Notes: generated from the sequence alone by a model not told the origin. Positions 1 through 58,822 are shown, numbered from the whole stretch's first letter. The stretch: 58,822 nucleotides of DNA, filler included, from Sphacelaria rigidula (GCA_964200075.2; 8 parts of 8 records of this genome joined end to end with filler, not necessarily neighbours in it), one strand, 5' to 3'. Translations and numbers: made by a program.

Positions 1-489
1 CGTTCGGCCCGAAGCCTACTGATTATCTTGCACTTGGATGACAGCCAACAATGAGTTGCTTTATTCTGTGGTATCCCCACTTCGAGAGACAGCCACAGCT
101 TTTACGCTGCCTCATGGGTGTCTAACCTAGGGGGAGGGGGAGGGGGGGGGGCTTACGCAGCGGCCGCATGACCTTATGTGCTGCTGCAAAAACCTTCGAC
201 AACTTCTTTGGTTCGCTGCAGAAGCGTGTCAGTGGTAGCGTGGGCATAGCTGACAGGGTTGGTCCGGGTACTGCTATCGCGGCATCAGTCGCATATGACA
301 TGAATCATTATAAGTTGTTATTCCGACGTGTCGTTTCATGGAGCGCAACTCTCCGGTGGCGCAGCCTTTTCGCAGGAGGAGTGAGCAAATAAGAGCGTGA
401 AGGGCGCGAACCCCTTCAGAGCCAAATCCGCGATAAACCAAATTTCAGATATTGTACTCTCGCACGTAACACGAGACTTCAAATATAGG

Positions 490-975
490 ACGGCACATGC
501 GTATGGGTGCCTAGAGCGGTTCTTGTAGCCATGCTTTTGACAGCCTTGGTGATTTCAAGTTGTGTCCTGTGGTACAGTTGTTCTGAATATACTGTATACA
601 ATACCACCAGCACGAGTCGTCCCCGCATGTTCGCGGGAGTTTTCGGGAAAACTGCGGCAGCGTACGCTGCAGTCCGCAGACAGTACGGTACAGTGTAGCA
701 CAGCACGCATCTGGGTGCCTAGGGCGATTGTTTTGGCTGTTTTTGTTTTTGTTTTCGAACTAAGCTATTGACGACCTGTCTGCTGTTTCATGTATTGTTC
801 TGCGGTACACTTGGCCTGAATATATGATTCAGTACGAAGACCGCTTCAAACAGCACCGCCAGTGCTGCAAGAGTCACCCCCGCATGTTCGCGCGAGTCTT
901 CGGAAACACTCCGGCAACGCGCGCTGCAGCCATCGGACAGTACAGCACAGCACAGCGCAGCATAGTATTGTTTAA
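490..975. repeat. Degenerate tandem duplication (about 210-260 bp unit)
   Basis: tgggtgcctag(a/g)gcg occurs at ~504 and ~712. gagtc...ccccgcatgttcgcg.gagt.ttcgg.aa.act...gacagtac occurs at ~615 and ~872. Confidence 0.6.
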
Positions 976-1039
976 TCTGTACAGCAGACAACAGACAACA
1001 GTAATACGAAACCGTCCATTCTTGCTGTGTGAATCACAG

Positions 1040-1310
1040 GGACATGTTGCATTTCTCCCGTTTGATCGTGCCGCATGAATCACGTGATTCATGTACATGT
1101 TTCCCATCTTCCATTTTCACGAAGTGAATAAAGCGTATATGTATCTCCCCCCTTTCATTCATGCAGCATAAATCATACGTACATGTTCCTCACCTTACAC
1201 GAGGTGAATCAAGCGTTTATGATTCCCAAATGCCTTTCATGCGACATGAATCATACGTACATGTTTCCCTCCCATAATTTATACAGGAATGGTGGTTCGT
1301 ACATATTTTA
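1040..1310. repeat. Degenerate minisatellite (tgaatcatacgtacatgtttccc-like units)
   Basis: Several imperfect copies of (tg)aatca..cgtacatgtt(t)cc are spaced about 40 bp apart. Confidence 0.55.
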
Positions 1311-1743
1311 TCCTCTTGATGCGCGCGACACTACTTGGAGTATACACTTTCCCAATTCGAGTTCGGGCGGTATGATCTTGAACGTGGGTCTTCACCCATA
1401 ATTCGTACCGGATGACCCTTTGGTACATGACTCGCATTCAACCTTCATGCGGAGTCAATCCGTATGAACTCGGATTTGTCCGAACCGTGTTGCATTGCAT
1501 AGCACAATATTGATTTTAGTATGACAGCACACAATGAGAAACTGCCCTCGCGGTAGGTGATCTTCCGTGGGTGGGGAGAGAGAGCATATCATAGTGTTGG
1601 CGGGTCCTGTCATTTGGCGTCGTCTTGCGTGCGCCACCATACCCGTCTGTCTGTTGGCGTGTTTCGTCGTGTGTGTTCGTATGGGTTTGTTTGATGATGT
1701 CTGAACACGCCTGGCTGCTTTTGCTCTCATTTGGCAATCGCAG

Positions 1744-1892
1744 GTCTGGAGCTTGCCCGCCAGTCATATCTCTTTCAGGTTTTCAGCGACACGCTGGACT
1801 CTCTGGTGATGAAGTCTAGGGCTGAGGGGACGTACGACGAGGGCATCTGCGAAATCAAGGGGCGCGTGCTCACCTTTCAAGGCGATCCTGAG
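1744..1892 (+). CDS. Internal exon of an uncharacterised multi-exon gene (contig 1 gene, first exon seen)
   Basis: Acceptor ...ggcaatcgcag|, donor |gtacgg. Reads GLELARQSYLFQVFSDTLDSLVMKSRAEGTYDEGICEIKGRVLTFQGDPE. Ends in phase 0, compatible with the next exon. No family recognised. Confidence 0.7.
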
Positions 1893-3065
1893 GTACGGTA
1901 TGTTGTGGTGGTGGATGGTGTATTGTCCAGTAGTAAAAGTCGACGTTTCAACACTGGATTCTTCACTTGATCGAGGTGTTTGTCGCAGGCGATTTGTCAT
2001 GGTTCACGCTGAAGTTGGAGCATCGGTAGGCGTTGGTGGACTAGATAAGTCGTGCACAGGACACATTTATCACTTACTTTTGTCGGGGAAATACGGAGCA
2101 AAATTCTGTTTCTTAATGAGGGAGTGCTACTGACCGTATTTTTACGAAAACACGGATTTTCGGTTGTAGCGCAATGAAGAAGTAACTGGGAATTTCCAAT
2201 ATGAGCCATGAAATTACTGTTCGTCACAACGATTGAAACTGGCTCCATCGAGCAAAATTATTTCCAAGAACGAGAACCTGGGTTTGCGTACGCGGAGAGG
2301 ACCCTCGAGCGTGAGTAGCTCGAAAAAATGGATGTCGTAATGTGCCTTTTATACGGGATTTTTGTTGGGTACTGTTATCCATAGACTCCCCAAGTTCAGG
2401 ATCAAACCTTCACCGTGGTATCGTGATCAGTCTTGGTAACGGAAAAACTTGAAAATATATTTCGATGGGAAATGTGGTGTTCCGGTATGGCCTTTTGTAT
2501 GTATGGTGCACACAAGGCTACTACAATTCAGTACTCTAGAGTAGTTTGTACTAGGGTGTGACGCGGTGCGCTGTTATTCACTGTACCGTTTTGCGTGATC
2601 CCCCACACACCGTGCACGTACGTCTGCCAAATTTACTGATCACAATACACAAACGTTTATTGTCTTCATGGAAATCGACGATCCTCTCAGTATACCCACC
2701 GTAATTCATGTACGAAACATGCTCAGATTCCATATCTTGAGATTAGTTGTCTCTGCCCTGATATGGTGTCCCTTGCCAAGCACATACGTATGAAAAGTTG
2801 ACGTCAATTCCTATGTTGAAGGACAACCTTGCCCCTCCCCATTGTCAACTAGGTTGTAATGTTTGTCATTTTCCAACTGACAAATTTTGACCCCTGATCA
2901 TACACGCGGAGACAACCACACGCGCCGCAATCTCAACTCGAGTTTTTGTCCGATTTTCCATGCGTTGGCGAAATTGTTCCTGCATCAGTTCATCGTTACT
3001 TTTGTCGAGCAAGGGAATCCCGTTTCCGTTCTCGCTGGTCGTTCGTCAACACACACGAAAAACAG

Positions 3066-3509
3066 GTGGTGCACGAGAGCGTAATCACGACGGTTGGCAT
3101 CTCCGCTGACAGCGCTGACAACGACAAGAAGAAAGATGTACACAACGGAATCGGGAGAGCGGGCATCGGGCGTAACTGTTCGGACGGCATTATGATCGTG
3201 AGCCAAGCAGAGCTCAAGGCCGGCAAGCGGGCGGGGTTGGCGGAGGCCGCGGCGGCGGCCCAGAAGGCCCTCAACAGGGGCGGCATGCCGGTAGTCGTGC
3301 CCGGTGAGAGCAAGAAGGCGGAGAGCAAGACTAATATCCTAGAAAAATCGTCACCTCGGCTTTCATCTGGAGGCGGTGGTGGTAGTGGCGGTAGTGACGC
3401 GGGAAGTGGGGAGGGAGAGGTAGCCAAGCAGGCAGAAGCCGGTGCGGCGGTTAAGGGGGGTGGTGTTCGGCGTACGCTTATTGTGCCTACTCTACGGTAC
3501 AACATCGAG
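3066..3509 (+). CDS. Internal exon of the contig 1 gene (148 codons, Gly/Ala-rich middle)
   Basis: Acceptor aaaacag|GTG, donor GAG|gtaagc. 444 nt, phase 0/0, GC3-rich codons (VVHESVITTVG...RRTLIVPTLRYNIE). Confidence 0.8.
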
Positions 3510-4214
3510 GTAAGCTGAGCTCTATTATTACTGTTGTCGGACTTTTGTCGTGCCATGGGACGGCTGTGTATGTGTCGCGAGAGTTGTGTCGGATTGTATT
3601 ATGTTTCGGTATATTTACGAATTGACTGCTGTGGGGCGTGGCTGCGGCAGCTGCTGCCGCCTGGAAAACACTGTAATTCAGGTCGTGTGTTGTGGTGTAT
3701 ATGCTTCGATTCGTGTCGGTGTTTTTCTGTGTGAATTTGTCTATCTCGTCGGAGCTGTCCTTTTATGTTTCTGTTTCTCCCGTTGAGTATTTGATTATTT
3801 ACTTTACACCAAGTACACTTTCACGGTACGGCACATTTACTGTAGAACGATCTGCCCGTTGCACACTACATGATTTTACGGACAGAACGTTCTGTTCACT
3901 ATCGTGCGCGCGCGCACGCACACACTGCGCCCATCTCTCCGTGCCTATTGCGCGTTTCGTGCATACACGAGGTTTGCAAAGTATTGCCCAAAAGAAGATA
4001 CAGTACACGCTGGGGTTCAGGGCGCCTTTCACTTTCTCAATTGTGAATCGTCCAAATCTTCAGCTCAACTCGTGCCATGTGCAAGGATTATCCCGGCGGA
4101 GAGATTAGGGTGCGATGAAAAACATGCTCCTTTTTTGTTTTTTGTCCAACGCACAATACGAACGAGATGAAATGAAATGACAACAGGGCCTGAAACAAAC
4201 GTCCCTTTTAACAG

Positions 4215-4337
4215 GTAGATCGCGGGGTCCCATTCGAGATGTGTCTGAGCCTCAAGTCCGACGCAGACAAGGCGGCGACCGAGGAGATCGCTCGCTTGGA
4301 GAAGTTGGAGAAGAAGATTAAGGCCGCACAAGAAGAG
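4215..4337 (+). CDS. Internal exon of the contig 1 gene (coiled-coil-like)
   Basis: Acceptor ttttaacag|, donor GAG|gtgagt. 123 nt, phase 0/0. Reads VDRGVPFEMCLSLKSDADKAATEEIARLEKLEKKIKAAQEE. Confidence 0.8.
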
Positions 4338-5124
4338 GTGAGTTTGAGAGCAATCAGTAGCGTGTTGAACTCCCCTGCTTATATCTTTAAAAATATATAT
4401 TTTTCATTCATGCTCTTCCATTCACATGTGCGTTTCAACGTGCGCATTTTTTCGTTCCCTTGATTTCTGTCCCAGCGGATATTCTGCAGAGTTTGAGAAA
4501 ATATTTTTGGCGTATTCAGAAGAGGGGTCTGGCCAATGGGAAGCGAAGGAGAGGGGAAAATTGTGTGGGGAGAAATACGGGCGAAAAATACACTGTGGGG
4601 GAAATTATACGCAAGTGAAGTACAGGCTGGTTCCACTTTTTGACGGGGGGAAAGTTCTTACGGATCAAACAGCTCGAGTGGCAGCAAAACACAGCTACAA
4701 GAAAAGTAGGTTCATTTCTACCGTACAGTGGTCCCGGAGTGCTCCGCGCGGTCTGATCGACCATTCGAGCACTTTTTTCGTCATTTTGCACGATGTCGTC
4801 GTATCCGATATGGCCTGGTGGCGGGAGTTAGCGAATAGATAAATGAAAATAATTGTTATATAAAATAAAATAAAAATGGTGTGCGCGTTGCTGACACCAC
4901 CACTAGGGCGAGAACAACTATGTGTGTTTCGACGCCCAACTCGTTGTCGTTCGACAATTATGCTTGAAACGAATATTGAATATTAGGGGAAATGCGTACA
5001 AAAAACGTGCCGGATTTCCAACCTGTCGGGATATTTATACATGAAACGTATAACGGATTCTTCACTCGAGTTTTGGCAGTGAAGACGTGAAATTTTTAGC
5101 AAAGGGGCGCGATGAAGGGCATCG

Positions 5125-5622
5125 TTTGGCCAACTCTAATGGGAGCCGTTCGAAAATCCTGTTGAGAACTACCTTTTGGATGATTCTCCGTCGTTTTACG
5201 CCCGAAAAGAGAGCTACTGTAGGCGCGGATGTTAACGCCTTGACGCCTTGGAGTGTCTTGCTCTACTCGTTCAGACCATTTCAGGGTATTTTTGCGTTCC
5301 CAGGTGGCCGCAGTTTTCTTTTTGCCCAAGGTTGCATTTTCAATTCAAAACGGTTAGGTAATCAAAATACGGACAGTTCTCCCTCTGTTGATATTTTTTT
5401 CCAACTGACCGCCTGTTTTTGAAAAATTCTAGTTTTGCCAAAAATAAACTGCGGCCAGCGGGAAACGCAAAGTTGCCCTGGAACGGTCTTAACGAGTAGA
5501 GTAAGTCATTCAAAGGTTTCAACATGCGTCTAGCCCTCTTTTCGGGCGTAAAACGACGGAGAAGGGCCCAAAACGCGGTGTTGAACAGGATTTTGAGCTG
5601 CTCCCATCAGAGTTGACGGTGA
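5125..5622. mobile_element. Foldback/MITE, long imperfect inverted repeat (family shared with 35374-35800)
   Basis: The left arm ccaactctaatgggagc...tctccgtcgttttacgcccgaaaagag is the reverse complement of the right arm ctcttttcgggcgtaaaacgacggaga...gctcccatcagagttg. The arms run almost to the centre near 5380. Confidence 0.75.
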
Positions 5623-6247
5623 TTTATTTATTTTTTCGCAATTCCGGAGATGAGGTGATGAAAAAAATCCCTGGGAATTCAGTCAAATGAGCTCATCCTG
5701 AAAACACGCACTCGCACGCACGCATTGCTAAAAGATGAAAATCACTTCCAACACTCTTTTCTTGTCCACAAAACCTCTCTCCCGTAGTCCCCCCCAGAAT
5801 ATTGAATAAAAGCAAGAGCTCATCCCCGTCTCCTGGCGAATAACACTCACACACTCACACGCACTCCCGAACAGGCCGGAGATGCGGAGGCCCTTTCCTC
5901 CGTGAAGAAGAAGAAACACAAAAATCCGGATGCACGTGCCCGACGCAAGGACCTCGCAAGGGTCAAGGGGAACCTGAGTCGCGCTCGGCATCACGTGTGT
6001 GGATTCTGGTTCTCCAAGCAGCCGTTCGCGGGTGTGAGCGGCTTCAAGCGCCGTGTTTTGCTGGTGAGGACTGAGAAGCGCAGGCGTGTGGAAAGGGTGT
6101 CTTGTCATGTGCTTCCCTGTAGTTTTTTTTTTTTTTACTCAAAGGAAGTGGACCCAACGCATACCCCATGTTGATTGAGTTGTTTGTCGCGGTTCACTGA
6201 TCAACAACTGCGCACGTCGAACAGCTCATGAGCTACCTGGATATTAC

Positions 6248-6685
6248 CATGGGTATACACGTTACACGTGACGTATTAACGTGACGCATTCGAAAAAACA
6301 TAACTTTGGGCCAATTAACGCTACGTGAGGTTTGATTTTTTGGACGGAACAAATGTGAAGTAACGTGATGTAACGTGTGGTCCTTCGCATGAACCCCACC
6401 ATAGCGTTTTACTTTCCAAATGTGACGAAAACTCTTGCATTTTTTCGTGAATTTGTAGCGTGTCGCGTGTCACGTGTCACGTAAGAAAAGAGTACAAAAA
6501 CAGCTTCTTTTTTTTTCACGTCTGGGAAATCCCGAGAGACACTGCTTCAACGTCCACACGTTGCATCACGTTACGTTACATTTGTCCCGTCCAAAAAACC
6601 AAACCTTTCGTAGCGTTAATTGGTCCAAAGTTACGTTGTTCCCGGTTTTTCCAAATGTGTCACGTGTGTAACGTGTATATCCTTG
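6248..6685. mobile_element. Non-autonomous hAT-like MITE with 8-bp TSD
   Basis: Ends CATGGGTATACACGTTACAC...GTGTAACGTGTATATCCTTG, with inverted arms of about 130 bp. Exact direct repeat GATATTAC at 6240-6247 and 6686-6693. An 8-bp TSD with CA..TG ends is typical of hAT. Confidence 0.85.
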
Positions 6686-7266
6686 GATATTACTTGTTAT
6701 TAGAGTACTGATCCGGATCATGAGCTAGCTCATTTGGTCACTATTTCCGTATTAGCTCCCGACAGCGATGGACGCCAAGCATGTGTTGCACCGGGAAGGT
6801 AACGCTCTGGCTCCTCGGAGAGCGCTGTCACATGCTTTGCGTTTTTGTACAAAAAATCTGAGAGTTCTCTCCGATCAGTTATTTGGGGTAGCTAATGACG
6901 TGTCCGACGTGTGAATAGTTGCAATAGACGAAAAACGTGCTGCGTTAAGTATAGGCGTATACTTAACGCTTCGGGAACCGATTGACGAGTTTTATTTTTG
7001 TGAATCGGCACCATATTGACTTGAAAATGAGTGAAAATGATGCCGATTCACAAAAACAAAAACCATCAATGGGTTCCAAAAGGGTTAACGCAGTACGTTT
7101 TTTTTTGTCTCTTGCAGTTATTGACCATATTTTGTCCAAGGTGAGGAGAATTGAGCGGTGGTTTTATGAGTCATGAGATGGATGTAGAAGCCAACGGAAA
7201 TACTGGCTGAATAAAATACATCCGGCACCCGAGGGGGGGGGGGGTGTACTCATGATCATGCATGCC

Positions 7267-7366
7267 NNNNNNNNNNNNNNNNNNNNNNNNNNNNNNNNNN
7301 NNNNNNNNNNTTAATTAATTAANNNNNNNNNNNNNNNNNNNNNNNNNNNNNNNNNNNNNNNNNNNN
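7267..7366. other. Artificial contig linker (N44-TTAATTAATTAA-N44). Identical linkers lie at 14633-14732, 21999-22098, 29364-29463, 36729-36828, 44094-44193 and 51459-51558
   Basis: Each gap is 100 nt with a six-frame-stop spacer. The intervening contigs are 7266-7264 bp, in descending order. Confidence 0.97.
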
Positions 7367-9280
7367 GAAGTTAAACCTCAATTCTCACAATTTGTTGTTA
7401 GTGGTAAAAATGGTGTCTTTGCGCGCGATTTTGTACACCTCAGAGATGTTTGGTGGTGGCAGCGTGCAAACTGGGACCAGAAGGTCGGTCGAAAAAGGGG
7501 CGGGGCAAACAAACCGTGAGTAAAGAATGACTGAGCGGCACAGTGCTTTCCGCTTGTTGTTTGCGAGCCCGGTCGTGATGGAAGTAGCTGGCGAGGATCC
7601 CGCGCAGTTGGGCTTCTGCCGGAGAGCCGACCAAACATGGTGGTGCAAGCAGCGATGGAATAGACGACGAGTAGGGATGCCAAGGTCAGTATCCACATGT
7701 GAGTCGTGCCTGTGCATGTGGCCTCAGAGATTGCTGTTGTGAGTTCACTCAGTCCAGAAGACATCGACATCGCCCTCCTTCAAGCTTGTTACTGCAGATC
7801 CTGGGATACGCATGGTTGATTTAGGAAGCGTTCCCTAAGGATCGGGGGAACCCGCCTCCCCTCTCCTGAAAAGGTCGCGACCCCTGCACTGTTGGCCGGC
7901 AATATTTATCCAAAACGATGCTGAAGCCCAAACGGTCCAAATATCTCGGTGGTGCATTCTACCCTCTCCATTCCCGACCCGTTATTCCTACAAGCTACAC
8001 TCAACTCTACACGAGCCATTTTCCGCAACTTCGGTTGGTCCCAGTGTTGAAATCATCCGTCGAGGGTTGTATATGCAGTTCCGATCCACCAATGGATACT
8101 ATTGGCCTGGAGTAGCTGCTCACACGTAGGGCAAAACGGCGTATACACTTTCAATATCGGCTGGCGAGAAACCTGGAATTTCCCCCTCCGAGGGAAGGGG
8201 GGGGGGCAGGGCTAGGTATCAACACTTGACGCGCACGCCGGTATCCTTGAGGGTTATTCCGTTTTTCTATTATTTCATATTTATTCCATTATTTTATGTC
8301 ATGGAGACCGATCGTTTCTCGTTCTTCTCGTTAGCCTTGCTCTCTTTTCCTTTCCCTTTCATGTTTTCCCTGTGTCCCTCGATTTTTTTCAGTTTACTCC
8401 ATTCGCCCTCTCTTTTTGACTTCCCCCCTTTAATTTTGCTTCCGCGAATGCTTGCGCTTATATTATCTTGGGTACGCCACCTTGTGACCACGGCTGGATC
8501 CTTCTCCGGTCAGTTTATGTGCGGTCAGTTTATGTGCGACAATGACACCTGGCCTGACTTTCCACCACAAAAGGTGGATTCTGGTCTCTGGGAGCTCGAC
8601 CCCTCAAATATACGTCGGAGTGGACAGCCATCTGGCTTCTTACTCCAACCGAGATCGCGGCGCTGCGGACGGTCATCAAGCAGGATCGATCGTTCATTTC
8701 AGCCTCCCCGCCCCCCGGAATAAGGGCGAAACACCGCCCTTTTCCGACCGAGTGATATTTTTCGGCCATTCGCCCATGCAGAGTTGTGCCCGAACAAAAA
8801 AAAACACTTGATCTAAAAACCGTAGAATATTCCAAGATGATCACGACGTACGTCATCGAGTACGGTCAAGGCCCGTGTAATCGTACTGTAACGGATTTTT
8901 TTACCATCGCACGAAGGAAATATAGCCTTGCGCAGATTACTCTACATATTGCCGACGGTGAGGCCAGATAACAGCCCACATTGATTGACCTCTGCCCTAT
9001 TTTCTCCAAGTAACATGCATCAAAGGTCATCCAAAAAAAGAGCGCGAATGCATCGCTGCACACTAGAAAAAGTGACACCAGAAGTACCTGATAGCCACGG
9101 GCCGCAGATACTCAATCCACTCTCGAGAGGCCCAGTCACAATTATACCGAAGGACTGATGCCGTAATAGCACCCCTCCTAACGAAAAGTGGCTGCTTTGA
9201 GAATGATTAGGCTGAGCACAGTGAGCAACTTGAAACTCGCACCCACGAATCAGAATTATGAGGCTGAGCACGCCGTGTGC

Positions 9281-9282
<2 letters not shown>

Positions 9283-9333
<51 letters not shown>

Positions 9334-9595
9334 TGTGTTTGTGTGTTTGTGTGTGTGTGCGTATGTGTGTGTCTTGTGTGTTGACATCCCATCTATTCTG
9401 GGCGCCGGTCGACGCCTTTCGGTATATGTGGGCGCACCAGCCAGGGTCACACAGGAGGAAGGTCAACGCAGGAGCTCTTCATTTTATTTGTTTTTCAGTA
9501 CCCCACCTTCCTTCCGCGGTGCTTGTCTTTACATTTCATCGCGAGAAAGGTTTGGCAGTCCCTTTCCCTCGTCGACCGTTAAGTCGCTTTGTTTT
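9283..9595 (-). mobile_element. SINE family 1, 5'-truncated copy with an expanded (CA)n tail
   Basis: Shares the body ...tatatgtgggcgcaccagcc.gggtcacacaggaggaagg...cctcgtcgaccgt with the other copies. The (GT)n run at 9283-9380 sits in the tail position. Confidence 0.8.
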
Positions 9596-11869
9596 TTTGC
9601 CGAGAAGCTGGTAAATTGCACGTTCGGGATCATTTTCGCCGGTGTCGCCCGTATGAGGTGCCTCATGCGGTCTGATCCCAGTCATCATGCATGCGTTGTA
9701 TTATCATTTTCTTCGCGACGGTTCAAGAGTTTGTTCGAGGGAGGGGCTATCGCGGCATCACTCGTTGATTTAACCGCACCAAACGACGAGATCGGTCGAT
9801 TTGTACGAGAGTACTGTAAAAGGAAGAGGTTAGCGAACAAGGCGTTCTTATCAACGTATTAGTTCGGTGTATGTGTTGTGAGGGAGTTTCGCATGTGTTT
9901 TGCAGTTCCAAGGCAAAATGCCAAAACTGTACTCCCTCATGATATAAACGTCGACGAAGGCTACGCTGGGAAAACGAAAAAATGTTTTCCCGAAGCTCTC
10001 GAAAATGTTTTGAGGCGTTTTTTGAGCGGTGGTGAGCTCTGCCGGCTGGTAATTGAAAGAGACGTCGATCGATCTGGTTCTCTCGATATGTGAAAAGCTG
10101 TTTGCTGTGGTGGAACTCGCCATTATATTCTAGTCATCGTTCACAAGCTTTGTGTTATTCCCACATTTTCCAGCGGAAACTCGCGGTTCCACGTCCTGGT
10201 GCTGGAAAAATCGCTTTTGACACGTGTGGTTAGAGTAGGCAACTTGTGTTGGAGTGATTATTTTGATTCACTTGCGTGACGTCCGCATGGTACCGCGCAA
10301 ACAATGGGGCACACCGCCAAAAACCTACAGACCTCAACTCTGCAATGCCACTAACCCTTTCTTTCTGTCATTACTTTCGTTTTCTCACTGCATGCCTCGA
10401 AACACATGGTTTTTGGGTCAACAACATGATGCAACCTATTATGAAACCGATGGTCTTTCAGAAGTGCACGACTGTACAAAGAAGATGCCTATAGAGGTTT
10501 CGCTTTTTTGTTGGTCAGCGGAAAATATATGAGCCCCTGCCTCCCAAGGTTCCACGCGTGCTTCGCGGTGCTCTGGCAAGATGCCATTAAATAACACCGC
10601 CGACCAGGGGTTGACCTCCAATCGTGCGCGCACGCCCGTGTCTACTCAAGCAAGGGTACTCAGTGTCACCTGTGCTACTTTCCAAGTACCGTTGGGTCAA
10701 ACACATACAATGTAACCGCCCTCCTTTAATTTTACGTCAATCCCGTGAGAGCTGGAGGATTGATCAAATACCCGTCATGAAACCAGAGCGTCGATTGCGC
10801 TCCTACTGACCGTACCTATAACTACCTACGACCGAAGCCACTACTTCACTCGGCGAGGACTGGACCACCGAAGGAGTCCAATCTAGCCCGAGTCTTGACA
10901 CATCAAGGGTATTGTGTCACGTCTCATAAATGCCCCCCCTCCCCCCCTGTCTTCCTTCCATCCTGCCAACCTAGCGTAGTGCGTGCACTTCGCCAGAGGG
11001 GGAATTCGTCCCGTCGTCTGCGAGAGGATCAGGCCACCCCCACTTGCGTAAAGAAAGCATTGAGGACATCAGTATTCACACGAGTGAAGGGGTTGAGGCG
11101 CATGTGATGGAAGTTGTATCCGGTGGTCGCCGTTTTACGATAAAGGTCCACTCCGAAGAACAGATCGTGGATGTTGCACCTGCGTGGGTAGTTCAGCGCA
11201 CAAAACAACCGACCATTGTTTGGGCGAGTTTGCTGGTATCGATCGGTTGAAGACAGTAGCTTCTGTGCCTATGATATTGGAGTCTTTCTATGATAGCTCC
11301 CCCATAAAGTCAGCCCAAAGCTGCCACAAAGAAAATAGTCATACATCGCCTGATGTTTGGTTTCAGGCTCCATGAAGCGCCTCATATGGGCGGCATTGGC
11401 GAAAACGAACCCGTGCGTAGGAATTCTCAGCTGCTCGTTGTGCTCGGCTTTTTTCATGTCGATTCACGTGTAGACTTTGCCTCCCCAAACCCGCCACTTT
11501 TTTGGGGGGGGGCGTTATCGTAGAAAGACTCATTGGTATTATTCCCGTTGAAAAGTGCCTAACTATATTCTGCTTCAGAGTCTCAACCGTGACGTGCCGC
11601 TGGGCCAAATTGCTTCGAATCCAAACTGGAGATCATCTGAATTCGTTGAACATTCCGGTGGACGTACATGTCGTAGGGCGCACCAATGCCCTAGACATTG
11701 GATAATCAATCAACCAACTCGTTATTTTCACTTGTCGCATTCTATCCCAGCGACACCGTGCGTTTACTGATATGTAGTAATACTTGACAGCACGTAGCAC
11801 CCATGCCTTCCGACCTTTAACTGCAAGAGTGTGTGTTTATGTAGGTTCCCTACTGTGTGGTATACCCGA

Positions 11870-12075
11870 TGTAATGCGTGAGAGGACCGCGTGCTTAAAG
11901 GACCGCATCGGAATTCGAACATCCCCATGGTTAGGGTTAGGGTCAGGGTTAGTGTTGGGGTTACGATCGGGGGCATGGTACCTGCAGGGACTATTGGCCT
12001 GATTGGTTTTGAAAAACATCAATCCTGACGTGTTTTGAACTACAGCGCAGTCCTCCAAACACGCGGTCCTCTCAC
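11870..12075 (+). mobile_element. Telomere-repeat MITE, copy A (right TIR lacks its last few bases)
   Basis: TGTAATGCGTGAGAGGACCGCGTGCTTAAAGGACCGC...ggttagggttagggtcagggttagtgttggggtta...cacgcggtcctctcac. Confidence 0.85.
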
Positions 12076-12563
12076 TGAAAAAACATCGGCCAGTTATGGG
12101 CACACTTTACAGGACAGAACATGGACCTGACATTTACTTATCCACATGTTTTCTGTCAAGTTTCACTCACTTGTAGTTTTTGAAAGCGTGGACCTTCTGA
12201 GTGTACGATGCGTCTGACGGGGCTTCCGTGATCTTGTCATGGACTAGAGTGAAATACCGCGTGCTGATCATCGGACCATTGTTGACCTTTCGCGAGTATC
12301 GACAGCAAGGGAGACGTGGCGTCAGCGGGCGCGAGCGTGAGAGCGTGAGTGGCGATCAAATGGCACCAGGACGATTGAAAGCACTGTCATGTTTTGTTCA
12401 TGTTTTAAGCAAGTGACACCTCCGAGGTGTACAGCTGGTGCGGTTCCCAAGTCGCGTTCGGCCACTTCGGGTTGTTGCAAAGCGTTCCAGCGCACCCACA
12501 CGCTCGAGGCACAGTCAGCAGGTTGGGCGATTACACACGCGGCCATTTGGCCACCCCCCACCA

Positions 12564-12812
12564 TGCCTCCGGAGGGATGCGCGGCCCTCCAGGGGGAAAA
12601 CAAGCCTTCGGAGGCCTTCGATCCCTCTGGAGGAAATCAAACACTACCGACCCGGAGGGCCGCGCACTCCCCGGAGGGGTTTGGGGGTTTACGCGGCCCT
12701 CCAGAGGCAAAATAAGCCTCCGGAGGCGTTTAATCCCTCTGGAGGAAACAAAAAAATCTCCTCTGGAGGACCGCGTATCCCTCCGGAGGCGTTTCAGTCA
12801 TCTGGAGGCTCG
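12564..12812. repeat. Array of CCTC(C/T)GGAGG short palindromes in a ~115-bp higher-order repeat
   Basis: About a dozen variants of cctccggagg/cctctggagg/cctccagagg. The block cgcggccctccag.gg.aaaa.aagcct.cggaggc.tt..atccctctggaggaaa occurs twice. Confidence 0.7.
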
Positions 12813-13248
12813 AAACGTTGACCCACCTGGTGGAATTTTGGAGGTAGTCAATTGGCTGCGTGTGTAGTCATTCGAGTCAAAGTTGTATCAATTGGGTGCT
12901 AGTATTGGAAATACGATCTCAAATACCCGTCAGGTGTGCAGCAGGCACCACTTGTGACAGATCTTGTCTACAGTTATTTGGATGCCGGCTGAACTCGCAT
13001 CAAGGTCACGCGACCCTTACTTTGTTCTTCGTGAGGAAGCATGACATGGTCATTTCTGCACAAGTGTACACTTGTGGACTCCATCGATGCGATATCATCG
13101 TTCAGTGTCTTTCAGCATTCGGTAGACCGTCGACAAGTGGGACCTGTTTGTGAGAAATCCAATTCATTAGATACACAGTTTTTAGGACCTTCATCGGCAG
13201 AACTAGTTACGGTTCGGCATGAGCAGCAACACAGCAAGTAGAAGGTAA

Positions 13249-13418
13249 TGTAATGCGTGATAGAGCGCCTATTTTTTGTACCGAATCGTAGTTCAAAACA
13301 CCCCAGGATCGACATTTTTCGAAACCAATCGGGCTGCAGGGACCAGGCCCCTGACCCTAGCCCCAACACTAACCCCAACGCCAACCCGAACTTTCCGATG
13401 CGGTGAAAAAAGCACGCG
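13249..13418 (-). mobile_element. Telomere-repeat MITE, copy B (degenerate, reverse orientation)
   Basis: Starts TGTAATGCGTGA. Internal gtagttcaaaacacc.caggatcgac...aaaccaatcggg...ccctgaccctagccccaacactaacccc matches the family. Confidence 0.7.
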
Positions 13419-13427
13419 ACGCTTCAG

Positions 13428-14025
13428 TTGTGTGTATTGTCATCCTCCATCTCTTCTGGACGCCGGTCTACACCTTTCACCTTTCGCTATATATGTGGGC
13501 GCACCAGCCGACGTCCCACAGGAGGACGGCCGACATACCCTGAAAGTTTGTTTTGTTGTGTTCATTTCAATTCTCCTTCCTGCGGTGCTCGCTTTGATTT
13601 TTTCGCGAGAGGGGTTCAGATGTCCCTTTTCCTCGTCGAGCATGATTGTAATGCGTGAGAGGACCGCGTGCTTAAAGGACCGCATCGGAATTTGAACATT
13701 GCTATGGTTAGGGTTAGGGGGTCAGGGTTAGTGTTGGGGTTGTAGTCAGGGGCGTGGGACCTGCAGGGACTGACTCGACTGGTTTTGAAAAACGTCGATC
13801 CTGGGGTATTTTGAACCACGGCGCGGTCCTCTAAGCACGCGGTGTTCTCACGCATTATGACAATGATGTCGAATTGTTGTGTACCCACGACATGTCGCTC
13901 TCCACTGTTGGGCATTTGGTGAGAAACTATAACTATTATTCCCGGATCGCTCCGGGATTTGAACCCACAACTCAACCGTCCGAATGTTTCGAAGCTACCA
14001 ACTGAGCTACCGAGGCGACTGGCGA
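13428..14025 (-). mobile_element. SINE family 1, full-length copy interrupted by MITE copy C
   Basis: The minus-strand head gtcgcctcGGTAGCTCAGTTGGTagc...gtgGGTTCAAATCCc contains pol III A and B boxes. The body matches other copies on both sides of the MITE. Confidence 0.8.
13647..13862 (+). mobile_element. Telomere-repeat MITE, copy C (nested in a SINE, TSD ATGAT)
   Basis: Both TIRs are present, the right one with a 3-nt insertion. ATGAT at 13642-13646 and 13863-13867. Confidence 0.85.
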
Positions 14026-14214
14026 CGCTACTGTTACAGTAGATCAGATATTGACAATACAGGTATAGGTATACTAGATGAATGGATAGCTCAACCAAGC
14101 TGTAAGTGTGAAAATAGTGAAGAGCTTTATTCGAAGTGTACAATATGCAGTAGTGGGCGGTCTAACTATTTCGAGGTGTTTGGGGGTTTTCCTTGCGTAC
14201 TACTCTTTGATAGA

Positions 14215-14400
14215 ACTCGAAATTGCTAGCGTCGGAAGATTTTGGCACAAAAAAACAGATAGTCTTCGAAGCACAGTGCCAAAGCCAGTGTTAGTTGGTG
14301 TTATCGGGCGAAACAAGTAAACACCCCGTTTATCAGGAGGGTGTTATTGACCGTAAACAACAGTTTTTCGGCCCTAGTGCACTGAGGCCAACTCTTATGG
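14215..14400 (+). repeat. Dispersed repeat, also at ~31885-32230 and ~32385-32560
   Basis: Shared text gaaa.tgctag.gtcg...cagtgcc.aag...ccccgtttatcaggagggtgttattg.ccg. Confidence 0.7.
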
Positions 14401-14732
14401 GAGCGTTTAGAATTTTGTTTTGCAATAATTTTAAACATTTTTTCTTCTTCTTTGCCGTAGTTGTGTATTCTGTGCCCGTTCACCATGATGACAAAGAAAA
14501 AAAAACGCCTCTGAAATTGTTGCAATCTTTTTTTTCACTCGCTCCCAGAAGAGTTGGCCTGAGGCCGTGTCTTATCAACTTGTTATGGTGTTGAAAACGT
14601 GCGGTCGAATCGAATTCGCTCGTTTCTGAGATNNNNNNNNNNNNNNNNNNNNNNNNNNNNNNNNNNNNNNNNNNNNTTAATTAATTAANNNNNNNNNNNN
14701 NNNNNNNNNNNNNNNNNNNNNNNNNNNNNNNN

Positions 14733-14938
14733 TGCGTGAGAGGACCGCGTGCTTAGAGGACCGCGCGGTAGTTCAAAACACCTCAGGATCGACGTTTTTC
14801 AAAACCAATCGGGTCAGTCCCTGGAGGTACCACGCACCTAACCATAACCCTAACACCAACCCTGACCCTAACCCCAACCATAGAGATGTTCAAATTCCGA
14901 TGCGGTCCTCTAAGCACGCGGTCCTCTCACGCATTACA
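14733..14938 (-). mobile_element. Telomere-repeat MITE, copy D (at contig start)
   Basis: tgcgtgagaggaccgcgtgcttagaggaccgc...cctaaccataaccctaacaccaaccctgaccctaacccc...gcggtcctctaagcacgcggtcctctcacgcattACA. Confidence 0.88.
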
Positions 14939-16431
14939 GTATGGACAGCGACGAAGATCCGATAAATAAATGTGTAGACACGCAAGGAAAGATACGGCGG
15001 TAGACACGGAGAGACGGGGAGCGAGAAGCAGCTACTGGTATATATATACACACAAACACAAACGAAACACTATGCGCAGCCGTGAGAATAGACCGAGACT
15101 TGATGTCTTCATCGCGGAGGTACCCGATCGTTTTGTTTGTCATCATCAGCTCATTTTGTGCTGATGGGAAAGATCGCAGCATTCCATCCGAATCTCGTTT
15201 CTTCGGCCAATTCCGTCATATCTCGAAAAAAATCAAGACTTGGTCTCTCATCCACTTATCATCAATAGAAGGCCGCCTCTGCAGGCAAAGTAAGCGGAAG
15301 ATACGCATACACGCACACATATACAGGCAGATGTAGAGGTAGGGAGAAGCAGATAAGAGATCACCCAGGGAAACGAAGAGATTGAAAGGCAGCAAGGAGG
15401 CGCGACAGCTGCGCTGCCCTATCGACCGTTTTGGAATATGACTGAAAAGGATACACGACCATGCGAACCCTGTCGTGAGGCAATGTGGGCCAGTGTCGTG
15501 GTACAGCGGAAGAAGAGCAAATCTACGGTGTATACCTGCAGCCGGTAAGGTTGAGCCGCAAAACGCGGTAAGCAACCGCAGCACATTCTCGTCTTTCTTC
15601 AAGAAAACTCACCATTGTTGTTGAGACGAAACCGGTTCATCACGAACTAGGTTTTGGCAACTGCCCCGTTTCACATATATGTATATAGTCTATGTAGATT
15701 GTACTTCCACGTGTGCCCGCCACGTCAGATGTTGTGTCCACCCCAGCGAGCAAGGTTGCAGTAGGCAGTGACTCTGGGTGCCTTTCTTGAGAAGCGCACA
15801 GAATTTGATCATGTGTTGAGTAGCAGAATTTGTGGGGGTGGGGGGGCGGGCGTTTCGCAAACGCAGCACGGAACAAACATGCAGTCATTTTCCACACAAA
15901 AACTGCCTTGACGAGATATATTTCACGAATGCGGCCAAAATTCCAGAACTTGTGATGACTTGACCGCGGCTGCTCCCCCCACCACGTCTTTCTTTTTAAC
16001 CTGAAAACAATCTGCGTGGGAATCGAAGACTGTAGAGTAAATGTGTGCGTGAAATTGTGCGCGAGCGTGATGCTTCAAGTAGAAGAGGTGAGCGGGTAAG
16101 AAAAGACCGTCGGAGGCGTCGTCTGTTGCGCTGTTTTTGACGGGACTGTCAGCCTTTTCGCAAAACCCGTCGGACAAAGCTGTGGGAAATTGCTAAAAGG
16201 CCCCTTTAGCAGCAACATTACCCGGTTACTTTTCGCGTCCTCTATCTCACTCTCTCTGCGCAAGCGTGCTGCTCCCTTTCTACCCTTCTCTCGCTGTGCT
16301 GCTGCTGCTGTTATCGATCTGCTCCTCGTGTGTCTCTTGTTGGTGTTACAACTCACCACAGCCAACCACCGCCACACAGCCGTAGTACTGAGTACTGATC
16401 CAGAAGGTGAAGGTGACATTGAGGGTGACTG

Positions 16432-16568
16432 ATGTCCGTGACTGTAGTATCCTACCCACTGGACGTGCATTCCGACGACCGCGAGCGCGTCCTGGGCAAG
16501 GTCCAAGATATAGTCGTGGATCTACTTGATCAACTTGCTGGGGGTGATCTGCCGCGCTTCGATACGGA
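16432..16568 (+). CDS. SPO11-2: SPO11 (SPO11-2 type meiotic topoisomerase-like protein), coding exon 1
   Basis: ATG...GA|gtgagt. Reads MSVTVVSYPLDVHSDDRERVLGKVQDIVVDLLDQLAGGDLPRFDT, which resembles the Spo11 N-terminal helix (vl..ie.lv..ll..l..g..P). Phase 2 matches exon 2. Confidence 0.75.
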
Positions 16569-17872
16569 GTGAGTGCCGAGGTGCTGTAGTACGGTTGATG
16601 GGAGGTCAACGCTGAGGGCATCGCACTGCAGTTGATTTCGCGTGTGACCGCATGATGAGCCGCTATCATATCATTCTGACATTTTATGGTGCAATGATTC
16701 CGTCCGCTGCAGGCGACGTTGGGTTACTTGGCTTTGTATTCGGCAGGCTTGACCACATATAGAGTGCAATGTGTCTAGTGGGCTTCTGCTGTCGTCGTCC
16801 GCGAAATATGTATACTGTACTCCGTACGTTTTTTAGTACCACCTAACTGTCAGCGGCAAGGTAGAGAAACAAGGGAGGAGGGGCATGGATACCTACTGAG
16901 AAAACCTCTTCCCCGCTTGAAGGTGATGCGTAGATTAGAACAAGATATAGGTCGCGGTGTGTGTCTCTGGTCCATGCCCATGAGTGGTGTCGATAGGTTG
17001 TACATAACCCCCTTTAAGGTTTCCTACTGTGGATAAAGTAAGAAGTAGCAACGTCAAAAGACTTCTATACGCATCTCCCATGCCCGCCTCGGTGATGCAT
17101 TTTCGTACGTTTCCGTGCAAAGGTTTATGGCGCTGGCTACTATAGTAAATGCGTCGCCACACTTTCGCGTGCGACATCAGCATTAAACTGATGTGTACCA
17201 CCGTCGCATCATTGACCATCGTCCCTAACCAAGATATTTGGTTGATCTGTTCTTGGCTGACTGCACATACGTCTGCAATAATAGTAACGAGGAAAGCGGA
17301 AGGACTGGGAGCTGTACATGTATCTCTTGCGAAAACTACAATTTTCTAAGTAGGGCACTTACCGAGCGTGCTGTTCAACGCGTGACTGCATGAAAATAAA
17401 AAGATGCTCCATAATACAACGTTAGGGTCAACAGCGACAGACACGAGGACTACCTCGAAGAAGATGGCGCACGCCATGTCGGCGAGGGGACAGCAGGTAG
17501 CAACCGGTGAGACATGTGATGCTGTTGGCTCCGGATCCTTTCGAAGCGGTCCGCGAAACTCGATCACCATCGCTGTTATGGCTTTTTGAAGTGGTCACAC
17601 TAGCAGTACAATCAAGATCACCGAAATGCTAGACTTGCTACCGGAGGAGCTTATGATTACCTGCTGGAACTATTATTATCGACACTGTTTTTTGGACATC
17701 TCCGAAATTCTCGGGACGAGCAAAATTCCTGATTCTCGAATGCTTGTTAGGGCGCCACGGCATATTCACAGGGCAGCTCTCCGATGCTGCGTTGCAATCC
17801 AATTTTTTGGAGTTCTCCAAAAATGAAGCTTCGGAGAAAAAAATGAAGCCGCTTCATTCTCGGAGAAGTCTA

Positions 17873-18083
17873 TGTAATGTGTGAGAGGACCGCGTGCTTA
17901 GAGGACCGCGCCGTAGTTCAAAATACCTCAGGATCGACGTTTTCCAAAACCAATCGGGTCAGTCCCTACAGGTACCACGCCCCTGACCCTAACCCCAACA
18001 CTAACTCTAACCCTAACCGTAACCATAGGGGTGTTCAAATGCCGATGCTGTCCTCTAAGCACGCGGTCCTCTCACGCATTACA
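17873..18083 (-). mobile_element. Telomere-repeat MITE, copy E (complete, TSD GTCTA), in SPO11 intron 1
   Basis: TGTAATG...CATTACA with GTCTA at 17868-17872 and 18084-18088. Internal ccctgaccctaaccccaacactaactctaaccctaaccgtaacc. Confidence 0.92.
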
Positions 18084-18139
18084 GTCTACACCCAGAAACC
18101 GAAAAGTCGCACATTTTGACATTCCTGCCCTCAGAAAAA

Positions 18140-18328
18140 AGAGGACCGCATCGGAATTTGAGCATCCCCATGGTTAGGGTTAGGGTTAGGGTTAGGGTAG
18201 TGTTGGGGTTATGGTCAGGGGCGTGGTATCTGCAGGGACTGGCCCGATTGGTTTTGAAAAACATCGATCCTGCGGTGTTTTGAACCACGGCGCGGTCCTC
18301 TAAGCACGCGGTCCTCTCACGCATTACA
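18140..18328 (+). mobile_element. Telomere-repeat MITE, copy F (left TIR truncated), in SPO11 intron 1
   Basis: agaggaccgcatcggaattt...gg(ttaggg)x4...gcggtcctctaagcacgcggtcctctcacgcattACA. Confidence 0.88.
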
Positions 18329-18688
18329 GCCCCAGTGGCTCAGTTGGTAAACTCGACACCTTGTGACGGTTGGCTCGTGGGTAAAAATCTTGGCACAATC
18401 TGGGATTTTTTCTCACACCATGCCCAACACTGGGCAACAACTATGTCGTGGGCACAGAAAATTCGACTTAAGGGTCGACGAGGGAAATGGATTGCTGTAC
18501 CACCCCTCTCGCGATAAAACTTGAAGGCAAGCACCGCAGAAGGAAGGTGGGATACTAAAACAAAGCAAAAATCTCCTGTGCTGACCTTCCTCCTGTGTGA
18601 CCCCGGCTGGTGCGCCCACATGTACCGAAATGTGTAGACCGGCGTCCAGAGTAGATGGGACGACAACACAAAACACACAACAACGCAC
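18329..18688 (+). mobile_element. SINE family 1, near full-length copy
   Basis: A box GTGGCTCAGTTGGT, a decayed B box, the conserved body and an acaacacaaaacacacaacaac tail. Confidence 0.82.
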
Positions 18689-19374
18689 TTATGGGCTGTT
18701 GCTTCCCATACACTTGAACAGAAAACTATATGAAATCATGAGGTACACTGAAATGAGCTTCAAGCCCAAAACAACAGTGCTTTCCCCACATTTACAGCGA
18801 TGGTGCCCGATGACTTTTTTGTCGGCCTACTGCTCCTCGATCGCGTAGATATTTTTTCAGCGCATTTTACCGACTCTGTGAGATTACAGCGCTGACCGAA
18901 GCCCTCTTTTTCCTTTTGTCGTTTAACATGAAATTCCGCTCATAATTCGCTTTGTATATTGCAACTACGGTGTGCACGAACGCGTTCAAGAGAGATGGTC
19001 ACCCTGGACACAACACGGACGGACACATGCCGCACGTTTTAAGCTCCCTGTCCCTCGCGATAAGTCCGTGGCCTCAAGGGATCAACCCATCCCTCCCCCG
19101 ATACATACCTGGCACTTCGGTGTCGTGAGTTAAACCAGTAGAGTACTTACGTACCCCGTCGGTGTTGTCAATATTTTCTCGCCGCTACTACGTCCTCACG
19201 TTTTCGACGGCGAAAGTAAGAGATTCCCTAGAAGAGAACCGTAGAGATTCTAATTTTCTGGGAATCATCTCTACAACGCCTCCTTGACCGGCTTTGAGAC
19301 GTACCAGCTAGACCACTCGCAATATATTTTGATACCAAAATCTGACGTGTGTGCTCCTGAAGAACGTTTGCCAG

Positions 19375-19452
19375 AGAGATCGTCGTGCCTCGGGTGGGCG
19401 CAGACGAAAAAGAGATTGCGAGAGCCATGAGCGCCTGTGCCAGCTACACAAG
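19375..19452 (+). CDS. SPO11-2: SPO11 exon 2
   Basis: tttgccag|A...AG|gtaagt. Reads EIVVPRVGADEKEIARAMSACASYT(S). Phase 2/2 links exons 1 and 3 in frame. Confidence 0.75.
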
Positions 19453-19784
19453 GTAAGTTATTTTGGTTTGAACGGTTGGCGGTTCACCACCACAATGGAA
19501 CCAGGTGAAGTGCCTCAACTCCAGTGCTTTTGTTCGGGTGCACGAATAGATCAGTTGAACACCGAAGTTTTTCATCGTAGTATGCGCAGGATGGCATTGC
19601 TACGGGTGGTCATACCGCTCGTCAACTAACTCTGACGACTACCCTGGAGTATTTCAAGGGATGCGTGCACACAGTGTTGAGAATCCTGAAGCAAGCACCG
19701 ACATGAATGCCATTGTTTCTACTCATGAATACATTATTTGTATGTTCTCTCGAAGGACACGCTCGCTCCCCGACGGGAACACAC

Positions 19785-20001
19785 TATAATGCGTGAGAGG
19801 ACCGCGTGCTTAGAGGACCGCATCGGAATTTGAACATCCCCATGGTTAGGGTTAGGGTTAGGGCCAAGGTTAGTGTTAGGGTTATGGTCAGGTGCATGGT
19901 ACCTGCAGGGACTGGCCCGATTGGTTTTGAAAAACGTCGATCTTGAGGTGATTTGAACCACGGCGCGATCCTCTAAGCACGCAGTCCTCTCACGCATTAC
20001 A
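19785..20001 (+). mobile_element. Telomere-repeat MITE, copy G (complete, TSD CACAC), in SPO11 intron 2
   Basis: TATAATGCGTGAGAGG...CTCACGCATTACA, with CACAC at 19780-19784 and 20002-20006. Internal (ttaggg)x3 plus variants. Confidence 0.92.
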
Positions 20002-20376
20002 CACACTAAAAGGGCGGCCATGTGAAAACGACATATCCCCGCATGACTGTAGTCACTTGAAGTACCCCCTCCCGTTAGCTGAACAAGCAGGTGGGTATAC
20101 ATTCTTAGCATATAGAGCTATATGCATTTGCGCACATTTAGCGAACGCATTTAACAGCACTCGTTCTATATCTGTTCCAGGCGCGTCAAGCAACTTAGTT
20201 GAGCCGAACATAGCACTCTGGCACCGGTATGAAATCTAAGGTCGCGCACTTTGAAATGGGGACATTCATTGCAACAAGCTCGCGCACTCACTCCATTTCA
20301 GAGTTGGATACCTCTTTCACTCCGTGCGTACGTTTCGCTTTCTTCGATGTTAACGTTATATCCAACCGGCGCGCAG

Positions 20377-20479
20377 CGTTCTATGCGTGTTGAGCTTCTC
20401 GTTGCGCCTGCTGGAGAACCGTAAGACGGCCACGCAACGGGAGATTTACTACACCTTCGTGAAGCACTTTACTTCTCAG
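20377..20479 (+). CDS. SPO11-2: SPO11 exon 3 (winged-helix/5Y-CAP domain with catalytic tyrosine motif)
   Basis: gcgcag|C...CAG|gtgtcg. Reads VLCVLSFSLRLLENRKTATQREIYYTFVKHFTSQ, matching the Spo11 T-x-R-[DE]-x-[YF]-Y...F-x-x-Q motif. Confidence 0.9.
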
Positions 20480-20621
20480 GTGTCGCCAATCTGTCCTGTT
20501 TCGGGTGCTGATGATATACGACCACCGATAATGCTGCCCATTTCACATCATGCCCCTCATCACATCAATGATAGCACGCCGGGTGGTTAATCAACAGAGA
20601 GTTTGGCATGATGGACGTCAT

Positions 20622-20832
20622 CGTGATACGTGAGAGGACCGCGTGCTTAGAGGACCGCATCGAAACTTGAACATCCCTATGGTAAGGGTCAGGATCAGGG
20701 TCAGGGTTAGGGTTACGGTCAGGGGTGTGGTACTTGCAGGGACTGGTCCGATTGGTTTTGAAATACGTCCATCCTAAGGTGTTTTGAACTACGGCGCGGT
20801 CCTCTTAGCACGCGGTCCTCTCACGCATTACA
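20622..20832 (+). mobile_element. Telomere-repeat MITE, copy H (TSD GTCAT/GCCAT), in SPO11 intron 3
   Basis: Both TIRs are present and the flanks match at 4 of 5 bases. Internal gtaagggtcaggatcaggggtcagggttagggttacggtcagggg. Confidence 0.88.
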
Positions 20833-21105
20833 GCCATCTCCTTGATGTTAGGACGCGGTATGGGTGACGAAATAGAGAGGTGTTTTTGTAATGCAGATAT
20901 CCCTATCGTTCACATAACGCATTAGAGCAGCACTTCGTTTCGACACATTCGAGAAGATGAGAATCCGGGAACGCGCGCTATTGCTAGTTGCGACTGTCGC
21001 TGTGGTTGGGTTGCCGATGAATTTCTGACCAAATTCAAAATAACGGGCCCTTGTCTGATCACGTAAACCCGCACACAACATCGTCATTCCGCTCCCTTTC
21101 TACAG

Positions 21106-21225
21106 AGCCAGTGCAACGATGCTATCTTGGATTGTTGCGCATTGCTTAGAGAGCCTCGTCACTGCCTCGGTATTGTCGCTAGCTCGAGAGGCTACCTGGC
21201 TGGTAGAATCTCAATCCGTGGACAG
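21106..21225 (+). CDS. SPO11-2: SPO11 exon 4. The gene continues beyond the contig end and the TOPRIM domain is not in this window
   Basis: tttctacag|...CAG|gtatgc. Reads SQCNDAILDCCALLREPRHCLGIVASSRGYLAGRISIRGQ. TQRE plus LGIxASSRG..AGR fits the SPO11-2 clade better than TOP6A/SPO11-3. Confidence 0.9.
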
Positions 21226-22098
21226 GTATGCGGACGGTATGATATAGTCAAGCAGTCACATTTGTGCTCCTCGCCGCAAAGGTACCCAGTACAATATTTA
21301 TGATGAATCGTTAATTATACACTCTGGGCAGGCTCTGGATCCCTTTGCTTCACTGGATATCCGCCGTAGTAGGGGGGACGACAAGAAGCATAGTAACCCT
21401 CACTGTGCCATATCAAACGGCGATGGTGCCTTTGGTTCGAAATGCGCTAATGCAAACGGCTTAACTACGCCCCCACCACTACACCCCCACCACGATCGCG
21501 CAGGCAGTATGCGCTAGAAAAGACAGCGTAAATATTGTTCTAGTTCAAGCGGGGAGCCCCCGGGTTGTTTATACACATTTTCCCGTGAGAGGTGCAGAGC
21601 ACGAACATCGTGACGTTAAAATGTCCATATATCGATAGTAGTAGTAGAGGCACCAGAATTTTCACATGACCTGCAAGTTGTGTCCACTTGGGTTGACCCT
21701 TAGACGTCGAAAGTTGGTCATCTAACAGCGGATTCTCGAAAACGAGGTTGAAAAACAAATGAGGTTCAATCCAAAAACCGTGCTTTCCCTGACCTGAATT
21801 CATGACCAGTGACTTCCACATTGCCCTCAAAATATTTCGAGGGATTTCTAGTCTTCCGTTCCCCTAAAGGGTATGTGCGAAAGCACACTTTTTTTGCCTC
21901 GATTTCGGGGTAAAAAAAAGACGTTTTAACAACAAATTGTGAGAATTGAGGTTTAACTTCGAGATGAGGCTCAAGCCTAAAACAGTGCTTTCCCCACANN
22001 NNNNNNNNNNNNNNNNNNNNNNNNNNNNNNNNNNNNNNNNNNTTAATTAATTAANNNNNNNNNNNNNNNNNNNNNNNNNNNNNNNNNNNNNNNNNNNN

Positions 22099-22245
22099 GG
22101 GTGGGGGGGGTGGGAGGGTGGTGGGGGGGGGGGGTGGGGTGTGGTTGGGGGGGGGGGTGGGGGGGGGTGCTCATTTGTTGCTTGCCTTAGCTCGTTTGAC
22201 CATTGACAACGCGTCCCTTTCGAGACGGAGCGAGTACACCGAGAG
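22099..22245 (-). repeat. Dispersed repeat attached to a poly(G)/poly(C) tract (also 44895-45068 and 58695-58822)
   Basis: G-tract followed by ...tttgttgcttgccttag.tcgt.tgaccattgac.acgc.tccctttcgagacggag. Three copies, the last in reverse complement. Confidence 0.8.
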
Positions 22246-22918
22246 AGGGATAGGTTAATACCTTGGAATCACGATCATCCTTTTGGTATATGTGGTGGGC
22301 GCATCAGCCGGGGTCACACAGGAGGAAGGCCAACACAGGACCTCTTCTCCCGATGGCTACCGTTATATGTTGTATTGTCAGAATGGCATGGAAGCACACT
22401 ACAAAATATCGACTTTTGAGTCTCAACAGTTTTATTGCAATTGAGCTGTGCCTTGAACTGGGCCACAGACTGTATTCGCATCTCCTAAATCGTTCTCATC
22501 CGACTCGTTCGCTCCTTTCACGCTGAAGCAATCCCCTCTGAAGATGCATTCCGAGGGGCCAACGCGTCGAGGGATTGTGACCTTTGTTCCTGCGAAGCGG
22601 TGCACGTCTTGATATGTGCTTTCCTACCAAATAGATGCCGTCTCGGATACCTCCTTGCTGCTTCACCTTCGTGATACTGATACTACTAGCAATACGTCGG
22701 AAATCGCACTTGAATTGATTATCTTCATCAATGGTCAGGGTAGGGTACTCAACCGGAGGTACCCAGGATTCCAGGGTATTTTGGAGTGTACCCGGTACTC
22801 CAGGGTGTATCCAGGTTACATACTTCCCGAAATACCCTACTCTGAACCCCCCCAATCCTAACCACGTGTGGCACTTTTGTCTTCCCGCTCGCTACAAACA
22901 AACATTGCTGAATGGCAG

Positions 22919-23158
22919 ATCTTTGAGCTCCAGTCTGCGCTGCTGGAGGAAGATGTAACAGAGGCGCTACTGCACGAGTGCACGCTGTGGTTTCGGCCGA
23001 AGCATTTGCAAGATATCATTACGGAGAGGAGTGAGGCCGAAGGGATATGTGGATGGCCGGGTTGCCGCAATTCTCTGCCTAGACTGACGGCGGCGCGAAT
23101 GCTCAATGAGTCAGAGGGAGGGGAGTCGGAAAGATTTTGCCGCCGAGCGTGTGCAGCG
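22919..23158 (+). CDS. RPAP2: Rtr1/RPAP2-family RNA polymerase II CTD phosphatase homolog, zinc-finger exon (5' exons not identified)
   Basis: aatggcag|ATC...GCG|gtgggt, 80 codons. LLEEDVTEALL...PKHLQDIITERSEAEGICGWPGCRNSL...RFCRRAC matches the Rtr1/RPAP2 D-x-x-x-ER...CG[YW]P-x-C...FC-x3-C motif. Confidence 0.8.
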
Positions 23159-23471
23159 GTGGGTGCTTTTTCGCATGCCTTGGCTCACGGGGGGAAGTAG
23201 GCACTGCCCTCGGCGTGCAGGGGCCTTGTCTTGAATTGTTCGGATGCGTGTGTGGACGGCGGGTTGGTATATTGGGCGGATGCTGACTTCGAAGGAGTTG
23301 ATGGCAATAGCCTCTGGCACCGGTCCGTGCTATCTACTTCGCCATGGAATTGTTTTGCTATATAATAGCTGCATGCTATACCCCGCCATTCATTTTTCCG
23401 CCGTTCCTATTTCAAACCTTGTTTTCTTCATCGCGGCTGTCGTGTGGTTTTGCTGGTTCGTTCAAGTGCAG

Positions 23472-25287
23472 AAGACAACGCTGCTCCTGTCGAGCATACC
23501 GTCCACGCCCCCTTCCTCGAGGGAAAGCGTCCTCCGCGCCGCTTCCCCGTCCTTGTTCGAGAAATCGACCAAAGGTAAAAAGCCTAAATGCGTTGCGCTC
23601 GCCGGGGACAAGAAGACCTACAAGCGTGCGCGTCGGAGAGATGTTCCGCCCGCTGGAAAAGGACCTGAACCGAATAACCACAGCGGCAGTGGTGGGCAGA
23701 AAAAAGACACTACCCAAGCGGAAGCGAGTTGCGCGAACAGTTCTACCGAGTCTACCACCGGCGTAGATGGAGGGGGCCAAGCGCCGGATGCTGCACAAAA
23801 TACAGGCACCACTACCCCCGGAGGCGCATTTGCTGATTCTGCAGTCGCTGCAAGCACAGGGAAGGAGAACGAGCGGGTGAAACGGGGCAAGCAAGTCGAA
23901 GCAACCGAGGCCAACAAACCGGACGATGAAAGTGTGGACGCTGTCCGAGACGGGATTGCCCATGTTTCCATCACGTCTGCTAAAGGGGCAGATACATCGA
24001 AGGCTACCCCACCGCCGCCGCCACCGCTGGCGGTGGCCGCTCCCGTTGTGGGTGGCATCTCGGCAAACAAAGCAGATGCTACGCAATCGTCAGGAGTACC
24101 AGCGGCAAAGGCGGTGGTGGCGGCAGCAGAGACCGAGACGGCGGCGGCGGCTACGAAGGGCAGGGGGTCCATTGCAGAGGTTGCTCCTTTGGTTCCCACC
24201 TCTGAGAAGCTATCGAACGACTGGGGAAACGTGCGATTTGGTCCGAAGAGCGGAGCAGGATCAACGGTTGCGCTCCATGCATCGTTGGTGGCCGCGGCAG
24301 TTCCGGGCGTGGCGGGCAGCGGCGGGAGGGGTGGCACAGCCCCCGCTGCAACAGTAAAATTACCCGCTGTTACCGATAGTACTGCAAGTGATGATGCAGC
24401 TCCTGGTGGCGTTGGGCCCGTTCTCGCCCCCTCGATATCAACAATGCCAGCGCAAGCACAACAAGACAGAAATAATGAGTCTCATGAGCTAGCATCCGTG
24501 AAGGATCCAAACAGAAAAGAAAAGCCGAGGGATGATGCGGCAAAAGAGCAACACGACGTGGCTGAAGAGGCCACTGCCGCCGTTAGCACACTTGACGACT
24601 GCCCCGGAACGTCGGGCAGTGGAAAAAAGATGGTGTCCTTCGCGGCGGGCACCAAAGATTCCCCCTCGGATACCGCCGCACTGGCAGCTTCATCATCGCC
24701 GTCAAGACCATTTGTTAATGCCACCACGGCGACTTGTGGCAGTGGTGAATCAGGCAGTGGTGGCACCGTAGCGGGCGCCAATACAGGCGGCACCGGCGTC
24801 GCCTTCTGCAGACAGGGAGATGGGGGGAGGGGCAGAGGCAGAGGCAAGGGGCGGGTGAACGTCGGGGGATCGGGAAAAGTACGCCCGACGACCCAAAAGC
24901 CGAAAGCGATCGTGGGAGCGGTAATGGAGAAGATCCCCGTCGTGCCAGTGCCTATGAACGTGACGGCTACCGGCGGCATCGGAGGGGCGGAGGATGGGAC
25001 TGGGGTTGATGGTAGCGGGGGCGTTGGCGGGAGTGGAATGATCGAAGGACATCTACCGAGGATACAGGCGGACTTGTCTTTTCGTGTGATGCCGAGAGGG
25101 TACGAGAAAATGGTTGAAAAGGGCGATGATAGTGACGGTGATGATCAGCTTGAGGTTGCCGGGATTGACGGGAGCCGTGTAAGGCGAAAACGCGAGGATG
25201 AGCGGCAGGGCGACGATGAAAGCGAAGGGCTAGGGGAGACAGACGGAGAAGATGATGATGGGAATGACAGGCGGGAGGAAGTACTTG
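23472..25287 (+). CDS. RPAP2: RPAP2-like gene, very large low-complexity exon (3' donor position uncertain)
   Basis: Acceptor gtgcag|AAG is in phase 0 with the previous exon. About 600 open codons, rich in Ala/Gly/Ser/Thr with an acidic end. Several candidate donors lie near 25270-25294. Confidence 0.75.
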
Positions 25288-25669
25288 GTCGTTCGTGTGC
25301 CCCTTGTCTCGCCAAGTTTACCCAGAGAATGGATTGAAAATACTTGAGAACTTCTGTCGCCTTGCGAGTGTGAGTGTGTGCGTGCGTGCGTCTGGTTTGT
25401 GTCAACGTAGCGCGCTTGATATCTCGAGCAGTTCACGGGTGCCAACTTGGGGCCCTTGAGTTGAACTCCCAGTCGGTGCGGGCTACACTTGTCCTGTAAC
25501 TGGCGGGGCACACCCGCCCTGGTGTGAAAAATTCGATCTCGGTTACTACGGCGACTGACGCCGCTGTCAACTGTGTGGTCGAAGAATAAAACCATCAGCG
25601 CATTTTTTCAGTGCCTGAAACCCGTGCTGACCGCTGAGCCGTTGTTGCGCCCTATTCGCCCACATGCAG

Positions 25670-25775
25670 GGCCATCTGGCGCGAGACTTTCGGCGAGGAG
25701 ATGCCCGCTGATATGGCGGAGGGGCCATGGATTGACATGGAAGCCGTTCGCGACAAGGCGCTGCGAGAGGAATTC
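25670..25775 (+). CDS. RPAP2: RPAP2-like gene, short internal exon
   Basis: catgcag|G GCC...TTC|gtgagt. Reads AIWRETFGEEMPADMAEGPWIDMEAVRDKALREEF. Phase 0 into the last exon. Confidence 0.7.
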
Positions 25776-26189
25776 GTGAGTGGTAGCTGCCTGTACCGTT
25801 ATGCGTTTTTTTTTCAATGTTCGCGTACGTTTTACTGGATTCGTAATTCCCGGCAGCAATATATAATGGAACCATCCCAGGGTGGAACGCAAAATCATGG
25901 AAATATTCGCATCACGAGAGAGAGTGCTTCCTTTACTGGTGTGGACGACAGGGTTTTATCTTCACTGGATTGCTTTGTTGTGCCCCTGGAATATCTTGTG
26001 TGATTGCACAACTTCGTCTTATGGGAAAACGTGTGTTTTGAGACACACATAGTACACACAATCGTAGTTTTTCAGTCTTCTGTGAAGGATCTTTTCGAGA
26101 CTCGAGACAAACGGAACAAGAAACGCCGTGCACACACTGACAACCACCCGGGGATTTCCCCACAAACCATCACACTACTCGTTCATCAG

Positions 26190-27302
26190 GCTAGCTCAAT
26201 CGGCGCGTTCCCTCTTCTCTGGGACGCTCTCTCGGAGTGGGTTACGCCGGCCACCCGGGCGGTGTGTCGGGCCGGCCGGGCAGCGGCCGCCGCTGCCTCG
26301 ACAACGACCGCGAAAGAAAATATAACAACCACACCTGCCGACGCCGATGCCACAGGGAGCAAAGACCGCGAAGTCGTCGGAGACATCACCGTAGAAGTCC
26401 GAACTGCGATCGCCGTAGCAGAGGCAATCGAGGGAGAAGCCCGTCGACATGCTCGGCGCGGCAGCGCCGCCGGGAAGATGGTTGGTCGAGCGCCGGACGA
26501 TATCACAGTCACCGGTGCCTTACGTCATAGCAGCATAAGTGCCATGGTCAACGTGCACTTGTCGCACGCGGAACGTGCGTTGCGAGCGGCGGTCGGCCGC
26601 ACGGGGGGCGAAGGATTGAGGGCGGGACCAGGGGTGAGAGGTTCGATTCAGCAGAGGAATAGAGTAAGAGAAGCAGATTTTCGGACCTTTGTGTGGTCTG
26701 ACGAAAAGATGGAGGCATCACCCGAGATGGCGTACATGAAGCCGCGCGCGGGGCGGTGGGTCGAGGCGGATGTGAGATCACCAGCGGCGGCGGCCGCCGC
26801 GGCGGCTGAACCAAGAAAATGGGAACAATCACTGGCGGAGACGTCTTCTGTCGCGATGGACACGAAACGAGACGGGGACGAGAAAGGAAGAACAGGAACA
26901 GCGAGTCATTTCCTTGGTGAGACGAATGTGTGGAATGGCACTGAGGTGGGGGCTAAGGGTGCCGGAGGACGAGGGAGAGAAGGACGGGAAGGATGCCCAG
27001 TTGCAGCGGCGGGCGGGGCAGCATGTCGGCGAGCCGTGGCGGCGGTGATCGACACATTCGAGGGTGCCCGGGCAGCGGAAGCCGCCAACTTGTCTATCGC
27101 TCAGTGGAAAGTAGTTCCCGTTGTTCTTCTGGCAGCGTTGGGACTTGGGGGCAGCGGCGGCGGCTGCGGCAGTGGAGCTTTGGTTTCCGCGAGTGAGGGA
27201 GCGACGGGGGCAGAAGCGTGCGTGCAGCTGTGTGGGCCGGAGGCAGCACTGTCGTCGCGGGAATTCGAGATGCTGATCGAGATGCTGCTCCTGGAACACT
27301 AA
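26190..27302 (+). CDS. RPAP2: RPAP2-like gene, terminal exon
   Basis: gttcatcag|GCT, open to TAA at 27300-27302. FPLLWDALSEWVTPAT...LSIAQWKVVPVVLL resembles the C-terminal region of RPAP2 homologs. Confidence 0.75.
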   Translation, partial: ASSIGAFPLLWDALSEWVTPATRAVCRAGRAAAAAASTTTAKENITTTPADADATGSKDREVVGDITVEVRTAIAVAEAIEGEARRHARRGSAAGKMVGRAPDDITVTGALRHSSISAMVNVHLSHAERALRAAVGRTGGEGLRAGPGVRGSIQQRNRVREADFRTFVWSDEKMEASPEMAYMKPRAGRWVEADVRSPAAAAAAAAEPRKWEQSLAETSSVAMDTKRDGDEKGRTGTASHFLGETNVWNGTEVGAKGAGGRGREGREGCPVAAAGGAACRRAVAAVIDTFEGARAAEAANLSIAQWKVVPVVLLAALGLGGSGGGCGSGALVSASEGATGAEACVQLCGPEAALSSREFEMLIEMLLLEH

Positions 27303-29539
27303 ATTGATTTTCGTCGACCTCTGCACCAGGAAGAGTCGGGTTGCTCCGTTTCTCTCATGAGGGGAGGGATCGAGTAAGCACTGGGCGTGAGTCCGGGGTA
27401 TGCGCAGGCAGCAACAGTTTAGTTCTTCTCTTGTTCGTGATGTCTTTGTTGGTGAAAAGCGCCGTTGTGACTTCAACATAGGTGTGCAAAGAAGTAGATG
27501 TTGCTCGAAAACCCGAGTGGTGTCGTTTGATTTTTCTGAGCGGTTGTGTACCATGAGCTATGTAGCCTACTGGTTGGTACTGTGTTGACGTGTTCACAGC
27601 TAAGATGGATTTTTGGACGTTCGGGTGGCTGGCTGTGCAAACACTCCGGTCGCTAGTTTGTAGATTTGTCGATAGCATTTTGACCAAGCGAGGCTAGGTG
27701 TTTTGCTTTCTATGCCACGTGTTGCTTACTCCTGAGCGAAAATAGGAACTACTGTTGTAAATATGAATTTTGTCATGTGATGCGTTTCCAAGACGGTAAC
27801 CGGACGTTGGTCGGTATCGTTCTATTAAAAGTATGTTGAAAAAAAATGTAGTTGCTCATGGTTTTCTCGATTTTGCGCACGCTGCGTCTTTTCTGGGCGC
27901 AGTCGCATTGTGACATGGTTGGAGACCAAGCCATCACAAATCTCTCCGGACACGTTGATGTCTGATCGCCGTGTTGATCTACTCGCCCAACTTATTTATC
28001 GAACAAAAGCGCGGCACATGAAGCAAAAGAATACTTCACCAGGGAGTCTGTGGCGGCATCTTCATTGCCTCTCACGAGACAAGACAATCTCTTGGCCATA
28101 TTAAGAGTTCAGCACTCGATTAAGAGTAAGCTTTCAGCCCATTTTCCTCCGAAAGTAGTGAAAAAATATGGGATTCCACAAACCGACACTTGGCGCTGCA
28201 GGTGTCTGTGGAATCGGCATCATATTCACTCAAAACGTCATTGCGTGATCCTCGTTGCGAACCCTGGCGGTCAAATGATTGACATTCCAGAGAGTTACGA
28301 GTAGTCATTTGGATACATACAACCCGAAAGCTAGCAAACGCCAACATACTATTCTTTCAAATCGCGGAGGCTTAATTCTTCGGGAACCCTCCCCTCCCGT
28401 CCCCGGGCCAGACGCCTCATTATTTCAAGCCATGTCGAAGAAGATGGGAAAGGAAAAACCGGCAGCAACTATTTTCACGGTGAAAGGCCACCGAAGAATC
28501 AACCAGCATGCGTCATGCGCGCACTAGAAATGTCAGCCCGGTGCAGTCAGATTAGTTTTGTCCAGTGAAACACGCATCGGGTCGAGTTTGTTCAAGTTTG
28601 TGTACACAGTCAAAATCAGCACTTGGGTCTCTAAAGTCTATACAAACAAAAATCAGCACCACCTGTCTATTTTCTATATACGGAGTCCCATGCGTCAGTT
28701 GGGCACATTTTCATACGGGTCTGAAAAACACGGCTCGGGCGAATATTTTTAGAGAAGGGGGTAGATGGTATATTATTTCCAGGTGTGGCACGATTAGAGT
28801 GATCATTAGCGATTTCGTACATGATCGTCTCTGGTTGACAGGGATCGCCGTCCATGGCGGATCCAGATTGTGCGGAGCTGGAGTCGTCGATTGAAGAAGT
28901 AGTGACGTCAGAAATATTTGATTTTGTTTCTTCAGTGATACTTGATAGGCTTAAAATCGTCGCATTTTGGAGAGATTGAGGTCGAGGATTTCCGCTCGAA
29001 AGAGGTGTACGTGAAGATGCGCGCGCGTCCTTGCGGGCATGCTTACGGGGCTTTCTCATTCCCCGTGACAATGGTCGGGGGACTTCCAAAATATTTTGGG
29101 ATGATACGACAACTGCGTCCAGTCGGATGGATAGGGTTAGCATCGGGGCATGATCGAGCGAAACTTATGGGCTGCTGTCCGTAGGCAAGCTTGGGTGGGG
29201 GGTCATAGCCGAAGGTATTTTGGGGCGGTTATTCTTAGAACCGGCCGAAGATAGTTCCGCGCGTGTTGAAATCGCGGGGAAGGAGCTCGATCTAACTGAT
29301 TGGGAATTATATGATCCGATGAGTCATCCTACGATAGGGGGGGGGTATTTTGGGCCATTTATTNNNNNNNNNNNNNNNNNNNNNNNNNNNNNNNNNNNNN
29401 NNNNNNNTTAATTAATTAANNNNNNNNNNNNNNNNNNNNNNNNNNNNNNNNNNNNNNNNNNNNCTCCCACTGAACCCCCCTATCAACTTGGCGCAGTACA
29501 CGCGCCGCCCTGCTCTCGAGAGCTCCGGCCCTAGTCCAG

Positions 29540-31640
29540 GAGGATGCACTCGTGCTCACAGTAGTTGCTCAATCGTATCCTCCTTTTTGTACAGCACCTT
29601 AACGGTGACTTCCTTCCGCTGCTCTGGCACCTCTCCCGTCTGCCACATGGTGATGATGTCGTGAATTCGCCAGAGAAGGTCTCGATCTCCATCGAGAAAT
29701 AATTGGATGATCTCCGCCGGGAATCCGTCCGGCCTTGCTGCTTTCCCGTTGGCCATTCCCGTTATCGCCTCCTCGACCTCGAACTTGGACGGTTTATCGA
29801 CAAGTGGCCAAAACTGGGGCCATTACTTGACCTGCTCGATCATTCGCGGGTTGAGGGTTGGCGCCTTGGTCGTGAGGAACTGGTGAAACCACTCGGCCCA
29901 CAGCTCGAGGATGAGAGCGAGGTTCCGCGGCAGCTTGCCGTCCTCGTCCTTGATTTCCTGCGAGGCGAAGGACCGCTTTTCTTCCACGTCCAGCCCCTTC
30001 ATGTGTTTGTAATAGCCGACTATGTCTCTCTCACGGCTTCTCTTCTCGAGCTGCGTCGCATCTCGAATAACTCACATGTCCTTGTCTCTCCATCGGCTGA
30101 GCTCTTTTGCCGCTGTCTTCAGTTCCCTTCGGAGAGCGGTGTCCGTTGAAGCACCGCGATGTTGTCGCCGGGCCCCCTCCCTCTTCCTCCACGCCTCGTG
30201 AACCTCGCGCTTCACTTCCTTACCCGCATAATAGCCATTTCATCCTCGTTTGCACTTAGTCTGGGGGGCGGTCTACGCGACTGCATCATACGATATCCGT
30301 GAGCGCCGCGGCCATCTCTCCCACGGTCGACCCCGGCATGGTTGTGATGGGCGAGCGAAGGATCCTCTGCTGAATTCGGTGCTGGGATTCACTCCGGCGG
30401 GCGATCTCCGCCTTTAGCCATCCGAGGTCGATGGTGGCGCGATCGCCGCTGTTGTCACTACCTCTCTTGTGTCGGTTGACAGCGATTCGGTCGCGAAGTC
30501 GACCGGCAGCGTACACAAGGTTGTGGTCTAAGCCGTTTTGAAAAATTGCGCACTAGTCTCAGGCCCGCTTGTCCGACGACTGTGTAGTCAAGGCGATGTT
30601 TTTCTTCGCCTTGTTGCCTTGTTGGAACGTATGTGGGGCTAATACAGTTCTACACTCCAGATCAGAGAGCTACGTAGACTTCTCCCATTCTGAGCACACA
30701 GACGTCAGCAGCTGTAGTTATTCATATCTTAACCTTTGCTGTTCAATATACTGGAGATCAGCATTCCAGCACTTCTCCCACCGACGGAGTAAACAGCCCC
30801 AAAACAATCGAAATGAAAATCTTACGCAGTCCACTAATCATTCTAGCAAACGCACAATCCATCAACCAGCCGTAAGCACGCCTATCATAGGTTGTTCCGA
30901 CCGCAATCATGTACGTAACCTGGGTGACAATGGTGACCAGAGCTTACAGGCTCCGCCCTTAGGTGTGCTGAAGAACGTGTTGGCGACGGAGAGTTTGTTA
31001 TCTCTGGCGTAACCGACCGGTCGTTCCTAGTTGTCACTCCGCGTATCGCGCCCGTACGCATCAAGCCCCTTGGTATCACTACATCCATCTCCTTTCCTAC
31101 CCGTCCGAGCACTGGCATGCATCATGATCACAGGGGAAGGCACCTCCCGGATCGCATCGCCTGGTGCTGTCCAGAACCCCAAAGGCTTCCAGCAGTTGTA
31201 TCGGTGTTCTCTGCAGGTCCGTGTGCAGAAATAAAATATACTATATTCGATTGCCGAGCGGCAGGCGTACCTTCATCAGTCTCGGGCTGATGCCCTCCAC
31301 CACCCTGTATACCTCCTCCAATCCGTCCCAATAGCCTGCCGGATCGCAAACCGCGCCCTATGTATTCCCTTTCTATCCTTTGCCCTGGCGCGCGGTCCGC
31401 TCCACATCACCCCGTAACCTCATATGGATTGTCAAGCCTTGCCCTTCGCGTCTGGTCTCTTGGAGACCGATGATGTCACAGCCGGTCTCGGAACATATTT
31501 GGACGAGCATTGTAATGTTGTGGCCGATGCGGTTTTTGCCTCTGTAAGCGGGTGTGTGAACGTTCAAGGTACCCGCAGTCAGCTCACCCACGAGTGCCTT
31601 CGCCCTAGTGCTCGCTCGTTTCTTTCGGTTCGCCACACGT
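29540..31640 (-). mobile_element. Degenerate non-LTR retrotransposon (APE endonuclease plus region upstream of RT, RTE-like), cut by the contig end
   Basis: APE motifs GTLNVHT...DIIGLQETR (31450-31590) and DHNLVYA (~30510-30530). Pre-RT motif NGKAARPDGFPAE...W.TGEVPEQ...VKVLYKK (29556-29756). Frameshifts and stops are present, and ~30535-31010 may be an unrelated insertion. Confidence 0.85.
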
Positions 31641-32004
31641 AGTGGTCGATTTATCTTTCGTTTCTCTCGAGTCGCTGTTTCCTTTCTTTCTATCCATCTC
31701 AGCCTAGCCCGGTTGGTGCCTTGGTTCAAAAGGACGAGGTGCGGCACTCCCCACCTATACCGATATCCACCTCCACCCTGTCGGCGTTGGTGCTTACTAT
31801 AGTACTCAGCATCAGAAGTCCGCGAAATTCGTAGTTGTTACTCGAAGTACAATTTTTTAGTTTTCTCGAGTACTGTTCTTCATTAGTACTTGAAAGTGCT
31901 AGCGTCGGTAGATTTATGAAAAAGCGTCGGCCGCGCTCAAACCACAGTGCCCAAGTTGGTATTTTTTAGGCGATACGGACTAGATACCCCGTTTATCAGT
32001 AGAG

Positions 32005-32174
32005 CACACCCTGGACAATATGTGGTCAATACTTGCAATACACCGTAAACGTACTGTATAAAGTATAGGCCTATTGCAAGTATTGCCGGCCGACAATAGT
32101 CGCAATAGGCCTATACTTTATGCAGTACGTTTATTGTGTGTTGCAAGTATTGACCACATATTGTCCAGGGGGTG
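32005..32174. mobile_element. 170-bp near-perfect hairpin MITE with 8-bp TSD CAGTAGAG, nested in another repeat
   Basis: CACACCCTGGACAATATGTGGTCAATACTTGCAA...TTGCAAGTATTGACCACATATTGTCCAGGGGGTG. TSD at 31997-32004 and 32175-32182. A related end occurs at ~42810-42930. Confidence 0.9.
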
Positions 32175-33242
32175 CAGTAGAGTGTCATTGGCCGTTTTGG
32201 CTCAATGAAAACCGTTTTCTGGCTCGTTCGCAACGAAGTGGTACACGTTCAGATAAACGAATGCGTTTACAATTCTTCAAAATAATGATCGAGTTCGTCT
32301 TTCCCCCCTATACTACACAGACCTCAGTCCAGCATTTTCCGTGGACGACTTTTTTTCGGGATTTTTTCGCATACTGTTCTCCATGAGTACTCGAAAGTGC
32401 TAGTGTCGATAGTTTTGGCAAAATATGTAGATCGTGTTCAAATCAGAATGCCCAAGTTGCTGTTGTGGGGGCGAGACGGAGTAGGGACCCCGTTTATCAG
32501 GAGGGTGTTATTGGCCGTAAATGGTCCAAGCAAAATGGTTTTCCAGCTCGAGCGCAGCGAATAGGTGGAATTGACAAAAAAACATGTTAATGTATTCACA
32601 TATATGGTCGCGATCGAGTCAGTCCACCAAAAATACCGAAAAGCTAGAACCTGGGGTTGCACTTTTACCGGACCCCTGAAGATTGGTCATCCCCGTAATT
32701 CACTCAACATTATTCGCAGTTTTTTTTTCTTTCGATATTTATCACGAGGATTATAATACCTCGAGTTCCTCATTTTGGCATCCAACATTCACTGTGATGA
32801 GCGGTGGCAAGCGAAAAAAAAATGGAAAATCTCCAACAAACTAAGAAATCGCTATTTCCGCAGACTTCTGATGCTGACTACGTACTGTAGCGTGGAGTTT
32901 CCTCACCTCTCTACTCCTCAGGCTACGGGTACCACGCTTCCGCGATGGTGGCCCGGCGTAGCTGCTGCAGGCGATTATGCCATGGGGACGTATGGGCCCT
33001 CTGCACCACGCGTCACACCCTCCGCCTGCACAGCCTCGCCAGCGCTCTGGATCATCAGTACGCTGGCGAGCTGTGCCTCTACACCATCCCTCCTACTCCT
33101 TTGTTGCCTGGTGCCCCCGCTAGGAGCTCATTAGGTCGGGTTCGACCCCGGCCGGGGAGCAGCCGGGGGGGGAGGGAGGATCAGTTACGACAATCTATCC
33201 CCGATGGACGCCCACTTGGGATATGAAAATCCGCCTGAGACA

Positions 33243-33318
33243 CCTAACCGTAGGCCTAACCCCAACCCTGGCCCTAACGCTGACCCTGACCCTGAGCCTG
33301 ACTCTGACCTCAACCCGA
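33243..33318 (-). repeat. Interstitial degenerate (CCCTAA/CCCTGA)n array without visible TIRs
   Basis: cctaaccgtaggcctaaccccaaccctggccctaacgctgaccctgaccctgagcctgactctgacctcaacc. Confidence 0.65.
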
Positions 33319-35373
33319 GCGTAGAATATCCCGGATGGATGAAGTACTCTACGGTAACATCATAGCTGCGTGCCACGAGGTGCGTGTGGTCCATGAGGTC
33401 CCCGTGGTCAATTTATGCACCTCGGCGCTCCGGAAAGAGTTTCCAGAGCGAATGAAGCACATTGATTGTGCAAGAAATATACGCTGCTCGCTACGTGAAA
33501 GGACATACAATGTCACAATAAGGTTCCTAGAGGCCACCCCAACGATTGTACACGACGACCACGTTGTAGGCAGCTAGAGCCGGGCAGAGAGACTCGCTAC
33601 AATGTTCGACAATACTGTGGCTCGCGCACCGAATCTTACCTTCAGTGTTCCGAAACAAATTCGTGCTCTTCTAGCCGCTGCGCCGATACAACTGCGCATG
33701 CCGCCAGGCGGAACACATTCCTGCATTTGAGTACAGGAAGGGAGAAACCACAATGCTTTGTTTTCCATTGAAAAAAACGCCCAGAGCGCAGCGACATCGA
33801 TGTGATTATCGTAAAAGTTGGCATGCTAATACTCATGTCATGAAGAGAACTGTGACCGTACGAATTTTGAAAACAAGATCCACCCTAGTCGAGCGCGGTC
33901 CGGTCAAGTATAGAGAAATCACCCTGATCTCTTGTGAAACTCCGGGGGCATAGCACGCTCATCTTCGCATGAAGTCAGTTTCCCCTCATTCATGCCTTAA
34001 GCGCGTATAACCTCACGTTCTGTAAACATTTCTGCCAAAGGAGCAGGTCTGTTTTGTAACCGACTGTTGAGTACTTCGGCTGCGTTCCGCATATGAGCCG
34101 AGTCTTTCACTGAAGGCCTTGTTATCAGTTTGAATTCATTATTTTCAAAACTTGTCCCATAGATTCCTGGCTTGCCCATCCCTGGGCATCCAGTATCGTT
34201 CTGTGTGCTAAGGTTACCAATAAACAGATGCTTCACCTTCAGGAGCCTGAACCCGTACGGGATGAAGTGAACAACCAAACCGTTCGGAGGGCGGTCGTGA
34301 GTGTGTAACGGACGAAATAACGGGGAATCACCATATTATAGGGAAACATATCGGAACGTCTATCTCCTTTTGTAGGTTCAGCAAACCCGTATTCACACCC
34401 CGTTGATTGTGCATTGACTTAAGTTGAGAGTCAACTCCAACACGATGCTTTCCCTGACCTGAGTCATGACAAATGGCTTCCATACAGACAACCTCACGCC
34501 CCCCCGAACCTCTCTGAGACTATTTTTTTGAGTTCCCCGTCTTCCGTTACCCCGAAGGATATGTGAAGGAACACTGCTACGGTAGTGGTGCACTTTTTGC
34601 GCGAAATATTGTCTAGTTCAGGGGCTCCTAACGATTCTAGATGCACAAGAATATGGGTCAGGGCATCCCGGTTTGCAAGTTCATCGGGGATATCCCAAGC
34701 ACATTGGAGTAGTAATCCTGGCGTATTCTCACATATTTTCAAAAGTAGTGTTTGGCATGAGAGAAAGGGCTCTTAACAACTATAACCTCAGAAAATATTT
34801 GTGCACCCCTACCGTAGCATCACTCGCGGGAGCATTTATTTGCCTCGATTTCGGGATGAAAAAAGGGACGACTTGAACCCGAAAACGATGTTTTTGAACA
34901 TACCCGTTGGGGAAGGGGAAGGCGGGAAACCACCAAAAATAGTTTCAGGAAGGTTGGGGGGTGTGAGGGCGTGCATGTGAAAGCCATTCATCGTGCCTCC
35001 AGGTCAGAGAAGCACTGTTTTGGAGTTAAACCTCGTTTTAATGTACAACCTCACTTACGAAGGTCACCCCTTAACTTGTGTAGCGATGGACTACTTACTG
35101 CTGGACACCGACAGTGTTCATGGAGTTGCAAGTTGTGCTTCGTTCAATCTGCGACTGCAGAACAGAAAATATGCAATAAGACATCAGAGAGTCGAGAGCA
35201 ACAGCAGAAAGCAACTGACTTTACGTCACTTTCGGAACTGCGGAAAAGTTCACATGTTTGCAGCTCTGATGAGAATGTCTGCATGATGGGGCAAAACCAA
35301 ACTAATAACATCGCGCGGGATTCATATTTTCCCTGTTTATCGTAGTAAGGTCGCTTCTTACAACAGACAGGGA

Positions 35374-35800
35374 AAAAATCTGGAAAGGTACCTTTTTGGA
35401 GCTTTTACGTCGTTTTACGCCCTAAGAGAGAGCTAGGCGGACGTTGACACCTCGGAATGACTTGCTCTACTAGCTGAGGCGGTTCCAGGACATCTTCCCG
35501 TTTTCCGGTGGCCACAGTTTTGGTTTTGGCCAAACAAGAACTTTAGTCCGAGAATGGTAAAAAACAGTCAAGTCCAGAGAAAAGCGGCGATTCTTTCTGT
35601 ACTTGACTGTTTTTTACCGTTCTTGGACACAAATTCTTGTTTGGACAAAACGAAACTGCGGCCACCGAAAAACGGGAAGATGTCCTGGAACCGCCTCAAT
35701 TAGTGGAGCAAGTCATTCCAAGGTGTAAAAATCCGCCTAGCTCTCTTTTGGGGCGTAAAACAACGTGGAAGCTCCTAGAAGGCACTTTACCAGATTTTTA
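35374..35800. mobile_element. Foldback/MITE related to 5125-5622
   Basis: aaaaatctggaaagg...cgtcgttttacgccctaagagagagctaggcgga pairs with tccgcctagctctcttttggggcgtaaaacaacg...ctttaccagattttt. Centre near 35590. Confidence 0.8.
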
Positions 35801-35819
35801 TTTTTGTTTGTTATTAGAA

Positions 35820-36120
35820 GCGGCCTAAGGCCCATTATTATCGACACTGTTTTTCCGGGAATCTCAGAATTTTTCAGACTTTTCGGACTCTACCTTCAGA
35901 CTTATCCGAAAACGAAGCGGCTTGACTTTTTCCCTCGACGCTTCATTTCTGGAAAAGTCCGAAAACTTCGGACTGCAACACAGCACTTCGGAAAGCTGCC
36001 CTGCGTGTACGCCGTGGCGCTCGTAAGTGTTGGAGAGTCATCAGGTACCTTGCCGCCGGGCCCGAAAATTTCGGAGGTCTCCGAAGAAACAAAGTCGACC
36101 ATAATGGGCCTAACCGCCGC
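35820..36120. mobile_element. TIR element with internal TTCGGA/TCCGAA short repeats
   Basis: gcggcctaaggcccattattatcgac is roughly the reverse complement of gtcgaccataatgggcctaaccgccgc. Multiple ttcgga/tccgaa motifs lie inside. Confidence 0.55.
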
Positions 36121-36587
36121 AAGCGTGTACAAAGTCACATTTTTCTTGTGTGCATGTGTTCTCGTTTTTGTAGCTCAAACCCAGGAAGTTTCTCCGCAGC
36201 ACTCATTCTTCAGGGGATATACCTGCGCACCGAGGAGCAACAAGAAGACCAGGGGCGCCTCAGAGAGTCACGAAAATCAGATCTCCACCGGTCTGGTAGC
36301 GTTATGTTGAGTGTAACGCTCGAACAGTTGAAAGCAGACACCGTAGTTGGACAGAGAATAAACAAAACAGGCACCTCAGATGTCGACAACTTCGTACTAG
36401 ATCTAACAACATACTTGTGAGATTCAGGTCGTGGTGTTTTTCTCGGATTCTGGATCATACATCCTAGTTTACTGTAGTTTTTACCTGAATGATGGACTAT
36501 TCGGTGAACGCACCCTCAACAACGGCTGAAGCCCTCACTCGCGGGGAGAGTATGCCGCAACTACTGTTTCAATCCGACAACAGTATC

Positions 36588-36728
36588 GCCGCGCCCCGGT
36601 GGTGTAATGTTCCGACTGTCGCCATTAGGGTGGAGAGAATGAGGGTTCGATTCCCGGTGCGTTGAGTTGTTTTCTTCGTAATGTATGATTTCCACCGTGG
36701 AAAGCGTGAGAACGTCAGTAAACAAAGT
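36588..36728 (+). mobile_element. SINE family 2 head (tRNA-derived), cut by the contig end
   Basis: GGTGGTGTAATG (A box) and GGTTCGATTCCC (B box) are followed by a non-tRNA body. It matches 51559-51688 on the minus strand. Confidence 0.72.
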
Positions 36729-36828
36729 NNNNNNNNNNNNNNNNNNNNNNNNNNNNNNNNNNNNNNNNNNNNTTAATTAATTAANNNNNNNNNNNNNNNN
36801 NNNNNNNNNNNNNNNNNNNNNNNNNNNN

Positions 36829-37080
36829 GAGCGACTATGTCGAGGGTACACAAAAATCGATTTAACGGCCGACGAGGGAAAAGGGACTGCTATACCCCTC
36901 TCGCGATAAAAAATAAAGGCAAGCACCGCAGAAGGAAGGTGAGGCATTAAAAACAAATATGAAAGACAAAGCTCCAGTGTTGACCTTCCTGCTGTGTGAC
37001 CCCGGCTGATGCGCCCACATATACCGAAAGGTGTAGATTGGTGCCCAGAATAAATGGGACAACACAACACAGAACACATA
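36829..37080 (+). mobile_element. SINE family 1 copy (head lost at contig start), tail-to-tail with a partial minus copy at ~37135-37285
   Basis: Conserved body and acaacacaacac tail. The adjacent inverted copy has tgttgtgtgttg...tataagtgggcgcaccagccggggtcacacaggag. Confidence 0.8.
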
Positions 37081-39001
37081 AATCAAGTGATGGTAGTTGA
37101 TGTGTGCGCATCAGTCTTCGGAGCACAGATCTATGTGTGTTGTTGTGTGTTGTGTTCTTGGTATGTGTGTTGTCGTCCCATCTATTTTGGACGCCGGTCT
37201 ACACCTTTCGGTATAAGTGGGCGCACCAGCCGGGGTCACACAGGAGCAAGGTCAATAGAGGAGTTTTACTTTTTGTTTGTTCTTAATACTCCACCGGTGA
37301 GTCGAAATTTTCCCCGCAGCAGAAACCAAAGAAACAATTTCACTTCGTGACACTGGAACAAGGCCTGGAGGTAAAACAAGGATTTTTGGTGAGGTGGGAG
37401 GCACAGCCAACGGCCTGCACCACTGTAGTAGATTGTCACGACACGAAGATCGACTGCTGTTCGTCGCACGCTGTGCGAACGCAAGATCGAATGTGTTCTA
37501 CCGGAAGCACTGGCTTGAACAGACCGTAAAGCACGCGATCTGGCGAAAATCGCACACGCAAAAGTCCCGATCATAAGTCAATTAACAAAAAATTGGTCCC
37601 TCGGCGACCGCCACCGACTTACACGCATAACAGGTTATGTATACGGATTTCGACCACACCTGTCAGTGAGTGGGTTAAGAACATGTGAAGGATATACTAT
37701 GTTTTAGTGTAGATGCTCCGCTTCATTGGTCCAACCTCACAACCCACTACTGTACCCACACCCAACACAGCGACATATGCACAACAGACAATATGCAGCA
37801 CCAAGATGAAGATCCCTTTGCCCTCTAGCCTGTGCAGCAGCCGCAGTCCGCCGAAAAACGAGTAAGGCAGATACACACCACGCATCGGATTATTGATCGT
37901 GCTCAAGTGCAAAACGCATCACAACGACAGACGTATATAGGAAGTCTGTGGAAAACCTCCAACCGAATCAAGCACCAACACCGACTAAGACCTCGTACAG
38001 AAGAATGACACTTTGTTGCCTAGATGCGGCTTTCTAAACGTAACAGACATCCAAGACACGCAACAAGCATACGGGTATACGAAAAGAGGAACGGAACGAC
38101 ACATGACAGCCCCTCGTGTATGAATGATGGTGTCCTTCCCACGTTTCCTGACGACACAGTTCAGCTCGTGGACATTCTAAGAATGACGACCAAACCTCTG
38201 ACGATGCCAACCAAACTCGACGCTACAGAAATGGCACCCACAGGACACGCTTCAACATCTGTATTTGCCATTGCAGTGTGGGGAGCTTGACACTCGAAAA
38301 AACAGCCCCGCTTGAGGACATCCAACTCAGAGCAGAAGATAGCTACAGTATCTTGCTGCTCCAGCAAAACATACATGACCGACTGTTGGAGCGAAGGTAA
38401 CTGAACCACCCTGACGTGTCGAAAACACCGATCAACCACTTTTTTGTCGGACACTCCGTCCGATATGCACCACAGCTACTACGCCAGAACAGACGCAAAC
38501 ACTCCTGAGCGGAAAGGTTACCGAGGAACGAGTTCTGTGGCTCACTCACGAGACATGAACGGTTCAACGTACGTGGGGGAAAACCCTGATCTTTCTTTAT
38601 CCGGTCTCGGGGGAAACAAATTATGGCGACTCTTCATCGCCTGCAGTGCTGTTTTCGGCCGGGCACTTCTCGTCTTGCTCTAAACGAGAGCTTCGTAATA
38701 AAACACTTTTCTCTCCCCCTTATTTACTTTCTCTTCCTGGGGGGAAAAGGGACCAAAAGCTTCCACTACTTCTTTTTTTTCCGTTCTTGTTTCGGATTTT
38801 GTCGCCTTTGTTCTTCTCTTTCAAATTTGAAAACAAAATTCAACGCTCCCTTTTGTTTCTCGAGAACGATCACGATCGTCGTATACAATATTTTTCAGGT
38901 GTTTCGATTACCACGTCACGATCGCACCCAATAATTTGGTATTGGAAAGGAAGAAGAATGCGACATACAGTGGTACAACCAGTGTTCGTCTCGAGCGGGC
39001 C

Positions 39002-39233
39002 TTAGTTCCTGCTGCCAACCCCGTTCCCTTCAGTGACCGTGAAATCTGCGTCGCCTCCTCCAGCACCACGGTCCCTCCGTTGTTTCTCGTCTTGCTCACT
39101 TCTGGCCGTCTCCTTAAGCTGCTCTAGAGCCCCGGTTTTCTTGCACAGCGCGTAGAACAAGCTGTTGGGGTCGTTCAGAAGTTCTAGCGGGGAAGCGTAC
39201 TCCATAAGTTTACCTCGCTCGAGCACCATCACT
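39002..39233 (-). CDS. ABCC/MRP-type ABC transporter, terminal exon
   Basis: cacgtcgtcag|A GTG. Reads (R)VMVLERGKLMEYASPLELLNDPNSLFYALCKKTG...stop, the typical end of ABCC NBD2. Confidence 0.85.
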
Positions 39234-41657
39234 CTGACGACGTGAATAATGCACCACATCAGGGAGATTGCGGAGGTCATGAAGAGGGAAATTAATCGAG
39301 GGACCCGGCCGCCGGAGAGGGTGGGGAGGGTGGGGAGGGTGGGGGGGGGGGGGGGGGGCAAAAAATTTGGGGGGACAGAACAAAATGGGGGGAACCGGGA
39401 AACGAACGCACAAACGTATCTTGCATCATACTTACAATATGACCACTTGGAGGCAGTCCTTTACATCTCAAACGCGCCTGAATGTCGAGGCATTTCACAA
39501 GACCGGCGCGTCACGTGTCTTCTTCATGCATGTTCCTGAACTGGTTCAAATATGGTCATGTCAGGCTTGATCCCAATTCAGACATGGGCACGTGAGATTT
39601 TCAATTTGTCGTTCGGTCAAAAGATGGCCATGTGAGCTTACTCTCGACACAGCCAACCATATGAATGTAAGGCGATCATGTGTGTTCCCGTGCCGACCGG
39701 GTCGGCCCTTTTTTTATGTGTAATATGTCCCAGTATCGACTCAACGCCAACGCCTACTCTCGAAACCCTTCCTCATGGGCCACAACAGCAATCTTTGTTC
39801 CGGGTCCAGAATTTTGAGTTAAAATCTTCATCATTCCGTGAATAACACCGACTTAGAAAAACACTATCCGTGACCTTGGATTGTTGACAATATATTATTC
39901 AATCACAATTTTGAGGCCACCCGTGTTCACTCGTTCTGACCAAAAGCGCCGAGTTCGTCTTCTTTTATTTTCTTGGCCTGACTTCTAATTCCTCCCCTTC
40001 CTCGGCACGAATCCATGGTCTCAAGCAACCAATCAACTCATATCTCCCCCGCTACACGCGATATACTCTCGGATCGCGGATTGGATCAGCACTACTGCAC
40101 AGGGTCGACGCTCGTCCCAACAAGCCACGTCAAACAGACCATTTCTGCTGCTCGCGCCTTCACACCTTCAACGAGGGGGATCATGTACTTATGAAAAAAA
40201 AGTACAAAAGACGCATCTGCCGGGGATAGTACCCTCCGCTTTCCCGTTTTGACAGTGTCCGTCGTACCATTCCACCACGGAGGCGCAGCGGTGCAGTTGC
40301 TTCATAAACTTGGGCAACGATACTTTACAATACCTCAGTCAATTGGCGCGAGCGCACCGCAAACTATATACTTACACGTCGCAATTTGTACTCAAGAATG
40401 GTGATTAATCGGGGAAAATAAGTGCACCGTCAGAGTTCAGTCTATTCGAGGACATACCCATCCACCCGCCTTACCCCCCCCACCCACCCCCTAACTCCGC
40501 CTGGTCCGGTGGAAACCCGGCGTGCCCGGTCTCGGCTTTGTAGGGGCAGACACTTTACGTGGTTGATGTCGGTTGGTAATGACGCTGTGAAACACGCCAC
40601 TCACTGCGTAAGCTAGGCATCCAGGTTACCGGGGGCTTTTTCGCGCTTGCGTTTTTGCTGCGGTTACCATTATGGTGGCGGAGTTAGATCATATTGTGCA
40701 GCGTGGGAAAACCTCAATTCCACACAGAGGGGATGATCGTACTACGTCGTGTTTACATGGTGAGTCACCCGAAAGGCAGTGTGTAAGCCGTGGCTGTCTC
40801 TGGAAGTGGTGAGGTCGGAAAATGAAGCAACTCACTGGAGGCTGTGGATAATCAATAAGCTTCGGGCGGAACAATCTTAGCAGGATACAGCTCACCCTTC
40901 ATGCGACTCGCGGAACACATCACAGCGCTTCGCGCTTGGTGATTGATTTCCAGCCTGGTCCGGCGAAAACCCGGCGTGCTCCATCCCGGCTTCCTAGGAA
41001 TGAGGGATCAATGGCCTCAAATACTACGGCATGCAAGATAACGAGTATGCCTCACACACATCATCCCCTCAATAGCTGAAACATGTCTGACATGGAGGGC
41101 CGTCTGGAAGAGGCGCCAGCCAGTCAAGCGTGGGCTGGTCATAAGGCGCATACTACTCAAGTAGCGGTTTCTCTCGGACATTTCAACTCTCGATACTCGA
41201 AATTTCTATTCCAGTGGTTGGAAGGCAACAACCTCACCGTGTAGCCGTATCGTAACCTACCTCAAGGTCTCGACGGAATACACATTTTCAAAAGTAGGTT
41301 TCAAAATCACATTACTCAAGCTACACCCGACAAACGTCATCATGATTCTCGTCCACAACTGTCTCTGAGAGACGGCTGAGGGTTGACCGCAAGTCATAAA
41401 AATTGAAGTGATGAGTGGGAAAAAACAAACAGACGTCCAAGTTCCAGAATCGCCTAGAGACCACGCACATCCATCCTACAGAAAGGGTGTAAGGAAAATC
41501 AGTTCACCAAACGAGCTATTTTCGCTTGTGTTTTCCGCGAAAGGAATTGATGTACTCATGGAGCAAGATATACCGCAGCTAGAACTTTGCGCAAGACAAA
41601 CTTGAATGTTTTAAAAACTCCAGCCAAAAAGCCACCCCCCTGCCCCACAGTCATCAC

Positions 41658-41737
41658 CTGTCGTAGTAGATGATGGTGTGCAATCGGTGCGCAATGCACA
41701 GCACGGTGCAGTTGCGGAACTCCTCTCGCATTGTAGA
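41658..41737 (-). CDS. ABCC/MRP-type ABC transporter, penultimate exon (H-loop)
   Basis: gtcgacag|TCT...AG|gtgatg. Reads STMREEFRNCTVLCIAHRLHTIIYYD(R), with the IAHRL H-switch. Phase 2 joins the terminal exon. Confidence 0.9.
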
Positions 41738-44261
41738 CTGTCGACATAGAAGCGCAAGAACAATTCACGACAGCAAACGACACGAAGGAGAAGAACTTAA
41801 AACAGAATAAATTTTGACAAACAAGACAAGCGAAATCAAATCAAGTCATGAGGCAGAACGTAGGGAAATACGTGAACGGGCAGCGGGCCCTATAGTCAGT
41901 CAGTGCGTGGGGCTAGGAAGGAAGAGAAGATGATGATTCCACCACGCCGACAAGCAGGTGGCGTTGTCGATAAATACTTGAGACGCACATATGATAAAAT
42001 GCCGCCATAACTGGCACGCGATGATGATGAGGGTCAGAACGAAGGCATCACAATTTCAGCTTTCAGATCCGCCGTTCTTTCGGTTGAGTGGCTACTGGAG
42101 AAAGAGACGCTGCCAACCTAAAAATGACGAGATCAACACCTGAAAGCAAGAACAAAAAAACAAGAACAAAAAACAACTTCACACTCGCAGCCATGTGAAC
42201 GCCCCCTTCACCTCCTCTTCCTGTCAAGCATACCTGCCCTGATTGTACTCGTGCCCAACAAACGCTTCCCCCTCTTCACACAGCGAAAGCACACGAAAAA
42301 AAAGGGGGTATAGCCGTGCCTCACATCATCTCTTGTTCTCTCGCAACCTTGACACCACAGGCACCCATAAGAGCATATCCCCGAACATAGGATCACAGTA
42401 CACGACAAAACTTGCAGCTATAACATATGCCAGAAGCTTTCCCCGAGGTCTGACTCTCGAGTGAAAGCACACGCGCCCTACAGCAAAAATAGGAGGGATG
42501 GGGGACGGAGGGGAACCACCATTGTGTGAGCTCAGACTTCTGCTTGGTCTGACAACAGCGCCGTGCGGGAAGACGTATGTACATATCCTTACCCAGTTGA
42601 GCCCATCACGCTCATCTATCTGCGTTCTGTGATAACCTCAGGTGAATAAACGTGGTATATCTAGACTGTTCGGGTACGATAACCAACCAGTAGTGCACTT
42701 CACGATATCGATCGGAATGTTCAGCCATGATGACCAGTACAATCGTAGGACTCAAGAGATGAATCGAGACCAAGGAGGGCATCGCCCGCCCCATACTAGT
42801 GTCACCACTGCACACCCTGGACACTAAATAGATTGCACTGTCAAAACGTGTAGCGGAAGTATGGGATGTATTGTCTGTTGCAATAGACCACACCCTAGAC
42901 AATATGTGGTCAACCATTGCAATGGGCCTACACTTGACGCAGTACATTTTCTTATATCGCAACTTTTCACTGCGTACTATCGAGGGTGTGTCATAGACGC
43001 AATAGTCAATACTGTAGGCAGTACACTTTTTGACAGCGCAAATCTTTTGTCCAGGCTATGTATTCCACAGATGTGGCGTACCCCAGGGGTCATGTGCCCT
43101 GTTTCAACACAAGGAGTGGCGCATCTTTGATGCTACTGAGTAAAGTGAAAGACACAGCTGCAGACAAGTACAGCAGCAGTAGCCGTAACATGATAAACTC
43201 ACGCGTATTGTTGTCGTACATGCTCGCGAGTCGAACAATTTCAGACATATGAATGACTTGACAGCAACAAGTCTTCGGGTCAATGAAGCGGGGGCGACGG
43301 CGCGTCAAGTTGAGACAAGTGCGACATTGTCGTCCAACAAACGATCCGCGCCTTGACCAATATCAAGCGGTGAAATAAACGTCAAAGTTGAGTAACCTCG
43401 GGGCGAAGAACCCGGTCGTAATTATCACGCCAAAGTCCCCACGGCCTAGAAAAAAGCGTGGAGAACAAGCAATTAACCACACGTCCGACAGAACGAACCG
43501 ACTTCTGCGTGTTTCAGATATTCTTCGAGAAAACACGTCTTGTTCTACACGAACAGATCATCTGACAACGCCTCGAGCAGTTGCTCTGAATCCTGAATGC
43601 AGTGTCTGGCAGCGCTCAAGAAAATGCGTTCAAGCCGAGCGCAATCAATACCTGACGAATATTATGGAAAGTGTTACGCACCGAATACAACATAATATTT
43701 GACAATGTTTGTGAAAGCTGCTCTACACCGAACGTAATATATGCCAACATGTTACAATCTTCTTCAACGTGAACCAACACATGATATACGTTCTGTTTTG
43801 TCAGACGTGTGCAAATATGATTTGTGCCCCCAGGGGGGGAAGGTCAGCCAGCACAAGTACTACAACCAGTATCAAGTGGTGCACTGATCAATCCTGTTCA
43901 ACTGTTTCCCCACAGGCGGAGTTCAGCAGAACATTTCGATGAAAGTAGACAGGCCGTTGAACTAACTGCTGGGTGATATGGGTCGATCCGCTAACGACTC
44001 ATCACGAAGGAGGACAGTGGGGGGGGGGGGGGGGGGGGGGGGGAAAAAAAAAAAGGGGGGGGGAGGAAGAAAAAAAGAAAGAAAAAAAAACGANNNNNNN
44101 NNNNNNNNNNNNNNNNNNNNNNNNNNNNNNNNNNNNNTTAATTAATTAANNNNNNNNNNNNNNNNNNNNNNNNNNNNNNNNNNNNNNNNNNNNAGAATCG
44201 TTAGGAGCCTCTGAACCAGACAAAATTTCGCGAAAAAAGTGCACCCCTACCGTAGCATTGC

Positions 44262-46130
44262 TCAGGATGTTGAGTTCTCAAGCGACCCCAGGCCATGTTC
44301 ATCTTCGTTCCGCAGGCGAGACATGACCGTCTCGATGATAGGTGCATCTCGCGCGAAAGCACGGGCGTATACGAGTGTGGAGAAGGCCACCCCCTTGAAA
44401 CGTTGCAGATGCCCATGCTCCAGGAGGTTGCTGACGTATTTCGCGACCCTTTGTTGGGCGGTCCTGACCGCCTTCCTCTTGTCATCAGCCACCACGTCGC
44501 CCGTGGGAAACATGATCTCCTTCCACCCAGAACCTAGCACTTCGTCAACATGAGGTGTGGTGGTGCCGTCACGTGTATATGCTTGGCGGACGAAATCTGA
44601 TGCCGCCCCTTCGACGATGGCAAATAGTCCCGGCTTCTGCGGAACCCGTTTGCCGTTCAGTTCAGCGCGATGCGGCGGATTGTACATCTTGAAGTTGTTG
44701 CTGCTGTGCGCAGAATATGGTTCGTAGTTCCTACATTAAACACGGGTGTGCACCAGAGGACGTGTTAATCCCAATCTGTCCAGGGAGATACATATTAACG
44801 GTGAAAGTCATGCTACGATAAACCTTTGGCGCACGAACCATCTGCTCTACTCGAGTGTCATGATCAAGGGATTCGAAATCTACGAGCTGCATATGAGGGG
44901 GGGGGGGGGGGGGGGGGGGTTCCTAGTATTTTGCTGCGCGTTGGGGGGGAGCGCTGGTCCCCCCCCTCCATTGTGGTGGGGGGTGGGGGGGGGGGTGGCG
45001 TACTCTTTTGTTGCTTGCCTTAGTCGTGTGACCATTGACCACGCATCCCTTTCGAGACGGAGCACCGGGGAGGGGGGGGCAGCTCCTCAGGTAAAGAGCC
45101 CTCTACGACGGCGGGAACCGAGTCACTCCTCGCGTACTTCAGGACGTGTAATTTTCATGGGCAACAGATCTTCCGCCGTATTTGTTTGTGGTTCACGTGT
45201 GTATCCGAGCTGTTGCGCCAATGACGAGCTGGGGAAAGGGTGTGGAAAACCTGGCGGAGGAGGTCCCCCGACGCGACGAACTGAATGCGTAGAATAGAAC
45301 ATGATAACTTTGTTGCGTAGGTGAACTGGACACAAACAGGATATTTATGTTCTCACCCGGGAGCCATCTTCGTGCGTGTGTGGTTCTTGTCTTTTGGTCC
45401 TTGCGTCTTTGTAGGAAAGAAAATTGAATACAGTGGCCGGCAATATCGCCCCGCTTTTGCTCAGGGACTTCTTCAGCTCCGCAAATCGTTCAGCTGCCTC
45501 TATCGGATGTACATTGGGAATTTCGGAAAATGGCAAGCTGAGGTCCGCTGTTGAATGGCACGGTAACATGTCTGTTCAGTGACTGTCGCGTAGGAAGTAC
45601 AGACGAGCCATTTCAAGGAACTCACCGTCACCATCGAAGAGGTCTACTCCGCCGTAGCGACCCCCTCGGGACTTTGCCAGCCCGAACTTGTCAGCAAAAA
45701 CGGAGGCCATCATCGCCGCCCTGTTCTGTCCTTGGGGTGTTATCAGCACCGGCAGTTGCTCTACGAAAGCCTTGTTGGGCTTTCCACCAGTTTCCACATC
45801 TTGCATTTACTGCGTCCAGTGCAGTTTGTGCATTGAGATAATTTCGGCATTTTTTTGTCATCGTGGATTCTGTGCTTGCTTCGATTGTCGGCGTCGCTAG
45901 TCGTGCTCTGTCCTTGTCTCCGCCCTGCCTATCGGAACACATCGTTGATCACGAAGTGTGAATTTCCCAAGACTCTCTCACATGACTGAGTGCGAAAATG
46001 GGTACTTCCCCAGAAGCAGGCATCCAGCACATCACCCCACTTAATGGGTCGCCCTTTCATGTCGAGGATATCTCGGCATCTTTCGCTGATCGCCCTTGCC
46101 ATCCGCGTATGCAGCGCCGCACGACGTACA
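44262..46130 (-). pseudogene. Decayed multi-exon gene of unknown family with short introns, interrupted by the poly(G)-associated repeat
   Basis: Coding-like blocks at 44262-44700, 45090-45280, 45357-45547 and 45626-45806. GT-AG introns 45548-45625 (78 nt) and 45281-45356 (76 nt) keep the frame. Stops and frameshifts occur elsewhere. Confidence 0.5.
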
Positions 46131-46769
46131 AATAGGCGAACGCACGGTTGATATCGTTTACATAATTTGACTGTATCGCTAAATACTTATAGTACCAATT
46201 TTAGGACGGGTTCTATGTGCATGTGACCCGTCATTGCATTGAACGTGAACCACTTTTGAAATAACAGTGACAGCAGAGAGGCCCAGGTATAAAATACCAA
46301 GCCGGATATGGGTGGCGAGCCAGTCGGTTGACATATAGGCACGTGTTCATCGGAGCGGAAAGTACATACATATTACGCCTGAACAGTAACCCTTCTTGTT
46401 TCGTATCATGTTTCGCTGCGGAGTTAAGGTGCGGCGGTACAGAACATCTGCTTCCATATCTACTCACTGCCCCTGTAATTCTGGATCGTATCCGTCCTGC
46501 TCAGAGCCCCCCGTGACGAAGGAGATTATCCTCGATTTGAAGATCCCCATTTCGAAAAAACGACCGCGTTTTGGTCGTTGCTGGACTCGTACCATCCTCC
46601 CGAAAAAAAACTCAGGCAGGGTCTCAGCAGAAGTGATCATCACTTTAGAAAGATCCCTTTTTGTCGGAAATGACCGATGAATGGTGGCTGCGATACAACC
46701 CCCCCCCCCCCGCTAGTTTAAAAAAAACCACACCGGACAAAAGGGATATCGGGGGATGACAAACATTAA

Positions 46770-47100
46770 CCTTTCGAAGGTTGAGTAGTGCGGTTCGATT
46801 CCCGGAACGATCTGGGGTTTGTTTCTTACACCATTCTCAACAGTGGAGAGCGACTATGTCGTGGGTACACAAAATTTGACTTCACGGTCGACGGGGGGAA
46901 GGAACTCCTGAACTCCTCTCGCGATGCAAAATAAAAGGCAAGCACCGCAGAAGGAGGGTGGGGTATTCAAAACAAATAAAAAATAAAAGCCCCTGTGTTG
47001 ACCTTCCCTCTGTGTGACCCCGGCTGATGCGCCCAAACATACCGAAAGGTGTAGACTGGCGCCCAGAAATAATGGGACGATAACACAACACATACAACAA
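46770..47100 (+). mobile_element. SINE family 1 copy
   Basis: B box GGTTCGATTCCC at ~46792, conserved body and acacaacatacaacaa tail. Confidence 0.82.
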
Positions 47101-47732
47101 GCCAAAATTTCATTACATCACTTTTGCAATAGTGATGTTGTCACACCTTGAACGGGAACATGAAACATACCGTTGCAGGGGGATAACCGAAGTCTCGACA
47201 GATACGTTAATACAATCAGCGGTGAACCTGAGGATCGCATTGCCCTCCCAAACCAAAACACACCGCTATATCCATTGCTGCTCGCCATCTGAGCATGCTG
47301 TGGGTGACCTTGCTCAAGTCGGTTCAGCATTCAGTGAGAAACGAGGACTTGCGTGAGACGCACGCATAGCACACGCTCAAAAACAGTCAACAACACCATG
47401 GTTTCGGTTGCTTTTTTACACGCACACGGCCGACTTTTATCTGTTACTAGTCTGATATCTGTCAAGCAGAGGCTGTCGTGCATACATTACGAAGGGCTAC
47501 GGCTTGAGCTCATGCGCGTGAGTGGTGGGTATCTACGCGTCAGTCTAGGCAGCTCGGTGTGTCGGCACTGTGCTACCTCGTCGTATCTTGTCGCAGCAGA
47601 ACATGGATGTTGACTTACGGCCAATCCCAGAACCGCCGCATTTTTTCATCTGTGTGCAGCTCTGGGTTTCGATCTGAACAACACTGCTGCAAGCTGCAGA
47701 GAAAACGCAACAAGCAGCTACCTGTACCGTCG

Positions 47733-48315
47733 TCACATGACAATTGTTCCAAAGTTTGGATGCATAGCTTCTAGCGCAGTGTACTCGGTAAACGAACGGC
47801 CCAAAGCGGACAGCAACCCTGTCTTGCACTCGTTCCTCACGTCGTCACGGGATGGTCTGCACCCGGTGTAGAGACCGCCAGTCGAAAACGCAACAGTACG
47901 AAGGCCAATAATATCATACTGATCCAGTGAGCGCGGCCACCGAACAGTAAGCGGCGCGTCGAATACCTGCAATCAAAACCTCTTGTCACACCTGTTTCTC
48001 CCCTGCTGCGTAAGACGTCGCCTTGCGGTATGCCCCTGCAAACAGGGCCGCCTTCCCTGTCTCAGGATCGGCGGGGCACAGAATCATTGCAGTCGATGTT
48101 CCAGCTTTTACGCCTGGCCTGAAAGATTCAGCTGTGCTGCGGATCGTGAGTTCTGAAATGACGTCATCATTTCTGCCGCAGTTGGTCGCAGCACTTTTGT
48201 CCGCCCCGTTCAAGCTGGTATTGTCCACGAACCAGCACACTTGCTCTGGTGCGAGATTTACCACGAGCCCGTCCCCTCCATCTGCGCCGCTCATGTTTAT
48301 ACTCAAAATCGTGTC
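47733..48315 (-). pseudogene. Coding-like remnant of unknown family
   Basis: Two adjacent protein-like frames (DTILSINMSG...AAGEKQ and VFDAPLTVRWPRSLDQYDIIGLRTVAFSTGGLY...) with splice-like borders, followed by stops. Confidence 0.35.
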
Positions 48316-49504
48316 TCTGCAGGGTATTTGTTGATGGACTTTCAAATGGAGTAGTTGCTTCTGACGAGAGAAGGGCGACTTTGTGTATTACCGTACCCCT
48401 GACCGTAACAGCTCAGGCCCGGTAATAATTTGAAAAGCACGACGCCTGTGAGGCCTGTTTGCCAAATGGTCGGGAGAAATGGTTGACACGAACAATGAGG
48501 TCCGGACCGTAGACAAGGCCTGTTTACCAGATGGTCGAAAACAATGGTCGTCACAAATGATGAGGTGTGGGCCCCATATGTCGGCAGAAATGTTCAGCCA
48601 GATGATAATTCAAGTAATGGTTCAATGTCTTTTCGGATCTTGTGATCGATTGCTCATGGCAAAGCGCCGATCATTGTGCAGGACGGTACCACCGCGTGGG
48701 GTTCACCGTATTGGTTCCGAACCAAAACAAAGATGAACGATAACGGCCACTCTGAGAGTACAGCACACCGGGCCGCGGCAGGGTCCCTGTATTTGCTAAT
48801 GCGGCTCCGCCCACGTTGTCATGCTTGGTGTCTCCTGCACACGTATAACATGCCTCGCACGTGCACTAGATGTCTCGCACACACACCAGGTTTCTCACCA
48901 CGACCGTAAAGCCAGTGCTGTCCGAAAACGCAACTCAGGCCTTTCATGATTTGAGACGTGGGATACCACCCTAGTAACGGTCAGGGTGTTAGGAATGTGC
49001 AACGAAATGCAAAAGTAAAGTCGTCTCTAGGCAGCATCCCTGCGTTTGCAGTCGTACTCTTCAGTCGAAGGTGATGCAATCTGAAGAATTTGCCGGCGCT
49101 GTCGAATGCTGAATAGTGATGTACATACAATACGGTATCACTACAGTACATCAGCCGTACACAAGTACATATTGTCATCACATCAGCCCCACTGTTCAGA
49201 CCCGTGGACGTCCGCCAATTTCGGGGGCACCGAAATCGTCTCACTTTTGTGGCGCTGACGCACAGGCGGCCCGTGGATGATGAAGTCATCGACCCATTGC
49301 GCATACTGGCTTAGATATGGGGAGAATGGGGCATTTTCACGGTATTTACATCACTACCGACCCAAAGGAAGATCACGGTATAATGTTGTATCCTAGCATG
49401 CGATACAGTATCGTACAGTCTGCAATACGTTTTGTTTCAATTTGACGGTTACAGAACCAGGAATAAATACTTGCCCGCACGGTACACCTTATGGCCGATT
49501 TGTA

Positions 49505-49585
49505 CAGAACAGTACAGTACAGTACCGCCACAACAGTACAGTACCGCTACAGTACAGTACCGCTACAGTACAGTACCACTACAGA
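49505..49585. repeat. Minisatellite (acagtacagtaccgct)n
   Basis: Direct reading of the tandem units. Confidence 0.8.
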
Positions 49586-50555
49586 CAGTCGTTCGTAAGT
49601 ACACACATGGCGTACCAAGCGGAATAACATCGCCATAGTGCATGTCCCCAAATCATTTCGAACTCATATGACAACTTGGGACGTGGAGTATGTGGGGGTT
49701 GGTGTTGGAGGGTGAAATACGCATCCGTCGTGAACTGCGAATACTGGATATCTGTAATAAGTCGTCAGCAATGGCCCGCTTATGCTGCACAGACAGCAAT
49801 TCGACGCTCCACATTGTGTCTGTCATCACATGGACGGAGCCGCACCAGCGAATACAGGGAGCCTGCGGTGGTGCGGAGTATTGTGCCCAAGCACAAAACC
49901 CGCAGTCGCCAACAGTACACCAAGAATGGCCGTCGGAGTTCATATTTGTTTTGGTTCGGAACCAACCGAGTGACCTCGTCGCCCGGACATTTATTTCGCC
50001 AGCTCTGACCCTCCCCAGCTTCCCGCGCCGGCCCCAGCTTGCAATCCAAATTATGTTTTGATCGATTTTTTCAAATTTTCCCCCGTTGGAGATACTTGCT
50101 GGCGATTCCATTTTCACCGCTGCGCCTGTAGGTTGGCGAGATCCAGCGCAGTGGACAAGACTAAAAGTGAGTATCATATATTTTCAACCGTTTTTACGGA
50201 TCTGGTGTTGTTGGCTCGATCGGTCTGCCCGGAAGCTCCGAACTTCCCCGCCCGTCCGCCGCACCCCGATACACGTTGTGAAGATCAAGATAAGATTCTA
50301 TAAAGAGGACTCAATACGTCTCGCTCATCGCTGACCCAGACCCGTACGCGGTTTGTATAACGAGAAAGGACGGGCTCAGAACCCTAAACGTGACAGTTAC
50401 AATGGGTTTCATCGGGGTTAAAAAACACGTTCGGATATCTGCGCAATACTCTGTCATCATACCTTATTATATGTAGCTAGCCTGTCCCCACGGCGCATCA
50501 CATGCCCAGTAAGAATGTACCGCGCGCAGATATCGCAACGATTTTTGATGTGAAG

Positions 50556-50593
50556 ACAACAGCAACAACAACAACAACAACAACAACAACAAC
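50556..50593. repeat. (CAA)n microsatellite
   Basis: Direct reading. Confidence 0.9.
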
Positions 50594-51388
50594 TGTGTAG
50601 TGGGCCTCTGATCCGGGCACAGAAGGTGATCAAAGATATATCTGCTACGACGAAATGATACCTCCCTGTGGACAGCAAAGTAGTCTACAGGTGGTCCAGC
50701 TGTGAGAAACCACGTGCTCATTGTGACGGCCGTGATCATTCCGCTTGTATCAGGTCTCGTCCCTGGCTTGGAATCTACCAGGGTCAACACTCCACGATAC
50801 ATCGTGGCCTTTGCGAGTTTTTCGGCTGCTCGATACCCTTCTTATCACGGGGCCTACCGCCGCTGAACGTCCGCTTCATCGGGGGGCGATGTCGTCACGA
50901 ACGATCGCTCACCCGCACTAGACAAACAATCAACGTAAAACCCCCATGCCGGTCAACAGACGTTACCAACTGGTCGGAAACAATGGTTGAAATTAAAACA
51001 TGCTCGTTTTAGTGTTAGTCGGGGCGATGGATGAAACCACCAACATATACAGGTGAGCAGTGGTGAGCAGTAGACCCAGCTTGTCCAGAACGTCTTTTGT
51101 TCCAAAATCGGCTGAAAGGCGTCGATTTGAGCCCTGGCAATGCACACTTCGCCCAGCGAATACTCTGCACCCCCTTGCCCGAGTGTTCTCCGTATGCCTT
51201 GGTCGGGGTGAGGGTTAGGGTTAGCGTTAGGGTTGGCGGCATCTCCATGGTGCGTCAACCATTTTTTCCCATCAGTTGGTAAAGAGGCCTCGGGCCGCCT
51301 GAGACCGCCATCGTTGCCTCCCACACCGACCGACCATTATTGTATCTAGGACCCGCGGGAAAATACACAACCGAAGTCAAGCCACCGA

Positions 51389-51458
51389 CAGTGTTGTGAA
51401 CCGAAAACCGAAAATTCGGTTTTCGGTCGGTTTTTCGGTCGGTTTTTGCTCACAGAAA
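51389..51458 (+). mobile_element. Probable end of a hAT-like element (CAGTGTTG terminus, AACCG/CGGTT subterminal repeats), cut by the contig end
   Basis: cagtgttgtgaaccgaaaaccgaaaattcggttttcggtcggtttttcggtcggttttt. Confidence 0.5.
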
Positions 51459-51558
51459 NNNNNNNNNNNNNNNNNNNNNNNNNNNNNNNNNNNNNNNNNN
51501 NNTTAATTAATTAANNNNNNNNNNNNNNNNNNNNNNNNNNNNNNNNNNNNNNNNNNNN

Positions 51559-51688
51559 CGTTCTCACGCTTTTGCACGGTGGAAATCATACAATACGAAG
51601 AAAAAACCCTGCGCATCGGGAATCGAACCCCCGTTCTCTCCACCCTAATGGCGACAGTCGGACCATTACACCACCGGGACACGGCGGC
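51559..51688 (-). mobile_element. SINE family 2 head (tRNA-derived), cut by the contig start
   Basis: The reverse complement reads cccGGTGGTGTAATGGTccgactgtcgccattagggtggagagaacggggGTTCGATTCCCgatgcgc, and the body matches 36588-36728. Confidence 0.75.
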
Positions 51689-52157
51689 ATGTACATACCG
51701 CTACTACACCTTTCGAAGCGTCCTCGCCCTGCTGCGGTACATACCAATGAACCCAAAGCATTATCTCCTCTATTAGAATACTAGAGACTTCTGTTCTACC
51801 ACATCCTTTCATTAGCATGCAAGCCTGTGCATCCCACCCACCCTCAATATCCCCTCGCTCACATACGGCAGTGTCCTCTGCATACATTCGCACCGAGTTG
51901 AGGCGATTTTCAAGACACATGCCATGTCGATCAGAGTGCAGCTGCTGTCGATGACCCTGACACGTTACGGCGTTGGATTGAGGTATTGCGGAGATTCCTC
52001 GATTAACAGTCGTGCTCTCCGTCGTCAGCAACACTACGGCTGTCTAGACAGCAAGAGAGCAAAACAACCGCTCAGCAACCGCTCAACACATCCGCAGCTC
52101 GGTGCCGTACTTGACAAAGGCTGTGTGCGGCATGCCATCGTCATGATATATGGTCGT

Positions 52158-52648
52158 TTACTTGTCACTACGGCGTCTCGCCCACGACTCCAGGTTACGA
52201 AACGGAGCCTCTACTAGCAAGTGCAGGGCCGTCGCGCAAGCAAACGTGCCGACGACCACGCCCATATACGTCACAGCTAGCTCGAGCTCTGTCAGACGAA
52301 CAGCGACGCTGCGAGATCCGTAGAGCAATAACAACAGAGACGGATGAGTCAAGTACGCGCAAAACGTTAGCCTCGCAGGAGTGATCCAAACGGGCCGGTT
52401 CAAAAGCCAGTTCACCAGGCCCCCCTTGCCGAGGAAACACAGGCCGCACATCAGAGCGAGGCCCAGGGACCACGAGGGCCTCGAAAAGGCGAGGTACAAA
52501 TGGTCCGCCCATGCGGGAATGCTAGATTCTTGGATGTCTTGGTAGCTCCAATAGGTGCCGTACACAGGGAGGGCCATGAGGAGAGCGGAAGCAACGGCCG
52601 TTACCGTTATGACTCCAGTCCTGTCGCGGGACACATAGTCGACCATCT
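52158..52648 (-). CDS. NRF-6-like membrane O-acyltransferase (acyltransferase-3 family), terminal exon
   Basis: ctccacag|AG. Contains LYLAFSRPSWSLGLA...GKGGLVNWLL...PARLTFCAYLTHP...LHLLVEAPFRNLE then a stop. These are AT3/NRF-6 C-terminal motifs. Confidence 0.9.
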
Positions 52649-53520
52649 CTGTGGAGAGAAGACCACCTGTGTCGTCCGGAGCATATAGCACGTCCGGGGT
52701 ATGACATTCAACCCGAGTCAACCATTGTAGCACAAAAACGAGTCGTTCAGCAACAGGACGAGATCGTGAGGTTCGTTATCAATATTCGCGAACACACGTC
52801 AATTTTCATCAACTTCACATTTCTCGAGCACAGCTGACGGCGAGGTCCAAGTTCCCCGTTTGCGCGGGAACTCTATCAAACGTGCGAGCAGTGAACGTGA
52901 ATCAATTTTCGTGCCCCTTCATCACGTACACTGCCCACCCTTGCCTATCCCAATGTGGCCATCGCGTTGACAAGAGGACTAGGCATATTTTCGTGCATTA
53001 TCCGAGATGCCACATAATCATGCTCGGCCAAGAGACCCGATGGAACTAATCGTTCGCCCTCCTCTCCCACGGACGGTAAAAAAAGGGATACATCGTGAGA
53101 AGGCAAGCGTTCTTGCCACGGGGTAGGCAGCAACCCTTCCAAAATACTTTTGGCGAGAGCAGGAAGAACTGACTGGGCGCCTGCGATCCCAAGAACAATG
53201 CTCCATTCTCTCAGAGTAGCAGGGCCAACGGTTGCAACAGTCGAGCCATGTGAAACATAAGGACGTCGCCCCCCCTCCCCCTCCTCCCTCCCCCCTCCCC
53301 TTATGTACAAAAAAAGGGCTAGGTACGGGAGTTGTGTAAACGAACCATTTCACAACATTACAGTCTCGTGAGGGAGGGGCTGTGAAAGTCACGTCAGGGC
53401 TTGTTCGACAAGACGAATTGTGTGTATGAGGAGACATGTCAAAACATTGTGCACGAAACGTTTCATATTTTGTTCTTGTCCCCCCGTTCTTCCCCCGCCT
53501 TTCATCGCTGAACGACTCAC

Positions 53521-53921
53521 TTTGACCGCTGGTGCTATCGTGCACGATGGAAGATTTACGGCGGCGGAATTCGGTGTGCCACACGAAACCGCAAAGCATG
53601 CCAATCAGGTACACCGGGCATCGGGTCCACGGGGAGGTGTAGACTTCACTCCAAGCCGTGTCTCCTGTGTTGAAAAAGCTGAAAGAGATGCCGCTGGAGA
53701 AACCGAACCATAGGGTGTAAATGCAGCTGGAAATCGCGAGTGCTAAAACGGTGGCGATCCCGATGCGACGGCGATGGTGGAAGAGGCTGACGAGGGGTAC
53801 GCCGACCAGGAAGAACTGCATGTCGTCGCCCAAGTACCACGTCACGCCAATGCAGTTTCCTGCAGAACCCCATGGGAACGGATACAAGTTTGCTACATAT
53901 GTTACCTCGGTCCACCAGTAC
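53521..53921 (-). CDS. NRF-6-like acyltransferase, internal exon
   Basis: cactgacag|G...A|gtgagt. Contains YWWTEVTYVANLYP...CIGVTWYLGDDMQFF...YTSPWTRCPVYLIGMLCG. Phases match both neighbours. Confidence 0.9.
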
Positions 53922-54396
53922 CTGTCAGTGACGATGCACAAGAAAAACAAAATAGAAGACACAGAAAACAATTGTGGCTCGATTACAGCGGTAGTAGGGG
54001 TTCATGTGGGAGTCTCGAAAAAAAAGGTCAATGTCGCCAAGGACAGTCACGACAGCAGAGGATAACCGGAAGTGCAGAATTTTGAAGGAAAGGTATGTAA
54101 GGGGATCCCTATGCTCTGCCCTTGAACAAAATAGCCCAAACTCTCCAAACCTGGCCAAAAGCAGCCGAGAGGGGTGGGGGCTGCAACGCATGTTGCTGAA
54201 CTATTCATGCACCATGTAGCATTTGCGCGAAGATATTACCCGAAAAAGAAGGAAACAAACTAAACCCTGGACAATAGATTACATGATAAACAGTGTACTG
54301 CGTAAAGTATGGAATCTTTTGTCTATTGTGTCTCTCATGAGACCATGGCTGGACCCCTGGGGGGTCAGTTAAAGTGCGACAATTAATCAATCAATC

Positions 54397-54648
54397 GACT
54401 GCTGCCGAGATAGCCCCCCCCCCCCGAACCAGCCAAAAAAGTGCACGGAGGTGATGATTATTTATGCTGTTGGAGCTGGTTTCGTGCTGCACGACGCGAC
54501 TCATTTGGGCGTTATAGCTGATTTCGGACTGCTACACGCCTCTCACGTGGGCAAAGTTGCTGCAAACGAGTCCAATAGTGGGATCGCAGCCGGTTTATCG
54601 GACGGTCTCTGGTGCACTTTTTGTGGGGTGGCTATCTCGGCATTTGTC
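54397..54648. mobile_element. MITE with imperfect TIRs and 8-bp TSD AATCAATC
   Basis: gac...tgccgagatagcccc...aaaaaagtgcac pairs with gtgcactttttg.ggggtggctatctcggca...gtc. TSD at 54389-54396 and 54649-54656. Confidence 0.7.
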
Positions 54649-54716
54649 AATCAATCATTGCAATAGACGCAAAAGTCGACACAGTACACAGTACACTTCT
54701 TAACAATCTAATCTAT

Positions 54717-55082
54717 GGCCGCTCCGGTGGCTCAGTTGGTTACCTCGAAACCTCCTGACGGTTACGTCGTGTTCGAATCTCGGTACATTCCCACGATCTG
54801 GGATTTTTTCTCACACAGTGAGCAGCAGTGGAGAACGACTATGTCGTAGATACCCAACATTCGACGTCACGGTCGACGAGGGAAAGGGTTCGCTGAAGGC
54901 CTTTCGCGATAAAAAATAAGGCAACACGGTAGAAGGAAGGTGGGGTACTAAAACAAACAAAAAAAAATCCCGTGTTGGCCTTTCTCCTGTGTGACCCCGG
55001 CTGATACGCCCACATATACTGTAAGGTGTAGACTGGCGTCCAGGATAGACAGGAAGACAACAGCACACATAGCACACAACAA
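54717..55082 (+). mobile_element. SINE family 1, full-length copy in an acyltransferase intron
   Basis: A box GGTGGCTCAGTTGGT, B box GTTCGAATC, conserved body and acagcacacatagcacacaacaa tail. Confidence 0.85.
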
Positions 55083-55940
55083 TGTATTGCCGAGGGCGTG
55101 AAAAAAATACACAGCTCGCTCTGGAATGTAGGTTCTGTCACCACATGCTACGATACGTGTTAGAGGTGTTGGTAGTTCACCGAGATGGCAGTAAGTATCG
55201 CCGTGCTGTTAACCTTGTGTTCACGTGTTCAGAGGTGGAAGTCTTCAGGATTGCAGGTACAGAACGGGAAAGTAACCCACGAGCAGGCATGACAACTCAT
55301 CGTTACACCCCGAAAATTGTCCAGCGGAGTGGGGGAGTGACGGGTGATCATGGTGCCTGGGAAAAAATTCACGAGCCCTCCTGAGGTGTGTGAACTCGAT
55401 CCACCACAACGGCTCAGGCAGCACCACACAGTGGTAATGGATGCTTCTGTCGGCCGTGATTTATTTTATTGAGAGGGAAACCTACTTCGCAGAGCACGCG
55501 CATAGTAAGACGCAGCTCTGATGCTCCGGAGGATCTAACACAGGAGAGTTCACGATATCTTGATACCAACGGTGACCCATGCGGTGCGCTTTATCCCCGT
55601 ACCGGCGGTGTGGATCATAAAAGCAACTTTGGTGTAAAGTCCCTGGTCCAACAGAGTAGGACGTGCCAGAAAGCTTGAGAAAAAAACGATTCTGGAGACC
55701 TGCGAGCTGGCAACCTGTGATGTACACACACGCAGTATTGCGATGACCAAGTCAGCTTGAAAATATGCATGTTGACAATCGCGTTTCCATTACAGCATCA
55801 GATAAAAAAAAACACTCGGCAAAAGGAACATAGAGCAGAAAAGAAAATAGGCACATCAACAGTACGAGTATGAGAAAAATTCGCTGGTGAGTGTGTTTTT
55901 CCGGTGTCACCATGTGTAATTGCTGCCGAAGACGACTCAC

Positions 55941-56213
55941 TTGCTGCAATCGGCCTCCTGTCTCTCTCCGGCCTGCCACCAGATGGGCCCCTGTCCTAGC
56001 AAGGGTAGCAGCTTCCACATGAAGAGCGTGACAAATACAATCGTCGGTGTCAGGCGGAGGTACCGGTGCAGGTACACCTTGAGCGTCCAACCGCATCCCC
56101 TGAGCGAGCCCGAAGTTAAGTTAGGAAGCAACATGCTGCTAACCAGGAAGCCGGACATGAGGAAGAACGAATCCACCGCGAAAAATCCTCCGATGATGGC
56201 CTGCGCGGAAAAT
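55941..56213 (-). CDS. NRF-6-like acyltransferase, internal exon (upstream exons not identified)
   Basis: gtatacag|A...AA|gtgagt. Reads FSAQAIIGGFFAVDSFFLMSGFLV...YLHRYLRLTP...GQGPIW...DCSK, with VDxFFxxSGFL and RxxRLxP motifs. An alternative acceptor at 56200 is possible. Confidence 0.88.
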
Positions 56214-57635
56214 CTGTATACAGCCGAAACAAAAACAATCAGAGTGAGTATGGCAGTGCATCGTCAGGCCGGCCCCGCAGAAGGCACTTCACTCGGGTTT
56301 TTTCTTGCAGGTGAAGAGTAAGAGCACGAGTACATTCCCTCTGTCACAAACATCTGCGGCTATTATAGCTTGATACTGCGGCTCGAAGGAACGACTTCCG
56401 ACTACGTAGCGGGCTCCTGCGTTGGATCCCTTGTGAGATCTTTCACTCCGAATCAACATGATTATTATTGCCGGCTCTACCGAGGACATGAAACCGATCA
56501 ATCGAGCATCACCCCGTCGAGCACTTGGTTTTCATCCCACGGATATCCTTCACCTTCTCTCCCCCTGAGTCGGCGTCCGTGAGCGGGGTCCGCGCCGTAA
56601 GCGGGACCGCCTCTATTTTGCAATCGACAGCAAAATTCGCTGCAAAAAGCGCAGCGTAGATGAAAATGCTTAATTGATTTGTACTTTCGTTTCGTGGTAC
56701 GGAGGTATCCGTTTCGAGCCAGTCGCTGTTGATTTAGTTCGCCGAGAAACGTGGTGAACGTTACGGTTTGCTCGTCTGCGGGCCGTTGCTTTTGAATACG
56801 GGTCTCATCTTCACTGGAAAAATGGCAAGGCATCACATACGCTCTCCCGGGAAAATGGTCCAACAAGAGCGCTTAGGCGAGTGGAAATACACCACTTAAG
56901 GTTCACGGAGAATTTCTGGGGGAACGTAAATGGTATTCGGAACGTTTTGATATTTTTCAAGCTCTCACATGATCATTTTTGAACCGAAGGGAAAGGAGTA
57001 AAACCACCAGGTGCCTCTCTCCAAAATGGGCACAGCTCTCCATGGCCATATTTATATCGTAAACTTACATGCGTACTTCCGATGGCTCATGTGTAAGCAG
57101 CTGGACACAGGTGAAACATACCGAAGCGAAACTATGAAAAGTCTGTTAGCTGCCACGTTTTTTTCATGGAACGGCATGCACTACAGTACACCCATCATCA
57201 TCCCATGAAACTTCGACCTGGTTCAGTGGATCCATTCCGGTACCGAGATACACACGATCAGAGCACCTTTTAAACAGTTCACACGCCGGACAGCTCATGA
57301 GTGAACTCAGCCCTGTGGTATAGCTTATCTAGTGACAAAAAGCACCGCTGAGTTGTTCCACATACCTCATCCTGGAAGTCGGTACTGCTGGATTATAGTG
57401 CATGACTCAGCCAGTGGAAATAGGTAGATAATTATACCGTATTCCCAAGTTCCGATAAGAGAGTGGGCCTGTGAGAGAAACCAGGAAAACTATGTCGTTT
57501 TATTGACATAGGTAACCCGTCGGTCGATTGACTCTCAAAAGCTTATGTCAGATCACAGTGTGAAACTCGCGCCACTCGATGAATCTATATATGGGCGAGA
57601 TGATTTGGTGTGCTCCTCTGTGCTATTTTAACGAC

Positions 57636-57958
57636 TGTTGTCTCCTGCGACATGCGAAAATCGATGTTGCGTCTGCAGACGACAGGCGACAGGCGACAGC
57701 AGAAACGCTGAACCTGTCGCGAATCCTAAATAAAACATCATCACGCTGCTGTCATCTTCATACCGGTTTTAGCTCAGAATGCAAATTTCGCTCTACTCGA
57801 TGCATTTCGGTGCAAGTGAGACAATTTCGTGAGCTCTTCTATGTCTTCTGAGCAGCTACTGTCTGTCTCCTGCAGCGTGCGAAAATCAGTGTTGCGCTTT
57901 CAGACGACAGGAAAAACGCCGAAACTGCCGCAGATCCTAAATTAAACACGATCCTGTT
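57636..57958. repeat. Diverged direct repeat pair about 225 bp apart
   Basis: tgtctcctgc...tgcgaaaatc..tgttgcg.....cagacgacagg...aaacgc.gaa.ctg.cgc..atcctaaat.aaaca occurs at ~57638 and ~57864. Confidence 0.65.
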
Positions 57959-58822
57959 ACAGTCATTGTTGTTCCGGCTCCAACATGTCTTACGATGCAA
58001 CATCGAAATTGAGAAGTTTTGCACCTAGACAACAGCACCAAAAGAAGACACAATGGCTGCACAGCCATCGCGTGACTTCTTTTTAACTTTGTGGATAAAC
58101 AGCAGTGTGTTCCCGCTTCAATGACGTACAGATCANNNNNNNNNNAAGAGCAGTAGTACAGCAGCTTAGGCAATATCTACCGCAGACTAAACCATCCTCG
58201 CAGGGTTCAAGTGCACCACGCTGAAGTGTCAGCTACAGCACAGGAATTGTGTGTCTGGTCACGAAGCGCCCTGTTCGTTGAAATAGACACAACGTACAAC
58301 AAACACATTATCTTCGACTTTGACAAGACAGCACCGCGTGCCGACTGTATATTGTTTTGTACAGACGGGATACAACAACATTACAGCAGCTCAGGCAATC
58401 CAAGCGGAGAGCAAACAGGTTTCGCAATGTCTGAGCACACCGTATTACAGCGACAGCTACAACACATGAGAGAGGGCGTGAGTGTATTGAGCTGCACTAA
58501 AGTGAAACATGACATGTCTTACACTTTAGTTTCCTCCCGATTTTGACCAGCTCCTCAATCTTGGTCGAGGGTTCAAAATGCGGTGCTCACTTTGATCAGA
58601 CACCAACCCGCTGACCGAAGTTGAAAATCGCAATGAGCTACGGAAGAAACGTAATGAGCACCTAAATGTCGGAGGTGTTTCTATTAGGAGCAGGAACGGT
58701 ACTCCGTCTCGAAAGGGATGCGTGGTCAATGGACAAACGACCAAGGTAAGCAACAAATGAGCCCCCCCCCCCCCCCCCCCCCCCCCACCCCCCCCCCCCC
58801 CCCCCCCCGCCCCCCCCCCCCC

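Follow-up and report, generated by a model that had tools for sequence, protein, structure and literature searches.

Eight copies of a short element with telomere-like hexamers in its interior were found in a stretch of 58,822 nt from Sphacelaria rigidula (GCA_964200075.2), the whole of which we refer to as the window. We consider it highly probable that the element family is a MITE, i.e., a non-autonomous DNA transposon bounded by terminal inverted repeats (TIRs), and we place at about 60% the probability of the whole explanation that we favor, namely, an old MITE family of the integrase type in which the hexamer array is a passenger. On present evidence the element is an old MITE of an ordinary sort that happens to carry an odd passenger.

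Copies and structure of the element

The window was put together from 8 segments of ~7,265 nt with linkers of the form N44-TTAATTAATTAA-N44 between them, and the eight copies are consequently spread over two separate segments. A profile built from seven copies was used to search the window and returned eight loci, seven of them with E values of 8e-64 or below and the copy at 13249 with an E value of 1e-28. The profile matches lie at 11870-12083(+), 13249-13427(-), 13647-13859(+) and 14732-14938(-) for copies A to D, and at 17873-18083(-), 18133-18328(+), 19785-20001(+) and 20622-20832(+) for copies E to H, so that adjacent copies are found in both orientations. The consensus is 211 bp long and non-coding, in agreement with an earlier, sequence-only reading of this DNA, which had counted eight copies of a ~210-bp element. 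The copies and their neighboring features are as follows.

11870..12075, + strand: MITE copy A; left TIR intact (1 mismatch), hexamer array at 11929-11976
13249..13427, - strand: MITE copy B; divergent variant, truncated at one end (E 1e-28)
13428..14016, - strand: tRNA-derived SINE hosting MITE copy C; filled site in the paralogous empty-site test
13647..13862, + strand: MITE copy C; complete, within the tRNA-derived SINE, hexamer array at 13706-13755
14733..14938, - strand: MITE copy D; TIR at 14902-14938 perfect, other end cut, hexamer array at 14832-14879
17873..18083, - strand: MITE copy E; complete, hexamer array at 17977-18024
18140..18328, + strand: MITE copy F; lacks the first 27 nt, hexamer array at 18172-18224
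18329..18690, + strand: uninterrupted paralog of the SINE that hosts copy C; empty site TTAAG in TTCGACTTAAGGGTCGACG
19785..20001, + strand: MITE copy G; complete, hexamer array (one unit extra) at 19844-19897
20354..20587, + strand: ORF containing a Spo11/Top6A-like exon (Pfam TP6A_N, E 1.1e-8)
20622..20832, + strand: MITE copy H; complete, left terminus mutated (3 mismatches), hexamer array at 20681-20728

In the consensus, the TIR is perfect over 37 bp (TGTAATGCG...), so that the element begins with TGTAA and ends with TTACA. Within each TIR there are two direct sub-repeats of 10 bp, AGAGGACCGC, which are 16 nt apart and occupy TIR consensus positions 12-21 and 28-37. Both features were compared with chance: the 37-mer, with up to 3 mismatches allowed, had 10 matches in the window against 0 expected (100 shuffles), and AGAGGACCGC occurred 20 times, always within MITE copies, against 0.11 expected. 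The TIR with two sub-repeats that had been described from the sequence is thereby borne out.

Only four copies (C, E, G, and H) are complete enough for their target site duplications (TSDs) to be read, and one of these, copy C, has a 3-bp insertion at one terminus. Copy A lacks the last 8 nt of its right terminus, which makes its TSD unreadable, and the truncation of the copy at 14733 is the end of a segment of the composite window rather than a natural one. The right terminus of copy F adjoins the 5' end of the SINE at 18329. Copy B is divergent: both of its inner sub-repeats read TTTTTT..ACCG in place of TTAGAGGACCG, it has an internal deletion of 15 nt, and one terminus is lost at the start of the SINE tail (13428).

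Abundance, boundary and age

In run X1, summed contig depth was 77,000-187,000 in MITE bins versus about 12-17 in single-copy bins, and the depth ratio, which is not a strict copy number, was ~10^4 in each of three DNA-type runs (X1, X2, and X5). The boundary of the element is sharp, in that 137-159 contigs per run part ways exactly after ...TTACA, behind position 14938, in all three runs. Contigs from the same runs are continuous from the flanks into copy G, and both G and H occur in every one of them, including that of a strain about 0.7% divergent. The element is thus small, non-coding and of high copy number, as is expected of a MITE. No match to the family was found in metagenome, prokaryote-genome and viral collections.

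Individual copies are 3.8-9.0% divergent from the consensus, with a pairwise mean of 11.5%, and their TIRs are better kept than their interiors (18/478 versus 72/959 mismatches; Fisher p 0.005). Taken as a whole, the family looks very abundant, old, and inactive.

Target site duplications

All four complete copies are flanked by a duplication of 5 bp. The match is 5/5 for copy C (ATGAT, 13642-13646 and 13863-13867), copy E (GTCTA, 17868-17872 and 18084-18088; TAGAC in the list of target sites) and copy G (CACAC, 19780-19784 and 20002-20006), and it is 4/5 for copy H, with GTCAT at 20617-20621 and GCCAT at 20833-20837. When flank lengths of 2-9 were compared, duplications were seen in 4/4 complete copies at 5 bp only. 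The paralogous empty site of the SINE gave the same answer: in five uninterrupted SINE paralogs the 5-nt site occurs once, and copy C reads ATCAT-MITE-ATCAT. The TSD evidence consists of these four complete copies and the one empty-site comparison. The four duplications listed in the sequence-only reading held up. The four sites (ATGAT, TAGAC, CACAC, and GTCAT; n=4) do not appear to fit RTATAY or TATA and share no evident motif.

Ends and duplications of this kind raise the question of a retroelement. TG..CA termini and TSDs of 3-6 bp are characteristic of LTR retrotransposons and retroviruses (PMC10045372), and, as with solo LTRs, every complete copy is flanked by a TSD of its own. The 211-bp unit might then be an LTR, either a solo one or one belonging to a terminal-repeat retrotransposon in miniature, and its TG...CA ends and 5-bp TSDs would be the work of a retroviral-type integrase on a reverse-transcribed copy. 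We regard such an origin, and the integrase step that it entails, as very improbable. Gypsy-type solo LTRs do resemble the element in their TG...CA (TGTNR) ends and 3-6-bp TSDs, and presumably in the same kind of DDE chemistry (PMC2836005, PMC10045372), but a perfect 37-bp inverted repeat with duplicated, paired sub-repeats is not LTR architecture, neighboring copies lie in both orientations, and no pair of copies surrounds an RT/integrase interior in this 58-kb window. Moreover, the continuations beyond the 14938 terminus agree at 0.33 (137-159 contigs per run), so that there is no common continuation and no shared PBS-like interior is evident; internal retroelement sequence linked to the MITE was seen neither among the ORFs of the window nor in the contig continuations.

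Affiliation of the transposase

The next question is which enzyme might have moved this MITE. Bao et al. (2010) described TGTNR termini for Ginger elements, and likewise for Gypsy ends, together with a 5-bp TSD for TDD-4/5 (PMC2836005). In the account of Kojima (2023), the TSD of Ginger2 is given as “4 or 5 bp,” that of Ginger1 as 4 bp, and that of Polinton as 6 bp (PMC10045372). The TGTAA...TTACA termini of the present family conform to the Ginger2/TDD pattern TGTNR...YNACA, and its 5-bp TSD falls within the 4 or 5 bp of that group. Among the eukaryotic superfamilies described so far, the ends and the TSD therefore appear to fit best with a DDE transposase of the integrase type, as in Ginger2/TDD; we would give this roughly even odds. 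No transposase was found, and the superfamily assignment is drawn entirely from these two features.

The main competitor is a transposase from outside Ginger2/TDD, be it Transib, a hAT of the hAT5 type, or a DDE lineage still undescribed in hosts of this group, which we think unlikely but deserving of serious consideration. Both Transib and the hAT5 group of hAT can produce 5-bp TSDs. None of the 216 ORFs of at least 85 aa in the window matched a transposase, integrase, or RT family, in a scan that does not extend to shorter or broken remnants. The host lineage is apparently poorly sampled, protein searches having returned only assembly-derived matches. The TSDs also seem unlike the RTATAY/TATA targets of Ginger2 (RTATAY in metazoans; PMC2836005), and at 37 bp the TIR is somewhat shorter than in the Ginger2 families listed in Table 2 of Bao et al., where it spans 45-297 bp (PMC2836005), although TIR length is a weak criterion. 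Against such an enzyme, TGTAA...TTACA fits the TGTNR of Ginger and Gypsy ends (PMC2836005), and a TSD of 5 bp is characteristic of Ginger2 and of LTR elements and retroviruses, not of Ginger1 or Polinton (PMC10045372). The reference patterns for the two named alternatives are also different. Transib elements end in CAC... and hAT elements in YARNG, and the termini seen here, TGTAATG, are neither. 

The sequence-only reading had called the family a Ginger/TDD-like non-autonomous element. The MITE, its TGT...ACA ends, and its 5-bp TSDs stand, and the part that concerns the enzyme has gained no integrase/DDE protein from the 216 ORFs. It had also been suggested that a longer element with the same TIR and a gene for such a protein be looked for; in the window there is no such element, and all TIR matches belong to the short copies.

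The sub-repeats AGAGGACCGC may have served as binding sites for a transposase supplied in trans. This enzyme would have cut at the TGT/ACA ends and inserted them into the target through cuts staggered by 5 bp, which would account for the 5-bp duplications. The family reached an abundance of about ten thousand genome equivalents and now looks old and inactive.

The telomere-like hexamer array

The hexamers occupy consensus positions 60-107 in all 8 copies, variant B included, and the number of perfect TTAGGG units is 2 in A, 0 in B, 2 in C, 2 in D, 2 in E, 4 in F, 4 in G, and 1 in H. A fixed position with a variable number of perfect units (0-4 per copy), as the sequence-only reading had it, is thus confirmed. 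The consensus array opens with 2 perfect TTAGGG units, which are followed by TCAGGG, TTAGTG, TTGGGG, TTATGG, and TCAGGG; TTAGGG may not be the telomere unit of the host.

It had been proposed that the array binds telomere Myb proteins, folds into G-quadruplexes, or seeds telomere addition, the MITE acting to disperse such sites. Its constant position in 8/8 copies, even in the divergent variant B, could be taken as a sign of function, as could the expansion of perfect units in copies F and G, and ~10^4 copies would supply very many short TTAGGG pairs. Nevertheless, we hold a working array to be most unlikely. The array shows the highest mismatch to the consensus of any region, 8.6%, compared with 6.9% in the rest of the interior (Fisher p 0.37) and with 3.0-4.5% in the TIRs; the proposed comparison with the flanking interior therefore finds the array no better kept. 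A canonical G-quadruplex motif (loops of 7 or fewer) is present in 1/8 copies, namely, copy F, in which the longest uninterrupted series of perfect units (TTAGGG x4) is also found. Finally, only two units of the consensus are perfect, and variant B has the same degenerate hexamers (TTAGTGTTGGGG) as the other copies, which indicates that the decay is older than the amplification and was never corrected. What had been put forward as a telomere signal looks instead like a decaying passenger.

On this reading, the master copy already carried the (TTAGGG)-like array in a decayed state, and the array has changed since then at the pace of the remaining sequence or faster; it may have been gained as filler when the progenitor lost its interior. 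A more ambitious version of this history would have an uncatalogued Ginger2/TDD-like MITE of ~10^4 copies in which (TTAGGG)n is filler made by telomerase as the autonomous parent lost its interior in the repair of a break, one scar being multiplied into thousands to become the main source of interstitial telomere-like sequence in this genome; such sequence could attract telomere-binding proteins or favor breaks and their healing. We consider this version, taken as a whole, improbable.

Comparison with known elements

Under the preferred reading of an integrase-type MITE, the closest counterparts are the Ginger2/TDD elements, with which the family shares TGTNR termini (here TGTAA), TIR boundaries, and a 5-bp TSD as in TDD-4/5 (PMC2836005). 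It differs from Ginger2 in the length of its TIR (37 bp versus 45-297 bp; PMC2836005), in TSDs that do not look to be of the AT-rich RTATAY type, and in the hexamer array within, and no integrase-like transposase is linked to it. MITE-sized derivatives have precedents. In Nematostella, a Ginger2 MITE of 252 bp has been described, and Ginger2-1N1_NV is given as having >50 copies (PMC2836005), orders of magnitude fewer than the depth-based estimate for the present MITE. Insects have Ginger2-derived MITEs with TATA-like targets (PMC3845634); like our family, the Ginger2_NA MITEs known from Bombyx mori and Rhodnius prolixus are non-autonomous, have TGT... termini, and were assigned to an integrase-type superfamily by their ends and TSDs (PMC3845634). 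These elements measure 531-651 bp, with a TIR that starts with TGTTACGG, a TATA-like TSD of 4 bp, and copy numbers in the tens to hundreds (PMC3845634), whereas the MITE studied here is 211 bp long and has a 5-bp TSD with no evident motif.

Telomere-type hexamers that lie within or border a dispersed repeat, or that mark a former break, are likewise not without parallel. Telomere-associated Penelope-like elements carry TTAGGG at their 3' ends and prime with these repeats at chromosome ends (PMC4522978), and in vertebrates short interstitial telomeric sequences have been inserted at repaired breaks (PMC2246262, PMC8537989). However, the former are retroelements and the latter are single repair scars, in contrast to a decayed array within a MITE of the cut-and-paste type.

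Implications and genomic surroundings

If the link to Ginger2/TDD is true, the family would stand out as an integrase-type MITE of unusual success among hosts for which the superfamily has little documentation, and it would offer a simple explanation for short telomere-like tracts that occur by the thousand in introns and repeats. Tracts of this kind confound scans for telomere motifs, the inference of chromosome fusions from interstitial telomeric sequences, and maps of G-quadruplexes. For annotation, both the MITE family and the co-occurring SINE need masking.

The MITE is dispersed in introns and other repeats. The Spo11/Top6A-like exon (TP6A_N, 35.2 bits versus a cut-off of 26) is flanked by copies G and H, with copy G ~350 nt upstream of it, and the gene has four MITE copies in or beside its introns.

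Results and Discussion

The sequence-only reading had described a family of eight MITE copies with TGT...ACA ends, terminal inverted repeats (TIRs), and target site duplications (TSDs), and this description was borne out by TIR matches, a profile search, the consensus, and the flanks. The 37-nt TIR was matched 10 times in the window at up to three mismatches, against 0 matches in 100 shuffles. A profile built from seven copies recovered eight loci, seven of them with E values of ≤8e-64 and the eighth, at 13249-13427, with an E value of 1e-28. The consensus of the aligned copies is 211 bp long, with perfect complementarity between its first and last 37 nt, and within the TIR a sub-repeat, AGAGGACCGC, occupies positions 12 to 21 and again 28 to 37. 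This 10-mer occurs 20 times in the window, each time inside a MITE copy. Four of the eight copies are complete.

Copies of the MITE
Copy A, from 11870: lacks the last 8 nt
Copy B, 13249-13427: divergent variant
Copy C, 13647-13862: complete
Copy D, from 14733: cut at the segment boundary
Copy E, 17873-18083: complete
Copy F, from 18140: lacks the first 27 nt
Copy G, 19785-20001: complete
Copy H, 20622-20832: complete

In copy B, the inner sub-repeat is swapped at both ends for a T-rich TTTTTT..ACCG. Copy B would thus seem to represent a separate subfamily whose putative binding site has changed, rather than a product of random decay.

Runs of N recur at a spacing of about 7,366 bases, each pair around TTAATTAATTAA, and divide the 58,822-base window, a composite, into eight segments of about 7,265 nt plus linkers, across which distance and adjacency are not real.

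Linkers (N44-TTAATTAATTAA-N44) and further N run
7267-7366: linker
14633-14732: linker
21999-22098: linker
29364-29463: linker
36729-36828: linker
44094-44193: linker
51459-51558: linker
58136-58145: further N10 run

Several repeat families are common to the segments (a tRNA-derived SINE, for example, is found in segments 2, 3, 4, 6, 7, and 8), and the segments therefore come from one genome. The MITE copies are confined to segments 2 (7367-14632) and 3 (14733-21998). Under random placement in eight equal segments, the probability that all eight copies fall in some two is about 4e-4; therefore, either the family is locally clustered or segments 2 and 3 are neighbors.

For copies C, E, G, and H, the two flanks were compared at lengths of 2 to 9 and agreed at length 5 only (ATGAT/ATGAT, GTCTA/GTCTA, CACAC/CACAC, and GTCAT/GCCAT). 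The host of copy C is the tRNA-derived SINE, and five uninterrupted SINE paralogs in the window read TTCGAC-[TTAAG, TTCAC, GTCAC, or TTAAC]-GGTCGACG at the site, while the interrupted SINE reads TTCGAC-ATCAT-[MITE]-ATCAT-GCTCGACG. Filled and empty forms thus differ by the MITE plus exactly one additional 5-nt copy. This comparison, in the manner of an empty-site test, independently confirms the 5-bp duplication, and together with the four pairs of flanks it upholds the TSD length first proposed.

Copies of the tRNA-derived SINE
9357-9590, minus strand
13428-14016, minus strand
18329-18690, plus strand
22279-22347
36829-37081, plus strand
37148-37295
46768-47100, plus strand
54721-55082, plus strand

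The SINE has a conserved core, a CA-rich tail, and a head with the A- and B-box-like motifs GTGGCTCAGTTGG and GGTTCGAATC. In the window, Rfam had 0 matches at its gathering scores and ARAGORN predicted 0 tRNAs, so that the SINE is called by neither.

Contigs from four public runs in three studies were aligned to segment 3. The host, labeled 'organism A', is also present in an 'algae metagenome' run; none of the runs that contain it is labeled as RNA, and X6 to X9 may, at a guess, be RNA. In the DNA-type runs X1, X2, and X5, summed depth in single-copy bins was about 12 to 17, 61 to 82, and 23 to 36, respectively; over copies D, E, F, and G, it was 77,000 to 187,000, 272,000 to 807,000, and 112,000 to 335,000. 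Copy H spans two bins and has lower sums. The ratio of MITE to single-copy depth, near 10^4, is an order of magnitude only, since summed depths are not copy numbers. Bins over the SINE exceeded those over the MITE, reaching 571,000 in X1.

In each of these three runs, 137 to 159 contigs extend past 14938, and their continuations agree at only 0.33; the MITE therefore ends exactly after ...TTACA and has inserted at many distinct places. In X1, X2, and X5, contigs also cross from unique flanks 17 to 31 nt into copies G and H, which indicates that these two insertions are shared, the X5 strain (divergent at about 0.7% of sites) included. Among the 15 joints listed of 467, none was a precise skip of one MITE copy. 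Some run contigs join the terminus at 14938 to 17873 or 20832 (...TTACA|TGTAA...); such MITE-MITE joints number, per run in X1, X2, and X5, 6 to 22 contigs with opposite strands and 1 to 4 in direct order. Insertions that abut or are closely nested could account for them, possibly with letters between the ends.

No transposase, integrase, or reverse transcriptase match was found among the 216 stop-to-stop open reading frames (ORFs) of at least 85 amino acids in the window (frames below 85 amino acids were scanned in segment 3 only). Every TIR match in the window lies in a short copy and none bounds a longer element. A search for the exact TIR pattern found 0 loci in the metagenome_contigs, genome_contigs, and viral_contigs collections, as did one for a gapped, termini-only pattern in metagenome_contigs. 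The assignment therefore rests on the ends and the TSD.

According to Bao et al. (2010, PMC2836005), Ginger termini are TGTNR and TDD-4/5 elements have 5-bp TSDs; metazoan Ginger2 elements have 4-bp TSDs with RTATAY preferred, the TIRs listed run from 45 to 297 bp, and Nematostella has a 252-bp nonautonomous Ginger2. The TSD lengths given by Kojima (2023, PMC10045372) are 4 bp for Ginger1, 4 or 5 for Ginger2, 6 for Polinton, 6 for IS3EU/GingerRoot (with TA..TA ends), and 3 to 6 for LTR elements, and insect Ginger2 MITEs are described in PMC3845634 as starting with TGTTACGG and having TATA TSDs. By its TGTAA ends and 5-bp TSD, the present MITE fits the TDD branch best. However, its 37-bp TIR is below the tabulated range, and, unlike in metazoan Ginger2, no AT-rich target is evident in its TSDs (n = 4). 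The Ginger/TDD-like origin put forward from the sequence is plausible but unproven.

Other sources fit less well. Were the MITE a solo LTR, its 37-bp perfect TIR with paired sub-repeats would be hard to account for, and run contigs reveal no common interior past the terminus; we disfavor this reading. Transib and hAT5-type elements also give 5-bp TSDs, but their termini are not matched by those of the MITE, and they do not fit. On the Ginger/TDD-like reading, a DDE transposase acting in trans would bind the two sub-repeats at each end, cut at the TGT/ACA termini, and integrate the element with a 5-bp stagger. The inverted ends, duplicated sub-repeats, and 5-bp stagger are seen in the MITE, as is its dispersal into many sites, introns and other repeats among them. 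We infer a past burst of the family, which is now in decay.

Divergence from the consensus is 3.8 to 9.0% per copy and pairwise divergence is 7.4 to 16.6% (mean, 11.5%); in 0 copies are both TIRs intact. Of the 90 substitutions, 11 are CpG transitions; given that the 211 nt contain 15 CpG sites, CpG decay is not marked. Conservation is significantly higher in the TIRs than in the interior (P = 0.005), whereas the hexamer array is not better conserved than the remaining interior (P = 0.37).

Mismatch to consensus by region
Left TIR: 3.0%
Spacer (38-59): 7.8%
Hexamer array (60-107): 8.6%
Central part (108-174): 6.6%
Right TIR: 4.5%

These rates give no sign of selection on the array. Its consensus, TTAGGG TTAGGG TCAGGG TTAGTG TTGGGG TTATGG TCAGGG GCGTGG, has a regularity beyond chance and two perfect units only. 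The divergent copy B has the same degenerate units, TTAGTGTTGGGG, and the decay of the array is therefore older than the subfamily split and the amplification. One or two perfect units have been gained in copies F and G, a change that slippage could produce. One of the eight copies has a canonical G-quadruplex motif, and six have one if loops of up to 12 nt are allowed. The proposed telomere functions (binding of telomere Myb proteins, G-quadruplex folding, and seeding of telomere addition) are thus unsupported, the array being degenerate already in the consensus and no better kept than its surroundings. We read it as a passenger. One conjecture is that it is filler at an internal-deletion junction, which its position between two subterminal parts fits.

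In the literature searched, internal telomere repeats are not described for any MITE or other DNA transposon; the family itself may already be cataloged, for instance in Repbase or Dfam. In the sections that bear on the subject, PMC4522978 deals with telomeric PLEs only and PMC10013865 treats MITEs and ITS apart; Ginger, MITE, and SINE are absent from the main text of a brown-alga genomics preprint (10.1101/2024.02.19.579948).

Two degenerate telomere-like tracts lie outside the MITE family. One, CCCTAA-like and about 70 nt long (33240-33310), has no inverted repeats around it. The other (51197-51241) lies within a pair of 28-nt inverted repeats at 50963-51282 that are 89% complementary and 264 nt apart, with no clear TSD. 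It is followed by CATCTCCATGG, a motif similar to CATCCCCATGG, which in the MITE comes before the array; this element may be unrelated or distantly related to the MITE.

As for host genes, segment 3 contains a Spo11/Top6A-like exon (TP6A_N, E = 1.1e-8) between copies G and H; copies E and F lie upstream of it, probably in an intron. The only family matches among the 216 ORFs were Helicase_C_4, RPAP2_Rtr1, and Acyl_transf_3 (twice). Protein searches yielded assembly-derived proteins only. An Atlas look-up led to acyltransferase fragments of arthropods (scores of 0.89 to 0.93), a weak lead that we rejected for assigning a taxon. A brown-algal host is a guess, prompted by many short exons and long introns.

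Host-gene fragments and an adjoining frame
1698-1967, plus strand: Strawberry-notch C-terminal domain, host-gene fragment
22862-23197, plus strand: RPAP2/Rtr1 domain, host-gene fragment
23235-25334, plus strand: 700-amino-acid open frame after RPAP2/Rtr1, with 100% and 69% identical proteins in an assembly-derived database
53021-54001 and 55940-56263, minus strand: two Acyl_transf_3 pieces, host-gene fragments

Long self-complementary (foldback-like) stretches occur at 5131-5615, 6247-6686, 32004-32175, 35348-35826, and 36938-37295, the first and fourth of which are mutually related (67 to 70% identity). Finally, direct repeats of 29 to 71 nt are clustered at 12540-12830 around the palindromic motifs CCTCCGGAGG / CCCTCTGGAGG.
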